Below, piece by piece: positions 1-64,000 of a DNA stretch of 64,000 nt; position 1 is the stretch's first letter, and the number at the start of each line of letters is the position of its first letter. This stretch comes from an uncultured bacterium (GTDB taxonomy: Bacteria; Pseudomonadota; Gammaproteobacteria; Burkholderiales; CAIKXV01): contig CAIQON010000108.1 in assembly GCA_903873475.1 (NCBI GenBank), positions 1,064 through 65,063 on the forward strand, read 5' to 3'. Made by a program: the position numbers and the translations under genes. The notes beneath the pieces were generated by a model. That model ran no database searches and was not told the DNA's origin. It saw only the letters and a list, made by a program, of their open reading frames with translations.

Positions 1-495
1 GGCGAGTCGCGCCGGCCGTCGAGCGCCGGCGTGATCCAGCTCGGCGAGCTGCTCGAAGCTGGCGTGAAGACCAGCCTGTCGATCGACCACACCGGCACCT
101 ACAGCGTCGACTACTTCAACTGCATGCGGCTGCTCTACAACCTGCACCAGCACCGGATCGGGCCGAAGTTCCGCCTGACCGCGCGCCGGCTGGTGCAGCT
201 CGCGACGCTCGACGGTGCGATCGACCTCGGCATCGCCGACCGCACCGGCTCTCTCACACCGGGCAAACGAGCCGACCTGATCCTGGTGCGTACCCGCGAC
301 GTCAACATCGCGCCCTCGGGCGATCCGTACGAGGCACTGGTGTCGTTCGCGCAGCCGCGCAACATCGATACCGTGATCGCTGACGGACGAGTGCTCTGGC
401 GCGGCGGCCGGTTCACGGCGCTCGACCACGGACGGGTGCTGGAGGAAGCGGAGCAGGCGTCGGTCGCGGTGCGGGCACGGGCGAAGTGGGGGTGA
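1..495 (+). CDS. Metal-dependent amidohydrolase (deaminase-like), C-terminal fragment; 5' end outside window
   Basis: The frame is open from nt 1 with no stop in 1-30. The translation (...TGSLTPGKRADLILV...IDTVIADGRVLWRGG...) resembles the C-terminal barrel/beta-sandwich part of the amidohydrolase superfamily. Stop TGA at 493-495. Confidence 0.65.
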   Translation, partial: GESRRPSSAGVIQLGELLEAGVKTSLSIDHTGTYSVDYFNCMRLLYNLHQHRIGPKFRLTARRLVQLATLDGAIDLGIADRTGSLTPGKRADLILVRTRDVNIAPSGDPYEALVSFAQPRNIDTVIADGRVLWRGGRFTALDHGRVLEEAEQASVAVRARAKWG

Positions 496-497
496 GG

Positions 498-626
498 AAA
501 CCCGGGTCAGACACGCATTCCGCGCTGATCTGGCACGACCGTTTGCACCTGGGGTCTGACCCCATCCAGACCCCAGGGTCTGCCCCAGTCCGGTCCGGCA
601 CGCTAACCCGTGTCTGACCCGGGTTT
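498..626. repeat. REP-like nested palindromic intergenic element (possible bidirectional terminator)
   Basis: Perfect 18-bp inverted repeat AAACCCGGGTCAGACACG (498-515) / CGTGTCTGACCCGGGTTT (609-626). It encloses further copies of the core GGGTCTGAC/CAGACCC at 551-563 and 567-582. It sits exactly between two convergent stop codons (495 and 632). Confidence 0.6.
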
Positions 627-631
627 TGGGA

Positions 632-1918
632 TCAGCCAGCCGCGAGCATCCGCTCGACCCACGCGGCAGCCCGCATCAACCCTGCATCGTTCCCGGCCGC
701 CGCGATCAGCTGCACGCCCAGCGGCAATCCGCCCGGCCCCTTGCCTGCCGGCACGGTGATGCACGGCAGCCCGAGCTGTGTCCACATCAGCCCGAAGGTC
801 GGCTCGCCGGTGCCCTCGATGCCCGGCGCCTCGCCCTGCGTACTCGGTGCCAGCATGATGTCGCAGGCGTCGAAGTACCGGGCCATCAGCGCCATGCAAT
901 GACGGGTGTCGGCCTGGGCCGCCTCGTAGGCGGCGCGGGTCACCGTGCCGCCGGCAGCCAGCCGCGCGGTGAGGCTGGGCGAGATCAGTCCGGGATGCCG
1001 GGTGCGCTCGTGGGTCAGCGCGCGGTAGAACTCGTAGGAGCTGAACGCGATCTGGATCTCGTTCATCCGGTCGAACGCTGGCTCCAGCGACACCGCCGAA
1101 ACCTTCGCGCCGGCCGCGGCAAACCGCGCCGCAGACGACTCGATCAGCGCCTGCGTCGCCGCATCCGCCTTGTCCCACCAGGGCGTACGGCAGAGGCCGA
1201 TACGCGGCGCAACCAAAGTCGGCGTCGCATCCAGCGAAAGCCCGGTCAGCCCCTCGGTCAGCAGCGCTGCGTCGGCCACGGTGCGCGACAGCACGCCCAG
1301 CGTATCGAGCGACTCGGACAGGAACTTCAGCCCCGCCCGGTTGATCAGCCCGAACGTCGGCTTGTAGCCGACCGCGCCGCAATACGCCGCCGGCCGGATG
1401 ATCGACGATGAGGTCTGCGTCCCCAGCGCCAGCGGCACCATGCAGTCGGCCACCGATGCCCCCGACCCGCTCGACGACCCGCCCGGCGTATGCAGCGGCG
1501 AATGCGGATTGCGCGTCTTGTTGGGATGCCGCGTCGCGAACTCGGTCGACACCGTCTTGCCGAGGATCACGCCGCCCAGTTCACGGATCAGCGACACGCA
1601 GGCCGCATCGGCCGCCGGACGATGCCCTGCATAGATCGGTGAACCGTACTGCGTCGGCATGTCGTACGTGTCGATCACGTCCTTGATGCCGACCGGGATG
1701 CCATGCAGCGGCGAGCGCACGCCGTCCTTCGCCCGCTCCGCATCAGCGGCACGCGCCTGCGCAAGCGCAATCGCCGGGTCGATGAACGCCCACGCCTGTA
1801 CCGCATCCTCGCGCTGCGCGATCCGTTCCAGGCAGGCCGAGACCAGCGCCTCCGAAGTGAGCGTGCCGTTCGCGATCGCCCGTGATGCCTGTACCGCCGT
1901 GAGTTCGTTCGCCTTCAT
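632..1918 (-). CDS. Amidase (amidase-signature family, GatA-like)
   Basis: Amidase signature GGSSSGSGASVA and KDVIDT... motifs. ATG at 1918 lies one nt after the upstream Bug stop; an alternative GTG at 1927 overlaps it. Confidence 0.85.
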   Translation of the reverse strand: MKANELTAVQASRAIANGTLTSEALVSACLERIAQREDAVQAWAFIDPAIALAQARAADAERAKDGVRSPLHGIPVGIKDVIDTYDMPTQYGSPIYAGHRPAADAACVSLIRELGGVILGKTVSTEFATRHPNKTRNPHSPLHTPGGSSSGSGASVADCMVPLALGTQTSSSIIRPAAYCGAVGYKPTFGLINRAGLKFLSESLDTLGVLSRTVADAALLTEGLTGLSLDATPTLVAPRIGLCRTPWWDKADAATQALIESSAARFAAAGAKVSAVSLEPAFDRMNEIQIAFSSYEFYRALTHERTRHPGLISPSLTARLAAGGTVTRAAYEAAQADTRHCMALMARYFDACDIMLAPSTQGEAPGIEGTGEPTFGLMWTQLGLPCITVPAGKGPGGLPLGVQLIAAAGNDAGLMRAAAWVERMLAAG

Positions 1919-1919
1919 C

Positions 1920-2897
1920 TCATTCACCAGTGATGTTCGCTGCCTTGATGACCCTGGCCCACTTCACCGTCTCGCTCTCCATCAGCTTCGCGAACTCGGC
2001 GATGGAACGACGCGACGGGTCGATGCCCTGCTCGTCCATGCGCTTCAGCATGTCTGGCGACTCGAGCGAGGTGTTGACTGCCGCATGCATCTGCGCGACC
2101 AGGTTCGCCGGCGTGGTGCGCGGGGCGAACAGACCGAACCAGATATAGGTCTCGTATCCGGGCAACCCAGACTCGTTGATCGTCGGCACATCGGGCAGCA
2201 ACGGGTTGCGCTTCGGCCCGCCGACCGCGATCGCACGCAGCCGCCCTGCGCGCACCTGGCCCAGAACCGAGGGCAGCGACCCGATCTGCACCTGCGTATT
2301 GCCCGCCGAGGTATCGGCCACCGCCGGACCGGCACCCTTGAACGGCACGTGGGCCATGTCCACGCCGGCCATCATCTTGAACAGCTCGGTATTCAGGTGC
2401 GGGAAGCCACCGATGCCCGACGACGAATAGTTCAGTGAACCCGGCTTGCGCTTGGCGAGTGCGACCAGGTCCTTCACGTTCTTCACCGGCAGGCTCGGAT
2501 GCACGACCAGCGCGCTGTCGCCGAATCCGAGCAGCGCCACCGGGGCGAAGCTGTTCACCAGGTCGATCTTCGCCTTGTTGATGATGAAGCCGTAGCCGGT
2601 CGAGGTGAGCATGAAGTTGTGGCCGTCGGGCGGCATCGCGGCGGAGAACTCCATGCCGACGATCGAGCCTGCACCGGCACGGTTCTCGATCACCACTGTC
2701 TGGCCGAGCCGCTTGCCGAGGTCCGCCCCCAGCAGCCGGGCGACGATGTCGGTGCTGCCGCCCGGGGCCCAGGGCACGACGATGCGCAGCGGCTTGTCCG
2801 GCCAGGCGGCCGCGGTCCAGCCGAGGGTCGGTGACAACAGTGCGGTGGCAGCCAGTATCGAAGCCGGCAGGCCGGCACGCAGCGAAACTTTTTTCAT
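1920..2897 (-). CDS. Bug/TctC-family tripartite tricarboxylate transporter substrate-binding protein
   Basis: Signal peptide followed by AWPDKPLRIVVPWAPGGSTD, the hallmark Bug N-terminus. ATG at 2897 with GGAG upstream. The 436-aa track ORF (to 3230) is an Arg-rich over-extension. Confidence 0.9.
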   Translation of the reverse strand: MKKVSLRAGLPASILAATALLSPTLGWTAAAWPDKPLRIVVPWAPGGSTDIVARLLGADLGKRLGQTVVIENRAGAGSIVGMEFSAAMPPDGHNFMLTSTGYGFIINKAKIDLVNSFAPVALLGFGDSALVVHPSLPVKNVKDLVALAKRKPGSLNYSSSGIGGFPHLNTELFKMMAGVDMAHVPFKGAGPAVADTSAGNTQVQIGSLPSVLGQVRAGRLRAIAVGGPKRNPLLPDVPTINESGLPGYETYIWFGLFAPRTTPANLVAQMHAAVNTSLESPDMLKRMDEQGIDPSRRSIAEFAKLMESETVKWARVIKAANITGE

Positions 2898-2952
2898 CAC
2901 TTCTCCAGGAGACAAGATGCAGTGGATGGCCTGCGGGGAAAGCAGGCGCCGA

Positions 2953-4350
2953 TCAGGCCTGCAGCACCGGTTGGCGCTTCGTCCAGCCGGTCGCAGCCTC
3001 GTAGGCCTGCGCCACCCGATAGATCGTCGCCTCGCCGAACGGCCGGCCGACGACCTGCATCCCCAGCGGCAAGCCGCTGGCACTGAAGCCGGTGGGCAGC
3101 GCGAGCGCCGGGTTGCCGGTGAGGTTGAACGGCGCCCGTGCCTGCCGCGCATACGTGTACTCGACCTGCTTCGGATCGTCGATCCGGCAGGCCGGGTCGT
3201 GCGCACTCGCGGTGACCACCACGTCGACATCGTCGAACAGGCTGTTGAAGGCGGCGGTCATCTTCAAGCGCATGCGCGAGGCGTTCACATACTCGGCCGC
3301 GGTGACGAACGCACCCGGGAACAGGCGCTCGCGGGTGAGGTCACCGTAGTCCTGCGGGCGCTCGCGAAGCCAGCGCTCGTGCACCGCATAGGCTTCCGAC
3401 ACCAGCAGCGTGCGGTTGCAGGCGGCGAACTGCTGCAGCGGTAGCGTCTCCACCTCGCGCACCACCGCGCCCAGCGACTCGAGCTGCGACAGCGCCTGTT
3501 CGATCGATGCGCTCATCTCGGCATCGGCGACCAGGTCGCGGGTGTAGAAGTGGCGCACCACGCCGATACGCAGGCCCTCGACGCCACGGTCGAGCAGCGA
3601 CGTGCAGTCGCCACCCGCGCGCGGCACGCTGCCCGGGTCGTGCGGATCATGCCCGGCGATCAGGTCGAGCACGATCGCGTTGTCGCGCACCGTACGGGTG
3701 AGCGGCCCTACATGGTCGAGCGAATACGCGAGCGGGAATACCCCGCGCCGGCTCACGTAGCCGTAGGTCGGCTTCATGCCGGTCACGCCGCACATCGACG
3801 CCGGGTTACGGATCGAGCCGCCAGTGTCGGTACCGATCGCCACCGGCACGAAGCCGGCCGCGGTCGCACTGCCGGAACCGCTGGACGAGCCCCCGCAGAA
3901 ATGATCGCGGTTCCACGGGTTGCGCGCCGGCGGCCAGGGCAGGTCGAAGCACGGACCACCGATCGCGAACTCGTGGGTGGACAGCTTGCCCATGAACACG
4001 CCGCCGGCCGCGCGCAGCTTGCGCGTGACGAAGGCATCGGTGGCCGCCGTGCTGTCCTTCAGGATCGCCGAATGCCCGGTGGTGGGCAGCCCGGCGTAGT
4101 CGACGATATCCTTCAGCCCGTAGGGCACGCCATGCAGCGGGCCGCGCCAGCCGCCGGCCATGATCTCGCTCTCGGCGCGCTGCGCATCGGCAAGCGCGAT
4201 CTCCGGCGTGAAGCGCAGGAAGGCGTTCAGCTTGCCGTCATGGCCCTCGGTGTGTTCGACCAGCGCACGGGTGTACTCCACCGGCGACAGCTTGCGGTCT
4301 CGGATCAGCGTGGAGGCTTCGGACAGGGACAGGGTATGCAGGTCGCTCAT
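2953..4350 (-). CDS. Amidase (amidase-signature family)
   Basis: GGSSSGSGSATAAG signature and LKDIVDYAG motif. ATG at 4350 is preceded by AGGGGGA. Confidence 0.9.
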   Translation of the reverse strand: MSDLHTLSLSEASTLIRDRKLSPVEYTRALVEHTEGHDGKLNAFLRFTPEIALADAQRAESEIMAGGWRGPLHGVPYGLKDIVDYAGLPTTGHSAILKDSTAATDAFVTRKLRAAGGVFMGKLSTHEFAIGGPCFDLPWPPARNPWNRDHFCGGSSSGSGSATAAGFVPVAIGTDTGGSIRNPASMCGVTGMKPTYGYVSRRGVFPLAYSLDHVGPLTRTVRDNAIVLDLIAGHDPHDPGSVPRAGGDCTSLLDRGVEGLRIGVVRHFYTRDLVADAEMSASIEQALSQLESLGAVVREVETLPLQQFAACNRTLLVSEAYAVHERWLRERPQDYGDLTRERLFPGAFVTAAEYVNASRMRLKMTAAFNSLFDDVDVVVTASAHDPACRIDDPKQVEYTYARQARAPFNLTGNPALALPTGFSASGLPLGMQVVGRPFGEATIYRVAQAYEAATGWTKRQPVLQA

Positions 4351-4364
4351 CGCAGGTATCCCCC

Positions 4365-4574
4365 TCAGGCGAGCCGGTAGACATGGGCTGGCTCGTCCGC
4401 CGCCACCAGCGAGCGGGTGTCGAGTACCGAACGGCGCGACTGCGCCACCTGCGCGGCCTTCATGAACTGGCGCAGATCCGCGTCGGTCAGCTTGTCGAGG
4501 CCGAGGGCCTTGGCCTGCGCCCGGATGTCGTCCGGGATCGGTTTATCTTCTGCCACGGCGGCGTCCCCTCTCAT
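4365..4574 (-). CDS. Small AtzG/DUF4089-like (GatC-like) putative amidase partner protein
   Basis: A 69-aa ORF ending 14 nt upstream of the amidase start. Its C-terminal ...DEPAHVYRLA resembles the EPAPVF tail I recall for DUF4089/AtzG-like proteins. The start is uncertain (ATG 4574 has no RBS; in-frame GTG at 4556 follows GAGAGGGGA). Confidence 0.5.
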   Translation of the reverse strand: MRGDAAVAEDKPIPDDIRAQAKALGLDKLTDADLRQFMKAAQVAQSRRSVLDTRSLVAADEPAHVYRLA

Positions 4575-4752
4575 CAGGAAAGAGCCAGTCTAGCAAATGC
4601 ACGCCGACGTCCTTCGGGCGACAACGGAAGAAAGGGGCTGAAAGGGGGCTGCCGGAGGCCCGTGGATAGCCGGTATGATCTGGTTCCCTTGCTGCATCGA
4701 TGAGGCGGCCCGTGCATCGAGACGCCGTCCGCGCCCCCAGGAGGAAATCACC

Positions 4753-5724
4753 ATGAACACCCGCCGCAGCCTTGTCCGGATGTCCGCCGCCCTGCTCGCC
4801 GCAGGCGCGCTGTCCACCCCGGTGCTGGCCCAGCAATTCCCGGCCAAGCCGATCCGCACGATCATCCCGTTCACCCCCGGCTCGACCACCGACGTGATCG
4901 GCCGCATCGTCGCCGAAGGCCTTTCCGCCTCGCTCGGGCAGCCGATCATCATCGAGAACCGCAGCGGTGCCGGCGGTTCCGTCGGTTCGGCGGTAGTCGC
5001 CCGCGCCGACGCCGACGGCTACACCTGGCTGATGAATGCCGCGGCGCACTCGGCCTCGCTGGCCGCCTTCCCGAACGCGCCCTACCATCCCGGCAACGAC
5101 TTCGCCGGCGTTGCCGTGTTCGGCGTGGTGCCGAACGTGCTGGTGATCTCGCCCGAAAAGGGGCTGAAGACGGTGAAGGCGCTGATGGACGCCGCACGGA
5201 AGAACGACATGACCTTCGCCTCGGCCGGCATCGGCAGCGCCACCCACTGGGCCGCCGAGCGGCTGCTGCTGTCTGCCGGCATCAAGGCTACGCACGTGCC
5301 GTTCAAGGGCGGGCCCGAGGCGCTGGCGGACGTCGCCGCCGGCCGCGTCGACTTCCTTTCGATCGGCACCTCTTCCGGGCTGCCGTTCATCAAGTCCGGC
5401 CGCCTGATCCCGCTGGCGGTCAGCACCCGAAGCCGGTCGAGCGTGTTCCCCGACGTGCCGACCACGATCGAAGCCGGCTTCGCCGACAGCGACTACACCT
5501 TCTGGAACGGCCTGCTGCTGCCGGTGAAGACGCCGCGCGCGCTGATCGACCGGCTGCATGCCGAGACGATGGCTGTGCTGAAGCAGCCCGCGGTGATGGA
5601 GCGGCTGGTGAAGATCGGCCTCGAGCCGATGCCGATGGCGCCGAAAGAATTCGATGCGCTGATCGCGGCCGAGATCAAGGCCAACCTCGCGATCGTGAAG
5701 GCGGCGGGATTGAAGTTCAACTGA
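4753..5724 (+). CDS. Bug/TctC-family substrate-binding protein
   Basis: Signal peptide plus QFPAKPIRTIIPFTPGSTTD. ATG at 4753 is preceded by AGGAGGA; the track ORF start at 4675 is an over-extension. Confidence 0.9.
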   Translation: MNTRRSLVRMSAALLAAGALSTPVLAQQFPAKPIRTIIPFTPGSTTDVIGRIVAEGLSASLGQPIIIENRSGAGGSVGSAVVARADADGYTWLMNAAAHSASLAAFPNAPYHPGNDFAGVAVFGVVPNVLVISPEKGLKTVKALMDAARKNDMTFASAGIGSATHWAAERLLLSAGIKATHVPFKGGPEALADVAAGRVDFLSIGTSSGLPFIKSGRLIPLAVSTRSRSSVFPDVPTTIEAGFADSDYTFWNGLLLPVKTPRALIDRLHAETMAVLKQPAVMERLVKIGLEPMPMAPKEFDALIAAEIKANLAIVKAAGLKFN

Positions 5725-5732
5725 GGCAGGGA

Positions 5733-6737
5733 TTGCCCGCCATCGCGAACCACTGGTTCGCGATCCTGTGTGCGTCGGCGTTACTGGTCGGTTGCGAGCG
5801 CAGCACCACACCTTCGCCATCGCAAGCGAACGTGCCGCCACCGTCGGTCAACGACGTCGTCGGACAGCTCGAGGGGCGCCACTGCCGGTTCGCCGTCGAG
5901 CCGCTGGACGCATGCGCGCCGAGGCCGGTTCGAGGGCCCCTCGATTGGGCCTTCACGCGACACGAGGACCGTTGGACCTGCCCGACGGGCGCCGCGCGGT
6001 GCCTCGGCAAGATGGGGCCTTCCGCACGCCCCGCCGTTCCTGCGCTCATCAAGGCCCTGGCCTCGGGCATCAAGGACCATGACACGGGCGACGGCGTGAT
6101 CCCGGTGCGCTCGTCCATCATCGAGGCGCTCGGCCGCACGGGCGACAGGCTCGCAGTCGATCCCGTTGCCGACCTGCTGCCCAATGCGCCCGATGCATAT
6201 GCCGCCCTGGAGGCGCTTGCCGCGCTTGGTCCGCCGGCGGCACGCCGCGCCCAAGACGTGGCGAAGTTCCTCGAGGCCCGTATCGCCGACGAGGAGGGAC
6301 GACAGGCCCGTTGCACGCGCGCAGTGCAGCAGTTCGAGTACCTGCTCGCGAACGACGCAGTCGTCGAACGTCTCCAGCGTGAGCATCCGACACGGACACG
6401 CTTCCTCATATCGCCTCAAGAGCATGCGAGCGCGCTCGCGACGCTCGACCGCACGACGCAGCGCTATCGAGAGGACCGCGAAGGCCGTTGCCGCGATCTC
6501 GTCGGCGAAGCTGCCGTCCAGGCACTGGCGGCGATGCAGTGCGAGGCGTGCCTCGCGACGGTCGTGGCGGCGCTTGCCACACCCGACATCGCGCTGCAGG
6601 CCGCATGGGCCCTTCGTGCACAGCCAGCGTTGCCACAGGGTGCGGAGGGGGCGCTCAGGGACGTGCTTGCATCGCCGATTCATGGGCCACTGGCGAAGCA
6701 GGCAGCGAGGCAAGTACTGGACGGGATCGGCCGATGA
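5733..6737 (+). CDS. Putative lipoprotein with HEAT/PBS-lyase-like repeats
   Basis: TTG start 8 nt after the Bug stop with GAGG upstream. Lipobox LLVGC. Repeated helical units (PAVPALIKAL..., AVDPVADLL..., ALEALAALGPPA...) are typical of HEAT-like repeats. Confidence 0.5.
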   Translation: MPAIANHWFAILCASALLVGCERSTTPSPSQANVPPPSVNDVVGQLEGRHCRFAVEPLDACAPRPVRGPLDWAFTRHEDRWTCPTGAARCLGKMGPSARPAVPALIKALASGIKDHDTGDGVIPVRSSIIEALGRTGDRLAVDPVADLLPNAPDAYAALEALAALGPPAARRAQDVAKFLEARIADEEGRQARCTRAVQQFEYLLANDAVVERLQREHPTRTRFLISPQEHASALATLDRTTQRYREDREGRCRDLVGEAAVQALAAMQCEACLATVVAALATPDIALQAAWALRAQPALPQGAEGALRDVLASPIHGPLAKQAARQVLDGIGR

Positions 6738-7091
6738 TTCGTGCACAACGGCCTTTCCCCAGCGCCTGTATACCTGATGACCAGGACTTCCTGATCGTTT
6801 CAGGATTCGTTTCATTTATAGTCTATCAAGAGCTGTAGTTCGTTCAATATCAATGACTTGAGCGTTTACTGATCGTTTCATGGATGTCGAGCCGCTCCTG
6901 CGACTGCTCAGTGCTGCCGATGCCATCGGAGCAGGACCGGTGGCGGTCGGCGGCGCGGGCAGCCGTCGCGTTCTGGACAGTCGCGGAAGAGGATGAGCGG
7001 ATCAGTCCGGATTTCCGCGGGGTTTGCCGTGCAACGGCCATGAAGATTGCGCGGATCCTGGATCAGCCATAAGGTGGCCGGGCGAAGGAGC

Positions 7092-7784
7092 ATGACGATG
7101 GACGATCAGGACACGGGCATCTGGGCGCTGTGGTACGACCTCGCCGAGGAGACGCGAGACGCGTACTGCGACTGGTTCCACCACGTCCACATCCCGGAGA
7201 AGCTCGCGCGGCCGGGATACCGCTGGGCGGCACACTACCGGCTCGGCCACGGCGGACGCGGCCAGGGGTGGCTGGCGCTGTTCGGCGGCGAGTCGGCGCA
7301 CACCTTCCTCGCCCCGCCGCCTTCAGAGCTCGCCACCCGGCAGAGCGAGCTGACGCGACGCCACATGGCGATGCGCCGGCCGCTGGGCTCGGCGATCTTC
7401 GCGCAGGAGGTGCGCGTCGACGGACCGGAAGCCAGGCATCGCGACCCGCGCGCTTCGGCCCCGGTCGTGCAGTTCGGCCATTACGACGCCCCCGACGCGG
7501 CCACCGACGAGGCGATCGGCAGCTTCTACGCGCAGCAGCGCTTCCCGCTGCTCGCGCGGCTGCCCGGCGTGGTGGCCACGCGCAAGCTGCTCGCGAGCGT
7601 CGGTGGCTGGCGCCACGGCGTCATGTACGAGTTCACCTCGCTCGCCGAGCGCGAATACCACTACGAGCCGCTGGAAGCCGAGGCGCGCGACCCGTCGACG
7701 CGCATGGGACAGGTCGTGCCCAGGCTGCGGCACGCGCCGTTCTCGCCCGCGGTCGGCGTGCGTGCATGGCCGCCCGTCGGCTAA
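7092..7784 (+). CDS. Hypothetical protein, two similar halves (possibly tandem ferredoxin-like/EthD-like domains)
   Basis: ATG at 7092 preceded by GAAGGAG. High-GC3 coding signal throughout. I recognised no confident family motif. Confidence 0.45.
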   Translation: MTMDDQDTGIWALWYDLAEETRDAYCDWFHHVHIPEKLARPGYRWAAHYRLGHGGRGQGWLALFGGESAHTFLAPPPSELATRQSELTRRHMAMRRPLGSAIFAQEVRVDGPEARHRDPRASAPVVQFGHYDAPDAATDEAIGSFYAQQRFPLLARLPGVVATRKLLASVGGWRHGVMYEFTSLAEREYHYEPLEAEARDPSTRMGQVVPRLRHAPFSPAVGVRAWPPVG

Positions 7785-7793
7785 GCTCCGCGC

Positions 7794-8591
7794 TCAGTCG
7801 CCGCTCAGGAACCCCAGCACCGCCTCCGCACACGCCTGCGCATCGCTCGCCGCCACGTGGTACGACTTCCCCGGCAACACCAGCAACCGTGAGTTGGATA
7901 TCTGCGCCTGCCACGCCCGCGTCCGCTCCACCGTCCCCAGCCCGCTCTCCTCGGTGGTGATCACCAGCGTCGGGCACTGGATCTTGGGCAGGTCCGCGCG
8001 GATGTCGGCGTAGTTGATCCCCCGGTTGAACCCGACCAGCGACGACACCGGCGCACGTCCCATGAACTGCGTCCACCACTCGACGCCCTCGGGCGGGAAG
8101 TGTTCACCGAGCCGACCGTCCATCGTCCGCCGTGCCCAGTGCTCGGCGCCCTTCGTCTCGAACTCCTCGATCAGCGCAGGCACCTTCTCGACGCCGGGCC
8201 GCAGCGCCTGCGGCGTGCCCACCACCACCATCGACTTCACTCGATCCGGCCGGCGTGCGGCGAACGCGCGTGCGATCGTGCCGCCGATCTTGGCCGCGAC
8301 GAGGTGGAAGCGTTCGATCTGCAGATGGTCCATCAGCTGGCAGTAATCGTCGATCAGCGCGTCCAGCGTCCACTCATATTCGCGCGGCATCGGCGTCGAT
8401 CGGCCGTAGCCGCGCATGTCCGGGCGCACCACCTTCAGGTGGCGCGCCAGCACCGGCACCCAGGCATACCAGGCGAGCGAGCTCTCGGCGTTGCCGTGGA
8501 GCATCAGCACCGTCTCGGCGTCGGTCCACGGATCGGTGAAATCGTCGAGCTGGTAGAACAGGTCGCAGTCGGGCAGCTTCAGCGTCGGCAT
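7794..8591 (-). CDS. Alpha/beta-hydrolase-fold protein with atypical nucleophile elbow (AAKIGG)
   Basis: N-terminus LFYQLDDFTDPW...VLMLHG...RPDMRGYGRS aligns with four paralogs in the window. The GxSxG position reads A-A-K-I-G, with the Lys codon at 8289-8291. Confidence 0.8.
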   Translation of the reverse strand: MPTLKLPDCDLFYQLDDFTDPWTDAETVLMLHGNAESSLAWYAWVPVLARHLKVVRPDMRGYGRSTPMPREYEWTLDALIDDYCQLMDHLQIERFHLVAAKIGGTIARAFAARRPDRVKSMVVVGTPQALRPGVEKVPALIEEFETKGAEHWARRTMDGRLGEHFPPEGVEWWTQFMGRAPVSSLVGFNRGINYADIRADLPKIQCPTLVITTEESGLGTVERTRAWQAQISNSRLLVLPGKSYHVAASDAQACAEAVLGFLSGD

Positions 8592-8598
8592 GGTCGGT

Positions 8599-10035
8599 TC
8601 ACCGGCCCGACAGCAACTGCATCAACCGGGTAACGCCACCGGCCGTGGCAAGCCCCTGCACTTCCGCCTGCAGCGCATCGACGCGCGCCGCATCGAATCG
8701 CCGCGCCAGTTCCGCCCGGAACCGCGCGACATGGTCGTCCATCGTGAACGGCCGCGACACGCTGCCCTTCGGTGCATCGATGAAGCGCTCGACCACCTTG
8801 CCGTTCTTCAACTGGAACGTGACCTTCGCGCCCACCGACTGCTCGGTGCTGACCCGCTCCGCGTCGTCGTCGAGCTCGCACGATACCCGCGACGAGATCG
8901 CCATCACCGACGGATCGGCGAGCGTGGTCTCGAAGTCGTCGATGTTCAGCGTGAAGCCTTCGGGCACGGCGCGGCCCTGCTTGAGCACCATCGCCATGCA
9001 GAACGGCAGGCTCATCTGCGCCGCCTGGATGTCCCTTGGCTCGTTCACGGTCAGCCGTCCCTGGATCACCTTCGGGATGCCGACGCGGATGGTGTCGATA
9101 TCCTCGATGGTCAGGCCGTGCTCGGTGCACAGCGATGCGGTGGCCTCGATCGCCGACAGCACGCGCGCGCTGCTCGCATGCGGCTTGATCGCGACCTCGA
9201 GCAGCCGCCACTGTTCGCCCAGGCCGGACAGGCCCTTGTCGAAGTCGTGGCCGTCGGCATAGGCGCGCGCGAAGCCGTCCTTGCCTTCGAGGATGTCCGC
9301 CGGGCCGGAGAAACCGGCGGCGGCCAGCAGCGCGGCATGCACGCCCTCGCCCGCTGCATGCGCGGCATGGATGCGCTTGACCGTCGAGCCGGAGTGGTAG
9401 AACTGGGTCAGGCCGCCGCTGAACGAGGCGACCAGGCCGAGCGTCTCGGCGATGCGCTCGGCGCGATCGGGCCCTTCGAACATCAGGCACGCGGCCGCGG
9501 TCGCCGCGCCGAAGCCGCCGCAGGTGGCGGTACTCTGGAAGCCTCGCCTGAAGTGCGAGGGCTGCAGCGACAGGCCGATGCGGATCATGTTCTCGTAGCC
9601 AGCCGCGATCGCGGCCAGGATGCGCTCGCCCGACGCACCGCGCGCCTCGCCCACCGCCAGCGCGGCCGAGATCACGATACAGCCCGGATGCAGCATCGAG
9701 CCGACATGCACGTCGTCGGCGTCGATGCTGCCGGAGAAGGTCGTATTGACGAAGGTCGCGCGCTCCGGGTCGGTACGGTCGGTCGAGAACAGGATCGTCG
9801 ACTGGCCGTTGCCACCGAGCTCGGCGGCGAGCTTCACCGCCCAGCCGCTCCACGGCATGCGCTGGCCGAGCGAGGCGACACGCAGGTAGTCGAGCAGGAA
9901 GAGGGTGAGGTGTTCGCGCACCACCGGCGGCAGGGCCTCGTACGTGAGCCCTGCGGCGAACGTGGCGAAGCGGCGGGTGACGGCATCGTTCCCGGGCATA
10001 GCGGCACCCGGCGCGGCGGGCTGCGGCTGCATCAT
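8599..10035 (-). CDS. MmgE/PrpD-family protein (2-methylcitrate dehydratase-like)
   Basis: Length and sequence (...FAAGLTYEALPPVVREH..., ...HPGCIVISAALAVGE...) are typical of MmgE/PrpD. ATG at 10035 shares 1 nt with the upstream Bug stop (TGATG). Confidence 0.85.
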   Translation of the reverse strand: MMQPQPAAPGAAMPGNDAVTRRFATFAAGLTYEALPPVVREHLTLFLLDYLRVASLGQRMPWSGWAVKLAAELGGNGQSTILFSTDRTDPERATFVNTTFSGSIDADDVHVGSMLHPGCIVISAALAVGEARGASGERILAAIAAGYENMIRIGLSLQPSHFRRGFQSTATCGGFGAATAAACLMFEGPDRAERIAETLGLVASFSGGLTQFYHSGSTVKRIHAAHAAGEGVHAALLAAAGFSGPADILEGKDGFARAYADGHDFDKGLSGLGEQWRLLEVAIKPHASSARVLSAIEATASLCTEHGLTIEDIDTIRVGIPKVIQGRLTVNEPRDIQAAQMSLPFCMAMVLKQGRAVPEGFTLNIDDFETTLADPSVMAISSRVSCELDDDAERVSTEQSVGAKVTFQLKNGKVVERFIDAPKGSVSRPFTMDDHVARFRAELARRFDAARVDALQAEVQGLATAGGVTRLMQLLSGR

Positions 10036-11024
10036 CAGTTGTTCTCCTTGACGCCGGCTGCGGCGATGACCTTGCCCCACTTGTCGTAGTCGGCCTTGTG
10101 GTATGCGGCCAGCGTGGCTGGCGTGCCACCGGCGGGTGCTGCGCCTTCGAGCGCCAGCGCCTTGCGGAACTCCTCGGTGACCAGCGCGCGGTTGGCGGCC
10201 TTGTTCAGCACCTCGACGATCGCGCCCGGCAGGCCGGCCGGGCCATACAGGCCCCACCACTGGCTCGACTCGAAGCCCGGGATGCCGGCCTCGGCGATGG
10301 TCGGCAGTTCCCTGGCCACCGCGATGCGCTGTGCGCTGGTCACCGCCAGCGCACCCAGCCGCCCGGCACGCACCTGCGAGGCCACGCTCGGGAACGCGGC
10401 GAACAGCACCGACACGTTGCCCGCGACGGTATCGATCGTCGCCGGTGCCGCTCCCTTGTACGGTACGTGCAGCATCTTCACGCCTGCGCCCTGCGCGAAC
10501 AGCTCGCCGGTCAGGTGGCTCAGCGTGCCGTGGCCGTTCGACGCGTAGGCGAGCGCATCCGGCCGCTTCTTCGCCAGCGCGATCAGGTCGCGCACGGTCT
10601 TTGCCGGCACCGACGGGTGCACCGCCAGCACGTTCGGCGCATGGCCGACCAGAACGATGGGCGCGAACGCCTTCAGCACGTCGAACGGCGCCTTGCCACC
10701 GAGGTGCGGGTTGATCGACAGCACGCTGGAGGAGGCGAACAGCAGGTTGTAGCCATCGGCCGGCGCGCGCGCGATGTTGTCCGCACCGATGTTGCCGCCG
10801 GCGCCACCGCGGTTGTCGACGACCACTTGTTGGCCCACTGCCTCAGACAACCGGGTCGCGAAATGACGCGCGACGATGTCGGCGGCACCACCCGGGGGAA
10901 AGGGCACGACCATGCGCATCGGCTTGTCGGGGAATCCCTGGCCGTGCACCGGCGTGGTCAGGCACGCGGCGAGCGCCAGCGCGAACGGAACAGAGACGAA
11001 CGGAACCTTCGATTGCAGCGACAC
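10035..11024 (-). CDS. Bug/TctC-family substrate-binding protein
   Basis: Signal peptide plus GFPDKPMRMVVPFPPGGAADI. GTG start preceded by GAAGGAAG. Confidence 0.9.
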   Translation of the reverse strand: MSLQSKVPFVSVPFALALAACLTTPVHGQGFPDKPMRMVVPFPPGGAADIVARHFATRLSEAVGQQVVVDNRGGAGGNIGADNIARAPADGYNLLFASSSVLSINPHLGGKAPFDVLKAFAPIVLVGHAPNVLAVHPSVPAKTVRDLIALAKKRPDALAYASNGHGTLSHLTGELFAQGAGVKMLHVPYKGAAPATIDTVAGNVSVLFAAFPSVASQVRAGRLGALAVTSAQRIAVARELPTIAEAGIPGFESSQWWGLYGPAGLPGAIVEVLNKAANRALVTEEFRKALALEGAAPAGGTPATLAAYHKADYDKWGKVIAAAGVKENN

Positions 11025-11055
11025 GTTGCTTCCTTCGACTTCAGGGACGACGATT

Positions 11056-11562
11056 TCAGTGGCTGTGGCCGGACGGCGGCTTGCCGTCGGTCCGCGGTTG
11101 CTGGACCTGGACGACCACGTCGTGCTCGCCGGCGCGCTCGAACTTCAGGCGTACCGTGAAGCGGTCGCCGTTCTTCAGCGGCGCCTTCAGGCCGATCAGC
11201 ATCAGGTGGATCTCGCCGCCATGGCGGACCTTCAGGTCGGCACCGGGGGGCAGGTCTATCGCGGCGAGCGGACGCATCCGCATCACGTTGTCGACGATGG
11301 TGCTGCTGTGCAGTTCCATCGACTCGGCCACCGTCGTGGTTGCCGAAAGCAGCCGGTCGGCCTCGCGTCCGGTGTTCTTCAGCGTGCGGAAGTACACCGC
11401 GCCAGTACGTGCGCCGCCGGGCGTCGGCGGTGCATACGGATGGTCGATCACGAGCGCGCCGGCACGGAAGCCGTGCGCGACCGCGGACCGCGCCGCGATC
11501 AGGCCGCTGGCCAGCAGGGCCGCCGGTGCCAGCAGCGCGATCGCCCGTCGGCGCGCCTGCAT
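11056..11562 (-). CDS. Periplasmic copper chaperone PCu(A)C (DUF461)
   Basis: Signal peptide, then MELH-x10-M...H-L-M methionine/histidine Cu(I) motif and ...GDRFTVRLKFERAG.... ATG at 11562 overlaps the upstream stop by 1 nt. The 381-aa track ORF is an over-extension. Confidence 0.8.
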   Translation of the reverse strand: MQARRRAIALLAPAALLASGLIAARSAVAHGFRAGALVIDHPYAPPTPGGARTGAVYFRTLKNTGREADRLLSATTTVAESMELHSSTIVDNVMRMRPLAAIDLPPGADLKVRHGGEIHLMLIGLKAPLKNGDRFTVRLKFERAGEHDVVVQVQQPRTDGKPPSGHSH

Positions 11563-12263
11563 CAACCGAGGTGCTTCCGGAAGAAGTCGACCGACAGCGC
11601 CAGCGCACGGTCGGCTTCTTCCTTGCGGTACGGCTTGCCGCCATGGCGCGCGAAGGCGTGGTCGGCTTCGGGATACTTGTGGATCGTCACCAGCGGATTG
11701 GGCGACAGCCGGCGTTCGAGCATCTCGTTGACCTCGGCCTGCACCCAGCGGTCCTTCATCGCCATGTGAAGCATGAACGGCCGGTGCAGGTTCGGCGCCT
11801 CGCGGATGTTGTGCTCGATGTAGGTGCCGTAGTAGGCGACTGCGCAGTCGATGTCGGTGCGGCAGCACATCAGGTAGCAGAGCTTGCCGCCCAGGCAGTA
11901 GCCGACGCTGCCGATCTTGCCGGTGCCACCGGGCACGGTGCGCAGCCACTGCATCGTGTCCTCCATGTCGCGCACGCCGAGGTCGTAGTCGAAGTCGTAG
12001 TAGAGGTCGAAGGCCTTCTGTCCGTCGGCCGGGTTGCGGTCGGACAGTTCGACCCCCGGCTCCTGGCGCCAGAACAGGTCGGGCACGAGGCAGATGTACC
12101 CGGCCTCGGCGAACTCCTGCGCATGCTTGCGCATGGTGTCGTTCACGCCCCAGATTTCCATGATCGCGATGATCGCGCCGGCGGGCTCGCGGTCGGGCCA
12201 CGCAATGTGCGCGCCCATCTCGCCGTCGCGCAGTTTCAGCTTGATGTCTTCGGTCCTGGCCAT
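11562..12263 (-). CDS. Dienelactone hydrolase family protein
   Basis: ...AIIAIMEIWGVNDTMRKHAQEFAEAGYICLVPDLFWR... and GSVGYCLGG nucleophile motif (Cys type). ATG at 12263. Confidence 0.8.
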   Translation of the reverse strand: MARTEDIKLKLRDGEMGAHIAWPDREPAGAIIAIMEIWGVNDTMRKHAQEFAEAGYICLVPDLFWRQEPGVELSDRNPADGQKAFDLYYDFDYDLGVRDMEDTMQWLRTVPGGTGKIGSVGYCLGGKLCYLMCCRTDIDCAVAYYGTYIEHNIREAPNLHRPFMLHMAMKDRWVQAEVNEMLERRLSPNPLVTIHKYPEADHAFARHGGKPYRKEEADRALALSVDFFRKHLG

Positions 12264-12553
12264 TGCGTCGGGCTCCGGATATGCATGGGAAGGCGAGAGT
12301 AATCCAACGCCGGAATTCGTACCGGGCCGGGCTGCCGTTCGTCGGAGGCTGTACACCCCGGACGCGCCAGCCGCGTTGATGGATGCGTAGGGTCAGGAAG
12401 GACGCCAGCGGCGTGGCCGGTTCCCGACTGACAAGTGTTTCGAGACTGTAACCGCGGCAATGTCCGCTTGCATTACTGACGGCTGCGGACGCTGGACCAG
12501 ACTACGCTTGCTGCATTCAGGACCCCTGCCATCCGAGGGTCCGAGGAGGAAAG

Positions 12554-13066
12554 ATGTCTTCACGATCCATCATGTCATCGAGCCCGGGCCGCGCGGCAAT
12601 CGCCGCCTCGCTGCTGGCTGCAGCCGCACTGGCGATACCTGCGCCGGCGATGGCCGACCGTGGGGGACACCGCGGCCATGGCTACGGTCATGGCCATGGT
12701 GGCGGCCACCACTGGAACGGCGGCCCGCGCATCGGCGTGTATGTGCCGGCACCGGTCTACCGGCCGCACTACTATGCCCCGCCGCGCGTGTACTACGCGC
12801 CGCCGCCGGTGTACCACGCACCCCGCCTGATCCATTCGGCGCCGCTCGTGTACGTACCGCCGGTCGTCTATTCATCGCGCAACCATGCGCCGCCGGTCTA
12901 TGTCGAACGCAACGACCTCGGCGCGGCCCCTCCGGCACCCGCTCCCGCAGCAGACACCGCGTTCTGGTTCTTCTGCGCCGATTCCAACACCTACTATCCC
13001 TACGTGACCCAGTGCGCGACGCCCTGGGAACGGGTGGTACCCACGCCGCCTTCGGCGGGGCGCTGA
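12554..13066 (+). CDS. Secreted His/Gly- and Pro/Tyr-rich protein with conserved Cys-containing C-terminal motif
   Basis: RBS GAGGAGGA. Signal peptide ...AIPAPAMA. HRGHGYGHGHGGGHHW tract, PxYY repeats, and C-terminal FWFFCADSNTYYPYVTQCATPWERV. Confidence 0.6.
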   Translation: MSSRSIMSSSPGRAAIAASLLAAAALAIPAPAMADRGGHRGHGYGHGHGGGHHWNGGPRIGVYVPAPVYRPHYYAPPRVYYAPPPVYHAPRLIHSAPLVYVPPVVYSSRNHAPPVYVERNDLGAAPPAPAPAADTAFWFFCADSNTYYPYVTQCATPWERVVPTPPSAGR

Positions 13067-13089
13067 TCCAGCGGATGCCGGAGACACTG

Positions 13090-13536
13090 ATGACCTTTCG
13101 TTCCGTTTGTTCCCAAGCGGCGGCGCTGGCGCTCGCCGTCGGCGCAGTGCTGTGCCTGTCGACCGGGCCGGCGCAGGCGCATGGTGGCTATCGCGGCCAT
13201 GGCGGCTTCGGCGGCCCCCGGGTCGGCGTCTATTTCGGCGCGCCGATCGTGCCGTTCTACTACGGCCCGCGCTACTACTATCCGCCGCCCGCCTACTACT
13301 ACGACTACCCGCCGGTGGTCAGGGTCGTGCCGGCGCCGCCGGTCGTGTATGTCGAGCGCGGCGATGCGCAGGCGCCCGCGCCCGACTACGTGCCGGCACC
13401 GTCGGCGCAACCCCAGCCCGCGCAGGGGCCGGAGTGGTTCTTCTGCAACGATTCCAACACCTACTACCCGTACGTGCGCGAATGCGCGTCGCCCTGGCAG
13501 CGCGTGCCGGCGCAGCCGTCGACGGCTCCGCGGTAA
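13090..13536 (+). CDS. Paralog of the preceding secreted Pro/Tyr-rich protein
   Basis: Signal peptide ...GPAQA. HGGYRGHGGFGG tract, YYYPPPAYYYDYPP, and C-terminal EWFFCNDSNTYYPYVRECASPWQRV. ATG at 13090 after GGAGA (alternative ATG 13075). Confidence 0.6.
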   Translation: MTFRSVCSQAAALALAVGAVLCLSTGPAQAHGGYRGHGGFGGPRVGVYFGAPIVPFYYGPRYYYPPPAYYYDYPPVVRVVPAPPVVYVERGDAQAPAPDYVPAPSAQPQPAQGPEWFFCNDSNTYYPYVRECASPWQRVPAQPSTAPR

Positions 13537-13552
13537 CCGCAGGAGACATGCC

Positions 13553-14155
13553 ATGAGACCTGCCTTGATCCCCCTGCGCCGTGTGCGCACCGGCGCGCTG
13601 GCCGCAGCCCTGCTGGCGCTCGGCGGCTGCGTGTCGATCCCCACCGGGCCGAGCGTGGCGACCTTCCCCGGCACCGGGCGCAGCTTCGACCAGTTCCGCG
13701 CCGACGAGGCCGACTGTCGACGTCATGCATCCGATTCCATCGGCGGCAGCGATCCGTCGCGGGCGCAGGCCAGCAGTGCGGTCACCAGCGCCGCGGTCGG
13801 CACGGCAGTGGGGGCGCTGGCCGGAGCCGCACTCGGTGGCAGCCAGGGTGCGGCCGCCGGGGCTGGCATCGGACTGCTGTTCGGTGGCGCAGCCGGCGCA
13901 GAGGCGGCGAACACCTCCGGCCACGCCACCCAGCGGCGCTACGACAACGCGTTCGTGCAGTGCATGTATGCGAAGGGCAACAAGGTACCGTCCACCGGGC
14001 TGTCGCGCAGTGCACCCCCCCTGGCGGCCGTCCGGCCACCGGCCCCTGCCGTGTACGCGCCACCACCACCACCACCACCGAAGGCGGGCTTCTACGGGCC
14101 GCCCGCCGGTTACGATCCGCGCTATCCGCCACCGCCGCCGCCTGCCCGGTACTGA
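13553..14155 (+). CDS. Lipoprotein with glycine-zipper segment and poly-proline tail
   Basis: RBS AGGAGA. Lipobox LALGGC. GTAVGALAGAALGGSQGAAAGAGIGLLFGGAAGA glycine zipper. (CCA)6CCG run at 14060-14080 encodes P7, with a second PPPPPP near the C-terminus. Confidence 0.6.
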   Translation: MRPALIPLRRVRTGALAAALLALGGCVSIPTGPSVATFPGTGRSFDQFRADEADCRRHASDSIGGSDPSRAQASSAVTSAAVGTAVGALAGAALGGSQGAAAGAGIGLLFGGAAGAEAANTSGHATQRRYDNAFVQCMYAKGNKVPSTGLSRSAPPLAAVRPPAPAVYAPPPPPPPKAGFYGPPAGYDPRYPPPPPPARY

Positions 14156-14200
14156 GCACAGGCGCAACGCGCGACGCACCACCGGCAAGACACGCTCAGG

Positions 14201-15553
14201 TCACGGCTGCGCGCCCTGGCGCAGTGCCTCCAGCAGCGGCGCCATCGACGACCACTGTTCGCAATGGTCGACCGCATGCTCGACGGCAGCCACGCCATCG
14301 GGGGCAAGCACCAGGCCGGCCAGCTCACGGAACTTCTCGCGTACCGGCAACTCGTCCAGCGCCTGTCCGGCGCGCCGGTCGTCCTGCACGGACCGCACAT
14401 CCCGACGACCGTCCTTCAGGACCAGCGTCACCCTGGCCGGCTTCGAACCCGGCAGCAGCGCGGTCATGGCCGGATCCTCGACCACGCTCACGCGCTGGCG
14501 CAGGGCCGAGAGTACCGGGTCGCGCACTGCGGCATCGGTGAACGACGCATATCCCAGGTGCCCGTTCACCGCCAGGGCGGCTGCCGCATGCGGCAGCGAA
14601 TAGCGCGCGCCGAAATGCCCCGGGGGGTTGCACACGCCGAGTCCGGCCGCGAAGTCGTAGGTCTCGACCGCGATGTGCTCGATCTCGTCGGGCCTGGGCT
14701 GCAGCGCCGCCAGCGCATCGCCGAGCGCGTCGAGCGCCGGGTAGATGGGATTGCAGCAGGCCCGCAGCCGGAACAGCACCTGTGCGATCTCCCAGCGCGA
14801 TCCGAGCCCGTCGAACACCGGCGTATCGTCGAAGCCGACCGACAGCAGTTCGGTCATCGCCTGCTCGATCGCATCGTCCTGCGCGGTAAAGCCGGCAAGT
14901 ACGAGTTCCGGCGCGGTCACCGCCGCCATCGCGGACATGCCTCCGACCGAATTCAGCGTGGTCGCACCGGCCACCACGTTGCCGTATCCCGCGGTCACCA
15001 TCAGGTTGCCGCCGATGCGGATGGCCGTACCCGTCGCCGTCGCGTCGAACCCGCGCAGGCGCGCACCCGCGGCGATCGCACCGAGCATGCCCGCCTGGCC
15101 CAGCGGATGCGCCAGCGGCCGGCGGGTGGTCGCCGCGCCGAGCCGGATCGCCACGTCGTAGCCAGCGACCAGCGCCTCCAGCAGGTCGCGTCCGTTGCAG
15201 CCGGCCCGCTCGGCTACGGCCAGCGCCCCGGGCACGATCTGGATCGCGGCCTGGCAGGACACCTTGCCATGGGTTTCGCACATCTCGATCGCGCGACCGG
15301 CAACCCCGTTCAGGAAGGCCGCACGGCCTGGATCGTTGATCGCCCAGCCGCGCGCCAGCACGGTGGCGCCGCTGCCCGCACCAGCAGACAGGCCTGCGCG
15401 CAACCGGGCCACCTCGGGTTGCTCGGAACCACCGAGGATCACCCCGAGCGTGTCGAGCAGGACCAGGCGCGCCAGCCGCTGCACCGCGGCAGGCAATTCG
15501 TCCCAGCGGGTGTGCACCACCATCGCCGCCAGTGCATCGATCGTTCTGCTCAT
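14201..15553 (-). CDS. MmgE/PrpD-family protein
   Basis: 450 aa with typical MmgE/PrpD N-terminus (...ALAAMVVHTRWDELPAAVQRLARLVLLDTLGV...). ATG preceded by AAGGAG. Confidence 0.85.
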   Translation of the reverse strand: MSRTIDALAAMVVHTRWDELPAAVQRLARLVLLDTLGVILGGSEQPEVARLRAGLSAGAGSGATVLARGWAINDPGRAAFLNGVAGRAIEMCETHGKVSCQAAIQIVPGALAVAERAGCNGRDLLEALVAGYDVAIRLGAATTRRPLAHPLGQAGMLGAIAAGARLRGFDATATGTAIRIGGNLMVTAGYGNVVAGATTLNSVGGMSAMAAVTAPELVLAGFTAQDDAIEQAMTELLSVGFDDTPVFDGLGSRWEIAQVLFRLRACCNPIYPALDALGDALAALQPRPDEIEHIAVETYDFAAGLGVCNPPGHFGARYSLPHAAAALAVNGHLGYASFTDAAVRDPVLSALRQRVSVVEDPAMTALLPGSKPARVTLVLKDGRRDVRSVQDDRRAGQALDELPVREKFRELAGLVLAPDGVAAVEHAVDHCEQWSSMAPLLEALRQGAQP

Positions 15554-15564
15554 CGTCGTCTCCT

Positions 15565-16458
15565 TCAGTCGAAGCCGTACAGCCGGCGCGGATTGTCGAC
15601 CAGGATCCGGCGCCGCATCGCTTCATCGGGCGCCCACTCGCCCAGCATGTCGGCGAGGTCGCCATCGTCGGGCATCTTCGAGCGCGCGCTCGGATGCGGC
15701 CAGTCGGACCCCCACACCACGCGGTCAGGTGCGACCTCGATCATCGCGCGCGCGAACGGCACGAGGTCGGGATAGTACGGCACCGCGTCCGACACGAAGT
15801 ACGGACCCATCAGCTTGGCCCACACGTTGTCGCGCGCGAGCAGTCGCAGCAGCGCACGAAAGGCCGGCGACTGCAGACCCTCGGCCGTCGAGATGCGCGC
15901 GAAATGATCGATCACGACGTCGATGTCGAGTGTCTCCAGCGCCTGCTCGATCTGCGGCATCGCGCGCAGGTCGAGGTAGAACTGCAGGTGCCAGCCGAGT
16001 GGCCGGATACGCTCGGCCAGCCGCGGTGCATCCTCGATGCGCAGACCCGGCGTGGCCGATGCGGTGTTGATGCGGATGCCGCGGAAACCCAGTGCGTGCA
16101 TCCGCTCGAGTTCGCGGTCGTCGATATCCGCCGACACCACGGCCACTGCGCGCAGGTCGAACGTGCCCGATTGCAGGGCCTCTTCGATCAGCGTGTTGTC
16201 GGTGCCGTAGACGCTCGGCTGCACCAGCACGCCGCGCTCGCAGCCGAGGGTGCGCAGCATCTGCACATAGGCAGGCAGCGGCGTCTCGTGCGGCACGAAA
16301 TGCGTCTTCGGCAGCAGGCGGTAGCGCGACTGCGGGCCGAACACATGGGCATGGCAGTCGCAGGAGCCGGGCGGGAACGCGCGACTGGGCGCATGCGGCG
16401 CCGCCGCAGGCGGCGGGATGTCGGGTGTTCGTATCGTCGCGTCGGTCATCGCAGTCAT
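15565..16458 (-). CDS. Amidohydrolase-2 family protein (LigI/2-pyrone-4,6-dicarboxylate lactonase-like)
   Basis: ...GSCDCHAHVFGP...YRLLP... metal-binding start and ...VVWGSDWPHP... end motif typical of PF04909-type hydrolases. Start ATG at 16458 or 16449 (the track start 16509 is less likely). Confidence 0.8.
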   Translation of the reverse strand: MTAMTDATIRTPDIPPPAAAPHAPSRAFPPGSCDCHAHVFGPQSRYRLLPKTHFVPHETPLPAYVQMLRTLGCERGVLVQPSVYGTDNTLIEEALQSGTFDLRAVAVVSADIDDRELERMHALGFRGIRINTASATPGLRIEDAPRLAERIRPLGWHLQFYLDLRAMPQIEQALETLDIDVVIDHFARISTAEGLQSPAFRALLRLLARDNVWAKLMGPYFVSDAVPYYPDLVPFARAMIEVAPDRVVWGSDWPHPSARSKMPDDGDLADMLGEWAPDEAMRRRILVDNPRRLYGFD

Positions 16459-16507
16459 TTCCAGGGTTACCCTTGCGACGGACGATATCACTCCGGGAGC
16501 ATCCCCC

Positions 16508-16912
16508 ATGCAAGTCGACGGCCAGTGTCATTGCGGCCACATCCGCTACGAGGCAGAAGCCGACCCGACGAAGGTCGCGATCTGCCACTGCACCGACTGC
16601 CAGGTGCTGACGGGTTCGCCGTACCGCGTGTCGGTCGTGGTGCCGGCATCCGACTTCCGGCTGCTCGCTGGCGAGCCGACCATTTACATGAAGACCGCCG
16701 AGAGCGGCAACCGGCGTGCGCATGCGTTCTGCCCGGTCTGCGGCACGCCGGTGTACGCCCGGCCGGACAGCGATTCGCCGCAGACCTTCACCCTGCGCAT
16801 CGGCGGACTGGCGCAACGCGCAAGCCTGCCGCCGCGGCGGCGGATCTGGTGCCGCTCGGCCGTCGACTGGTCGATCGACATCGGCGCGCTGCCGGCGGCG
16901 GCGCAGCAATGA
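16508..16912 (+). CDS. GFA-family (glutathione-dependent formaldehyde-activating/CENP-V-like) zinc protein
   Basis: Cys clusters CHCGHIRY...CHCTDCQ...FCPVCGTP. ATG at 16508 after GGGAG. Confidence 0.8.
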   Translation: MQVDGQCHCGHIRYEAEADPTKVAICHCTDCQVLTGSPYRVSVVVPASDFRLLAGEPTIYMKTAESGNRRAHAFCPVCGTPVYARPDSDSPQTFTLRIGGLAQRASLPPRRRIWCRSAVDWSIDIGALPAAAQQ

Positions 16913-17057
16913 TGCAGGCCGCGCACACTGCCCGGAACGTCGTGGCGGCCGTCAGATTGTTCCGCGCCGAATCGGGTAGCTGGCGATCCCGTCGTTCCAC
17001 GGCGGCACGCTTTTGGGTAGATTGACGCACTCTGGAACCCAGCAGGGCGACCCCGTC

Positions 17058-17753
17058 ATGTCCGAACGTATCCTCGTCATCAACCCGAACAGCACGCATG
17101 CGGTCACCGAGCAGATGAGCGCAGCCGTATCGGCCATGCGCCTGCCGGGCGGCCCGCAGATCACCTGCGAGACGCTGCACGAAGGCCCACCCGGTGTCGA
17201 GACGCAGGCACAGGTCGATGCGAGCACCGGGCTGCTGCTCGACTGGCTGGCACGGCGTCCCGAGATGGCCGCAAGCGATGCCATCATCATCGGCTGCTTC
17301 TCCGACCCGGGCCTTCACGCGCTGCGCGAGGTGTACCGCCAGCCGGTGCTGGGCATTGGCGAGTCGGGCTTCAACACCGCCTCGGCACTGGCCGAGCGCT
17401 TCGCATCCATCGCGATCGTCGCCGGATCGCTCACCCGCCACCGGCGCAAGATCCGCGCGATGGGCTTCGAACACCGCTACTGCGGTGGCCTTGCGGTCGA
17501 CATGGGCGTGACCGCCCTGGCGGACGTGCAGCGCACCCGGGAACGGCTCGAAGGCGTCGGCCGGCGGCTGCGCGACGAGATGGGTGCGCAGGCGATCGTC
17601 CTCGGCTGCGCGGGTTTCTCCATGCACCGAGAGGGGCTGGAACAGGTGCTTGGCGTGCCGGTGGTCGAACCTACCCAGGCTGCCGTCGCGCTCGCCCTCG
17701 GGCAGGTGCTGTCGCGGCGCGCGCTGGCCGAGCCGAGCCGCGCCGCGGCCTGA
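17058..17753 (+). CDS. Asp/Glu/hydantoin racemase family protein
   Basis: MSERILVINPNST..., ...AIIIGCFSDPGL... and ...IVLGCAGF... with the paired catalytic Cys segments of this family. Confidence 0.8.
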   Translation: MSERILVINPNSTHAVTEQMSAAVSAMRLPGGPQITCETLHEGPPGVETQAQVDASTGLLLDWLARRPEMAASDAIIIGCFSDPGLHALREVYRQPVLGIGESGFNTASALAERFASIAIVAGSLTRHRRKIRAMGFEHRYCGGLAVDMGVTALADVQRTRERLEGVGRRLRDEMGAQAIVLGCAGFSMHREGLEQVLGVPVVEPTQAAVALALGQVLSRRALAEPSRAAA

Positions 17754-17783
17754 AGAAGACCCGCCTGTCCGCGCCCTGCCGGC

Positions 17784-18767
17784 TCACTCGGCCTTGATCT
17801 TCGCGGCCCGGATTACTTCGCCCCACTTCAGGTATTCACGCTCGACGAACACGGCCGCTTCCTTCGACGTGGTGCCCAGCGGTTCGATCGCGGCCTTCTC
17901 CAGGCCGGCCCTGACCTCGGGCTCGCGCAGGACCTTCACGAACTCGGCGTTGAGCCGCGACACGATCGGCGCAGGCGTTGCCACCGGCAAGAAGATGCCG
18001 CCCCAGACGCTCACCACAACGCCAGGGAATCCGGCTTCGACCAGCGTCGGCAGGTCGGGCAGCGCCGGCGAACGCTTCTCGCCGGTGGTCGCCAGCCCGC
18101 GCAACCGCCCGTCGCGGATGAAGGCCTCGGTACCAGCCAGGCTGCCGAACACGAGCTGCACCTGGCCGGCGATCACCGCGGTGACCGCGGGGCCGATACC
18201 CTTGAAGGGGACATGCAGGATGTCGAGCTTCGCGCGCGCATTGAACAGTTCGCCCGCCATATGCGGCGTGCTGCCGAGGCCAGCGGAACCGTAGGCGAGC
18301 TTCGTCGTCTTCGAGAGATCGGCGAGTTCCCGCGCCGACTTCGCCGGGACCTTCGAATTGACAGCCAGCACCAGCGACGCGGTGGTGAAGATGGTCACCG
18401 CCGCGAAGTCCTTCAGCCGGTATTTCGGATCCTGCTGCAGGTGCAGGTTGATCACCAGCGAAGGGTCGGCCAGCAACACCGTATAGCCGTCGGGGATCGC
18501 ATTGCCCGCCGTCTGCATCGCGATCATGCCGCCACCACCGGGACGGTTGTCGATGATCACGCTCTGGCCGATCGATTCGGACAGCTTCGGGCTGGCGAGC
18601 CGCCCGACGAAATCGAAGATGCCGCCAGGCGCGAACGGGACCAGCAGCCGGACTGGCCGCGACGGGTAGGCGTCCGCGGCATGGCCGCCGCCTGAAGCCG
18701 CGAGCAGCATGGCGGTCGTGGTCGCCGTCGCGACGGCCATCGAAAGGTCGGATAAACGAAGGTCCAT
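17784..18767 (-). CDS. Bug/TctC-family substrate-binding protein
   Basis: AYPSRPVRLLVPFAPGGIFD after a signal peptide. ATG at 18767 after GGAG. The 580-aa track ORF runs on antisense to the next gene. Confidence 0.9.
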   Translation of the reverse strand: MDLRLSDLSMAVATATTTAMLLAASGGGHAADAYPSRPVRLLVPFAPGGIFDFVGRLASPKLSESIGQSVIIDNRPGGGGMIAMQTAGNAIPDGYTVLLADPSLVINLHLQQDPKYRLKDFAAVTIFTTASLVLAVNSKVPAKSARELADLSKTTKLAYGSAGLGSTPHMAGELFNARAKLDILHVPFKGIGPAVTAVIAGQVQLVFGSLAGTEAFIRDGRLRGLATTGEKRSPALPDLPTLVEAGFPGVVVSVWGGIFLPVATPAPIVSRLNAEFVKVLREPEVRAGLEKAAIEPLGTTSKEAAVFVEREYLKWGEVIRAAKIKAE

Positions 18768-18905
18768 GTGTGCTCCGTTGTTGTTTGACGGCAAGGTTCG
18801 TACCACTGCAATCACAGATTCCATCCCGCTCGGCGTCAATCTTGACCGTGACCGGGCCCGGGTGTAAAGCTGCCTGCACTGGAAACTCACGCAAGGAGCA
18901 CGGCC

Positions 18906-19505
18906 ATGGTCCAGAAAGTGAAGCTCGTCCAGCCGAAGGACGCTGCCGGAGAAGTCGCGCGCATCTTCGAAGATATCCGCAAGACCAAGGGCGACAAGTT
19001 CCTGACGCCCACGTGGGGCTTCTTCGCCCAGGACGTCGAACTGCTGCGCCACTGGTGGGGCCTCACCAAGCGCCTGCAGATGACCGAAGGCGCGATCGAG
19101 AAAACGCTGCTCAATTCGATCTCGCTGGTCTGCGCGGCCGAGGTGAATTGCCCGCGCTGCATCAACAACCACCAGACCCACCTGATCGAGCACTTCGGCA
19201 TGTCGACCGACGACGTGATGGAAGTGCTCGACTTCGAGAATTCGACGAAGGTCGACGAACGCGCGAAAGCGGTGCTGCGCTTCGCGCGCAAGACGGCTTT
19301 CAACGAGCCAATGGACGAATCCGACTTCGCGGCGCTGCGCAGCCACGGCATCACCGACGTGGGCGTGGCCGAGATCGTGTCGATGGCGATGCTCGAGTCC
19401 GGCATGGCCCGCCATGCCGTCGGCGTCGCCCAGTTCGAGAACGGCGACGACTGGCCGCGCGACAATCTGCCCTCGAAGACCTACGCCGAGAACGTCAACG
19501 CCTGA
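18906..19505 (+). CDS. Carboxymuconolactone decarboxylase (AhpD-like) family protein with CPRC motif
   Basis: RBS AAGGAG. ...SLVCAAEVNCPRCINNHQTHL... CxxC in an AhpD-like helix context. Paralogous to 21366-21974. Confidence 0.7.
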   Translation: MVQKVKLVQPKDAAGEVARIFEDIRKTKGDKFLTPTWGFFAQDVELLRHWWGLTKRLQMTEGAIEKTLLNSISLVCAAEVNCPRCINNHQTHLIEHFGMSTDDVMEVLDFENSTKVDERAKAVLRFARKTAFNEPMDESDFAALRSHGITDVGVAEIVSMAMLESGMARHAVGVAQFENGDDWPRDNLPSKTYAENVNA

Positions 19506-19524
19506 CCGGAACACGCCTGCCGCC

Positions 19525-20046
19525 ATGCCGATCGCACCGATACAAGGTACCGCCGCGGTCTTCGGGGATCATGTCTCCGCCGACTCGATGCTGCCCGCCC
19601 GCCACTCCTTCCTGCCGCCCGACCAGATGGCCGAGCAGGTCCTGATGGACGTCGGCCCGGAGGCGAACCGCAAGGTACGCACCCATCCGGTGATCGTCGC
19701 TGGCGACGCGTTCGGCTACGGCACCGGGCGCGAGTCGCCGTCGCGCGCACTGCGCGCAGCAGGCGTACGCGCGGTGATCGCCCGCAGCTTCTCACGGCTG
19801 TTCTTCCGCAATGCACTGAACAACGGGATCGTGGTGATCCAGTGCCCGGCGCTCGCCGCAATGTCGGTGCAGGACGGCGATCCGGTCACCATTGCACTCG
19901 AGGAGGGCAAGGTGCACTGGAACGGGCAGTCGTTCGACTTTCCACCGATGAGCGGTGTCGTCTCAGAGATCGTCGCAGCGGGCGACCTGATCAGCTACGG
20001 ACGCGCGCTGCTGGCGAAGTCCGCGTCGTCCGGCGCGGGAGCATGA
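19525..20046 (+). CDS. Aconitase-family small subunit (LeuD/HacB-like)
   Basis: ...VIVAGDAFGYGTGRESPSRAL...IARSFSRLFFRNALNNG... swivel-domain motifs. 4-nt ATGA overlap with the large subunit. Confidence 0.8.
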   Translation: MPIAPIQGTAAVFGDHVSADSMLPARHSFLPPDQMAEQVLMDVGPEANRKVRTHPVIVAGDAFGYGTGRESPSRALRAAGVRAVIARSFSRLFFRNALNNGIVVIQCPALAAMSVQDGDPVTIALEEGKVHWNGQSFDFPPMSGVVSEIVAAGDLISYGRALLAKSASSGAGA

Positions 20047-21311
20047 CCATGGGCAGGACGCTTGCACAGAAGGTACTCGAACGAACGAGCGGGCGTACCG
20101 GGCTGGTACCGGGGACGATCGTCGAGGCAAAGCCCGACTTCAGCTATTCGCACGACTACGCCGCCTGGGCGATCGATGCCTTCGAGAAGATGGGCGCCAC
20201 CCGCGTCCACCGCCCGGAACGGATCGCGGTGTGCTTCGACCACGGCATCCCGCCCAACAGCGCACGCGATGCCAACAGCCTCAAGCGGGTGCGCGACTTC
20301 GTCAAGAAGCACGGCTTCGCGCAGTTCTACGAGGCCGGCACCGGCGTCGCCCACCAGGTGATGGTCGAGCAGGGCTGGATCGTCCCGGGGTCGCTGTCGA
20401 TCTGCAACGACTCGCACGCCTGCTCCGGCGGGTCGGTGGGCGCGCTCGCGCTCGCGGTGGGCGAGACGGAAGTCGGCTTCCTGTGGGCGATCGACCGCCT
20501 CTGGTTCCGGGTGCCGGTCACGCGGAAGATGGTGCTCGACGGCCGCCTGCGCCCGGGCGTCTATGCGAAGGACCTGATGCTGGTCATCGCGAAGCAACTC
20601 GGCGTGCTCGGCGCGCTGTACGAGATTCTGGAGTTCCACGGCGAGGGCGCGAAGACCCTGTCGGTGTCGGAACGCTTCACGCTTTGCAATATGGCCACCG
20701 AAGTCGGCGCCAAGGGCGGCGTGTTCCCGCATGACGAGGTGACCGCGAAGTTCATGGCCGGGCGCGCGAAGTTCGCGTTCGAGCCGGTGCATTCCGACCC
20801 GGACGCCGAGTTCACCGCCGAGATGCATTTCGACCTCGATTCACTGCAGCCGATGGTCGCCCTGCCGGGACGCGAAGACTACGGCGTGCCGGTGTCCGAG
20901 GTCGCAGGCCAGCACATCGACCAGGTGTTCATCGGCTCGTGCACCAATGCGCGAGCGGACGACCTGGCCATCGCGGCGAACATCCTGCGCGGACGCAAGG
21001 TGCACCCGGGCATCCGGCTGATCGTGACGCCGGCCTCGCGCCAGGCCGAACTCGATGCCCTGCGCAGCGGCGACATCGAGGCGCTGGTGGAAGCCGGTGC
21101 GATACTGATGCCCTCGGGCTGCGGCGTCTGCGCGGGCACGCACCAAGGCGTGTCTGCGGACGGCGAGCGTTGCCTGTCCACCAGCAACCGCAACATGCCG
21201 GGGCGCATGGGCAACCCGAAGTCCGAGATCCTGCTGTGCAGTCCGGCGACCGCGGCGGCCAGCGCGATCGCCGGCTGCATCGCCGACCCGCGCGACGCCG
21301 CCATCGCCTGA
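20043..21311 (+). CDS. Aconitase-family large subunit (type-II LeuC/HacA-like, ~420 aa)
   Basis: ...TLAQKVLER..., DSHACSGG, GSCTNAR and SGCGVCAG Fe-S ligand motifs, STSNRNMPGRMG. Confidence 0.85.
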   Translation: MTMGRTLAQKVLERTSGRTGLVPGTIVEAKPDFSYSHDYAAWAIDAFEKMGATRVHRPERIAVCFDHGIPPNSARDANSLKRVRDFVKKHGFAQFYEAGTGVAHQVMVEQGWIVPGSLSICNDSHACSGGSVGALALAVGETEVGFLWAIDRLWFRVPVTRKMVLDGRLRPGVYAKDLMLVIAKQLGVLGALYEILEFHGEGAKTLSVSERFTLCNMATEVGAKGGVFPHDEVTAKFMAGRAKFAFEPVHSDPDAEFTAEMHFDLDSLQPMVALPGREDYGVPVSEVAGQHIDQVFIGSCTNARADDLAIAANILRGRKVHPGIRLIVTPASRQAELDALRSGDIEALVEAGAILMPSGCGVCAGTHQGVSADGERCLSTSNRNMPGRMGNPKSEILLCSPATAAASAIAGCIADPRDAAIA

Positions 21312-21339
21312 TCCAGGCTGGTTCGGCGAACAGTGCAAC

Positions 21340-21358
21340 CCGGGCAGGCGGTGCCCGG
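21340..21358. terminator. Weak GC hairpin between convergent genes
   Basis: CCGGGCA-GGCGG-TGCCCGG (7-bp stem, 5-nt loop) between stop codons at 21311 and 21366. No U-tract. Confidence 0.25.
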
Positions 21359-21365
21359 TGGCGGC

Positions 21366-21974
21366 TCAGTGGTTGATCACCTTGCGGTACTCGGGCGACG
21401 GGGTATGGCGCGCCGGCCAGTTCACGCCATCCTCGAAACGCGCGAACACCGCCGCATGGCGGGCGAAACCGCCTTCGAGCAGCGCGACCGAGACGATCTC
21501 GGTGATGCCGGCATCGTCGTAGCCGGCATCGCGCAGCGCAATGAATTCCTCGTCGGTGATCTGCTCGTTCAGCGTGAGCTTGCGCGCCACGCGGTACACC
21601 GCCTTCTCCGCCTCGGGTAGGTCCGAGGACTCAAAGTCGTGAAGCTTGTCGACCTCGGCCGCGGACAACTGCATCCGTTCGATCAGGTCCGACTTGTGGA
21701 AGTTCACGCAGCGCGGGCAGTCTGTGGCGACCGCGCACACCATCGCGATCTTGTTGGTCAGGTCGCGCGGCACATGCCCGTCGAGCACTTCCAGCTGCTT
21801 CTGCAGTTCCCACCAGGCCTTGAGCAGCGGCGGCACGTTCGCGAAGAAGCCGAACAGCGGGCCCAGCCAGCGCGGGTCCTTCATCCGGCAGATTTCCTGA
21901 AAGACCTGCTCGACGTCGCTCGATGCCTCGCCGGGCTTCACCAGCTTCACGATGTGCATGGCCTTGTCACTCAT
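21366..21974 (-). CDS. Carboxymuconolactone decarboxylase (AhpD-like) family protein with CPRC motif
   Basis: ...AMVCAVATDCPRCVNFHKSDL.... Collinear similarity to 18906-19505. ATG after GGAG. Confidence 0.7.
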   Translation of the reverse strand: MSDKAMHIVKLVKPGEASSDVEQVFQEICRMKDPRWLGPLFGFFANVPPLLKAWWELQKQLEVLDGHVPRDLTNKIAMVCAVATDCPRCVNFHKSDLIERMQLSAAEVDKLHDFESSDLPEAEKAVYRVARKLTLNEQITDEEFIALRDAGYDDAGITEIVSVALLEGGFARHAAVFARFEDGVNWPARHTPSPEYRKVINH

Positions 21975-22007
21975 AGTCCTGCTCCAGGGTGGTTGTTGGA
22001 AACGGGT

Positions 22008-22382
22008 TCAGGCCGGCCGGAAGCCGCCCTCGGCCGGCAGCGGCGGACTGTAGATCACGACCACCTTCGCCGGCCCGTCCACCGCGCGCGCGCCGTGCAC
22101 GCACTTCGGCGGGATGCGGATCACGCTGCCCGGGCCGCAGCGCTGCGGCGGCAGGCCGGGCTCGGAATGCTCCAGGAAGCCCTCGATAACCATCACGATC
22201 TGCCAGGCGGTGTCATGCGAATGCGGATGCGCCGCGCCTCCGGCTGCGACCTCGCCCAGCACCATCTCGAGCCCCGCACCGAGCGAGGCTTCGACCAGCC
22301 GCCGATTGACAGTGCCACCATGACCGGGCGGGGAGTAGGACGGCAGCGTGTCGGGGTGGACGATGCGCGGGGGCTGTTCCAT
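22008..22382 (-). CDS. Cupin domain protein
   Basis: ...AAHPHSHDTAWQIVMVIEG...GSVIRIPPKCVHGA... two-motif cupin signature. RBS AGGAGA. Confidence 0.7.
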   Translation of the reverse strand: MEQPPRIVHPDTLPSYSPPGHGGTVNRRLVEASLGAGLEMVLGEVAAGGAAHPHSHDTAWQIVMVIEGFLEHSEPGLPPQRCGPGSVIRIPPKCVHGARAVDGPAKVVVIYSPPLPAEGGFRPA

Positions 22383-22439
22383 CGAGGGTCTCCTGCAGGG
22401 TCGTTCTGTGCGGCCTGGCCATGGCCGGCCGCAGGGATC

Positions 22440-23642
22440 TCAGGCGAGCGCGCGTGCGCCGCCAGAGGCGAGCAGCACGGCGATGCCGGCCTCGTCGTAG
22501 CCCGCCTCGCGCAGCAGCACGCGAGTGTGCTCGCCCAGCCGCGGTGCGTTCATCGGATGCCGCGCCGCGACGCCGTCGAAGAAGCCCGGCGAGGACAGGT
22601 GCTTCACGGGTCCGATGCCGGCGAACTCGCGCGTCTCGGTCGCGCCGCTGCGTTCCAGCTGTACGTCACCGGCGACATCGGCCAGCGACACCACGGGCAT
22701 CGCCGGCATGCTCAGCTCGCGCGCGAGCGTGATCCATTCGGCGACGGTGCGGGTATGCGCGACCGACTCGACCACGTCGTACAGTTCGTGGAAACGGGTG
22801 CCGCGCACCGCCGGGTCGGTGACGCGCGGGTCGGTCGCCATGTCGGGCCGGCCCACGGCGATGAAGAAGCGCGCCCACTGCTCGTTGCTGTAGGGCGTCA
22901 TCGACACATGGCCGTCCTTCGCGCGGTAGATGCGCCGGCCCTCGCGCGTCACGCGGGTGTATCCGACGCTACCCTCCGGAGAGAAGGTCGCACCCTGCAG
23001 GTGCTCGACCAGGCAGAAGGAGGCGAGCGTCTCGTACATCGGCACGTCCACCGTGCCGCCCTGCCCGGTCGTGCGCTGGCGCACCAGCGCGGCGAGCATC
23101 GCGGTGGCGAGCGCGAGGCCGGCGACCTTGTCGGCGATCAGGCTCGGTACCAGCCGCGGCGTGCCGTCGGCATCGGCATTCAACCCCGACAGGCCGACCG
23201 CGCACTGGATCACGTCGTCGATCGCCGGTGCGTCGGCAAGCTCATGCGCTTCGGCGAAGCCGGTCGCCGCGCAATACAGGAGCCGCGGGTTCAGCGCCGC
23301 GCAGGCCTGCGGCGAGAAACCCAGCCGTGCCATCGGCTTGCGCCGCACGTTGTGCACCAGCAGGTCGGCGCCCCGGATCAATGCCTCGAGTGCAGCCTTG
23401 CCGTCGGGCTTGCGGATGTCGAGCACGATGGACCGCTTGCCGCGGTTCAGGTTCACGAACACCGGGCCCATGCCGCGCTCGGGCGCATGGCCGGCGTAGC
23501 GCATGATGTCGCCCTCGGGGACCTCGACCTTGACCACGTCGGCACCATAGTCGGCCAGGATCTGCGTCGAGTACGGGCCGAACACGACCGAAGTGAGGTC
23601 GATCACCCGCACCCCGTCTAGCATCTTCGCTGCTGCTGTCAT
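22440..23642 (-). CDS. Family III CoA-transferase (CaiB/BaiF type)
   Basis: MLDGVRVIDLTSVVFGPYSTQILADYGADVVKVE... is the canonical N-terminus of this family. About 400 aa. Confidence 0.9.
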   Translation of the reverse strand: MTAAAKMLDGVRVIDLTSVVFGPYSTQILADYGADVVKVEVPEGDIMRYAGHAPERGMGPVFVNLNRGKRSIVLDIRKPDGKAALEALIRGADLLVHNVRRKPMARLGFSPQACAALNPRLLYCAATGFAEAHELADAPAIDDVIQCAVGLSGLNADADGTPRLVPSLIADKVAGLALATAMLAALVRQRTTGQGGTVDVPMYETLASFCLVEHLQGATFSPEGSVGYTRVTREGRRIYRAKDGHVSMTPYSNEQWARFFIAVGRPDMATDPRVTDPAVRGTRFHELYDVVESVAHTRTVAEWITLARELSMPAMPVVSLADVAGDVQLERSGATETREFAGIGPVKHLSSPGFFDGVAARHPMNAPRLGEHTRVLLREAGYDEAGIAVLLASGGARALA

Positions 23643-23773
23643 TGCCGATCCGGGATCAGTCGTTATGCAGGCCGTGATGGTACCTCAGCACATCGCGGAC
23701 CCCGACGATGCTGCGAAGACTGCGCAGGGCCGCCGGCGTATCATCGGCGCTCTTCGCCAAGGATGAAACGATC

Positions 23774-24770
23774 GTGATCCGTCCCGACCCCGCCCGCCGT
23801 GCCGCGCTTGCAGCGGCCTTCGCGGCCGCGCTGTTGCCAGCCCCGGTAATGGCGCAGAACGCCGACGCGGCCGCCTTCCCGTCGCGGCCGATCCGCATGG
23901 TGGTGCCATACGTGCCCGGCGGCCTGCCCGATACCCTCGGGCGTATCGTCGCTCAGCGCCTCGGCGATGCCTTCAAGCGTCCGGTACTGATCGACAACAG
24001 GCCGGGCGCGGGCGGCATCATCGGCACCGAACTGGTCGCGCGCGCTGCCCGACGGCTACACGCTGCTGGTGGCCGACCTCGGGCAGACGGCAATCACCCC
24101 GGCGATGACGCCCAAGCTGCCCTACGACATCCGGCGCGACTTCGCACCCGTGAGCCTGCTCGGCACCTCGCCGTTCTTCCTGGCTGTGAACAGCAGCACC
24201 GGCGTCTCGACGCTGAAGGAGTTCGTCGCCTACGCACGCGCACGCAACGGCAGCGCGTCATACGGCTCCTCCGGCGTGGGCAGCCCGCACCACCTGGCGA
24301 TGGAGATGCTGCGCCTGCGGCTGGGCATCGAGCTGGTGCACGTGCCGTACAAGGGCAGTGGCCAGTCGACGCCGGCGATCGTCTCGGGCGAGGTGCCAGC
24401 GCTGTTCACGGTGCTGCCGACGGTATCGGCCCATGTGAAGTCGGGCACCATCAGGCTGCTCGGCGTGGCGAGCGCCACGCGCAGCGCGCAGGCGCCCGAC
24501 GTGCCGACGTTCGCCGAACTCGGGGTGAAGGACTTCGTGCTGCTGCCCTCGGTCAGCGTGCTCGCGCCGTCCGGTACGCCGGGCCAGGTAATCGACCGGC
24601 TGGCCGCCGAGATCGGCAAGGCGGTCAGGCATCCGGACTCGATGCAGAAGCTCGCCGCGATGGGCATCGACCCGGTCGGCAGCACGCCGGCCGAGTATGC
24701 GAAGCAGCTGCGCGCCGACATCGAGCTGTTCGTGCAGGCGGTGCGCGCCTCGGGTGTGAAGGCGGAATGA
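23774..24770 (+). pseudogene. Bug/TctC-family gene interrupted by a +1 frame change near 24041-24050
   Basis: The first frame gives ...AFPSRPIRMVVPYVPGGLPD...GGIIGTELVARAA, then turns into Arg/Ala-rich nonsense. The Bug sequence continues in the +1 frame from ...PDGYTLLVADLGQTAITPAM... to the stop at 24770. Start uncertain (GTG 23774 or track start 23708). Confidence 0.7.
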
Positions 24771-25291
24771 CCGGCCCGGCCTCCGGGGACGGCGCGCACA
24801 CCGGGGACGCGACCGGAGACAGCCAGCTCTACTTCGAGGATTTCGCGCCCGGCCAGCACTGGCCCGGGCAGGAACGCCGCCTCGATGGCGCCGCATTCCG
24901 CGCCTTCGCCACCCTAACCGGCGATGCCCACCCGATCCACTACGACGCCGACTACGCGCGCGGCACCCGCTTCGGCGCACCGGTCGCGCACGGGCTGCTG
25001 GTGGCGGCGATCGGCGCGCTGGGCGCCACCGCCCTGTCGCCGCGGCTGGAGTCGTCGATGGTCGCCTTCCTGGAGCAGGGCATGCGCTTCCTCGCTCCGG
25101 TACTGGAGGGCGACACGATTCGCACTGCGTTCGAGGTGGAGAGCACCCGGCCCTCGCGCGACGGCAGCCGCGGCGTGGTGCGCTTCATCGTGCGCGTGAG
25201 CAATGCGGCCGGCACGCTGGTCGCCGAAGGCTTCCACGCATACCTGATCTCCGGCCGGCCGCAGCCTCGTCCCCGGCCAGCCACACCCTAG
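24767..25291 (+). CDS. MaoC-like (R)-hydratase/hotdog-fold protein
   Basis: ...FATLTGDAHPIHYDADYARGTRFGAPVAHGLL... MaoC dehydratase motif. ATGA overlap with the Bug stop. Confidence 0.8.
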   Translation: MTGPASGDGAHTGDATGDSQLYFEDFAPGQHWPGQERRLDGAAFRAFATLTGDAHPIHYDADYARGTRFGAPVAHGLLVAAIGALGATALSPRLESSMVAFLEQGMRFLAPVLEGDTIRTAFEVESTRPSRDGSRGVVRFIVRVSNAAGTLVAEGFHAYLISGRPQPRPRPATP

Positions 25292-25302
25292 AGGAGCCCG
25301 AC

Positions 25303-25698
25303 ATGGCCAAGCCCTTCACCGCAGTCGTGCCGCCCGGCGGCTGGAATCCGCGCTACACCTTCTCCGCCGGCGTACGCGCCGGCAACCTGCTGTTCATCTC
25401 CGGCATGACCGCCGCGAACGAGCAGGGCGAGATCGTCGGCGAAGGCGACATCGTCCGGCAGACCGAATACATCTTCGAGAAGATGGGCCGCGTGCTGGAG
25501 GCGGCTGGCGCCTCGTTCGCCAACGTGGTCGAGACCACCGAGTACTACCTGACGCTGGACGGATACGCCGGCACCGCAGCGATACGCCGCAAGGTCTTCG
25601 GCGACGCGCCCTGGCCCGCGGCGACCGGCGTGCAGGTCGCCGGGCTGATCCGCCCGGGTGCGCTGATCGAGATCAAGGCGACCGCGCTGCTCGACTGA
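25303..25698 (+). CDS. RidA/YjgF/L-PSP family protein
   Basis: ...GNLLFISGMTA...GDIVRQTEYIFEKMGRVLEAAGASFANVV...IEIKATA. RBS GAGGAG. Confidence 0.85.
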   Translation: MAKPFTAVVPPGGWNPRYTFSAGVRAGNLLFISGMTAANEQGEIVGEGDIVRQTEYIFEKMGRVLEAAGASFANVVETTEYYLTLDGYAGTAAIRRKVFGDAPWPAATGVQVAGLIRPGALIEIKATALLD

Positions 25699-25717
25699 GC
25701 CGTGGCGCGCCGGTCGC

Positions 25718-26725
25718 TCAGTTGATGCCGGCGCCGGAGGCGCGCACCACCTTTTCCCATTTCACCAGTTCGCTGCGGATCAGCGCACCCAGCTGCTCGG
25801 GCGTACCCGGCGCGGGTTCGTCGATGCCCTGCCCGGCCAGCTGTGAGCGCACCTCCGGGTCGGCAAGCACCTTGCGCAGTTCGGCGTTCAGCCGGTCGAT
25901 GACCGGCCGCGGCGTGCCGCCGGTAGCGGCCAGCCCGTACCAGGTGGTCGCGACGAAGCCGGGTACGCCCGCCTCCTGCACCGTCGGCAGGTCGGGCGCA
26001 GCGGCGCTGCGTTTCGCGCTGGTCACCGCGAGCGCGCGTACCTTGCCGGCACGGGCGATCGGCAACAGGGTGCCGATGCTGCTGATCACGATCTGCACCT
26101 CGCCCGACATCAGCGCGGTCAGCGCCGGCGGCGCGCCCTTGAACGGCACGCGTACCGTCTGGATGCCGGCGAGCGTGTTCAGCAGTTCCGTCGCCAGATG
26201 GGTCGGGCTGGACGTGGCGCCGTAGAACAGGCCGCCCTTCTTCGCGCGTGCCAGCACGAGCAGCTCCTGCATCGTGTTCGCCGGCAGCCCGTTGTGCACC
26301 GCGACGATGTTCGGCGACTCGCCGATCAGGCTCACCGGTGCGAAGTCCTTGATCGGGTCGAACGGTACCTTGCCGTAGAGCGGCGGATTGATCGCCACGC
26401 CCGGCTGGATCAACAGAAGCGTGTGGCCGTCCGGGCTCGCCCGCGCGACCACTTCCATCGCGATGTTCGCATCCGCGCCCGGCCGGTTCTCGACGATGAC
26501 TGGCTGGCCGAGCGGCACCGCCAGGCGTGGTGCCACGATGCGCGCGACGAGGTCGACCGGACCGCCAGCGGTGAAGCCGACGACGATGCGCAGCGGCCGC
26601 GACGGCCAGGCCTGTGGCTGCGCCTGCACAGGCAGGCTCGACAGCAGGAAGGGCACGGCGGAAAGTGCGGCGAGGACCGGAAGGGCGGCCAGTGTCTTGC
26701 GTCGGGTCTGCATCGACTCATCCAT
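25718..26725 (-). CDS. Bug/TctC-family substrate-binding protein
   Basis: AWPSRPLRIVVGFTAGGPVD after a signal peptide. Start ATG at 26725 or 26713. Confidence 0.9.
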   Translation of the reverse strand: MDESMQTRRKTLAALPVLAALSAVPFLLSSLPVQAQPQAWPSRPLRIVVGFTAGGPVDLVARIVAPRLAVPLGQPVIVENRPGADANIAMEVVARASPDGHTLLLIQPGVAINPPLYGKVPFDPIKDFAPVSLIGESPNIVAVHNGLPANTMQELLVLARAKKGGLFYGATSSPTHLATELLNTLAGIQTVRVPFKGAPPALTALMSGEVQIVISSIGTLLPIARAGKVRALAVTSAKRSAAAPDLPTVQEAGVPGFVATTWYGLAATGGTPRPVIDRLNAELRKVLADPEVRSQLAGQGIDEPAPGTPEQLGALIRSELVKWEKVVRASGAGIN

Positions 26726-26752
26726 CGGGTTGCGTTGAAGGGCGTGCGGCGT

Positions 26753-27808
26753 TCAGTCCGGGCGGATGCCCACGCGCGGGATCACCTCGCGCCACTGCGC
26801 GATCTCGGCATGCACCCGCTTGGTGAAGGCTGGCGGCGGCACCAGCAGCGAGCGTGCGCCCTGCGCGGCGAACAGGTCGCGCAGCCGCGGCCGGCCCGCC
26901 GCGCGCACGATCTCGGCATGCAGCCGGTCGAGCCGGTCGGCAGGCAGCCCCGCCGGGCCGATGATGCCGAACCAGATCGGCATGTCGTAGTCGCCGAAGC
27001 CGGATTCGGCGAAGGTGGGCACCTCGGGCAGCAGCGGGTTGCGCTCCTTGCCGGTCACGGCCAGCGCACGCATCCGGCCCGCCTGGATCGGACCGGCGGC
27101 GCTGGCGATGCTCGAGGTACCGACGTCGACGCGCCCGGCGACGATCTCGGCGATCGAACCGGCCACGCCCTTGAACGGCACGTGCACCATCTTCAGCTTG
27201 TTGCGGTCGATGAACAGCTCGGCGGCCAGGTGCGAGGAGGTGCCGTTGCCGCCGGTGGCGAAGGTGACCTCGCCCGGCCGGTTGCGCGCGAGCTGCACCA
27301 GGTCCTTCGGGCTGCGCGCCGGGAACTCGAGCCGGCTGAACCAGACGGTCGGGGCCTCGGCGATCAGCGTGACCGGCTGGAAATCGCGCACCGGATCGTA
27401 GGTCATCTGCTTGCCGTACAGCGCCGGCGCGATGGAAAACGAGTTCTCGGTCATCAGCAGCGTGTAGCCGTCGGGCGTTGACTTCGCGACGGTGGCCGCA
27501 CCGATGGTGGTGCCGGCACCGGCCCGGTTCTCGACCAGCACCGACTGGCCGAGCGATTCGCCCATGTCTGCAGCCAGCCCGCGCGCGACCACGTCGGTGA
27601 ACGACCCGGGCACCACCGGTACCACGATGCGCATCGGCTTCACCGGCCACTGCGCCTGGGCAGCGGCCTGGGGCATGAGCACCACTGCCACGGCAGCGAG
27701 GCCTGCGGCAGCCACCAGGGCGCGCAGCCCGCTGCAAGGGACGATCGACGGCGCGCCGCCGGCATACAATCGGGTCAAGGTCTTCCCTGCCTCTCGAACT
27801 GTGATCAC
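26753..27808 (-). CDS. Bug/TctC-family substrate-binding protein
   Basis: QWPVKPMRIVVPVVPGSFTD. Start ambiguous: GTG at 27808 (only 1 nt from the divergent ATG at 27810) or in-frame TTG at 27778 after GAGGCAGGGAAG. Confidence 0.85.
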   Translation of the reverse strand: MITVREAGKTLTRLYAGGAPSIVPCSGLRALVAAAGLAAVAVVLMPQAAAQAQWPVKPMRIVVPVVPGSFTDVVARGLAADMGESLGQSVLVENRAGAGTTIGAATVAKSTPDGYTLLMTENSFSIAPALYGKQMTYDPVRDFQPVTLIAEAPTVWFSRLEFPARSPKDLVQLARNRPGEVTFATGGNGTSSHLAAELFIDRNKLKMVHVPFKGVAGSIAEIVAGRVDVGTSSIASAAGPIQAGRMRALAVTGKERNPLLPEVPTFAESGFGDYDMPIWFGIIGPAGLPADRLDRLHAEIVRAAGRPRLRDLFAAQGARSLLVPPPAFTKRVHAEIAQWREVIPRVGIRPD

Positions 27809-27809
27809 G

Positions 27810-28265
27810 ATGACATCCTACTACGAAGACTTTGCCGTCGGCGCCCGCTACCCCACCTACAGCCGCACGGTGACCGAAGGCGACCACTCCCTGTTCTGCG
27901 CGCTGGTCGGCTACCACGTGCCGTTGTTCATCGACGAAGAGTTCGCGAAGAAGACGCCCTATGGCGGCCGCATCTGCCCGAGCCACCTGATCATGTCGTT
28001 CTCCACCGGCATGACCGAGAGCCTGTTCCGCACCTCGGTGGTCGGCCTGCTGGCGCTCGATGGCGGCCGGTTCTTCGCGCCGGTGCGCATCGGCGACACC
28101 ATCCGCACCGACGTCGAGGTCCTGTCCAAGCGCGAGACTTCGAAGCCCGACCGCGGGCTGGTCGTGTTCCGCGACCTGGTCTACAACCAGCGCGACGAGC
28201 TGGTGTTCCAGATGGACAAGACCGTGCTGATGCGCACCCGCGCCAGCCTGCCGCCCGCGGCCTGA
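27810..28265 (+). CDS. MaoC-like hydratase/hotdog-fold protein
   Basis: ...TVTEGDHSLFCALVGYHVPLFIDEEFAKKTPYGGRICPSHL.... Confidence 0.8.
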   Translation: MTSYYEDFAVGARYPTYSRTVTEGDHSLFCALVGYHVPLFIDEEFAKKTPYGGRICPSHLIMSFSTGMTESLFRTSVVGLLALDGGRFFAPVRIGDTIRTDVEVLSKRETSKPDRGLVVFRDLVYNQRDELVFQMDKTVLMRTRASLPPAA

Positions 28266-28279
28266 TACGGAGAGCACCC

Positions 28280-29491
28280 ATGGCAACGCATGCAACCGGC
28301 ACGATCGACGCCTTCGGCGACCCGCTCGCCTTCCGCGCCCGGCAGGGCACCGCACGGCCGGCGGTCGTGCGCAATGTCGCCGGCCATGACGTGTTCACGG
28401 TCGAGGCGCGCCAGATGGCGCACCACCAGAAGGAAGCCGTGGTCACCGAGGGCGATGCCGGCAGCGCCTGGCGCATCACCAGCGACGAGGGACGGCACCT
28501 GTCCGGCACCGACCTCGCGCCGTTCCCGCTCGGGGTGTTCAATGCGGGCCTGCATGGCGACCTTTACAACCGGCTGCTGGCCTCGGCACCGGTGGCCGGC
28601 ATCGACATCGACGACCTGCGCATCCACCTCGACAACCGCTACAGCCTGACCGGCTCGTTCGTGCGCGGCGATGCGGTCGGGCAGGCGGAACCGACACGGG
28701 TGACGGTCAAGGTGAAGTCGCCCGCCGCGCCCGCCGCGGTGCGCGGCTGGGTCGAGGCTGCGGTCGTCGCCTCGCCCGCGATGGCCGCACTGAGCACCCC
28801 GCTCGAGAACACCTTCGCGATCTACGTGAACGGACGCCGGCGCAGCGTCACTGCGCTGCCCGCCTCCACGGCGCCGGATGCAGCGGATCCCTACCGGGTC
28901 CATGCCAGCCCACCACGGCCGGTGCCCGGTCCGGATCCGCTGCAGCCGCTGATCCTGCGCACCGGTGAACAGCGCCCGGGCGTGTCGCAACCGGCACAGG
29001 CCTCGCCGACCGGGCGCGTGCTGCGCCTGATTGTCGGCGACAGCCACCTGCTCGACCCCGCCGGTGTCACCAGCACGGATACCTGGCTCGAGCTTCCCGC
29101 AGCCAGCCACTTTGCACTGCGCACCGACGAGCGGCCCGGCACCGGCAGCGCCGGCGACCAGGGGCCGTGCGGGCTGTCGCTGCTGTCGGCTGGCATCGTC
29201 TTCTGCTACATGACCCAGCTCTCGCGCTACATCGAGAACATGAAGCTGGACATCGGCGGCGTGCGCGTCGTGCAGTACACGCCGTTCGCCCTGGAGGGCA
29301 GCCTGGCCGCCGGCACCCTCGCGGGACGGGCGCTGCCGGTGGACACCCACCTGTTCCTCAACGGCGGTGCCGCAGACGAAGTGTTCGAGCGGCTGCAGAA
29401 GATCGCCGCCATCACCTGCTACCTGCATGCGACGCTCGCCACGCCGCTGCCGCCGGAAGTGGCCGTCGAGCACGAGGGCACGGCACGCTGA
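28280..29491 (+). CDS. Hypothetical protein with two OsmC-like segments
   Basis: N-terminal ...ITSDEGRHLSGTDLAPFPLGVFNAGL... and C-terminal ...GPCGLSLLSAGIVFCYMTQL... both resemble the OsmC/Ohr core (xDEP..G.D.gP.P.ell..al..C). They are joined by a Pro-rich linker. Confidence 0.4.
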   Translation: MATHATGTIDAFGDPLAFRARQGTARPAVVRNVAGHDVFTVEARQMAHHQKEAVVTEGDAGSAWRITSDEGRHLSGTDLAPFPLGVFNAGLHGDLYNRLLASAPVAGIDIDDLRIHLDNRYSLTGSFVRGDAVGQAEPTRVTVKVKSPAAPAAVRGWVEAAVVASPAMAALSTPLENTFAIYVNGRRRSVTALPASTAPDAADPYRVHASPPRPVPGPDPLQPLILRTGEQRPGVSQPAQASPTGRVLRLIVGDSHLLDPAGVTSTDTWLELPAASHFALRTDERPGTGSAGDQGPCGLSLLSAGIVFCYMTQLSRYIENMKLDIGGVRVVQYTPFALEGSLAAGTLAGRALPVDTHLFLNGGAADEVFERLQKIAAITCYLHATLATPLPPEVAVEHEGTAR

Positions 29492-29567
29492 CCATCAGCG
29501 ATCGCTGCCCTGCCGTCGACCCTTCCACGATCGCGTATCGCCCCACCATCCTTCACGGGAGACCGCC

Positions 29568-30377
29568 ATGCCCCATGTGACCGCCGACGACGGCATCAAG
29601 CTCGCCTACCAGGTCGACGACTTCAGCGACCCGTGGCTGCCGGACGATCCCCTGCTGCTGCTGCATGCCGCCATCGGCAGCACGAAGCGCTGGTACTCGA
29701 TGGTGCCAGCCCTGTCGCGCCACCACCGGATCATCCGCATGGACCTGCGCGGGCACGGCGCTTCCGACGTGCCTGACCCGTCCTCGCCGTTCTCGCTGGC
29801 GCGGCTGGCGAAGGACACGCTGACGCTGATGGATGAACTCGGGCTGGGGAAGGTGCACATCCTCGGCAACTCGGCTGGCGGCTACGTCGGCCAGCGGCTC
29901 GCGATCGACAACCCCGAGCGGGTGAAGAGCCTGGTGCTCTACGGATCGACACCCGGACTGACCCGCAGCCAGGTCAGCACCTGGGTGCCTCACATGGGCG
30001 CGATCGGCATCCGCCCGTTCCTGGCCGAGACGATCTCGGACCGCTTCCCGGTGGACGCGGTCGATCCGCGCTTCGTCGAGTGGTTCCTCGACGAGGCGGC
30101 GAAGAACGACCTCGCGTTCATCCAGCGCTTCGTCGGCCACATGTCGACGGTGGACATGATGGAGGAGATCCGCGCGATCCGCTGCCCGGTGCTGATGATC
30201 GCGCCCGGCGCCGAGCCGGTCGGGCATGCCTCGACCTACGAGGACATGAAGGTGCGCATCCCCGACAACGAACTGGTGTACTACGACGGCGCGCGCCACA
30301 ACATCTGCGACTACCTGCCGGACCGCTGCGCAGCCGACACGCTCGCCTGGCTGCAGCGGCGGTTCCCGCGCGGCTGA
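29568..30377 (+). CDS. Alpha/beta hydrolase (3-oxoadipate enol-lactonase-like subgroup)
   Basis: ...LAYQVDDFSDPW...LLLLHA...RMDLRGHGAS, nucleophile elbow GNSAGG, C-terminal GARHN. ATG after GGGAGA. Confidence 0.8.
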   Translation: MPHVTADDGIKLAYQVDDFSDPWLPDDPLLLLHAAIGSTKRWYSMVPALSRHHRIIRMDLRGHGASDVPDPSSPFSLARLAKDTLTLMDELGLGKVHILGNSAGGYVGQRLAIDNPERVKSLVLYGSTPGLTRSQVSTWVPHMGAIGIRPFLAETISDRFPVDAVDPRFVEWFLDEAAKNDLAFIQRFVGHMSTVDMMEEIRAIRCPVLMIAPGAEPVGHASTYEDMKVRIPDNELVYYDGARHNICDYLPDRCAADTLAWLQRRFPRG

Positions 30378-30398
30378 GGCTCGGCTGCGCGGTACGGA

Positions 30399-31205
30399 TC
30401 AGGCCGCGTGCTTCAGCAGAAAGCGCTTGAGCTCCTGTGCACAACGGTCGGGCTCAGCATCGGTGATGTTGTGCGGCAGGCCATCGTAGACCACGAACTC
30501 GCAGCCCGGAACCCGCTCGGCGATCGGCCGGTATTCGTCGGCCGGATGCAACGGGTCGGCGCCTGGCACCACCACCAGCATCGGACAGGCGATCTTCGGC
30601 AGGTCGTCCTGCAGGTCGACGGTAGCCATCATCGGCACGAAGCGCGCGAGCACCTCGACCGGGGTACGCGCCGACTCGGCGATGAACCAGTCGACGAAGC
30701 CCGGCTTGGCAGTCGACAGGTCGACGCGGTCGGCGATCGTCTCGCGCAGGAAGGTGGCCACGCCCTTGGCGCCGATGCGCGACACCCAGCCGGCGTAGTC
30801 GGTCGCGACCTTCTTCATGCCAGGTACCGATGCGAAGCTCGCCAGCGTGCGCACCCGAGACGGGTGGTGAATGGCCATGCCCTGCGAGACGATGCCGCCG
30901 GCAGACGAGCCGGCGAGGTGCGCCTTGTCCACGCCCAGGTGATCGAGCAGTTCCACCACGTCCTGCATCAGCCGCGGGAACGACAGCTGGTCGGGACCGG
31001 GGATGCCGGTTTCGCCATGCCCGCGCTGGTCGATCCGCACCACCCGGAAGTGGCGGGCGAGGTGCGGCACCCAGGCGTAGAAGCGGCGCGAGCTGCCCAT
31101 GGCAGCATGGACCAGCACCAGCGTCTCTGCCTTGCGCCAGGGATCGGTGCAGTCATCGACGACGTAGCGCAGTTCGAGGCCATCGCTGGCGACCAGGGTT
31201 TGCAT
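30399..31205 (-). CDS. Alpha/beta hydrolase paralog
   Basis: ...LRYVVDDCTDPW...LVLVHA...RIDQRGHGET, GSSAGG, GLPHN. ATG at 31205 after AAGGA. Confidence 0.8.
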   Translation of the reverse strand: MQTLVASDGLELRYVVDDCTDPWRKAETLVLVHAAMGSSRRFYAWVPHLARHFRVVRIDQRGHGETGIPGPDQLSFPRLMQDVVELLDHLGVDKAHLAGSSAGGIVSQGMAIHHPSRVRTLASFASVPGMKKVATDYAGWVSRIGAKGVATFLRETIADRVDLSTAKPGFVDWFIAESARTPVEVLARFVPMMATVDLQDDLPKIACPMLVVVPGADPLHPADEYRPIAERVPGCEFVVYDGLPHNITDAEPDRCAQELKRFLLKHAA

Positions 31206-31215
31206 GTCCGTTCCT

Positions 31216-31998
31216 TCAGTAGGCTGACCGGCCACCGTCGGCCGGGATCGTTGCACCAGTGATCATGCGCGACTCGTCGCTCGCCAGGAACAGCGCGATG
31301 TTGGCGATGTCCTCCGGGCGCCCGACCCAGAACGGGTAGTCGCGTACCCGGCCAGCGGCATCCTGCCGGTCGGCGACCGGTCCGGGTGCGCCGGCGGTGC
31401 CGTAGTTGTTCAGGATGCGGTCGGTGAGGATGCGCCCGGCGCAGATCGCATTCGCCCGGATATTGTCCTTCGCGTAGCTGCCGGCCAGTGCGCGGGTGAA
31501 CGACAGGATCGCGCCCTTGGCCGCGGTGTAGACATGCTTCGGACTGCTGCCGCGCAGCGCGGCGCCGGAAGACATGTTGACCACCGAACCGCCACCCGCC
31601 TTCACGAGTTCCGGGATGCCGTGCCGGCAGACCAGCATCGCCCCGCGCACGTCGAGCGCCATCGTGCGGTCCCAGACGTCGAGCTCGACCTCGGTGACCA
31701 GGCTGTCCTCGTTGAGCGAGCCACCGGCGCAGTTGAACAGGATATCGAGCCGGCCATGGCGGGCCACGGCCGCGCCGACGGCCGCGCGTACGCTCGCTTC
31801 GTCGGTGACGTCGGTGCGTACCGCCATCGCGTCTCCACCCGCATCGGCCACGTCGCGCGCCGTGGCCTCGCCCAGCGCGCCGTCGATCTCGGCCACCACC
31901 ACCTTCGCGCCCTCGCGTGCGAACAGCAGCGACGCGGCACGTGCGATGCCGGAACCACCGCCCGTGATGAACGCGACCTTGCCGTCGAGCCGGTTCAC
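31216..31998 (-). CDS. Short-chain dehydrogenase/reductase (SDR)
   Basis: GKVAFITGGGSGIARA (TGxxxGxG), NCAG, and YTAAK (YxxxK). GTG start. Confidence 0.9.
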   Translation of the reverse strand: MNRLDGKVAFITGGGSGIARAASLLFAREGAKVVVAEIDGALGEATARDVADAGGDAMAVRTDVTDEASVRAAVGAAVARHGRLDILFNCAGGSLNEDSLVTEVELDVWDRTMALDVRGAMLVCRHGIPELVKAGGGSVVNMSSGAALRGSSPKHVYTAAKGAILSFTRALAGSYAKDNIRANAICAGRILTDRILNNYGTAGAPGPVADRQDAAGRVRDYPFWVGRPEDIANIALFLASDESRMITGATIPADGGRSAY

Positions 31999-32011
31999 GC
32001 GACTGCCGCGC

Positions 32012-32833
32012 TCACGGCCGCAGTTCCGGGAAGTGCTGGCGCAGGAAGCGCAGTACCTCGGCCACGCAGCGGTCGGGCTGGTAGTCGTACAGGTTGTGCC
32101 GGCCGTTCTCGTACACGACCCGCTCGCTGTTCGGGATCAGGCGTGCCATCTCGGCGAACGCCGATCCGGTGCCGATCGGATGCGCACCGGGTTCGACGAT
32201 CAGCGTCGGGCAGGCGATGCGATGCACCTGGTCCATGAAGTCGGTGTCGGTCCAGTGGCCGATGAAGCGCTTCAGAAACTCGAGGTCGTTCTTGCAGATC
32301 TCGTCGAGCACCCATGCGACCAGCCGCGGATCGGCCTCGCCCACCGGCAGGCGTTCGTCGATGGTCTCGCCGAACACGGCACGCATGCCACGCACCGAGG
32401 CCTCTGCCAGCCAGCGCTTGCCCTGGTCGCCCTTGAAGCCCGGCGTCGAGCTGAACAGCGACAGGCTCTTCACCCGCGACGGGTGGTGGATCGCCAGCAG
32501 CTGACCGGTATAGCCGCCGGCCGAGCCGCCCAGGATGTGTACGCTGTCGAGCTTCAGCACATCGAGCAGCTCGAGCACGTCCTGGCTCAGCCGCTCCTTG
32601 TCGTGCGGCACGCTGGCTGGCGGCACCTGCGACTCGCCATGGCCACGCGAGTCCATGCGTACCACCCGCAGGTGGCGCGAGAGCCCTGGCACCATCGAGA
32701 AGAAGCGCTTCGAGCTGCTCATCGCCGAATGCAGCATCAGCAGCGTCGGCGCATTGCGCCACGGATCGGTGAAATCGTCGACGTGGCAGGCGATGCGCAC
32801 GCCATCGCTGGTGGTGAAGGTTTCCATGCTCAT
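32012..32833 (-). CDS. Alpha/beta hydrolase paralog
   Basis: ...IACHVDDFTDPW...LLMLHS...RMDSRGHGES, GGSAGG, NGRHN. Its ATG overlaps the upstream paralog's stop (ATGA). Confidence 0.8.
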   Translation of the reverse strand: MSMETFTTSDGVRIACHVDDFTDPWRNAPTLLMLHSAMSSSKRFFSMVPGLSRHLRVVRMDSRGHGESQVPPASVPHDKERLSQDVLELLDVLKLDSVHILGGSAGGYTGQLLAIHHPSRVKSLSLFSSTPGFKGDQGKRWLAEASVRGMRAVFGETIDERLPVGEADPRLVAWVLDEICKNDLEFLKRFIGHWTDTDFMDQVHRIACPTLIVEPGAHPIGTGSAFAEMARLIPNSERVVYENGRHNLYDYQPDRCVAEVLRFLRQHFPELRP

Positions 32834-33639
32834 GGCTCGACCTTTTCGAGGAACTTCAGGTATTCGAGCGCGCAGGCATCCGGGATCTCCGCGGTCATGC
32901 CATGGCTCGCGCCCGGGAAGGTGACGAAGGTGCAGTCGCGGATGTAGCCGAGCATGCGCTCGTACTCACTGCGCTCGACCATCGGGTCAGGGTCCGGCAC
33001 CCCCATCATGACGGGGAATCGGAAGTCGGCCAGGCGCTCGGTCCAGTCCTCGCTCGCCATCAGCGGCACGAAGCGCGACAGGTACTCGACCGTGAGCCCA
33101 TCGGCGGAGTCGAGGTACCACTTCACCTGTTCCGGCGAGGCATCGCCGATACGGTCGCGCACCGTCTGCTCCAGGAAGCCACGTACGCCGGCCTTGCCGA
33201 CGCGCGCCATCCAGTCGCCCTTCTGCGGGCGGCTGGGTGGGATGCCGGCGGTGGCTGCATAGAGGGCGAGGCTGCGGAAGCGACCTGGCTCGCGGATCGC
33301 CGCCTGACCGGCGATCATCCCGCCGGCGGAAGAGCCCATCACATGTGCGGATGCGATCCCCAGGTGGTCGAACAGTTCGAACAGGTCGAGCGACAGCCGG
33401 TCGTGCCCGACCCCGTCCAGCGGGCCCGGCTCAGACTGGCCGTGGCCGCGGGTGTCCGGACGCACCACGCGGAACCGGCGCGCCAGGTGCGGCACCCATC
33501 CGAACAGGCGCAGCGAACTGCCCATGCCCGGATGCAGCAGCACGACCGTCGGCGCGCGGGTCCACGGATCGGTGAAATCGTCGATGCGGTAGAACAGGCG
33601 AGTGCCGTCGCTCGCGGTCCAGTGGTGTTCGGCGGTCAT
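32830..33639 (-). CDS. Alpha/beta hydrolase paralog
   Basis: ...LFYRIDDFTDPW...VVLLHP...RPDTRGHGQS, GSSAGG, GASHG. ATG at 33639 after GGGAGGA. Confidence 0.8.
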   Translation of the reverse strand: MTAEHHWTASDGTRLFYRIDDFTDPWTRAPTVVLLHPGMGSSLRLFGWVPHLARRFRVVRPDTRGHGQSEPGPLDGVGHDRLSLDLFELFDHLGIASAHVMGSSAGGMIAGQAAIREPGRFRSLALYAATAGIPPSRPQKGDWMARVGKAGVRGFLEQTVRDRIGDASPEQVKWYLDSADGLTVEYLSRFVPLMASEDWTERLADFRFPVMMGVPDPDPMVERSEYERMLGYIRDCTFVTFPGASHGMTAEIPDACALEYLKFLEKVEP

Positions 33640-33804
33640 CTGCTGTGTCCGTCCTCCCGGCCACGGACGCATCGCGGGTCCGCGCAGGCTTCGATGAAGG
33701 AAACGCATGGATGCTTCTGCATCGATGCATGATCTCCAGCCAGATTATCACAAGGCGTCTGCTACCATTTTGCATCCGGCACCCACCACAGGCCACGCAC
33801 GATC

Positions 33805-34767
33805 ATGAACAGCCGCGCTGCATTGCCGTCCCTTCTCGCCGCACTGCTCGTGCCTGCTGCAGCCACCGCCGCCGAGTTCCCCGTCAAGCCGATCCGCTGG
33901 ATCGTGCCGTTCGCCCCGGGCGGCAGTGCCGACGCGCTCGCGCGCACGGTACAGCCGGCGTTCGCCGAAGCCTTCGGCCAGCAGTTGCTGATCGACAACC
34001 GCGCCGGTGCCAGCAGCACCATTGGCTCCGAGATGATGGTGAAGGCGCCGCCCGACGGCTACACCCTGCTGCTGATCACCACCACCCACACGATCAACCC
34101 GAGCCTGATGAAGCTGCCGTTCGATCCGGTGAAGGATTTCGCTCCGGTCTCGCTCATCCTGTCGCAGCCGAACATCCTCGTGGTGCACCCGTCGGTGCCG
34201 GTGAAGTCGGTAAAGGAGCTGGTGGCTCTGGCGCGAGCGAAGCCCAGCTCGCTCAGCTACGCCTCCGGCGGCAGCGGCAGCTCGCCGCACCTGTCCGGCG
34301 AACTGTTCAAGCTGGTCGCGGGCATCGACCTGGTGCACATTCCCTACAAGAGTTCCGGCCCGGGCGTGAACGACCTGCTCGGCGGCCATGTCCCGATGAT
34401 GTTCGTCGGGCCGCTGGCGGTCGACGGCTTCGTGAAGACCGGCCGGCTCAGGGCACTGGCCGTGGCGGACGTGCGGCGTAATGCGGTGGTGCCGAACGTG
34501 CCGACGATGAAGGAGGCCGGCTTCGGTGGGGTCGAGACCGGCACCTGGTTCGGCATCACTGCGCCGCCTGCAACGCCGCGCGCAATCATCACCACGGCGA
34601 ACGCGGCGATGGTGAAGGCGCTGGCCGGCCGTGACCTCAAGGCCAAGCTCGATGCGATCGGCGTGGATATCGTCGCCAGCACCCCGGAGGCGTTCGGTGC
34701 CCATATCAGCGCCGAGATCGCCAAGTGGGCCGCAGTGGTGCGCAAGGCCAACGTGAAGATGGACTGA
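33805..34767 (+). CDS. Bug/TctC-family substrate-binding protein
   Basis: EFPVKPIRWIVPFAPGGSADA after a signal peptide. Confidence 0.9.
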   Translation: MNSRAALPSLLAALLVPAAATAAEFPVKPIRWIVPFAPGGSADALARTVQPAFAEAFGQQLLIDNRAGASSTIGSEMMVKAPPDGYTLLLITTTHTINPSLMKLPFDPVKDFAPVSLILSQPNILVVHPSVPVKSVKELVALARAKPSSLSYASGGSGSSPHLSGELFKLVAGIDLVHIPYKSSGPGVNDLLGGHVPMMFVGPLAVDGFVKTGRLRALAVADVRRNAVVPNVPTMKEAGFGGVETGTWFGITAPPATPRAIITTANAAMVKALAGRDLKAKLDAIGVDIVASTPEAFGAHISAEIAKWAAVVRKANVKMD

Positions 34768-34772
34768 AGCGC

Positions 34773-35879
34773 ATGCCGATCACCGCCGCCTCGCCCCTGC
34801 CCGCAGGCCCCAAAGGCGGAAAGCCGCGCATCGCCTTCATCGGCGCGGGCGCAGTTGGCGGCTACGTCGGTGCCCACCTGTTCCGGGCGGGTCACGACGT
34901 GACGCTGATCGACCCCTGGCCGGCGCATGTGGAGGCGATCCGTCGCGACGGGCTCGCGTTCAGCGGCACGGTCGGTGAATACAGGATTCCAGTGCCGGCC
35001 CTGCACATCCACGAAGCGCAGCAGGTCTCAGGCCGACGTCCAGTGGACATCGCCTTTGTATGCACCAAGCTCTACGACACCGCCTGGGCGGCGTCGCTCG
35101 CCGGCAGTTGCCTGAAGCCCGACGGCTTCGTGGTCACCATGCAGAACTGCCTGGTCGAGGGGCTGGTCGCCGGTATCGTCGGTGCCGACCGCACGCTCGG
35201 CTGCATCGCCAGCACGCTCAGCGCCGAGGCCCATCGGCCCGGCGGCATCGTGCGTACGCGCCAGCCCGGCGGCGGCGGCTACACGATCTTCCGCGCCGGC
35301 GAGCTGCACGGCCGGATCACGCCGCGGCTGCAATCGCTGGTCGAGATGCTCGGCCAGGTCGACAGCGCGCGTGCCACGTCCAACCTGTGGGGCGAGCGCT
35401 GGTCGAAGCTGGTGGCCAACACGATGACCACCGCGCTGTCGGCCAGCACCGGCATGACGCTGAAGTCGATCGTCGCCGGGGCAGACACGCGCGCGATCAT
35501 GGTCCGGCTGGCCGCCGAGGCGATCCGTATCGGCGTCGCCCTCGGTTACGCCCTCGAGCCGATCCGCACGCTCGACGCACAGGCCTGGCTCGACTGCGCC
35601 GCAGGCGACGCTGCAGCCCGGGAAGCCGTCGACGCCGCGTTCGACAATGAACTGATGCGTATGACCGACCGGGGCTATTCAGGCATGGCACAGGATCTGC
35701 GCAAGGGCCGGCGGACCGAGAACGATTTCATGAACGGCCATGTCGCGCGGCGTGGCCGCGAGGCCGGCTTGCCAGCCCCGACCCACGAAACGCTGTCGCT
35801 GCTGATCAGCCGGATCGAGCGCGGAGAAGCAGCGATGGATCCAGCCCACCTCGATTCGCTGGTGGATGCGGCTGCCTGA
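34773..35879 (+). CDS. Ketopantoate reductase (PanE/ApbA) family oxidoreductase
   Basis: RIAFIGAGAVGGYVGAHLFRAGHDVTLI Rossmann motif and ...CTKLYDT.... Confidence 0.8.
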   Translation: MPITAASPLPAGPKGGKPRIAFIGAGAVGGYVGAHLFRAGHDVTLIDPWPAHVEAIRRDGLAFSGTVGEYRIPVPALHIHEAQQVSGRRPVDIAFVCTKLYDTAWAASLAGSCLKPDGFVVTMQNCLVEGLVAGIVGADRTLGCIASTLSAEAHRPGGIVRTRQPGGGGYTIFRAGELHGRITPRLQSLVEMLGQVDSARATSNLWGERWSKLVANTMTTALSASTGMTLKSIVAGADTRAIMVRLAAEAIRIGVALGYALEPIRTLDAQAWLDCAAGDAAAREAVDAAFDNELMRMTDRGYSGMAQDLRKGRRTENDFMNGHVARRGREAGLPAPTHETLSLLISRIERGEAAMDPAHLDSLVDAAA

Positions 35880-35969
35880 CTGCACGAGAAAGGGCTGGCC
35901 TGGACAATCAGGGCAAGGCAGCCGCAAGGGCGCACGACGCAACGAATGATCGACAGGGGAGAACAGGCA

Positions 35970-37034
35970 ATGGCAGCACAGGCAGCAAAGAAGAAGACGA
36001 GCCGGCCAGCGGCGAAGAAGAAGGCCGCGCAGCCACGCCGCCGGCGGATCGACGTACACAGCCATGTCGTGCCGCCCGAACTGCTTGATGCGATCGAACG
36101 CGACCCGGCACGATTCCAGATGAAGATCGAATCGAGCCAGGGCGGCCAGAAGATCGTGCGTGAGGGTGGCCATGGATTCCCGGTCTATCCGGAGTTCTCC
36201 GATGCGGCGATGAAAGTGGCCGGCATGGATCGCAAGGGGCTCGACGTCTCGTTCATCTCGCCGGCGCCGATCGTGATGATGTACTGGCTCGGCGTCGATG
36301 CTGCGGCCGACGCGGCCCGCATCACCAATGACGGCATCGCACGGATGGTCGCCACCCATCCGGATCGGCTCAAGGGCATGGGTACGCTGCCGATGCAGCA
36401 CCCCGACGCCGCGATCGCCGAGCTGGAGCGGATCGTGCGCGACCACGGCTTCCGGTCGGTAGAGCTGGGCACTTCAGTCGAGCACGAGCAGTTATCCGAA
36501 CCGCGCTTCCGTCCCGTACTGAAGCGCGCGCAGGACCTCAAGGTGTTCATCTTCGCGCACCCGAACGCGACGACGCCGGAATGCGGCACCGAGAAGTACT
36601 AACTGCGCAACCTGATCGGCAATCCGCTGCACAGCACGATCATGGCGGCCAACCTCATGTTCAGCGGTGCGCTCGACGACCTCAAGACGCTGAAGATCGT
36701 GCTCTCCCACGGCGGCGGCTACATCCCGTACCAGATCGGGCGTTTCGTGCACGGACACAAGGTGCGCAAGGATACGAAGCAGGAAACCCGTACCTCGCCG
36801 GAAAAGATGCTGCGCCGATTCTGGTACGACGCGCTGGTGCATGACGAGGCCGCGCTGCGCTACCTGATCGAGCGCGTCGGTGCGGATCGGGTAGTGCTCG
36901 GGACTGATGCCCCGTTCGACATGGGCGAGGAGAACCCCCTCGAGCGCCTGAAGGCGGTGAAGCGGCTGTCGATCGCAGACCGTGAACTTATCTGCAGCGG
37001 CAATGCGATGAAGCTTTATGGCGGAAAGCTGTAG
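35970..37034 (+). pseudogene. Amidohydrolase-2 (ACMSD-like) gene with an in-frame TAA at 36600-36602
   Basis: ORFs 35946-36602 and 36642-37034 are in the same frame. Read-through gives ...IFAHPN...EKY*LRNLIGNPLHSTIMAANLMFSGALDDLKTLKIVLSHGGG..., a continuous PF04909-type sequence. RIDVHSHV metal motif at the N-terminus. Confidence 0.7.
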
Positions 37035-37104
37035 CGACCGCGTGACTGTCGAGTAGCAGACACCCGGATGTATACTTCATGGCCAGTTAAACGGGAGGTC
37101 TGAC

Positions 37105-38133
37105 GTGGCAGCAGGGCCGGAGAAGAGCGCCCGCAAGGTTCGCTGGGGCGTGGTGGGCCTGGGCCGCCTGGTCGAGCAGTGGATGGTGCCGGCAATCGCG
37201 CAGAGCCCCGGCTCTGAACTGGTCGCCTGCCTGGGCAGCTCGCCGGAGAAGACGCGCGAGTTCGCCGCACGCCACGGTATCGCCGGCGTGCACGACGACC
37301 CGGAATCGCTCGCTGCCGATCCCTCGGTCGACGCGATCTACGTCTGCACGCCCAATGCACTGCACGGCGCCGCCGTGTTCGCCGCCGCGCGGCATCGCAA
37401 GCATGTGCTGTGCGAGAAGCCGCTGTCGATCGACCTGGCCGAAGCCGTTGCGATGACCGCCGCCTGCCGCGACGCCGGCGTGGTACTGCGTGTCGCACAC
37501 CAGATCCGCCTTGAACCCGTGATCCGCCGGCTGCGCGAGCTGGTGCAGTCGGGCGAGCTGGGCGAGCTGCGCGCGATCTCGCTCGAGCGTAACGGCCCGA
37601 TGGGCGGCACGCGGGCGCCGTGGCGACTCGACGTGCGCCAGGGCGGCGCACTGTTCGACATGGCGGTACACCTGCTCGACCTGGTGCAGTGGGTGTCGGG
37701 CCTGCCCTACACCGAGGTGTCCGCGCTGTCGCATCCCGACCGGCGTGCCGGCCTGCCCGACGAAACGGTGACCGTGCTGGCGATGCTGGGCACCGGCTGC
37801 CAGGCGGTGGTGCGCGCCACGCGTGAGATGCCGACGGTACGCAACGACTTCGTGCTGCAGGGCACGCGCGGCATGGCGAGCACCTCGGCACTGCGCTGGA
37901 CAGACCGCCATGTGCTCACCATCGCCACGCCCGAAGGCAGCCGGGAAGAGACGTTCACCGCCGCACCCTCGGCCTACCGCCTCGAGATCGATGCGTTCGA
38001 GGCGGAACTTGCCGGGCGCCGTACCGACCTGCCCGACGGCGCGTCGGGCGTGGCCCTGGTCGAGGTGACCCGCGCGATCATGCAGTCGATCGATGAACGC
38101 CGCACCGTGCCGGTCACCGGCGCGCGGCACTGA
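37105..38133 (+). CDS. Gfo/Idh/MocA-family oxidoreductase
   Basis: VRWGVVGLGRL...AIYVCTPNALH...HVLCEKPL motifs. GTG start after GGGAGG. Confidence 0.85.
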   Translation: MAAGPEKSARKVRWGVVGLGRLVEQWMVPAIAQSPGSELVACLGSSPEKTREFAARHGIAGVHDDPESLAADPSVDAIYVCTPNALHGAAVFAAARHRKHVLCEKPLSIDLAEAVAMTAACRDAGVVLRVAHQIRLEPVIRRLRELVQSGELGELRAISLERNGPMGGTRAPWRLDVRQGGALFDMAVHLLDLVQWVSGLPYTEVSALSHPDRRAGLPDETVTVLAMLGTGCQAVVRATREMPTVRNDFVLQGTRGMASTSALRWTDRHVLTIATPEGSREETFTAAPSAYRLEIDAFEAELAGRRTDLPDGASGVALVEVTRAIMQSIDERRTVPVTGARH

Positions 38134-38174
38134 CCGGCCCGGCGCGGCCGAATCGAACCGAACCGGAGCAACAG

Positions 38175-39266
38175 ATGTACACGCCCTTCCCCGTCCACGA
38201 GATCGAAGGCAGTGCGCACGACTGCGGCGAGGCCCATGGCCGGCTCGCCGCCGAGCGCGTGCAGCAGACCCTCGACATCTACCTGCCTTCGTTCGAGCGA
38301 CAGGCCGGGCTCTCGCTCGCCGACACCCGCGCGCGGGCGCGCACCTTCGCGCAATCGATCCGCGAGATAGACCTCGACATCCTGCATGAACTGGAGGGCA
38401 TCGCCGCCGGCTCGAAGCAGGCCTTCGAGGACATCGTCGCGGTGAACTGCCGCACCGAGCTGCTGTACGGCAGCGCGATGGGCCTGAAGCCGGCCACCGA
38501 GTGCACGACGATCGCCGTGCTGCCCGAGGCCGCGCGCGAGGGTGGCGTGATCGTCGGCAAGAACTGGGACTGGCGCAACGGCTGCGTCGACAGCATCGTG
38601 GTGCTGAAGATCCGCCAGCAGCGCAAGCCGGCGCTGACCCTGATCGTCGAGGCCGGCATGGTCGGCCGCGACGGCTTCAACGAGGAAGGCATCGCGATCT
38701 GCGGCAACCTGCTGGTGTCGAACGAAGACCGCGGCCACGTCGGCGTGCCGATCCCCATCCTGCGCCGGCAGGTGCTCAACGCGCACCACTACTACGAAGC
38801 GATCGATCGGCTGGTACGCGCCCCGCGCGGCGCCTCCGGCAACTACCTGATCGCCCATCGCGGCGGCGTGGCGATCGACTTCGAGCTCTCCCCGAAGCAG
38901 GCCTTCCCGGTCTACCCCGAGCGCGGGCTGCTGACCCATTCCAACCACTTCCAGTCGGTGGTCGCGCAGTCCACCGGCGTAGCGAAGTTCTACACCGGCG
39001 ACAGCCTGTACCGCGACTTCCGTGCGCGCCAGCTGCTCGAGCCGAAGATCGGTTCGATCACCGTCGACGACGTGAAGGACACGCTGCGCGACCACTTCGG
39101 GCACCCGCGCTCGATCTGCCGCCATCCGCACGACTACCCGGGCAGCGAGCCGACGATGACCGTGTCCTCGCAGGTGTTCGACCTCAAGAACAACCGGGTG
39201 CATATCGCCGCAGGCCAGCCGTGCCAGTCCGAGTACCACTCGGTCGGCCTGCCCGGCAGCGACTGA
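38175..39266 (+). CDS. C45-family Ntn hydrolase (acyl-CoA:6-APA acyltransferase-like)
   Basis: ...KPATECTTIAV...GKNWDW...TLIVEAGMVGRDGFNEEGIAICGN...ASGNYLIA.... The pattern matches peptidase C45/AAT proteins with a Cys nucleophile. Confidence 0.7.
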   Translation: MYTPFPVHEIEGSAHDCGEAHGRLAAERVQQTLDIYLPSFERQAGLSLADTRARARTFAQSIREIDLDILHELEGIAAGSKQAFEDIVAVNCRTELLYGSAMGLKPATECTTIAVLPEAAREGGVIVGKNWDWRNGCVDSIVVLKIRQQRKPALTLIVEAGMVGRDGFNEEGIAICGNLLVSNEDRGHVGVPIPILRRQVLNAHHYYEAIDRLVRAPRGASGNYLIAHRGGVAIDFELSPKQAFPVYPERGLLTHSNHFQSVVAQSTGVAKFYTGDSLYRDFRARQLLEPKIGSITVDDVKDTLRDHFGHPRSICRHPHDYPGSEPTMTVSSQVFDLKNNRVHIAAGQPCQSEYHSVGLPGSD

Positions 39267-39277
39267 AGGGAGCACAG

Positions 39278-40090
39278 ATGAAGGGACGTTACCGCTGGCC
39301 CGACGGCGTACGCTGCGCCGTCTGCCTGACCGTGGACTTCGACGGTCCGTCGCACGAGACCGGGCGCAAGCTGCGTCCGCTCGGCGCGAACGCAGTCGGC
39401 CGCTACTCCGGCCGCTGCGGCATGCCGCGCTACATGGATCTGTTCGAGCGCCACGGCGTGCCGACCACCTTCTTCATGCCCGGCTTCGACGCCGAGTGCT
39501 ATCCGGAACTGGTGCAGGAAGCACACCGCCGCGGCTTCGAGATCGGCTCGCACGGCTACCTGCACGAGAGCTGGGAACTGGGCGACGAGGAGGAAGCACT
39601 GCTCGAGCGTACCCACGACATCCTCACCGGGCTGATGGGTACGCCGCCGACCGGCTGGCGCTCGCCGTCTGGCCGCAAGAGCGCGCGCACGATGCGCGTG
39701 CTGCGCCGCCTCGGCTACCGCTACGACTCCAGCGACAAGGACTACGACCTGCCGTACATGGTCGAGATCGACGGCCAGCGCCAGGACGACATGCCGGAGC
39801 TGCCAAGCAGTGCCTACAGCCTCGACGACTTCCCGTTCTACCGATTCAGCATGACGCCGCCTTCGGAAGTGCTGGAACACTGGAAGCAGGAGTTCGACAC
39901 CCTGTACCACGAGAACGGCTACTACATGCTGATGGTGCATGCACGCAGCGGCTGGGGTTCCGGCACGCCGGCGCGCGCGCGCATCGTCGAGGAACTGATC
40001 ACCTACATCAAGCGCCATGAAGGCGTGCGCTTCTTCAGTGTCGGCGGCCTCGCCGACTGGGTGAGGGAAAACCATGCCAGCTTCGACTAG
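39278..40090 (+). CDS. Polysaccharide deacetylase (CE4/PuuE-like) family protein
   Basis: ...VCLTVDFDG...GVPTTFFMPG...GFEIGSHGYLHE...GWRSPSG... Confidence 0.8.
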   Translation: MKGRYRWPDGVRCAVCLTVDFDGPSHETGRKLRPLGANAVGRYSGRCGMPRYMDLFERHGVPTTFFMPGFDAECYPELVQEAHRRGFEIGSHGYLHESWELGDEEEALLERTHDILTGLMGTPPTGWRSPSGRKSARTMRVLRRLGYRYDSSDKDYDLPYMVEIDGQRQDDMPELPSSAYSLDDFPFYRFSMTPPSEVLEHWKQEFDTLYHENGYYMLMVHARSGWGSGTPARARIVEELITYIKRHEGVRFFSVGGLADWVRENHASFD

Positions 40091-40928
40091 TTCCCTGCCG
40101 CGGCTCGCCAGCCCGCGCTGGCCCGGCAACGCGCAATGCGTGGTGCTGGTCACCGTCAACTTCGATGCCGAGTCGGTCGACCTGACCGAGACGCGCGAAG
40201 AGAACCTGTACGGCCGCTACTCCTATGGTCGCTACGGCATGCGTGCCGGCCTCGCGCGCCTGCTCGATGCATTCGCGAACACCGGCACGAAGGCGACCGT
40301 GTTCGTGCCTGCCACCGACGCGCAACGCCACCCCGCCGCGCTCGACGCGGTGCTGAAGGGCGGCCACGAAGTCGGGGCACGCGGCTACGCGTTCGAGGAC
40401 CATGGCAGCCTGGGCGATGCCGAGTTCGAAACCCTGCAGCGTGCGCATGAAGCCCTCACCGCCGCCACCGGCAGCGCGCCGGCGGGCTGGCGCGCGCCGC
40501 GCGGCCTGCTCTCGCCCGCCACGCTCGGTCATCTCGCCCGACTGGGCTACCTGTACGACGCCAGCTTCGAAGACGACGACTGGCCCTACATCGTGCAGGC
40601 CGACGGCGGCCGGCGCCTGGTCGAACTGCCACAGTTCCAGCCCATGCAGGACGCGACCTTCTATGAGCCACGTCACTCGCACGTCCGCGTGCTGAAGACG
40701 TGGAAGGAGGAATTTGACGCGATGCACGCCGAGGGCACGCTGGTCACGCTGACCGTGCATCCGCGCGGCGACTACGGCTCGGGCCGGGCGACGCGGGCGC
40801 GCGTGGTCGAGGATTTCCTCGGCTACATGGCGGCACGCCCGGGCACCTGCTTCATGACCTGCCGCGAACTGGCGACCTGGTGGCTGGCGAACCAGCCGGG
40901 CACGCTGGAAGGCATGCCGCCGGGCTGA
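40074..40928 (+). CDS. Polysaccharide deacetylase (CE4/PuuE-like) family protein, paralog
   Basis: ...VVLVTVNFDAES...GTKATVFVPA...GHEVGARGYAFED...GWRAPRG.... 17-nt overlap with the preceding paralog. Confidence 0.8.
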   Translation: MPASTSSLPRLASPRWPGNAQCVVLVTVNFDAESVDLTETREENLYGRYSYGRYGMRAGLARLLDAFANTGTKATVFVPATDAQRHPAALDAVLKGGHEVGARGYAFEDHGSLGDAEFETLQRAHEALTAATGSAPAGWRAPRGLLSPATLGHLARLGYLYDASFEDDDWPYIVQADGGRRLVELPQFQPMQDATFYEPRHSHVRVLKTWKEEFDAMHAEGTLVTLTVHPRGDYGSGRATRARVVEDFLGYMAARPGTCFMTCRELATWWLANQPGTLEGMPPG

Positions 40929-40943
40929 AGCACCGCGTGCGGG

Positions 40944-41945
40944 TCAGATGTCCTTCGCGATGCGCTTGACGAGCTTGCCGTAGGACTCGTAGTCGGCGCG
41001 TAGCAGCGCGCCGAACTGCTCGGGCGTGAGCACCGTCGGCTCCATGCCCTGCCGCGTCCACGCATCACGCCCGTCGGTCGAGGCCAGCACCTTGCCGATA
41101 GACCCGTTGAGCCGCGCCACCACCTCGCGCGGGGTGGACACCGGCGCGACGATGCCCTGCCAGCCAGTCATCGAGTAGCCGGGCAAGCCGGACTCGGCGA
41201 TCGTCGGTGTGTCGGGCAGCGCCGGGATGCGCTTCGGGCCGGTGACCGCGATCGGGCGCAGGCGCCCCGACTTCACATGCGGCAGCAGGAACACCGGGCT
41301 GTTCCACATCAGGTGGATGCTGCCACCGGTGAGGTCGACCAGCGCCGAGTTGCCGCCACCACGGTAGGGCACATGCAGGATCTCTACATTGCCCATCGCA
41401 CCGAACAGCACGCCGGCCAGGTGGAACGCACTGCCGACACCGTTCGAGCCATAGGCCATCTCGCCCGGACGCTTGCGCGCCAGCGCCAGCACTTCACGCA
41501 CGTTCTTCGCCGGCAGCGACGGATGCGCCACCATCAGGAACGAGAACTCGCCGATCAGCGCCACCGGAGCGAAGTCGCGCAGCGGATCGAACTGCACCTT
41601 CTGCAGCCATGGCGTGGCGACCATGCCCGACCCCGGACCGGCGAGCAGCGTGTAGCCGTCGGGTGCTGCCTTCGCCACCGCCTCGGCGGCGATCGCGCCG
41701 GTGGCGCCCGGGCGATTCTCGACCACCACCGGCTGCCCGTACTCCTCCGACAGGCGCTGCGCGAGGAAGCGGCCGTTGATGTCGATCGACGTGCCAGGCG
41801 CGTAGCCGATCAGGATGCGGATCGACTTGACCGGCCACTTGTCGGAGGACTGCGCCGCCACGGGCTGGCTGGCGCAGAGCGCGCCCAGTGCGCCAGCGCC
41901 CAGCATCGCGGCGGCAATCGGAAATGTTCGGTACATGCGGATCAT
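40944..41945 (-). CDS. Bug/TctC-family substrate-binding protein
   Basis: KWPVKSIRILIGYAPGTSID after a signal peptide. Start ATG at 41945 or 41936. Confidence 0.9.
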   Translation of the reverse strand: MIRMYRTFPIAAAMLGAGALGALCASQPVAAQSSDKWPVKSIRILIGYAPGTSIDINGRFLAQRLSEEYGQPVVVENRPGATGAIAAEAVAKAAPDGYTLLAGPGSGMVATPWLQKVQFDPLRDFAPVALIGEFSFLMVAHPSLPAKNVREVLALARKRPGEMAYGSNGVGSAFHLAGVLFGAMGNVEILHVPYRGGGNSALVDLTGGSIHLMWNSPVFLLPHVKSGRLRPIAVTGPKRIPALPDTPTIAESGLPGYSMTGWQGIVAPVSTPREVVARLNGSIGKVLASTDGRDAWTRQGMEPTVLTPEQFGALLRADYESYGKLVKRIAKDI

Positions 41946-42039
41946 GGAGGGCCTGCCGAAGACGAAGGTTTGATCGGGCCACGATACAAGGGCCCTGCGC
42001 GCAGCGTCAAATGCGCTGCGATCACCGCGAGGCCAAGGC

Positions 42040-43053
42040 TTACTCCTGCTCCACCCCTGCCCGCTTGATCACTTTCGCCCACTTCACGATCTCGGCGTTC
42101 ACGAACGCCTGGAACTGCTCGGGCGAGCCGCCCCCGGCATCCCCGCCCTGGCTGCGCACCATCTCGCGCACCTTTGCATCGCCCAGCGCACGCACCATCT
42201 CGGCGTTGACCTGGCGTACCAGGTCCGCCGGCATCGCGGCCGGTCCGAACAGGCCGAACCAGGCCAGTGCTTCATAGCCGGACAGCGTCTCCGAGATGGC
42301 GGGAACCTCGGGCAGCACGTCCGAGCGTTTCGACGAGGTCACCCCGAGCGCGCGCAGGCGGCCGGTCTTCAGGTGCGGCATCGCGGTGGTGATGTTGGGG
42401 AACATGCTCATCACGTTGCCGCCGATGACATCGGTCATGCCGGGCGTGCTGCCCTTGTACGGGACGTGCAGCATGTCGACACCGCCGAGGTCGGCGAACA
42501 GCACGCCCGCCAGGTGCTGCGAGAAGCCAGTGCCGGCCGATGCATAGGTGACCTGCCCTGGCTTCGCCCGCGCCAGCGCGACCATGTCCTTCACCGACCG
42601 TGCCGGGAACGACGGGTGCACCACGAGCGCGTTGGGCACGCTCGCCACCAGCATCAGCGCCGTGAAGTCGCGCACCGGATGGTAGGACAGCGTCTTGCGC
42701 AGGCTCAGGTTGATCGCATGCGTGCCGCTGTGGCCCATCAGCACCGTGTAGCCGTCGGGCGGTGCGCGCATCGCCAGTTCGACGCCGATGATGCCGCTGC
42801 CACCGGCACGGTTCTCGACGATGAACGGCTGGCCGAGGTTCTCGGCCATCTTCTGCACCACCGCGCGCGTGAGGATGTCGGTGCCGCCGCCCGGCGGACC
42901 GGGCACGATCGCACGCACCGGGCGGTTCGGCCAGGCTTGCGCGGAGGCCGTACTGCAGGTCAAAGGCAGCAAGAGCACAGTCCCGAGGACAGCCAGCACG
43001 GGGACCGTGCGCGACCGTCGAGCACCAGCCGCCAGAACGTCGAATACCTTCAT
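42040..43053 (-). CDS. Bug/TctC-family substrate-binding protein
   Basis: AWPNRPVRAIVPGPPGGGTD. ATG at 43053 preceded by GGAGGAG. Confidence 0.9.
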   Translation of the reverse strand: MKVFDVLAAGARRSRTVPVLAVLGTVLLLPLTCSTASAQAWPNRPVRAIVPGPPGGGTDILTRAVVQKMAENLGQPFIVENRAGGSGIIGVELAMRAPPDGYTVLMGHSGTHAINLSLRKTLSYHPVRDFTALMLVASVPNALVVHPSFPARSVKDMVALARAKPGQVTYASAGTGFSQHLAGVLFADLGGVDMLHVPYKGSTPGMTDVIGGNVMSMFPNITTAMPHLKTGRLRALGVTSSKRSDVLPEVPAISETLSGYEALAWFGLFGPAAMPADLVRQVNAEMVRALGDAKVREMVRSQGGDAGGGSPEQFQAFVNAEIVKWAKVIKRAGVEQE

Positions 43054-43133
43054 GTGACTCCTCCAGGGCCGGTCGTCCCAGACCATGCAGACGTTCCGTG
43101 CTGCCCGCTGCGGTTGCCGAAATCACGCCACGG

Positions 43134-44606
43134 TCAGATCACCTTTCCGGGATTCATGATGCCCTGCGGATCGAGGACACGCTTGAGCCGGTGCATCACC
43201 TCGAGTTCCACCGCACTCTTGTAGTGCGGCAGCTCGGCCACCTTGGCCTGACCGATGCCGTGTTCGGCACTGATCGAGCCGGAACGTTCGTGTACCAGGC
43301 GGAACACCACCTCGTTGACGTCGGTGGCTGCGATGGCGACAGGATCGTCGCGCATCCGTCCGGGCACATAGCAGTTGTAGTGCAGGTTGCCGTCGCCGAT
43401 GTGTCCGAAGCAGACGATACGTACGCCGGGAAACGCAGCTTCCAGCCGTGCACCAGCCTCTTCGATGAACGACGGAATGTCGCTGGTCGGCACGGATATG
43501 TCGTGCCGATAGAGCAACCCCTCGCTCTTCGATGCATCCGGGATGGATTCGCGGATCCGCCACAGGGCCTGTGCCTGGGCATCGCTCTCCGCCAGCGCCG
43601 CATCGGTGACGAGCGCTTCCTCGACCGCATCTCCCAGCGCCTGTTCGAGCGCCGACCTGAGATCCGATTCAGTGCGAGGATCATCGACATTGGTGAGCAC
43701 ATACCAGGGCGATGGAGCAGCGAGCGGATCGCGCGTCCCCGGTATGTGCGCCAGGACCAGTTCGATGCTGCGTCTGGAGATCAGTTCGAATGCACTGACG
43801 CGGTTGCCCACCTGCTCGCGCAGGCGGCCGAGGAGCGCAATCGCAGCGGAAGGGTCGGGCACGGCAGCGAACGCAGTCACCGAAGTACGCGGCATCGGAA
43901 ACACCTTCAGAACCGCGCCGGTGATCACGCCCAGCGTACCCTCGGAACCGATGAACAGTTGCTTGAGGTCGTAGCCGGTATTGTCCTTACGCAGCCCGCG
44001 CAATCCACCGAGCACGCTGCCATCGGCCAGCACCACCTCGAGCCCGAGCGTGAGGTCGCGCGTGTTGCCATAACGCAGGACGTTCACGCCGCCTGCATTG
44101 GTCGCGAGGTTGCCGCCGATCTGACAACTGCCTTCAGCACCGAGGGACAGCGGGAACAGGCGGCCGGCCGCCGATGCCGCCTGCTGAACGGTCGCCAGTA
44201 CGCAACCGGCCTCGACCGTGATCGTATCGTTGAGCGGGTCGAGTGCGAGCACCCGGTTCATGCGCGCAAGGGACAACACGATCGTGCGTCCATCCATGGT
44301 CGGGGTAGCGCCACCGCACATCCCCGTGTTGCCGCCCTGGGCAACGACCGCGACTCCGGCATCGGAACACAGACGCACGACTGCCGAAACCTCCGACGTG
44401 CTGGCGGGGCGGACCACCGCCATCGCGCGCCCCTTGTAGAAGCCACGCCAATCGCTCAGTGCCGGCGCGACGTCTGCCGTATCGGTCAGTACGTTCGCGT
44501 CGCCGACCGCCTGCGCCAGCCGCTCGACGAATGCCGCCGCCGCGGCCGACGGATATTCCATGTCTGGTTTCATGACTGCCTGCATGACTGGTTCAACATC
44601 ACTCAT
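43134..44606 (-). CDS. FAD-linked oxidase (GlcD/D-2-hydroxyacid dehydrogenase-like)
   Basis: ...AMAVVRPASTSEVSAVVRLCSDAGVAVVAQGGNTGMCGG... FAD-binding PCMH domain and ...ISAEHGIGQAK... near the C-terminus. Start uncertain (in-frame ATGs at 44606, 44585, 44573, 44561). Confidence 0.85.
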   Translation of the reverse strand: MSDVEPVMQAVMKPDMEYPSAAAAAFVERLAQAVGDANVLTDTADVAPALSDWRGFYKGRAMAVVRPASTSEVSAVVRLCSDAGVAVVAQGGNTGMCGGATPTMDGRTIVLSLARMNRVLALDPLNDTITVEAGCVLATVQQAASAAGRLFPLSLGAEGSCQIGGNLATNAGGVNVLRYGNTRDLTLGLEVVLADGSVLGGLRGLRKDNTGYDLKQLFIGSEGTLGVITGAVLKVFPMPRTSVTAFAAVPDPSAAIALLGRLREQVGNRVSAFELISRRSIELVLAHIPGTRDPLAAPSPWYVLTNVDDPRTESDLRSALEQALGDAVEEALVTDAALAESDAQAQALWRIRESIPDASKSEGLLYRHDISVPTSDIPSFIEEAGARLEAAFPGVRIVCFGHIGDGNLHYNCYVPGRMRDDPVAIAATDVNEVVFRLVHERSGSISAEHGIGQAKVAELPHYKSAVELEVMHRLKRVLDPQGIMNPGKVI

Positions 44607-44817
44607 TACCGAGGGCAATGATAGTACCGGGACGAGAAAGCGTCCGGGCGATCGACCGCAGTATGCTGCTTCGGGTCGATCTACCCTGCGCTGCGTGCAG
44701 TCGTACTTGACGCCGCCCGAACGTCTGTCCCACCATCGCCCACAGGATCCAGACACACACCGGAGCTTCAGCCTGATGCGCCATGTCACTTTGCATCCAG
44801 AGGGCATCCTCAGCCGG

Positions 44818-45774
44818 ATGTCCGCGCGCATTGCTGCAGCCGCCGCGATCGCTTTCCTGGCCACCCCCGCACACGCCGGCTGGCCCGACAAGCCGATCCG
44901 CATCGTCGTGCCCTTCCCCGCCGGCGGCAGCACCGACAGCGTCGCACGCCTCAGCGCCGAGTGGCTGGCTCGCGTGCTCGCGCAGCCGGTCACGGTCGAG
45001 AACCGCACTGGCGCAAGCGGCACCATCGCCGCCGAGTTCGTCGCGCAGTCGCCGCCCGATGGACACACGCTGTTCATGGCCTCGCTCGCGCAGATGTCCA
45101 TCGTGCCGCAGATGGGCAAGGTGCGTTACGACCCGTTCAAGAGCTTCGCGCCGATCTCGGTGATCTCAACCAGCTTCTTCGCGCTGGGCGTGCATCCGAG
45201 CCTGCCGGCGAAGAACATCCCGCAGCTGGTCGCGCTGGCGAAGGCCAATCCGGACAAACTGTCCTACGGCTCGTCGGGCACCGGCTCGGCGGCACACCTG
45301 ACCATGGCCCTGTTCCTGTCGCGCGCCGGGGTGAAGATGACGCACGTGCCGTACAAGGGCGTCGCGCCGGCGATCGCCGACCTGGTCGGCGGCCATGTAC
45401 CGATGGTGTTCGGCAGCGTGTCGGAGGTGCTGCGCTACTACAAGGGCGGCAAGCTGCGCGTGCTGGGCGTGTCGAGCGACAGGCGGCTGGCGCAGATGCC
45501 GGAGGTACCGACCGTGGCCGAACAGGGATTCCCCGGCTACCGCGTGATCACCTGGAACGGACTGGTCGCACCAGCAGCCGTGCCGCGCGACGTGCTGTCG
45601 GTACTGGTCAACGCGATCCGCCCGGCGTGCAAGGATGCCGGGTTCAACGCGAAGTTCGACGCGATGGACGCCGACGCCTGGTGCAGCACGCCTGCGGAGT
45701 TCTCGGACATGCTGCGCGCCGACTGGACGAAATGGGGCGAGGCGGTGAAGTTCTCGGGCGCGACAACGGAGTAG
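44818..45774 (+). CDS. Bug/TctC-family substrate-binding protein
   Basis: GWPDKPIRIVVPFPAGGSTD after the signal peptide MSARIAAAAAIAFLATPAHA. Alternative ATG at 44776. Confidence 0.9.
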   Translation: MSARIAAAAAIAFLATPAHAGWPDKPIRIVVPFPAGGSTDSVARLSAEWLARVLAQPVTVENRTGASGTIAAEFVAQSPPDGHTLFMASLAQMSIVPQMGKVRYDPFKSFAPISVISTSFFALGVHPSLPAKNIPQLVALAKANPDKLSYGSSGTGSAAHLTMALFLSRAGVKMTHVPYKGVAPAIADLVGGHVPMVFGSVSEVLRYYKGGKLRVLGVSSDRRLAQMPEVPTVAEQGFPGYRVITWNGLVAPAAVPRDVLSVLVNAIRPACKDAGFNAKFDAMDADAWCSTPAEFSDMLRADWTKWGEAVKFSGATTE

Positions 45775-45801
45775 GCGAGCGGCCGTCGCGCTGGCCTCCG
45801 A

Positions 45802-46269
45802 TCAGGCAGGCTCGAACTTGACCACGCCGACACCCTCGGCAACGGTTTCGAACAAGGCCTTCACCGGCATCCCCACCCGGACGGCGTCCGGCGCGCAGTT
45901 GATGAGGTTGCTCATCAGCCGCCCGCCTTCGTCGAACTCGACGATCGCGATCACGTAGGGCAGGTCGGCGCGAAACGCCGGGTCGGGCGCACGGTGCACG
46001 ACGGTGTGCGAGAACACCGTCCCGCGTCCGGCCACCTGCACCCACTCGAAGGTGACGCTGCCGCAGTCGCAAGCGGCGCGCGTGGGCGCATGGTGTCGGC
46101 TGCACTTGAGGCATCGGCGCAGGCGCAGCACGCCTTCGGCGCAGCCAGCAAAGAACGGACGGTTGGCGTCGGTGGGCGTAGGTATCGGCTTCGACGGTGG
46201 CGGGCCGGCGGGACGCGCGGGCTTCGCAGCGTCCGCGGAGGGCTTCGTGCCAGGGACAGGATCGGTCAT
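45802..46269 (-). CDS. DUF35-type Zn-ribbon/OB-fold protein (thiolase partner)
   Basis: ...LRLRRCLKCSRHH.PTRAACDCGS...EWVQVAGRGTVFSHTVVH...VIAIVEFDEG.... The rubredoxin-like Cys4 plus OB fold is typical of DUF35. RBS GAGGAG. Confidence 0.75.
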   Translation of the reverse strand: MTDPVPGTKPSADAAKPARPAGPPPSKPIPTPTDANRPFFAGCAEGVLRLRRCLKCSRHHAPTRAACDCGSVTFEWVQVAGRGTVFSHTVVHRAPDPAFRADLPYVIAIVEFDEGGRLMSNLINCAPDAVRVGMPVKALFETVAEGVGVVKFEPA

Positions 46270-46279
46270 CGGAATCTCC

Positions 46280-47422
46280 TCATTTACCCAGGATCAGCGT
46301 GCAGGACAGCGACATCGGTCCACCGATGCCGTGTGCGAGTGCGAGCTTCGCGCCCTGTACCTGATTGATGCCCGCGTCTCCGCGCACCTGCCGCACCGCC
46401 TCCGGCAGGACGATGATGTGCGCGTTGCCCCAGGTCATCATGCCGCCAGTGGTGTTGGTCGGGATCGAGCCGCCGAGCGCAGTGTGGCCGTCGGCGAACA
46501 GACGTCCGGACTGGCCGCGTTCGCAGAACCCGAGTTCCTCCATCGCGATCAGTGCGGCGATGCTGAAGGCGTCGAACACCTGTGCGGTGTCGATGTCGGA
46601 CGGCTTCACCCCGGCGATGCCGAACGCGGCTTCCGCCGACTGCCGCGCAGCACCTGGCGGCAGGTCGTCGTTCTCGTTCAGGTGGTAGGGGCCATGGCCT
46701 TCGCCACCGCCGATCAGGCGCACCGCCGGCTGGCGCATGTCGCGCGCGCGCTCGAGCGTGGTCACGATCACCGCACCGCCCCAGTCGGCCACCGGGCAGC
46801 AGTCGAGCGCCCGCAATGGCGAGGCGATCGGCTGCGAGGCGAGAATCGCCTCGACGGTCAGCGGGTCGCGCTTCGGGGCATGCGGCTGGCGCCGGGCATG
46901 CTCGCGCGCCGCCACGCCCACCGCAGCGAGGTCTTCCGGACGTCCGCCATGGCGGTGCATCCAGCGCTGCGCGATCAGTGCGTACTTGCCGGGCACGGTC
47001 AGGCCGAACGGGTCTTCATAGTCGTCGGTCCAGGGACGGGCGGCGCGCATGGCCTGGATCTTGTCGCCCTTGAACCGCGCACCCCGGCTGTCGCTCTCGC
47101 AGACCAGCACCGTGTGCGCCTCGCCGGCGGCGATCGCGCGCGCGGCATAGAGCACGCCCATGCAGGGTGATGCGCCGGCGTCCTGGATCGCGGTGTTGAT
47201 GCGCGCCGGGATGTTCAGCGCCTCGGTCACCAGAGAGCTGAACATGAAGTGGGGATCCCCCGCCGGGCTGGCGGTGATCACGCCGTCGATGTCGCGCGGG
47301 CCGATGCCGGCATCGGCCATCGCAGCCAATGCAGCCTCGACCGCGAGGTCCTGTGCCGTGCGCACCCGGTCGGGCCCCACGGCGGCCTCGCCGACCCCGG
47401 CAAATGCAATCGAACCGTACAT
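46280..47422 (-). CDS. Thiolase-like (SCP-x/nonspecific lipid-transfer type) protein
   Basis: ...IAFAGVGEA..., ...AGASPCMGV..., ...NTTGGMMTWGNA..., ...LAHGIGGPMS.... ATG at 47422 after GAGGAA (alternative ATG 47434 overlaps the upstream stop). Confidence 0.8.
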   Translation of the reverse strand: MYGSIAFAGVGEAAVGPDRVRTAQDLAVEAALAAMADAGIGPRDIDGVITASPAGDPHFMFSSLVTEALNIPARINTAIQDAGASPCMGVLYAARAIAAGEAHTVLVCESDSRGARFKGDKIQAMRAARPWTDDYEDPFGLTVPGKYALIAQRWMHRHGGRPEDLAAVGVAAREHARRQPHAPKRDPLTVEAILASQPIASPLRALDCCPVADWGGAVIVTTLERARDMRQPAVRLIGGGEGHGPYHLNENDDLPPGAARQSAEAAFGIAGVKPSDIDTAQVFDAFSIAALIAMEELGFCERGQSGRLFADGHTALGGSIPTNTTGGMMTWGNAHIIVLPEAVRQVRGDAGINQVQGAKLALAHGIGGPMSLSCTLILGK

Positions 47423-47430
47423 GTCGTTCC

Positions 47431-48897
47431 TCATCGCGTGTTGCGTCCCAGGGTCAGGTTGAAGCCGGGGCGGCTGATGTGCACGGTCGTGTTGCCGGCG
47501 ATGCGCGACAGCTCGCCCACCAGGTGCACCAGCGAATCGCCGCGCGTCTCGTATTCTCGCACCGGGCCGGCAGCGGCACGCATGCGGTCGATGTCATCCT
47601 TGCGCAGCAGGTAGCGCAGCAGCAGGTCTTCCTCGGACAGGTCTTCCGCGCCCAGCTCGCGGCGGATCTGCGCCTCGCTCATGGGGTCGTGGTCGATCGC
47701 CGCCAGTTCGCGCGCGCGTGGCCGGTCGAGGATCTTCGCGCGCACTGCCGGATCCATCAGCGCCTCGACGTCGCCGCCGAAATGGCCGAGCGCATAACGG
47801 ATCGACTGGTCGGTTACCTGCGCATAGCGCTGCCCGGTCATCACGTTGAGCGCCGCCTGGCTGCCGACGAACTGCGACAGTGGCGTCACCATGATCGGAT
47901 AGCCGTACTCGGCGCGCACCTGCACCGTCTCCTCCAGCGCGGCAGGCAGCTTGTCCTCGGCCCCGACCTCGCGCAGCTGGTTGCGCAGGTTCGAGATCAT
48001 CCCGCCGGGCACCTGGTGCACGTACTGCGCATGGTCGTACTCGACCGGGCGCCCGATGGCGAAGCCCTCGCGGCGGGCCACCACCGAGAAATGGTCGACC
48101 ACCGGCCGCAGCAGCTCTTCGTCCAGCCCCGAGGTGTCGTAGCCGAGCGCGCGCAGGTTCGCCGCCACGTTGAACACGGACGGCAGCGAGGCATCTTCCG
48201 CGAGCGGCGGAATCGCGGTGTTCACGATGCGCAGGCCCTGCTGCACCGCCTCGAGCACGCACAGCGGGCCGAGGCCGGTCAGGCAGTGCGTGTGCATCTC
48301 GATCGGGATGCCACCGGCGGCCTCGATCATCAGCGGCACCAGCGCCCGCGTGCGCTCGGGGGTCAGCAACCCGCCCGGATCCTTCAGGCACAGCCGCCAG
48401 GGCTTGAGCTTCGCCGCGGCGCGCGTGCGCTCGACGAAGTAGCGGTCGGTATGCCGGGGCGAGATCGAATAGGTGACGTTGATGATCGGCCGCACGCCCG
48501 CGGCGGCGGCGGCACCGGCCCGGCGCTTCCAGACCTTTTCGTCGTTCCAGGCATCGGAGACGCGCACCTCCGCGATGCCCGCCGCCTTCATCACCCGCCA
48601 GAACAGCTCCACCATGCACTGCTGGTCTGATCCGAACAGGTTCAGGCCACCGCCATTCATGCGCAGCGGCGTGCGTCCGCCGCGCGCGGCGAGCAGCCGC
48701 ACGCGCTCGATCGGGTCTTCGCGCAGGTCGCGCACGCACTTGCCGATGAAGGACGGTGCCAGCACTTCGAGCGCGCCGAACCCGGCACGGTCGAGCCGGT
48801 CGACCACCGGCAGCATCATGCCGGTCGTCATCCACTCGGCCCACAGGCTCTGCTGGCCGTCGCGCAGCGTGACGTCGACGAATTCGATCTTTTCCAT
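47431..48897 (-). CDS. Carboxyltransferase of the pyruvate carboxylase B / oxaloacetate decarboxylase alpha type, without biotinyl domain
   Basis: MEKIEFVDVTLRDGQQSLWA... (HMGL-like TIM barrel), IEMHTHCLTGLG metal site, and a PYC_OADA-like region. It ends without an AMKM motif. Confidence 0.8.
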   Translation of the reverse strand: MEKIEFVDVTLRDGQQSLWAEWMTTGMMLPVVDRLDRAGFGALEVLAPSFIGKCVRDLREDPIERVRLLAARGGRTPLRMNGGGLNLFGSDQQCMVELFWRVMKAAGIAEVRVSDAWNDEKVWKRRAGAAAAAGVRPIINVTYSISPRHTDRYFVERTRAAAKLKPWRLCLKDPGGLLTPERTRALVPLMIEAAGGIPIEMHTHCLTGLGPLCVLEAVQQGLRIVNTAIPPLAEDASLPSVFNVAANLRALGYDTSGLDEELLRPVVDHFSVVARREGFAIGRPVEYDHAQYVHQVPGGMISNLRNQLREVGAEDKLPAALEETVQVRAEYGYPIMVTPLSQFVGSQAALNVMTGQRYAQVTDQSIRYALGHFGGDVEALMDPAVRAKILDRPRARELAAIDHDPMSEAQIRRELGAEDLSEEDLLLRYLLRKDDIDRMRAAAGPVREYETRGDSLVHLVGELSRIAGNTTVHISRPGFNLTLGRNTR

Positions 48898-48911
48898 CGG
48901 GGGCTCCAGCC

Positions 48912-50294
<1,383 letters not shown>

Positions 50295-50316
50295 GGTCAG
50301 GGCTTCGGCCTGATCA

Positions 50317-50853
50317 TCAGGATGCCCTCACCCGGAACAGCACCTGTCCATACTCGACCAGGGCGGCATCCTGCACGCAGATCTCGGTGATCACGCCGGC
50401 AAGACCCGCATGCACGGCGTTGAACATCTTCATCGCCTCGACCAGCCCGACCGTGCTCTCCGGGCCGACCGTCGAACCGATCGACACATACGGGGCAGCG
50501 CCCGGCTCCGACTGCGAGTAGAAGCGGCCGATCATCGGCGACACGATGGCGACCGTGCCGTCGTCGGGCCGTGCGGCAGCGGCAGCAGCCGGGGTGGCCG
50601 TCGCGGGCGCCGGGGAGGACCCGGCAGCCGCTGCAGGCGGTGCTGCAGCAACGCTCGACACGATGGCCGGCGGCGGCGCGCTGGCCACGGCCGCTGCAGC
50701 CGGCGCAAGGCCTTGTCCACCCTTTGCCAGCGTGAGCTTCAGGTCCCCGAACTCGAGTTGCAGGTAATCGAACGTCGAGGCGTTCAGGGTTTCGATGAGG
50801 CGGCTGATCTGCCGGACTTCGTCTTCGCTCAGCGGTACGTCTTGTTCGGCCAC
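50317..50853 (-). CDS. Biotin carboxyl carrier protein
   Basis: Ala/Pro-rich linker and the biotinylation motif VEAMKMFN (Lys codon 50428-50430). GTG start after AGGAG. Confidence 0.85.
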   Translation of the reverse strand: MAEQDVPLSEDEVRQISRLIETLNASTFDYLQLEFGDLKLTLAKGGQGLAPAAAAVASAPPPAIVSSVAAAPPAAAAGSSPAPATATPAAAAAARPDDGTVAIVSPMIGRFYSQSEPGAAPYVSIGSTVGPESTVGLVEAMKMFNAVHAGLAGVITEICVQDAALVEYGQVLFRVRAS

Positions 50854-50880
50854 GCGATTGCTCCTGGAGTTCGGTTCATG

Positions 50881-51573
50881 TCACTGCTGCAGCTTCGCGC
50901 CGTTGGCGGCCGTCTCCGGCACTTCCATCTCGCGGAAGTCCGGCGCCACGATCAGCACCGCTTCCGTCTTCGCCTGCACCGCCGCAGGATCGAATCCGGG
51001 CATCGCCTCGCGCAGCACCAGTCCGTCAGCGGTGACGTCGACGATCGCGATATCGGTGTAGATGCGCTTCACGCAGCGACGGGCGGTCAGCGGCGCGGTG
51101 CACGTCTTCACGATCTTCGGCTTGCCCTTGTTCGTGACATGGGACATCGCGATCAGGATGTTGGGGGCGCCGACCGCGAGATCCATTGCGCCGCCCACGC
51201 CGGGCACGGCTTCGCCCGGCACCTTCCAGTTGGCGAAGTCGCCGTTCTGCGCCACCTCGATCGCACCCAGCACCGCGTGGGTCAGGTGGCCACCGCGCAT
51301 CATCGCGAACGAGATCTGCTGGTCGAAGATCGCGGCGCCGAGCGCCAGGGTGCAGAAGCCCTTGCCTGCGCTGATCAGGTCGAGGTCGATGTCGTCGCCC
51401 TTCGGCACGGGGCCGACGCCCAGGATGCCGTTCTCGCTGTGGAGAAAGATCTCCTGGGTGCGGTCGAGGTAGTTCGAGACCAGCACCGGGATGCCGACGC
51501 CGAGGTTCACGTAGGCGCCTTCGTGCAGGTCGCGCGCGATGCGCCAGGCGATGCCGTCACGGGTGAGGATCAT
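50881..51573 (-). CDS. 3-oxoacid CoA-transferase subunit B
   Basis: ...GAYVNLGVGIP...LHSENGILG...GGAMDL.... ATGA overlap with subunit A. Confidence 0.9.
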   Translation of the reverse strand: MILTRDGIAWRIARDLHEGAYVNLGVGIPVLVSNYLDRTQEIFLHSENGILGVGPVPKGDDIDLDLISAGKGFCTLALGAAIFDQQISFAMMRGGHLTHAVLGAIEVAQNGDFANWKVPGEAVPGVGGAMDLAVGAPNILIAMSHVTNKGKPKIVKTCTAPLTARRCVKRIYTDIAIVDVTADGLVLREAMPGFDPAAVQAKTEAVLIVAPDFREMEVPETAANGAKLQQ

Positions 51574-52274
51574 GAATGGCCTCCCGGTTTTGGCAGCTTG
51601 ATCAGTTCGGGGTGGCGTTCGACCTGTACGACATGGTCGACGAAGATGCCGGGGGTGTGCACGTGTTCGGGATGGATCTCGCCTGCCGGCACGATGCGAT
51701 CGACTTCCGCGATCACCGTATCGCAGGCCGTGGCCATCACCATGTTGAAGTTGCGCATCGTGCCGCGATACATCAGGTTGCCGAAGCGGTCGCCGAGGTG
51801 GCCCTTGAGCAGCGCGAAGTCCGCGCGCAGCGCCTTCGCGAACAGATACTCGCGCCCGTCGATCTCGCGCACTTCGCCGCCCTCCGCGAGTTCGGTGCCC
51901 ACGCCGGTCGGGGTGTAGAAGCCGCCCAGGCCGCAGCCGCCGCAACGGATGCGCTCCACCAGCGTCCCCTGCGGCACGAGTTCGAGTGCGACCTCGCCCT
52001 TGAGGTAGCGCTCACGGAACTGCGCAGCCGACGGCGCGGGAAAAGAGGCGATCAGCTTGCGCGCGAGCCCGTCGCCAAACAGCGATCCGAGCGCGAACGG
52101 GCCGGTACCGGCGCCATTGCTCACGATGGTGAGATCGCGCGCACCGTGTTCGCGCAGGGCCTCGATCAGTTGCCCGGGCATGCCGGCATTGCCGAAGCCG
52201 CCGAACATGATCGTCGCGCCGTCGAACACCTTCTCTACGGCCTCCCTGCACGTGGAGAGCGTCTTGTCGATCAA
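51570..52274 (-). CDS. 3-oxoacid CoA-transferase subunit A
   Basis: ...DGATIMFGGFGNAGMPGQLIEAL...LTIVSNGAG...ELVPQGTLVERIR.... TTG start at 52274 preceded by GGAGGA (no in-frame ATG near the conserved N-terminus). Confidence 0.85.
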   Translation of the reverse strand: MIDKTLSTCREAVEKVFDGATIMFGGFGNAGMPGQLIEALREHGARDLTIVSNGAGTGPFALGSLFGDGLARKLIASFPAPSAAQFRERYLKGEVALELVPQGTLVERIRCGGCGLGGFYTPTGVGTELAEGGEVREIDGREYLFAKALRADFALLKGHLGDRFGNLMYRGTMRNFNMVMATACDTVIAEVDRIVPAGEIHPEHVHTPGIFVDHVVQVERHPELIKLPKPGGHS

Positions 52275-52317
52275 CCCTGTCCTCCGATCCCGGTGGTGTT
52301 GCGCTGGCGGAACATGC

Positions 52318-52347
52318 TTGACAAGAACCGCGCGCGATGCCGAATAT
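52318..52347 (+). promoter_or_regulatory. Candidate sigma70-type promoter in the divergent intergenic region
   Basis: TTGACA (52318-52323), 18-nt spacer, GAATAT (52342-52347), about 150 nt upstream of the Bug ATG at 52496. Pattern match only. Confidence 0.25.
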
Positions 52348-52495
52348 GCCACCGACCGCGTGCTGCATTCGTGCCGATTGCTGCCGAAGCCCGAGTTTGC
52401 CATCTTCGGGCCATCGGGTGATTGCCTCGCGGGAAATTCGTGATCACAGCAGGTTGCGTCTCCGCCGCCGCATGCAGGTCCATCCGAGGGCTACC

Positions 52496-53540
52496 ATGAA
52501 CATCGATCGCACCGGTTCAATCGTTCCCAGCCATCCAGGCCGGGCCCGGGACGGGTTCCCGCAGCGCACGCTCGCCCTGGCAGCCAGCCTCGCGACCGGC
52601 CTGGCGCTGACCATGGCTGCACCGGACGGCATCGCCCAGGGCGCAGCCGCATACCCGGTGAAGCCAGTCACGCTGATCCTCCCCTACGCACCGGGCGGCA
52701 CCATCGACATCCAGGGACGCCTGCTCGCATCCGGCCTCAGCGCCCGCCTCGGCCAATCCTTCATCGCCCGCAACATGCCGGGTGCCACCGGCGCGATCGC
52801 GACCGAGTACGTGGCGCGATCGGCACCGGACGGCTATACGCTGCTGTTCGGCTCGTCCGCACAGACCACCAGCGTGCCGATGACCGACAAGGTCAACTAC
52901 CGACTGGAGGATCTGGTGCCGGTCAGCGCGTCTGGCCGGGGCGCGATGGTACTCGCCATCAGCTCGCAACTGCCGTCGAAGACGCTCAAGGAGTTCATCG
53001 AACACGCGCGCGCGGTGCCGGGCAAGCTCAACTACGGCTCCCCGGGCGAAGGCTCCGTCGGCCACCTGGTTGCTGCGCTGTTCGTCGCGCGCGCAGGACT
53101 CAGCGTCGTGCACGTGCCGTACAAGGGCGGTGGTCCGGCGATGGCCGACCTGCTGGGCGGCCAGATTCCCATGCTCTTCGGAAACTCCGGCGAAGTCATG
53201 GCGAACGCCAAGAGCGACCGTATCCGCATCATCGCGGTGTCGACCGCTCAGCGCATGCGGCAACTGCCCAACATCCCGACCGTCGCCGAGTTCCTGCCGG
53301 GTTTCGAGATGACCGCATGGCAGGGGTACGCTCGCACCGGCGCGCACGCCGCGCGCGATCGTGGAAACGCTGTCGAACGCCATCCAGGCGCTGTCGAAGG
53401 AACCGGCCGTGATCGAACGCCTGGAACAGTTCGGAGTCGAATCGACCACGACCACGCCCGAACAGATGGCGGCGATCATCCGCGCCGAGCAACCGGTGTA
53501 CGCGGAAGCCGTGAAAGCGGCCGGCCTGGGCGGCCGCTGA
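52496..53540 (+). pseudogene. Bug/TctC-family gene with a +1 frame change at 53324-53330 (G4 run)
   Basis: The frame gives ...AYPVKPVTLILPYAPGGTID...FEMTAWQG, then junk. The +1 frame continues with TLAPARTPRAIVETLSNAIQALSKEPAVIERLEQFGVESTTTTPEQMAAIIRAEQPVYAEAVKAAGLGGR and stops at 53538-53540. Confidence 0.7.
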
Positions 53541-53597
53541 TGCCGCGTGTCGGCGGCTGCGAAGGGATGGAGGCGCTGCTTCGGCTGCTGCCAGCCG

Positions 53598-53634
53598 GGG
53601 CGCTGGCGCACGCAAACGGCACAGGCCAGCGCCC
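53598..53634. terminator. GC hairpin between convergent genes
   Basis: GGGCGCTGGC (53598-53607) / GCCAGCGCCC (53625-53634), a 10-bp stem with a 17-nt loop. It abuts the stop of the minus-strand kinase gene. No U-tract. Confidence 0.3.
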
Positions 53635-54246
53635 TCAAGCGCGAGCCGAAAGCGCCTTCACCACCTGCCGGGCCACGACCTCCGGGCCGGCGAGCCCGTC
53701 CACCACGATATCGGCGCCGGGCCGGACCCTTTCCCGCTGCACCCGAAGCAGCGCCTCCACGCCTTCCAGATAGTTCGCCAGGTACTCGCGCAGCCACGGT
53801 GCCAACGACGCCGGTGGCCCGTCGAATGTCGCCACCAGCTGCCGAACCTTGCGTGCGAGCGCGATATCGAGCGGTGTGTCGATCCATACCAGGGTGTCGA
53901 TGTACCGACCGGACTCGGCGTGCCATCGGCCGAAGGGCGTCTCGAAGATCACGTGTTGGCGCGGCGCGAGCTGCGCTCCCGTGAGCGGGTCCTGCACGGC
54001 ATGGCCCGCCTTCAGTCGGGCCAGCGCCTGCGAAAGTCCAGGCACGCGCAGCCGCTCGGGATCGGCGCCCGACAGCATCCAGTCGCAGGCCTCGGCAAGC
54101 GGCCGCTCGGTCATCTCCTCGAAGTGATCGAACGCGAGTACGTCGCGCTCGCCGAGCGCCTGCGCCAGCGCCTGCACCAGCGTGGACTTTCCGCCGCCCA
54201 CACCCGAGGCAACCGCGATCACCCGACGCGCTGCAATGTCACTCAC
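53635..54246 (-). CDS. P-loop kinase (uridine kinase/PRK-like NTPase)
   Basis: Walker A VIAVASGVGGGKST and later ...DTLVWIDTPLDIALARKV.... GTG at 54246 overlaps the upstream stop by 8 nt; the upstream part of the track ORF is Arg/Ser-rich and unlikely to be coding. Confidence 0.6.
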   Translation of the reverse strand: MSDIAARRVIAVASGVGGGKSTLVQALAQALGERDVLAFDHFEEMTERPLAEACDWMLSGADPERLRVPGLSQALARLKAGHAVQDPLTGAQLAPRQHVIFETPFGRWHAESGRYIDTLVWIDTPLDIALARKVRQLVATFDGPPASLAPWLREYLANYLEGVEALLRVQRERVRPGADIVVDGLAGPEVVARQVVKALSARA

Positions 54247-55033
54247 GTGCGGCACCGGCGCCGTCGAGGTAGAACGTCGCGAACGCCGCCCCACTTCGGC
54301 TGCGACCGCCCGAGACATGCCCGAGGCAGGCCTCCCGTGCCCCGCCGTAGAAACCGTCGAATGCGGCCGGCGGCACGCGGAAGTACGACAGGAGCCCCCG
54401 CAACTGCGGCTCGACATCGCGCAGATGGAGACCGGACGGATGGACGTTGAGGTCGAAGGACGCGCGCGGGTTGCCGTCCTCGCAGACCTCGAGATACATC
54501 AGCGGCTCCGGGCTGCGCGCCGCAGCCAGCGCCGCCACATCCATCAACAGGGCCGCCCCGCGCGCGTCGCAGAGTCGGCCGATGCGTTCCCCTATCGCTG
54601 CGGCGTTCACGCCGGGCAGATAGCGATAGCGCGCAATGGCCTGGCGACCGGGATCCGCCGGAGACCACTTCCACGCCAGATGCAGCAGGACCGGGCCGGT
54701 CGCCAAGTCGATGCGCCTCGCATACTCCAGATAGACCTTGAACAGCAGGCCATCGGGGCCTGCCTCGTAACCGAAGTGCACGATATCGGCCTGCAGCGCA
54801 TGCCGCTCGAACGCCGTACGTTCGGCATCCGGGAACCCGATCGCCCGAAAGACAGCACTCAACCAGGCGGTATCGACGACCGCCAGGGAAATCCCCGCCA
54901 GCAGACGCTCGCCGATCAGTTGGCCGGGCGCCAGCTTGAAGGATCGCTCCACTCCCTGCAGCGGCGCCGCGCGCAGGAACTCGATCAGCGGCGCGGTGCC
55001 GACCGGAACTACCGCTGGAAGCGTACCGTGCAC
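54239..55033 (-). CDS. Hypothetical protein (264 aa), repeated beta-hairpin-like segments
   Basis: Good GC3 coding signal. Recurrent strand-turn-strand-like segments (IVHFGYEAGPDGLLFKVYLEY; VLLHLAWKWSPADPGRQAIARYRYL; LMYLEVCEDGNPRASFDLNVH; LGHVSGGRSRSGAAFATFYLDG). I recognised no family. The GTG start overlaps the upstream gene by 25 nt. Confidence 0.5.
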   Translation of the reverse strand: MHGTLPAVVPVGTAPLIEFLRAAPLQGVERSFKLAPGQLIGERLLAGISLAVVDTAWLSAVFRAIGFPDAERTAFERHALQADIVHFGYEAGPDGLLFKVYLEYARRIDLATGPVLLHLAWKWSPADPGRQAIARYRYLPGVNAAAIGERIGRLCDARGAALLMDVAALAAARSPEPLMYLEVCEDGNPRASFDLNVHPSGLHLRDVEPQLRGLLSYFRVPPAAFDGFYGGAREACLGHVSGGRSRSGAAFATFYLDGAGAARE

Positions 55034-55821
55034 TTGATTCCAGCGGGGATGCGTCCTTCGGAATTCGCCAGATGCAGGCGCACGCCGAACGTGCCGCTGG
55101 CCGCGTCGACCACCCTGTCCACGACCACCACGTTCGCGCGATAGCTGCCCGGCAACTGCGAGCCGAACCGTACGTCGCCGGACATCCCCACCCGGATCCG
55201 CCCGAGCAGTTCCACCGGCGCAATCACCTCGACGTTGAGCGGGTCGATCCGCGCGATCTTGACGATCCTGCCATCACCCACGCGCTCGCCCGGCGCGAGC
55301 ATGCGCTCCACCACCACGCCGTTCACGGGGCTGCGGATGGTCCTCTGCTCGAGCACCTGGCGCTGCTGTGCGAGTTCGAGGCCGGCGAGGCGCATCTGGG
55401 TCTCGAGCTCATCCCTTTCGCTGGCGGAAATGAGCTGATTCTTGAACAGTTCCTCGCTGCGCTCCACCCTGCGCCTGGCGAACTCCTCCTGTGCGGTCTT
55501 GAGCCGGACGCTGGCCTCTTCAACCTTCGAGTGAAGCCGCGCGATCTCCTGGCCCTGGGTGACCACGCTGCCCCGCTCGACCAGCACCTCGTGCAGCGTA
55601 CCCTCCACCGGGCTGCCCAGGCTGGTGATCAGGCTGGGCTCGACCATGCACTCCATGGCATCGCCCAGCTGGCGACCGGTGTTCCCGCTCAGCGCAGGGA
55701 GCCGTGCCGGGAGTGCCGGCGCCTCGAGTCGCAGGGGCATGCCGCCCGGCGGCGGCGTCTGCGCGAACGCTGCGCCAACCGACAGCGCAACGATCAGCAG
55801 ATACGGAAGGGGTTGGACCAT
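55009..55821 (-). CDS. Short secreted membrane-fusion protein (HlyD/RND-adaptor-like)
   Basis: Signal peptide MVQPLPYLLIVALSVGAAFA. Lipoyl-like hairpin ...GTLHEVLVERGSVVTQGQEIARL..., coiled coil, ...IRSPVNGVVVERML.PGE... and a beta-barrel tail. ATG at 55821 after GGAG. Confidence 0.7.
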   Translation of the reverse strand: MVQPLPYLLIVALSVGAAFAQTPPPGGMPLRLEAPALPARLPALSGNTGRQLGDAMECMVEPSLITSLGSPVEGTLHEVLVERGSVVTQGQEIARLHSKVEEASVRLKTAQEEFARRRVERSEELFKNQLISASERDELETQMRLAGLELAQQRQVLEQRTIRSPVNGVVVERMLAPGERVGDGRIVKIARIDPLNVEVIAPVELLGRIRVGMSGDVRFGSQLPGSYRANVVVVDRVVDAASGTFGVRLHLANSEGRIPAGIKCTVRFQR

Positions 55822-55859
55822 GCTGGATACTCCACGAAAAGAGGCCGTGCCCGGACTGA

Positions 55860-57851
55860 TCATTCCGGCTGGCCGGTAAAGGACAGGATTGTCTTCGCCT
55901 GCCGGTCCGCCTGCAGCAACTGGCGGCGCACCTTCGAGTGCATGCCCTCCGTGCGCCGCTGGGCGAAGCGGATCCAGGCTCGCCGCAGCAGCTGCCCGAC
56001 ATCCGAGCGTTCGGGCACGCACCGGACCAGCCATTCCACGGGCCCGCCACGATAGGGTTCCAACAGTGGATCCTCCATCGACAGCACAGCCTCGAAATGA
56101 CCGGCGTCTCCCTGGCGCGAGCAGCGCCCCGCCAGCTGCCGGTCGATGCGACCCGCCTCGTGGCGCTCCGAGAGGATGATATGCAGCCCGCCGCTGTCGC
56201 CCACCCCCGGCGCAAGCTTGATGTCCGTACCCCGCCCCGCCATGTTCGTGGCTATGGTAATGCAGCCCGGCTCTCCCGCGCGGGCGACGATCGCCGCCTC
56301 CTCTTCATCCTGCTTCGCGTTGAGTACCTGGTGGGCGAGGCCCCTCTCGGCGAGCAGCGCACTGGCCCGCTCAGAAGACGCCACCGAGCGCGTTCCGAGC
56401 AGCACCGGCACACGGCTGGCATGCAGTACGGCGACCCGCTCCGCGATCTGGCGCCACTTCGCATCCTCGGTCTCGAGGACACGATCGGCACGCCGGACCC
56501 GCCTGCTCGGGCGATGCGTGGGCACGCGTACGACCGGCAGGTTGTAGACCGATCCGAGTTCGCCGGCCACCTCCGCCGCGGTGCCCGTCATTCCGCCCAG
56601 GTGAAGGTAGCGGCGGAAGAAGCGCTGGTAACTGATGCGTGCCAGGGATTCCTTGCGCGGCGTGATCTCCACGCCCTCCTTGGACTCGATCAGCTGGTGC
56701 AGCCCCTGGCTCCAGGACCGATCGGCCATGACCCGACCGGTGTGCTCGTCGACGACCTGGATCTTGCCCTCCCGGATCACGTAATGATCGTCCAGCAGGA
56801 ACAGATGCAGCGCAGAGAGCGCTTGCCTGACCAGTTCCTCGCGCCTCAGCGCGCCAGCCCATACGCCACCCATCGCCTTGCACAGGTCGATCACCCGTCC
56901 GTGTCCCGCTTCGGTAAGGGCGATCCGACGCTCGGACTTGAGGATGACGAAATGCTCGCCAGGGGAGAGCTGGCGCGCGATCCCGAGCGCCTGAGTCGCG
57001 ACGAGCGCCTCATCGGCGGCGGGAACCTCCGCTGAAATGATCAGCGGCGTGCGCGCCTCGTCGACCAGCACGCTGTCGGCTTCGTCGACGATGGCGAAGT
57101 GCAGTCCCTGCAACAGCAGCTTGCGGCGCCTCGCATGCTCGCCATAGGCCTTGTCGAGCTGCAGGTGAAGCGGATAGCCTCCCTTGGCCAGCATGAGCCG
57201 GTCGCGCAGGTAGTCGAACACCAGCGTCTTGTTGCTGCAGTAGACGACGTCGTGCGCGTACGCGGCGCGGCGCGCGTCGGGGTTCATCTCGATCGTCACG
57301 TATGCAACCCGGATACCCAGCACCTCGTAGAGCGGGCGCAGTGTCTTGAAATCGCGCTCGACCAGGTAATCGTTCACCGTGATGACATGGACCGGGATGC
57401 CCGCCAGGGCAGCGGTGCAGGCAGCCAGCGTGGCCGTCAGGGTCTTGCCCTCGCCGGTCTGCATCTCGGCCACCATGCCGTTGAGCATGATCCAGGCGCC
57501 CCTGAGCTGGACGTCGAAATGACGCATGCCGAGCGTCTGATCTGCCGCCTCCCGTACCAGGGCGAACGCACATGCGGCAAGCGCCTCGGTGAGACCCTCC
57601 CGCCGCAGGCGCAACCGGAGCTCACGCGCCTCGGCCGCCAACTGGACCGGATCGTGGTGACGATAGCGGTCACCCACTGCGGCGACCTTCGCAACGATAC
57701 GGTTCCCGCCTGCTGCGCGCGCACGCAGCGCCCGCAGGACACGGCCGGTAGCCGCCTTTCCGGTACGGTCGAGCCAGGTCTCGTCGGTCGCATCAGGCCG
57801 CTCCGGATAGACGTCGTCGAGCAGCGGTGCAGGGATCACGAGGCGCGCCAT
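55860..57851 (-). CDS. SecA-like ATPase, truncated (663 aa; motor domains only)
   Basis: GMRHFDVQL, Walker A MQTGEGKT (57441-57461), VHVITVNDYLVERD, DEADSVLVDEARTPLIIS, GGMTGTA, TNMAGRGTDIKL, GGLHIILSERHEAGRIDRQLAGRCSRQGDAG. The sequence ends about 70 aa after NBD2. Confidence 0.85.
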   Translation of the reverse strand: MARLVIPAPLLDDVYPERPDATDETWLDRTGKAATGRVLRALRARAAGGNRIVAKVAAVGDRYRHHDPVQLAAEARELRLRLRREGLTEALAACAFALVREAADQTLGMRHFDVQLRGAWIMLNGMVAEMQTGEGKTLTATLAACTAALAGIPVHVITVNDYLVERDFKTLRPLYEVLGIRVAYVTIEMNPDARRAAYAHDVVYCSNKTLVFDYLRDRLMLAKGGYPLHLQLDKAYGEHARRRKLLLQGLHFAIVDEADSVLVDEARTPLIISAEVPAADEALVATQALGIARQLSPGEHFVILKSERRIALTEAGHGRVIDLCKAMGGVWAGALRREELVRQALSALHLFLLDDHYVIREGKIQVVDEHTGRVMADRSWSQGLHQLIESKEGVEITPRKESLARISYQRFFRRYLHLGGMTGTAAEVAGELGSVYNLPVVRVPTHRPSRRVRRADRVLETEDAKWRQIAERVAVLHASRVPVLLGTRSVASSERASALLAERGLAHQVLNAKQDEEEAAIVARAGEPGCITIATNMAGRGTDIKLAPGVGDSGGLHIILSERHEAGRIDRQLAGRCSRQGDAGHFEAVLSMEDPLLEPYRGGPVEWLVRCVPERSDVGQLLRRAWIRFAQRRTEGMHSKVRRQLLQADRQAKTILSFTGQPE

Positions 57852-57860
57852 CGGATTCGC

Positions 57861-60011
57861 TCAGACGTTGAATTGCTTGAGGAACGCGCGCCTTAACGCT
57901 CGATACCACTGGGTCGCCAGCGGCTCCGGCAGGTGTTCGAACCGCACATGGATCCGACCGCCCAGGTAATTGGTCTGCTCGCCCCGCGGCAGTTCCAGGT
58001 CGAGCACGAACAGTTTCTCGAGTGCGCGTCCATCGTCGCCCTTCGTCGGGTCCAGCCCGATCTTGCCACCGCCCTGGAGACTCAGTGCGAGGCTGGGTAG
58101 CTCGTTGGTCGCAGCAGGGACCTCGCGCGCGATGCGCGCTTCGAACGGCTGGCCGATCCGCTCCACCGGACGGATCTCCACTCGCCGGGTACGCGTGGCG
58201 ACCTGCGCGCCTTCCGCCGCCGACACCACGACACGTACGGTCTTCGCCGTGCGATCGACCACGTGGGCAAGCAACTCGCCGCGCTGGACGTACCGGCCCG
58301 GCAGGTTGTCCGGATCCTGCATCACGAAAACACCGCTGGTTGGCGCGCGGATGAGCAGTTCCGCCTGCCGGCGGCGCGCCTGCCTGAGTGCTTCGCGCAC
58401 GTGCTCGCGCTGCTCGTCGATCAGTTCCACCTGCACCCGATTGCTCACGCGCGCCAGCTGATGACGCGCATCCAGTTCCGCGAGTTGCGCCTGCAGAACG
58501 CGGGTACGGGCTTCCAATTCCGGATCATGGCACTCGATCAGTGGCTGTCCTGCGACGACCGGTTGCTCCGGCTTCACCAGGACACGTCCGACCACGCCGT
58601 CGATCGCGGCGCGCACATGCGCCTGCTCCGGAGCCCAGATCACCCCTTCCGCGCGTGTCGATGAAGGCGCGGGCACCCATGCCACGATGCCCACGATGCC
58701 TGCCAGCATCACGCCGGTGACGAACAGCGCTCGCGGGCGCTTGCCGGCGATCCGGGGGTTGAAGAAAAGATAGTGGATCTTCTTGCCGATCGGGATGACC
58801 AGCATGCTTGCGACCGCCCAGAGCGCGAGCACGACCCCGATAAAGAAGAACTGCGTTGCGACCAGCACGGCGATCGAAACCATCATGCCGATGCGGTAGA
58901 AGAAGGAAAGCACCGCATAGCCGGCGAGCCAGCCTCGCTCGGCGTCCGTCTCCGCAGGCGATGCGTCCCCCTGCACGCCGAACAGGTAGCGGCGAACAAG
59001 GTAGCCGAGATAGTCGTTGGCACGCTGGCCGAGGTTGGGCGATTCGATCCAGTCGGCCAGGATGTAATAGCCGTCGAACCGCAGCAGCGGGTTCGCGTTG
59101 AACAGGATCGTGGTGATGCCCGCGATCAGGATGATGTTATAGATGACCGCCCGGGTAAATCCGGGTTCGAGATTGATCCAGACGAACACCGCCAGCGATG
59201 CGAGGAACAGCTCCACCAGCATGCCTGCCGCGCCCACGAGCATTCGACTCCGCTTGTCGCGGAAGGCCGTGGCAGCCGAGGCATCGACGTACGGGATGGG
59301 GACCAGCACCAGCAGCATGACGCCCATCTCGTGCACTTCCCCACCGCCCGCCTTGATGGCCACCGCATGGCCCAGTTCGTGCAGCAGCTTGATCAGCGGG
59401 AAGACGACCCAGGCGAGCAGCAGGTTCTCCAGGGTGAACACGCGATCGACGACATCGCTAGACAGTTCCTTCCAGTGCATTCCCACCAGGATCGCCGCGC
59501 TGGTCGCAACCGCGAGCCAGAGCAGGGCTCCAGGCCAGCCCATGAGCGGCCGCAGGAACGGCATCGCCCGGTCCAGGAACCGGTCCGGATCAACCAGCGG
59601 GAACCGGATCGACAGCGGATTGCCGACGTACTGCTTGAGCTTCGTGCGCCGGTGCCGCAGCCGGCGCTCCTCGCGTTCCCGCGCATCCGGAGACGCGTCG
59701 CCCTGCAGCGCATCGGCTGCGTGCAGGTCGGACATCAGCTTGATGACCTCGTCCTGCGACGGCGCCGCCTCACCGAGCCGGGCGCAGGCGATGTTCCAGA
59801 TGTCCTGGAGCGTACGCTGGCCATCCATCAGCCCGATGACCAGGTTGGCGACCGGCGTGAACCGATGGAACTTGCCGGTCGAGTGATTCTGCATCACGTA
59901 CCACACCGCCTGGCGATAGACATGACGGTGGATCTGCGCATGACTGCGCAACCGCGGCCTGAGCGTCGCCACGCGATACCAGGAATCGCTGAACAGGGAT
60001 ATCGACTGCAT
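57861..60011 (-). CDS. Three-part fusion: PqqD/RRE-like N-domain, M50 (site-2 protease-like) membrane metalloprotease, C-terminal HlyD-like domain
   Basis: HELGH at 59367-59381 and NANPLLRFDGYY (the second S2P motif) within multiple hydrophobic spans. N-terminal ...WYVMQNHSTGKFHRFTPVANLVIGLMDGQRTLQDIWNIA...QDEVIKLMSDLHAADAL is PqqD-like. The C-terminus carries ...IDGVVGRVLVKPEQPVVAGQPLIE... plus coiled-coil HlyD features. Confidence 0.8.
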   Translation of the reverse strand: MQSISLFSDSWYRVATLRPRLRSHAQIHRHVYRQAVWYVMQNHSTGKFHRFTPVANLVIGLMDGQRTLQDIWNIACARLGEAAPSQDEVIKLMSDLHAADALQGDASPDAREREERRLRHRRTKLKQYVGNPLSIRFPLVDPDRFLDRAMPFLRPLMGWPGALLWLAVATSAAILVGMHWKELSSDVVDRVFTLENLLLAWVVFPLIKLLHELGHAVAIKAGGGEVHEMGVMLLVLVPIPYVDASAATAFRDKRSRMLVGAAGMLVELFLASLAVFVWINLEPGFTRAVIYNIILIAGITTILFNANPLLRFDGYYILADWIESPNLGQRANDYLGYLVRRYLFGVQGDASPAETDAERGWLAGYAVLSFFYRIGMMVSIAVLVATQFFFIGVVLALWAVASMLVIPIGKKIHYLFFNPRIAGKRPRALFVTGVMLAGIVGIVAWVPAPSSTRAEGVIWAPEQAHVRAAIDGVVGRVLVKPEQPVVAGQPLIECHDPELEARTRVLQAQLAELDARHQLARVSNRVQVELIDEQREHVREALRQARRRQAELLIRAPTSGVFVMQDPDNLPGRYVQRGELLAHVVDRTAKTVRVVVSAAEGAQVATRTRRVEIRPVERIGQPFEARIAREVPAATNELPSLALSLQGGGKIGLDPTKGDDGRALEKLFVLDLELPRGEQTNYLGGRIHVRFEHLPEPLATQWYRALRRAFLKQFNV

Positions 60012-60024
60012 GGCTATGCGCGCT

Positions 60025-61866
60025 TCACGCCCAGGACCACACGGCCAGACGCAGCCAGTCGAAGAACCGGTGGGTGATCATCCAGAACAGGCTGCGCCGT
60101 CCTGCCTCGATCTTCGCCACGCCCTCCATCCCGGGTCGCAGCCGATCGGAACGCTGCTCGAGCAGCGCCTCCACGCGGAAATAGCTCCGGCCTTCCCGCG
60201 AGGTCACCACGGGCGTCACGGTGCTGATGACAAACGGATACACCTCCCCGGGCAGCGAGCTGAGCAGCAACCGTCCCTTCTGCCCGGCACGCACATTGCC
60301 GATCGCGGTCTCCGGCACTTCGAGCACGACGCGGTAGCCGTCGAGCGGCGACACCTCGAAAAGCACCTGGCCGCGCTTGACCGCCGCGCCGAGCGACTGG
60401 TGCAGGTCGCCGCTGACCACGACGCCGTGGAATGGCGAGACGATATGCGTGCGCTGCAGTTGCTCCGCGAGCAGGCTGACCTGCGCCTCGGCTTGCTGTA
60501 CCTGCGCGAGGATGATGCTGGCCAGCGCGCGGTCATACTTGGCAACCGCCTCCTGGTACTGGCGCGTGTATTGAGTGCGCTGGCTCTGCCATTTGTAGTA
60601 TTCGAGCCGCAGGTCCCGCTGATCCAGCGTCGCGAGCACGTTGCCCGCTTTCACGACGTCCCCCGCGCGATGCGTCGCAGTTGCCACGTAGCCATCGATC
60701 GGTGCGATGAGCACGCGGCGCACCGAGCCCTCGAGGGATGCCTGCGCGCCTACCCGGTGGTTGCCGGTTGCCAGGCTGAAGAACACGACCAGTGCGATCA
60801 GCGAAAGGGCCACGAGCTTGCGTCCGAAATACTTCGGCCCGATGAGCTTCGTGAGTTGCTCTCGGGAAGCGTCCCGGAAACGGCTCAGGAAGTGTCTGTC
60901 GTTGAGGCGTTTGGCCTCGAGGATGCGGCTGGTCAGCGCCACCGTCGCCTGGCAGAGCTCGATGGTGGACGCATCGAACGGTCGACTGGCGGGACGCTCG
61001 AGGGTGAAGGCCCCACCGCGTCGCTCGTCCGGCTGGAACGGAATCGTGAGGATGCTGCCGCTGCCGAACTGGCGGGCAAGCGCATCGTGGTCGCGCGTGA
61101 CCAGCGGCGCGCCCGTACCTGCAGGCACGACGATGATCGATCTCTGGTCCAGTGCCTCATCCATCGCCATTCCGATGGCGCGGGTAAGGTTCATCCTCTG
61201 GCCGAATTCCGCGCTGTGCGAGACCGCGGCAACGTCCACATGGCCATTCTTCTGGAACCCGATGCTGACCCGGTCGCAATCGAGCCGTACTGCCAGGTCC
61301 GTCGCGAGCGCGTTCGCCGCCGCCGGGAAACGCTCCTCCGCGAGCGAGGTGGCCAGCAGGTCCAGCGTACTCATCAGCCTTTCGCGCGTCGCCTGTTCTT
61401 CCTCCGACTGAGCGGCTCGCAGCGATGCTTCGATCGCGTAAAGCGCCCAGGACAAGCGCGGCACGAGCGCCTGCACCGCGGCCGCCTCCCGAGGCTCGAA
61501 CTCGACGGCCACGAGACCGTGCAACTGGCCATCGATCATCAGCGGACAACTCACGCATGCGCCGTCCGGACGGGACGATACGATGCTGCGGCGTCCTTCG
61601 AGCGTACGCGTGGCGACATCGGCCAGCAGCTCGCTCGGCCCCTGGCCCGCCGGCCAGAACGCCGCGGGCGAGAACGGGCCTGCGTCAGGGGCGCCCAGGA
61701 GCAGTACCGCGCGCCGAGCCTCGGGCAGCGAGGCACAGCACGACGCGAGCCAGTCGCGCTGGAACGCTTCGGGACTGGCGCCGGGTGCCGTGGCCTGCAT
61801 CCCGGTCGCGGTGCTCGCGGTGACGGTCTCGGTCATGGCACGCGGACCGCCCGGCTCAACGGTCAA
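60025..61866 (-). CDS. Cytoplasmic GAF-like region, single TM span, periplasmic HlyD-type membrane-fusion domain
   Basis: TM span LVALSLIALVVFFSLA. Downstream ...IDGYVATATHRAGDVVKAGNVLATLD..., coiled coil, ...IVSPFHGVV... (HlyD). The ~330-aa N-terminal part has two GAF-like blocks (...PLMIDGQLHGLVAVEF...; ...SILTIPFQPDERRGGAFTLER...). TTG start overlaps the upstream stop (TTGA); alternative ATG at 61836. Confidence 0.7.
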   Translation of the reverse strand: MTVEPGGPRAMTETVTASTATGMQATAPGASPEAFQRDWLASCCASLPEARRAVLLLGAPDAGPFSPAAFWPAGQGPSELLADVATRTLEGRRSIVSSRPDGACVSCPLMIDGQLHGLVAVEFEPREAAAVQALVPRLSWALYAIEASLRAAQSEEEQATRERLMSTLDLLATSLAEERFPAAANALATDLAVRLDCDRVSIGFQKNGHVDVAAVSHSAEFGQRMNLTRAIGMAMDEALDQRSIIVVPAGTGAPLVTRDHDALARQFGSGSILTIPFQPDERRGGAFTLERPASRPFDASTIELCQATVALTSRILEAKRLNDRHFLSRFRDASREQLTKLIGPKYFGRKLVALSLIALVVFFSLATGNHRVGAQASLEGSVRRVLIAPIDGYVATATHRAGDVVKAGNVLATLDQRDLRLEYYKWQSQRTQYTRQYQEAVAKYDRALASIILAQVQQAEAQVSLLAEQLQRTHIVSPFHGVVVSGDLHQSLGAAVKRGQVLFEVSPLDGYRVVLEVPETAIGNVRAGQKGRLLLSSLPGEVYPFVISTVTPVVTSREGRSYFRVEALLEQRSDRLRPGMEGVAKIEAGRRSLFWMITHRFFDWLRLAVWSWA

Positions 61867-62213
61867 GCATCCGTCTTCAATTCACCGAAACGGGACTCAT
61901 ACTCCTTGAGTACCCGCTCCAGGAGAACGCCGAGGCGCTTGGCCGCATGGGGATTGAGTACGATCCGGTCGGACAGCATGACCTTGACTTCTTTCTGACC
62001 TGCGTGCCACGCCTGATTCGCCCCGAACAGCAGAGTGATTTCCTCGCGCGATCCAAGGACATTGCAGACGTTGGAATAGGAGGTCTCCATTCGCGAATCG
62101 TCCCAGATGATTCGCTGAGGATCGCCGCTGCGCGTATTCGTGTCCGGGGTATTGTCTTCGCCGCTCGCTGAGACACTCGCTGAGGGAGTCCTGCTCATCG
62201 CGATTCCTGTCAT
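61863..62213 (-). CDS. Small DUF3467-like protein
   Basis: ...ETSYSNVCNVLGSREEITLLFG... resembles the YxN..v..t.eEf.LdFG core I recall for DUF3467. Visibly more A/T-rich than its surroundings. Start ATG at 62213 or 62198. Confidence 0.5.
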   Translation of the reverse strand: MTGIAMSRTPSASVSASGEDNTPDTNTRSGDPQRIIWDDSRMETSYSNVCNVLGSREEITLLFGANQAWHAGQKEVKVMLSDRIVLNPHAAKRLGVLLERVLKEYESRFGELKTDA

Positions 62214-62347
62214 CGATAGGGTTGGTCTGATGGCACCGCGCGTGCAGAGCCAGGTAGCACTGTCTTATATCCTAATCCCACCGGTCGATCGCGCCCGCGG
62301 AACGGGCGACAGCGGCGCGAACAGCGGCAGTCTCGATCTGCGTGGCG

Positions 62348-64000
62348 TCAGCCCGCACGCGGGTCTTTGGCCCAGTCGATGCGCGGGGAGGCCTGCAGCG
62401 CGTGCCGGATGTCCACGGTATCGACGGTGACCGGCAAGCCTCTGGTTCCGTCCATCCAATGGCCCGCGGTCGATTCGATGGCGCCCGGCGCAAGCCCGGG
62501 CGCAGCCATCCCGGGACGGACTTGCCGACGGCGCTCCAGCATGACACGGCCGTCAGCCGTGAACCAGACACCCTTGCTGCCCGCGCCAAGCACTTGCGCT
62601 CCCAACAGCCCGGCGAGCGCGAGTTCATGCGACTGCTCATCCCGCACCGGAGCCACCTCTCGCCCGACGCTCGACCAGTCGACACGCACGGCCGGGCCGG
62701 ATTCCGGCAGTGAACGCAAGAAGGCTGCAATCTCGGCGGATTCTGTCAGTGCCGCGGCGTCGGCTGGCGACGGGCTGCCAGCTGCCTCGCCGGCCGGTTG
62801 CTGCACGCCCCCCTCGGGTGGCACCCCGCCCGGCGGCGACGACGACGGCGACGGCGGCGGAGTCGTGGGTGCCTGGTCCGGTCCCATGGTGGACGCGGCC
62901 GGAGGCGCACTGTCCGCGCCGAACCGTGGCGCATCGGAGAACTGGAAGCCGAGGATCGTGGGCATCACCGCCGTCGATGACCCGTCAGTCGCATACAGGC
63001 GGCGCGTATCGCTCGCCGCGTCTCCGATCAGGATGTCGGCCGGTCGAGAGACGTTGGGCATTTCCCGGACGATGTTCTCGACGCGCTCGATGAACTCATC
63101 TTCGTTCGAATCCGCGGGCAGGTCGGCACCCGCCCCGTGGAAACGGATCACCTGCTCCACGCGGCTATCGGGCTTGAAGTACACCACCAGATAGTCGCCG
63201 GCCATGATGTCGAAATCCAGGTTCCCGTACAGCAGGTCGTCGTCAGGACCGCCGATGACCACGTTGTAGCCACCGCCCCCCGACACGACATCCTGAGAGC
63301 CGATGGTCATGTCGATGGACTCGACCTGGGACGGACGCGCACCGGTCGGGAAGTAGAACACACGGCCGCTGTCGCCGATGACCAGGTCATCATCGCCTTC
63401 GCCCCAGAGACGATCGCTTTCGTAGCCACCGATCAGGATGTCGTTGCCGTCGCCTGCGAACACCACGTCGCGGCCGCCCAGTCGCGGGAAGGACGACGAG
63501 ACGAGCTGCGGGTCTCCGGACACGCCATTGAAGGTCGCAAACGCATTGTCACCGACGATCACGTCGCGCCCTGCACCGGTGACGACCGAATCGTCGCCCA
63601 TGCCACCGAAGACGAGCGAATCGCCGCCGGCGGCGCTGATACGATCGTCTCCGCCGTACCCGATCTCGGTGGTCTCCACGAACTGGAGGATGCCCGACCC
63701 GCTGTAGTCGAGGAAGCCGTTGTCGGCCAGCACGACGTGCGTTCCCGTGCCCAGGCGCACCTCGTCGCTTCCGATACCGGCGACGACGGTCTTCGAGCCA
63801 TCGCCCGCGACGATGATGTCGTCACCACCCTCGAGCCTCACCGTGCTGGTGATGGCATCGAGGAAGCGGCCAGTCGGATCCCGCAGGATGATGCCGTTGT
63901 CGCCGAGGATCACATCGGATCCGCTGGAGGTCGTGACGCGATCGGCACCCATGCCCGTGGCGATCAGGTTTTCACCGTTCCCGGCGAAAACGATGTCATC
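62348..64000 (-). CDS. Large repeat protein, RTX/Ca-binding-like Gly-Asp repeats, Pro-rich linker and C-terminal domain; 5' end outside window
   Basis: The frame is open to nt 64000 (...DDIVFAGNGENLIATG precedes the track Met). Many degenerate G-x-G-x-D/GDD-I-x-G units (GGDDIIVAGDGSKTVVAGIGSDEV..., GGMGDDSVVTGAGRDVIVGDN..., GDGNDILIGGYESDRLWGEGDDDLVIGD...). PTTPPPSPSSSPPGGVPPEGG linker, then a ~170-aa non-repeat tail. Confidence 0.7.
   Translation of the reverse strand, partial: DDIVFAGNGENLIATGMGADRVTTSSGSDVILGDNGIILRDPTGRFLDAITSTVRLEGGDDIIVAGDGSKTVVAGIGSDEVRLGTGTHVVLADNGFLDYSGSGILQFVETTEIGYGGDDRISAAGGDSLVFGGMGDDSVVTGAGRDVIVGDNAFATFNGVSGDPQLVSSSFPRLGGRDVVFAGDGNDILIGGYESDRLWGEGDDDLVIGDSGRVFYFPTGARPSQVESIDMTIGSQDVVSGGGGYNVVIGGPDDDLLYGNLDFDIMAGDYLVVYFKPDSRVEQVIRFHGAGADLPADSNEDEFIERVENIVREMPNVSRPADILIGDAASDTRRLYATDGSSTAVMPTILGFQFSDAPRFGADSAPPAASTMGPDQAPTTPPPSPSSSPPGGVPPEGGVQQPAGEAAGSPSPADAAALTESAEIAAFLRSLPESGPAVRVDWSSVGREVAPVRDEQSHELALAGLLGAQVLGAGSKGVWFTADGRVMLERRRQVRPGMAAPGLAPGAIESTAGHWMDGTRGLPVTVDTVDIRHALQASPRIDWAKDPRAG

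What the first reader, a model, noticed from the sequence alone, without database searches (positions are those of the whole stretch)
57861..60011. M50 site-2-protease-like membrane protein fused to an N-terminal PqqD/RRE-like domain and a C-terminal HlyD-like domain
HELGH (59367-59381) and NANPLLRFDGYY are the two catalytic motifs of M50 intramembrane metalloproteases. Residues ~35-103 (about 59703-59909) read WYVMQNHSTGKFHRFTPVANLVIGLMDGQRTLQDIWNIACARLG...SQDEVIKLMSDLHAADAL. This follows the strand-strand-strand-helix pattern and the L.DG.RT..EI / ..V..F...L...G.L signature of PqqD-type peptide-recognition (RRE) domains. The C-terminal ~300 aa has a lipoyl-like hairpin and long coiled coil like HlyD. 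A leader-peptide-binding module on an intramembrane protease fused to a periplasm-spanning adaptor implies coupled recognition, cleavage and export of a peptide or protein substrate. M50 proteases are known to mature some modified peptides (e.g. YydH in the B. subtilis yyd operon), but this tripartite fusion is not a described architecture as far as I know.
Basis: partly seen in the sequence, partly recalled or inferred. Interest (0 to 1): 0.75.

Follow-up and report, generated by a model that had tools for sequence, protein, structure and literature searches.

The report
Leader-peptidase adaptor of giant-protein exporter
This gene really does encode a three-part membrane protein (peptide-recognition domain, membrane-embedded zinc protease, periplasm-spanning adaptor); it belongs to a very widespread but unstudied gene cluster that sits beside giant surface proteins carrying a shared N-terminal "LEPR-XLL" tag, and so probably marks an undescribed export route for those giants.

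Summary
ORF 57861-60011 (-) encodes 716 aa in three parts. The N-terminal domain is PqqD/RRE: a family profile hits PqqD crystal structures at E=1e-5, and the predicted secondary structure is three strands then three helices. The middle is an M50 core with invariant HExxH and NxxPxxxxD. The C-terminus has a MexA/MacA-like adaptor fold.

The protein is not an oddity. At least 4,445 representatives of 50%-identity clusters share the end-to-end architecture, across several phyla. RRE-S2P fusions are already described (daptide MpaP). The HlyD extension and the gene context are not described in any paper I could find.

The context is a tight operon: giant RTX-like protein, DUF3467, GAF-HlyD, this fusion, a truncated SecA-like ATPase, and a small HlyD. 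Some relatives add TolC or SapC. Most adjacent giant or large proteins whose N-terminus could be read carry a K/R-rich LEPRxLLSAD leader (NCBIfam LEPR-XLL).

Best reading (confidence about 0.55): the fusion is the leader-recognising, leader-cleaving adaptor subunit of a dedicated envelope-spanning exporter for LEPR-XLL giant proteins that lacks an ABC transporter. Function is inferred, not shown.

The parts
62348..64000 (-). C-terminal part (550 codons) of a large RTX-repeat protein, the presumed cargo. The gene runs off the window end.
   Evidence: HemolysinCabind E=1e-14. The frame is open to base 64000. In the near-identical GenBank contig the gene runs to the contig end, giving an 888-aa fragment. 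In relatives with the same gene order this position holds genes of 8,847-15,258 aa.
61863..62213 (-). DUF3467 small protein (111-116 aa): a variable N-terminal tail followed by a highly conserved core of about 80 aa. It is an accessory protein of unknown role.
   Evidence: PF11950 E=1e-22. Alignment of 20 operon-linked copies shows a conserved core. It lies upstream of GAF-HlyD in at least 26 of 65 loci. No solved relative was found. The AF2 model has pLDDT 59.5 and gave no fold match.
60025..61866 (-). GAF-TM-HlyD protein: a cytoplasmic GAF region, one TM helix (residues 351-369) and a periplasmic membrane-fusion domain.
   Evidence: GAF E=1.4e-8 and HlyD_3 E=8e-20. RND_mfp scores 101.7 bits, above its cut-off. 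One hydrophobic segment was found. It is immediately upstream of the fusion gene in 68 of 68 loci with enough flank.
57861..60011 (-). The finding: the RRE(PqqD)-M50-HlyD fusion protein, 716 aa.
59709..59966 (-). PqqD/RRE-like domain (residues about 16-101), cytoplasmic.
   Evidence: The family profile hits the PqqD structures 3g2b, 5sxy and 5vrd and the lasso RRE 6jx3. Pfam PqqD matches 48 of 55 homologues. The model shows three strands followed by three helices.
58671..59540 (-). M50 membrane core (residues about 158-447): seven TM helices plus a re-entrant beta-hairpin at 229-242. HELGH lies at 59367-59381 and NANPLLRFDG at 59070-59099.
   Evidence: NF041824 E=3e-43 over residues 19-404. 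Pfam Peptidase_M50 matches 50 of 55 homologues. The catalytic residues are invariant.
57864..58670 (-). HlyD/membrane-fusion domain (residues 448-716) with an alpha-hairpin at residues 497-550, periplasmic.
   Evidence: HlyD_D23 and HlyD_3 are above their cut-offs. Foldseek matches MexA, MacA and AcrA at E about 1e-11.
55860..57851 (-). Truncated SecA-like ATPase (663 aa): NBD1, preprotein cross-linking domain and NBD2. It lacks the helical wing, two-helix finger and C-terminal tail.
   Evidence: SecA_DEAD E=9e-98, SecA_PP_bind E=5e-24 and P-loop_SecA E=2e-49. It scores below all NCBIfam SecA and SecA2 cut-offs. It aligns only to B. subtilis SecA residues 26-601. GEGKT133, DEAD256 and GRGTD539 are intact. 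It is immediately downstream of the fusion in 64 of 68 loci.
55009..55821 (-). Small HlyD-family adaptor (270 aa from the internal ATG) with an N-terminal signal or anchor sequence.
   Evidence: HlyD_D23 E=5e-18. RND_mfp scores 108.5 bits, above its cut-off. An N-terminal hydrophobic segment is present. The homologous gene is called at 270-290 aa in relatives.
54239..55033 (-). Protein of 264 aa with no family match. Its start overlaps the small HlyD gene by 25 bases. It is a possible lineage-specific accessory.
   Evidence: No Pfam, NCBIfam, PHROG or PADLOC match. Homologues occupy the same position in only a few relatives: L002 and L055.

Best explanation
The 716-aa protein is the substrate-recognising and leader-cleaving adaptor subunit of a dedicated, envelope-spanning export apparatus for giant surface or secreted proteins that carry an N-terminal LEPR-XLL leader.

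**Shown**
- The protein has a cytoplasmic PqqD/RRE domain, a catalytically intact M50 intramembrane zinc protease with its active site towards the cytoplasm, and a periplasmic HlyD-type adaptor with an alpha-hairpin.
- It is encoded in a tight operon between a GAF-HlyD protein and a truncated SecA-like ATPase. A third HlyD protein follows, and a giant repeat protein and DUF3467 precede.
- Relatives add a TolC-family channel or SapC.
- The neighbouring giant proteins begin with a K/R-rich segment followed by LEPRxLLSAD.

**Inferred**
1. The RRE binds the LEPR-XLL leader in the cytoplasm, as RREs bind RiPP leaders.
2. The SecA-like motor, which keeps its ATPase core and preprotein clamp but has lost the SecY-docking parts, feeds the unfolded polypeptide into a conduit. 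That conduit is built from the M50 membrane domain, the three HlyD-family adaptors and a TolC-type outer-membrane channel.
3. The M50 site removes the leader at the cytoplasmic face. Recognition, cleavage and export are thereby coupled, much as peptidase-containing ABC exporters do with double-glycine leaders.
For: **Domain identities and topology:**

**Family size.** At least 4,445 representatives of 50%-identity clusters score E<=1e-30. Of the best 150, 142 are near full length (690-745 aa) and aligned essentially end to end; the rest look like fragments. At least 563 species genomes carry a relative.

**Synteny in 80 genome loci**:
- GAF-HlyD upstream in 68 of 68 loci.
- SecA-like downstream in 64 of 68.
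- DUF3467 in at least 26 of 65.
- A stop-free ORF of at least 1,500 aa upstream in 32 of 55.

Intergenic gaps in the window are 149, 26, 13, 9, 38 and -25 bases.

**TolC-family gene in the operon:** Nitrospira loci, Methylosinus, Thalassospira and E. coli plasmids. SapC is present in 13 loci.

**LEPR-XLL leader**
- NF012209 scores above its cut-off on four neighbouring cargo N-termini.
- A leader HMM hits 11 genome loci plus Thalassospira.
- Direct reading gives the motif in three plasmid operons with the window's gene order: Methylosinus 8,847 aa, Pseudosulfitobacter 12,737 aa and Pontibrevibacter 10,603 aa.
- PGAP itself names two of the plasmid cargos 'LEPR-XLL domain-containing protein'.

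**Precedent.** An RRE-S2P enzyme removing a leader is described in daptide biosynthesis.

**SecA-like protein.** The ATPase motifs are intact and the SecY-interacting parts are missing.
Against: - No experiment exists for any member of the family.
- The N-terminus of this window's own cargo is not available, because the gene is cut by the window and contig end. The leader is therefore inferred from relatives at 41-46% identity of the fusion protein.
- Binding of the leader by the RRE and cleavage by M50 are untested. I could not model the complex.
- S2P proteases are not known translocases.
- Four of 68 loci, the Thalassospira plasmid and the E. coli plasmid system lack the SecA-like gene. The energy source is therefore not universal within the operon.
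- The cargo has C-terminal RTX repeats, which in classical type I secretion signal ABC-dependent, C-terminus-first export. An ABC transporter encoded elsewhere cannot be excluded.
- About 40% of loci have no giant ORF within 10 kb upstream.
- The AF2 model is only moderately confident: mean pLDDT 74, and 41-72 per 10-residue block in the N-domain.
Confidence: 0.55

Rival explanations
1. Regulated retention and release. The giant RTX protein is exported C-terminus-first by a classical ABC-type type I system encoded elsewhere, or by this adaptor/TolC assembly. Its N-terminal LEPR-XLL leader is held in the cytoplasm by the RRE, so the adhesin stays threaded through the envelope. The M50 protease cleaves the leader to release the protein, under control of the GAF sensor domain. 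This is functionally analogous to LapA retention and LapG/LapD-controlled release.
For: The cargo has C-terminal RTX repeats. A cytoplasmic GAF domain sits on the adjacent adaptor in 68 of 68 loci. The protease active site and RRE are on the cytoplasmic side. Several operons lack the SecA-like motor. The logic of N-terminal retention of type I adhesins is established knowledge for LapA-type adhesins.
Against: No ABC transporter is present in any of the operons inspected. The near-universal SecA-like ATPase with a preprotein clamp fits an active role in translocation better. No LapG/LapD-like genes are present. The ligand of the GAF domain is unknown.
Confidence: 0.2
2. RiPP-type maturation. 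The fusion removes the leader from, and exports, a small ribosomally made peptide, as MpaP does for daptides. The precursor would be DUF3467 or an unannotated small ORF, and the giant protein would be a bystander.
For: RRE domains are typical of RiPP pathways, and the closest named family is the daptide protease. Some relatives carry radical-SAM, methyltransferase and WelO5-like oxygenase genes just downstream.
Against: The window protein scores 148 bits against the daptide model's cut-off of 300, and 32 bits against 225 for YydH/LiaK. No daptide enzymes are present. The intergenic gaps in the operon are too short for a hidden precursor, except the 149-bp gap after the cargo. DUF3467 has a conserved folded-looking core with variable low-complexity tails and no hypervariable core peptide, and it was detected in only 26 of 65 loci, a lower bound at tblastn E<=1e-5. 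The tailoring genes are absent from the window and from most loci. The link to LEPR-XLL giant proteins is far more consistent.
Confidence: 0.1
3. The database annotation is correct as it stands: an ordinary periplasmic adaptor of an RND or ABC efflux pump, or a generic signalling site-2 protease that cleaves an anti-sigma factor. On this view the fusion is incidental.
For: NCBI names the protein 'efflux RND transporter periplasmic adaptor subunit'. The HlyD fold is real.
Against: The operon contains no RND, ABC or MFS transporter and no sigma or anti-sigma gene. The three-domain architecture is conserved end to end down to about 36% identity, and the catalytic residues are invariant in a 52-sequence alignment. 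That argues for a selected combined function.
Confidence: 0.03

Closest known systems
Daptide leader peptidase MpaP/DapP (RRE fused to an intramembrane site-2 protease; NCBIfam NF041824)
   Same: It has an N-terminal RRE followed by an M50 membrane protease. Homology is detectable over residues 19-404 (E=3e-43). The described role is RRE-dependent removal of a leader peptide.
   Different: The score is below the family cut-off (148 versus 300 bits). There is no C-terminal HlyD domain in MpaP's description. The window has no daptide enzymes or short precursors nearby. MpaP is Gram-positive (Microbacterium, staphylococci), whereas this family is diderm. The presumed substrate here is a protein of thousands of residues.
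Type I secretion systems for giant RTX adhesins (HlyBD-TolC, LapBCE, SiiCDF)
   Same: HlyD-family adaptors with an alpha-hairpin are present. A TolC-family gene is in the operon of several relatives. The cargo is a giant repeat protein with C-terminal RTX repeats. The accessory SapC is shared with the Campylobacter sap type I operon.
   Different: No ABC transporter is present in any operon inspected. There are three different adaptors instead of one. A conserved N-terminal leader (LEPR-XLL), an intramembrane protease and a SecA-like ATPase have no counterpart in type I secretion.
Peptidase-containing ABC transporters (PCATs, e.g. CvaB with CvaA and TolC)
   Same: The logic is the same: a leader-recognising protease physically joined to the export machine, so that leader removal and export are coupled, and it works with an HlyD-type adaptor and TolC in diderms.
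   Different: The relationship is analogy only. The protease here is an M50 metalloprotease rather than a C39 cysteine protease. Recognition is by an RRE rather than by the protease domain. The candidate motor is SecA-like rather than an ABC cassette.
YydH/LiaK epipeptide maturation M50 proteases (NF058609)
   Same: They share the M50 catalytic core. JGI names the family after KEGG's yydH entry.
   Different: Only 32 bits against a cut-off of 225. YydH/LiaK has no RRE or HlyD domains, and its genetic context is different.
SecA and accessory SecA2 (for the neighbouring ATPase); SecA-like domains embedded in giant proteins of Omnitrophota and Actinobacteria
   Same: The DEAD motor, preprotein cross-linking domain and second nucleotide-binding domain are present with intact motifs. 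Loss of the scaffold and wing, together with association with giant proteins, was noted for the embedded domains (bioRxiv 10.1101/2023.11.21.568195).
   Different: It scores below every SecA and SecA2 model cut-off. It is a separate gene rather than a domain of the giant protein. There is no evidence of interaction with SecYEG.

Membership tests
PqqD / RiPP recognition element (PF05402) | Significant sequence-profile similarity to PqqD/RRE proteins | tested here: met
   The single sequence is borderline (E=7e-4, 20.3 bits against a 23.4 cut-off). 48 of 55 homologues match, best 1.4e-6. The family profile hits the PqqD structures 3g2b (9.8e-6), 5sxy (9.5e-5) and 5vrd (1.5e-3), and then the lasso RRE 6jx3 (0.14).
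PqqD / RiPP recognition element (PF05402) | Winged helix-turn-helix fold: three-stranded sheet followed by three helices | tested here: inconclusive
   The AF2 secondary structure has the right order (strands 25-32, 35-42, 48-50; helices 53-61, 68-82, 86-96). Confidence in this region is low (pLDDT 41-72 per 10-residue block). No separate fold search of the domain was possible.
PqqD / RiPP recognition element (PF05402) | Binds a leader peptide by strand addition to the third strand | not testable with these tools
Peptidase M50 (site-2 protease) | HExxH and NxxPxxxxDG zinc-binding and catalytic motifs in membrane helices | tested here: met
   HELGH is at 211-215 and NANPLLRFDG at 305-314. H211, E212, H215, N305, N307, P308 and D313 are invariant in 52 diverse sequences.
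Peptidase M50 (site-2 protease) | Match to the family model | tested here: met
   PF02163 is not reported for the window protein itself at E<=0.01 but matches 50 of 55 close homologues. NF041824 (an M50 family) gives E=3e-43.
Peptidase M50 (site-2 protease) | Polytopic core with both motifs on the same membrane face, and a re-entrant beta-hairpin | tested here: met
   There are seven helices plus a hairpin at 229-242 in the model. Positive-inside charge counts across the family place both motifs on the cytoplasmic side. This is a prediction, not an experiment.
HlyD / membrane fusion protein | Lipoyl, beta-barrel and alpha-hairpin domains, and a match to the family models | tested here: met
   HlyD_D23 scores 35.7 bits against a cut-off of 30, and HlyD_3 scores 35.5 against 22.2. 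Foldseek matches MexA, MacA and AcrA at E about 1e-11. The helical hairpin is at 497-550.
Daptide protease MpaP (NF041824, equivalog) | Score above the curated cut-off | tested here: not met
   148.3 bits against a cut-off of 300.
Daptide protease MpaP (NF041824, equivalog) | Daptide gene context (DUF-RRE MpaB, dehydrogenase, aminotransferase, methyltransferase, short precursors ending in Thr) | tested here: not met
   None of these is in the window operon. The context is instead giant protein, HlyD-family proteins and a SecA-like ATPase.
Type I secretion system | ABC transporter as the inner-membrane energising component | tested here: not met
   No ABC transporter gene is present in the window operon or in the operons inspected in relatives. 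One encoded elsewhere in the genome cannot be excluded.
Type I secretion system | Membrane fusion protein plus TolC-family outer-membrane channel | tested here: inconclusive
   Three adaptors are present in the window. No TolC gene lies within the window operon. A TolC-family gene is in the operon in Nitrospira loci, Methylosinus, Thalassospira and E. coli plasmids.
LEPR-XLL domain proteins (NF012209), as the cargo class | N-terminal LEPRxLL motif above the model cut-off | tested here: inconclusive
   The feature is met for neighbours of homologous fusions. It is not testable for the window's own cargo, whose N-terminus lies beyond the window and contig end.
SecA / SecA2 (neighbouring gene) | Full SecA architecture including the helical scaffold, wing and two-helix finger, with a score above the cut-off | tested here: not met
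   The best score is 576 bits against a cut-off of 814. The alignment stops at B. subtilis SecA residue 601 of about 840.

The most novel reading that the evidence does not exclude
The operon encodes a previously unrecognised class of diderm protein-secretion system. The ABC transporter of type I secretion is replaced by an RRE-guided intramembrane site-2 protease fused to a membrane-fusion adaptor. This works with two further adaptors, a TolC-type channel and (usually) a stripped-down SecA-like ATPase. The system exports giant proteins of 4,000 to more than 15,000 aa, which are addressed by a cleavable N-terminal LEPR-XLL leader.
Probability: 0.35. Interest if true: 0.9.

Novelty: new variant of a known kind. 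Interest (0 to 1): 0.72.

Why it matters
LEPR-XLL proteins are among the largest bacterial proteins. NCBI's model is nicknamed 'LEPR-8K', and the examples here range from 4,033 to 12,737 aa. In the searchable literature I found no functional account of the motif or of how these proteins leave the cell.

This finding ties the motif to a specific conserved machine. That machine contains a leader-recognition domain, a leader-type protease, a candidate translocation ATPase and an envelope-spanning scaffold. This turns "what is LEPR-XLL for?" and "how are these giants exported?" into testable questions.

It would also extend RRE domains beyond small-peptide natural products to protein secretion. 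And it would give site-2 proteases and SecA-like motors a new role.

The family occurs in cultured, tractable bacteria: Achromobacter piechaudii, a Pseudomonas strain, Azotobacter beijerinckii and rhizobial plasmids. A more distant relative lies on E. coli IncF plasmids.

Practically, thousands of database entries labelled 'efflux RND transporter periplasmic adaptor subunit', 'biotin/lipoyl-binding protein' or 'prepilin peptidase' appear to be misnamed.

Tried and rejected
1. **Direct sequence search against the PDB.** Neither the N-domain nor the whole protein found anything. Only the family profile worked.
2. **DUF3467 as a SecB-like chaperone.**
   - The profile search of the PDB gave only chance-level hits.
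   - The AF2 model had pLDDT 59.5, and Foldseek gave no match with E<0.5.
   - The idea is unsupported, and the role of DUF3467 stays unknown.
3. **DUF3467 as a leader-bearing precursor.** Rejected. It has a conserved core, low-complexity variable tails and no LEPR motif.
4. **Recovering the N-terminus of the window's cargo through its homologues.**
   - The protein database returned only fragments of 1,530 aa or less, none with the motif.
   - The best contig carries a frameshift-split giant gene that runs beyond the 10-kb flank.
   - The question was answered indirectly from annotated plasmid records.
5. **Anti-phage defence.** No PADLOC match at E<=1e-3 for the fusion, GAF-HlyD, DUF3467, SecA-like, 264-aa or kinase-like proteins. 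The small HlyD has one marginal hit to an 'Unknown' model (E=9e-4). PHROGs gave nothing useful.
6. **Literature searches.** These queries found no functional description:
   - daptide plus metalloprotease;
   - RRE plus M50 plus HlyD;
   - site-2 protease plus HlyD, SecA or PqqD;
   - DUF3467, LEPR-XLL and DUF4347.

   The library lacks most subscription journals, so absence is not proof.


Full report
**1. The observation**

The minus-strand ORF 57861-60011 encodes 716 aa. HELGH is residues 211-215 (59367-59381) and NANPLLRFDG is residues 305-314.

- Pfam gives HlyD_D23 and HlyD_3 above their cut-offs at residues 462-629. It gives a borderline PqqD match at residues 38-100 (E=7e-4, 20.3 bits against a cut-off of 23.4).
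- NCBIfam gives a strong but sub-threshold match to the daptide intramembrane metalloprotease model NF041824. The match is E=3e-43 and 148 bits against a cut-off of 300, and it spans residues 19-404. That covers both the N-domain and the M50 core.
- NCBIfam also gives a weak YydH/LiaK match.

**2. Is the N-domain an RRE?**

- Pfam PqqD matches 48 of 55 close homologues, best E=1.4e-6.
- I built a profile from 48 diverse N-domains at 27-61% identity (A2) and searched the PDB.
  - The four best hits were all PqqD/RRE proteins: X. campestris PqqD 3g2b (E=9.8e-6), M. extorquens PqqD 5sxy (9.5e-5), PqqCD 5vrd (1.5e-3) and the lasso-peptide RRE TfuB1 6jx3 (0.14).
  - The alignments cover the whole domain.
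- The single sequence finds nothing in the PDB.
- AF2 predicts three strands (25-32, 35-42, 48-50) followed by three helices (53-61, 68-82, 86-96), which is the RRE order. Confidence there is low.

I regard homology to PqqD/RRE as established. The fold is likely. Peptide binding is untested.

**3. Protease and topology**

H211, E212, H215, N305, N307, P308 and D313 are invariant in 52 sequences down to 35% identity. The enzyme is therefore under selection as an active protease.

Hydropathy and the model give seven TM helices plus a re-entrant beta-hairpin at 229-242, a feature of site-2 proteases. Charge counts across the family give +4.5 in the segment before TM1 and +2.0 in loop 409-424. The short loops assigned to the periplasm are net negative.

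The result is N-terminus inside and C-terminus outside. Both catalytic motifs face the cytoplasm, on the same side as the RRE. The HlyD part lies in the periplasm. This is a prediction, not a measurement.

**4. The C-terminal part**

Foldseek aligns about 270 residues of the model to MexA, MacA and AcrA at E about 1e-11. The helical hairpin spans residues 497-550. In known adaptors this element contacts TolC-type channels.

**5. How common is it?**

- The word-indexed search saturated at 7,971 hits. The top hits are mostly of about 711-718 aa.
- The exhaustive search of 50%-identity cluster representatives found 4,445 proteins with E<=1e-30. Of the best 150, 142 are near full length (690-745 aa) and aligned essentially end to end, down to 36% identity; the rest look like fragments.
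  - They span Beta-, Gamma-, Alpha- and Deltaproteobacteria-type lineages, Nitrospira and Myxococcota.
  - Cultured species include Achromobacter piechaudii, Azotobacter beijerinckii, Methylobacterium aquaticum and Marinobacterium mangrovicola.
- Sources name the protein 'putative peptide zinc metalloprotease protein', 'efflux RND transporter periplasmic adaptor subunit', 'biotin/lipoyl-binding protein' or 'PqqD family peptide modification chaperone'.

**6. What is known**

[quoted passage not shown] The first two-thirds of the architecture is therefore a known kind.

I found no paper on the HlyD-fused form, on DUF3467, on DUF4347 or on the function of LEPR-XLL.

**7. Context in the window**

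On the minus strand the gaps between successive genes are 149, 26, 13, 9, 38 and -25 bases. The genes, in order, are:

| Position | Gene |
|---|---|
| 62348 to beyond 64000 | RTX-repeat protein, frame open to the window end |
| 61863-62213 | DUF3467 |
| 60025-61866 | GAF-TM-HlyD |
| 57861-60011 | the fusion |
| 55860-57851 | SecA-like protein |
| 55009-55821 | small HlyD |
| 54239-55033 | unassigned 264-aa protein |

The SecA-like protein has SecA_DEAD, the preprotein cross-linking domain and the second P-loop domain. Its GEGKT, DEAD and GRGTD motifs are intact. It aligns only to residues 26-601 of B. subtilis SecA and scores below every SecA and SecA2 cut-off. It therefore lacks the wing domain and the two-helix finger that engage SecY.

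**8. Context elsewhere**

In 80 genome loci:

- the GAF-HlyD gene is immediately upstream in 68 of 68 loci with enough flank;
- the SecA-like gene is immediately downstream in 64 of 68;
- DUF3467 is detected in at least 26 of 65;
- a stop-free ORF of at least 1,500 aa fills the upstream flank in 32 of 55.

Gene calls on long contigs show upstream genes of 9,292 and 15,258 aa.

Accessory genes recur. SapC appears in 13 loci. It is an uncharacterised protein first seen in the Campylobacter sap type I operon; that origin is my own knowledge. A TolC/OEP gene lies directly after the small HlyD in three Nitrospira loci.

Annotated plasmid records add the following.

| Record | Gene order (cargo size) |
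|---|---|
| Methylosinus sp. C49 | cargo (8,847 aa), DUF3467, GAF-HlyD, fusion, SecA-like, HlyD, TolC |
| Pontibrevibacter | cargo (10,603 aa), then the window's gene order |
| Pseudosulfitobacter | cargo (12,737 aa), then the window's gene order |
| Thalassospira marina | cargo (4,033 aa), DUF3467, HlyD, fusion, HlyD, TolC; no SecA-like |

A distant relative (27.6% identity over residues 133-655) lies mostly on IncF plasmids of E. coli and Citrobacter. Its gene order is an Ig-like protein of 4,459 aa, TolC, HlyD, HlyD, and a 710-aa M50-HlyD. It is present in 24 of 5,426 complete E. coli genomes.

**9. The candidate substrate signal**

In a subtype without the SecA-like gene, the large neighbour lies downstream and its N-terminus is visible. 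All eight of these neighbours begin with a K/R-rich stretch followed by (L/I)xE(A/E)LEPRxL(F/L)SAD. An acidic linker and a DUF4347 domain follow.

- NCBIfam NF012209 ('LEPR-8K', LEPR-XLL domain) scores above its cut-off on the four tested.
- A small HMM of the leader finds it in 11 genome loci and in Thalassospira.
- Direct translation shows it in the three plasmid operons that share the window's order: TLEPRVLLNAD, TFEPRVLLSAD and PMEPRVLLSAD.
- The E. coli cargo has a variant, ALESRQLFDGA.
- PGAP labels two of the plasmid cargos 'LEPR-XLL domain-containing protein'.

[quoted passage not shown] That description matches the RTX C-terminus seen in the window.

**10. Mechanism**

The shown facts and the inferred steps are set out under the best explanation. 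I put that reading at about 0.55. The weak points are:

- the missing N-terminus of this window's cargo;
- the lack of any experiment;
- the absence of the SecA-like gene in a minority of operons;
- the possibility of an ABC transporter encoded elsewhere.

The main rival (0.2) keeps the same recognition and cleavage but makes them a retention-and-release switch for a protein exported C-terminus-first. In that reading the GAF domain is the sensor. A small-peptide RiPP role (0.1) and the annotated 'efflux adaptor' role (0.03) fit the data poorly.

**11. Related observations in the literature**

A preprint on giant genes notes divergent SecA DEAD and preprotein-binding domains that lack scaffold and wing. 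They are embedded in giant proteins of Omnitrophota and Actinobacteria, and the authors propose that they help export the giant protein itself. [quoted passage not shown] Neither mentions the M50 fusion or LEPR-XLL. Both fit the theme of non-canonical export of giant proteins.

**12. Verdict**

Two corrections apply: RRE-S2P fusions are already described, and the family is large and catalogued rather than unique.

The added value is the system context. This is a conserved operon without an ABC transporter, with multiple adaptors and a SecA-like ATPase, tied to LEPR-XLL giant proteins. I rate it a new variant of a known kind on present evidence, with a substantial chance (about 0.35) that it is a new class of secretion system.

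Noticed in passing
window 62348-64000 (-): The ORF list shows a 534-aa ORF starting at 63952, but the reading frame is open all the way to base 64000. The gene is the 3' part of a much larger gene cut by the window end, and in GenBank by the contig end.
   Followed up: yes
window 50001-64000 versus L003 (GenBank JAPLQJ010000255.1): The window is 96-99% identical to the GenBank MAG contig that carries the identical 716-aa protein, but not identical to it. There are 101 mismatches in 7.9 kb, and an indel changes the C-terminus of the SecA-like gene. The window therefore comes from a closely related assembly or strain.
   Followed up: partly
L090/L091 (E. coli plasmid NZ_CP081687.1, 44829-64580): A distant relative of the system lies mostly on IncF plasmids of E. 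coli and Citrobacter. Its gene order is an Ig-like protein of 4,459 aa, TolC, HlyD, HlyD, and a 710-aa M50-HlyD. The Ig-like protein begins with an LExRxLF-type N-terminus and a DUF4347-like region. There is no SecA-like gene. It is present in 24 of 5,426 complete E. coli genomes, which makes it a possible laboratory model.
   Followed up: partly
L015 6959-7777 and 12 further loci: SapC-family genes (PF07277) recur inside these operons. They lie in place of or beside DUF3467, or between the fusion and the SecA-like gene. SapC function is unknown.
   Followed up: partly
L011 15026-16447, L033, L049; L086 24984-26411; L089 23075-24487: A TolC/OEP-family outer-membrane channel gene directly follows the small HlyD gene in the Nitrospira loci and in the Methylosinus and Thalassospira plasmids. 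The window operon has none within its bounds.
   Followed up: partly
L001 15566-18400; L002 16467-20780: In two betaproteobacterial relatives the operon is followed by methyltransferase, radical-SAM (some B12-binding) and WelO5-like 2OG oxygenase genes. This hints at post-translational modification of something, possibly the cargo. These genes are absent from the window.
   Followed up: no
L076, L037, L052, L031, L078, L073, L081, L080 (downstream of the fusion): In one subtype the large LEPR-XLL protein lies downstream and carries a DUF4347 domain after the leader. The four loci with no detectable SecA-like gene downstream (L073, L076, L080, L081) all belong to this subtype; other members such as L031, L037, L052 and L078 do have one.
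   Followed up: partly
L086 22213-24129 (Methylosinus plasmid): The SecA-like gene is annotated 'prepilin peptidase' in RefSeq. Elsewhere it is called 'DEAD/DEAH box helicase' or 'translocase'. The fusion is variously called 'hypothetical protein', 'biotin/lipoyl-binding protein' or 'efflux RND transporter periplasmic adaptor subunit'. These automatic names are inconsistent and mostly misleading.
   Followed up: yes
window 53635-55033 (-): Two further small genes follow the operon: a 264-aa protein with no family match and a P-loop nucleoside-kinase-like protein (NF006085, E=5e-26, below its cut-off). Both are conserved at this position in only a few relatives (L002; the kinase-like gene also in L001 and L044).
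   Followed up: partly
L092 (ENA contig_52272): In this close relative the giant gene, the fusion and the SecA-like gene are each split into several called ORFs. This is most likely frameshift error in a long-read assembly rather than real pseudogenes.
   Followed up: no
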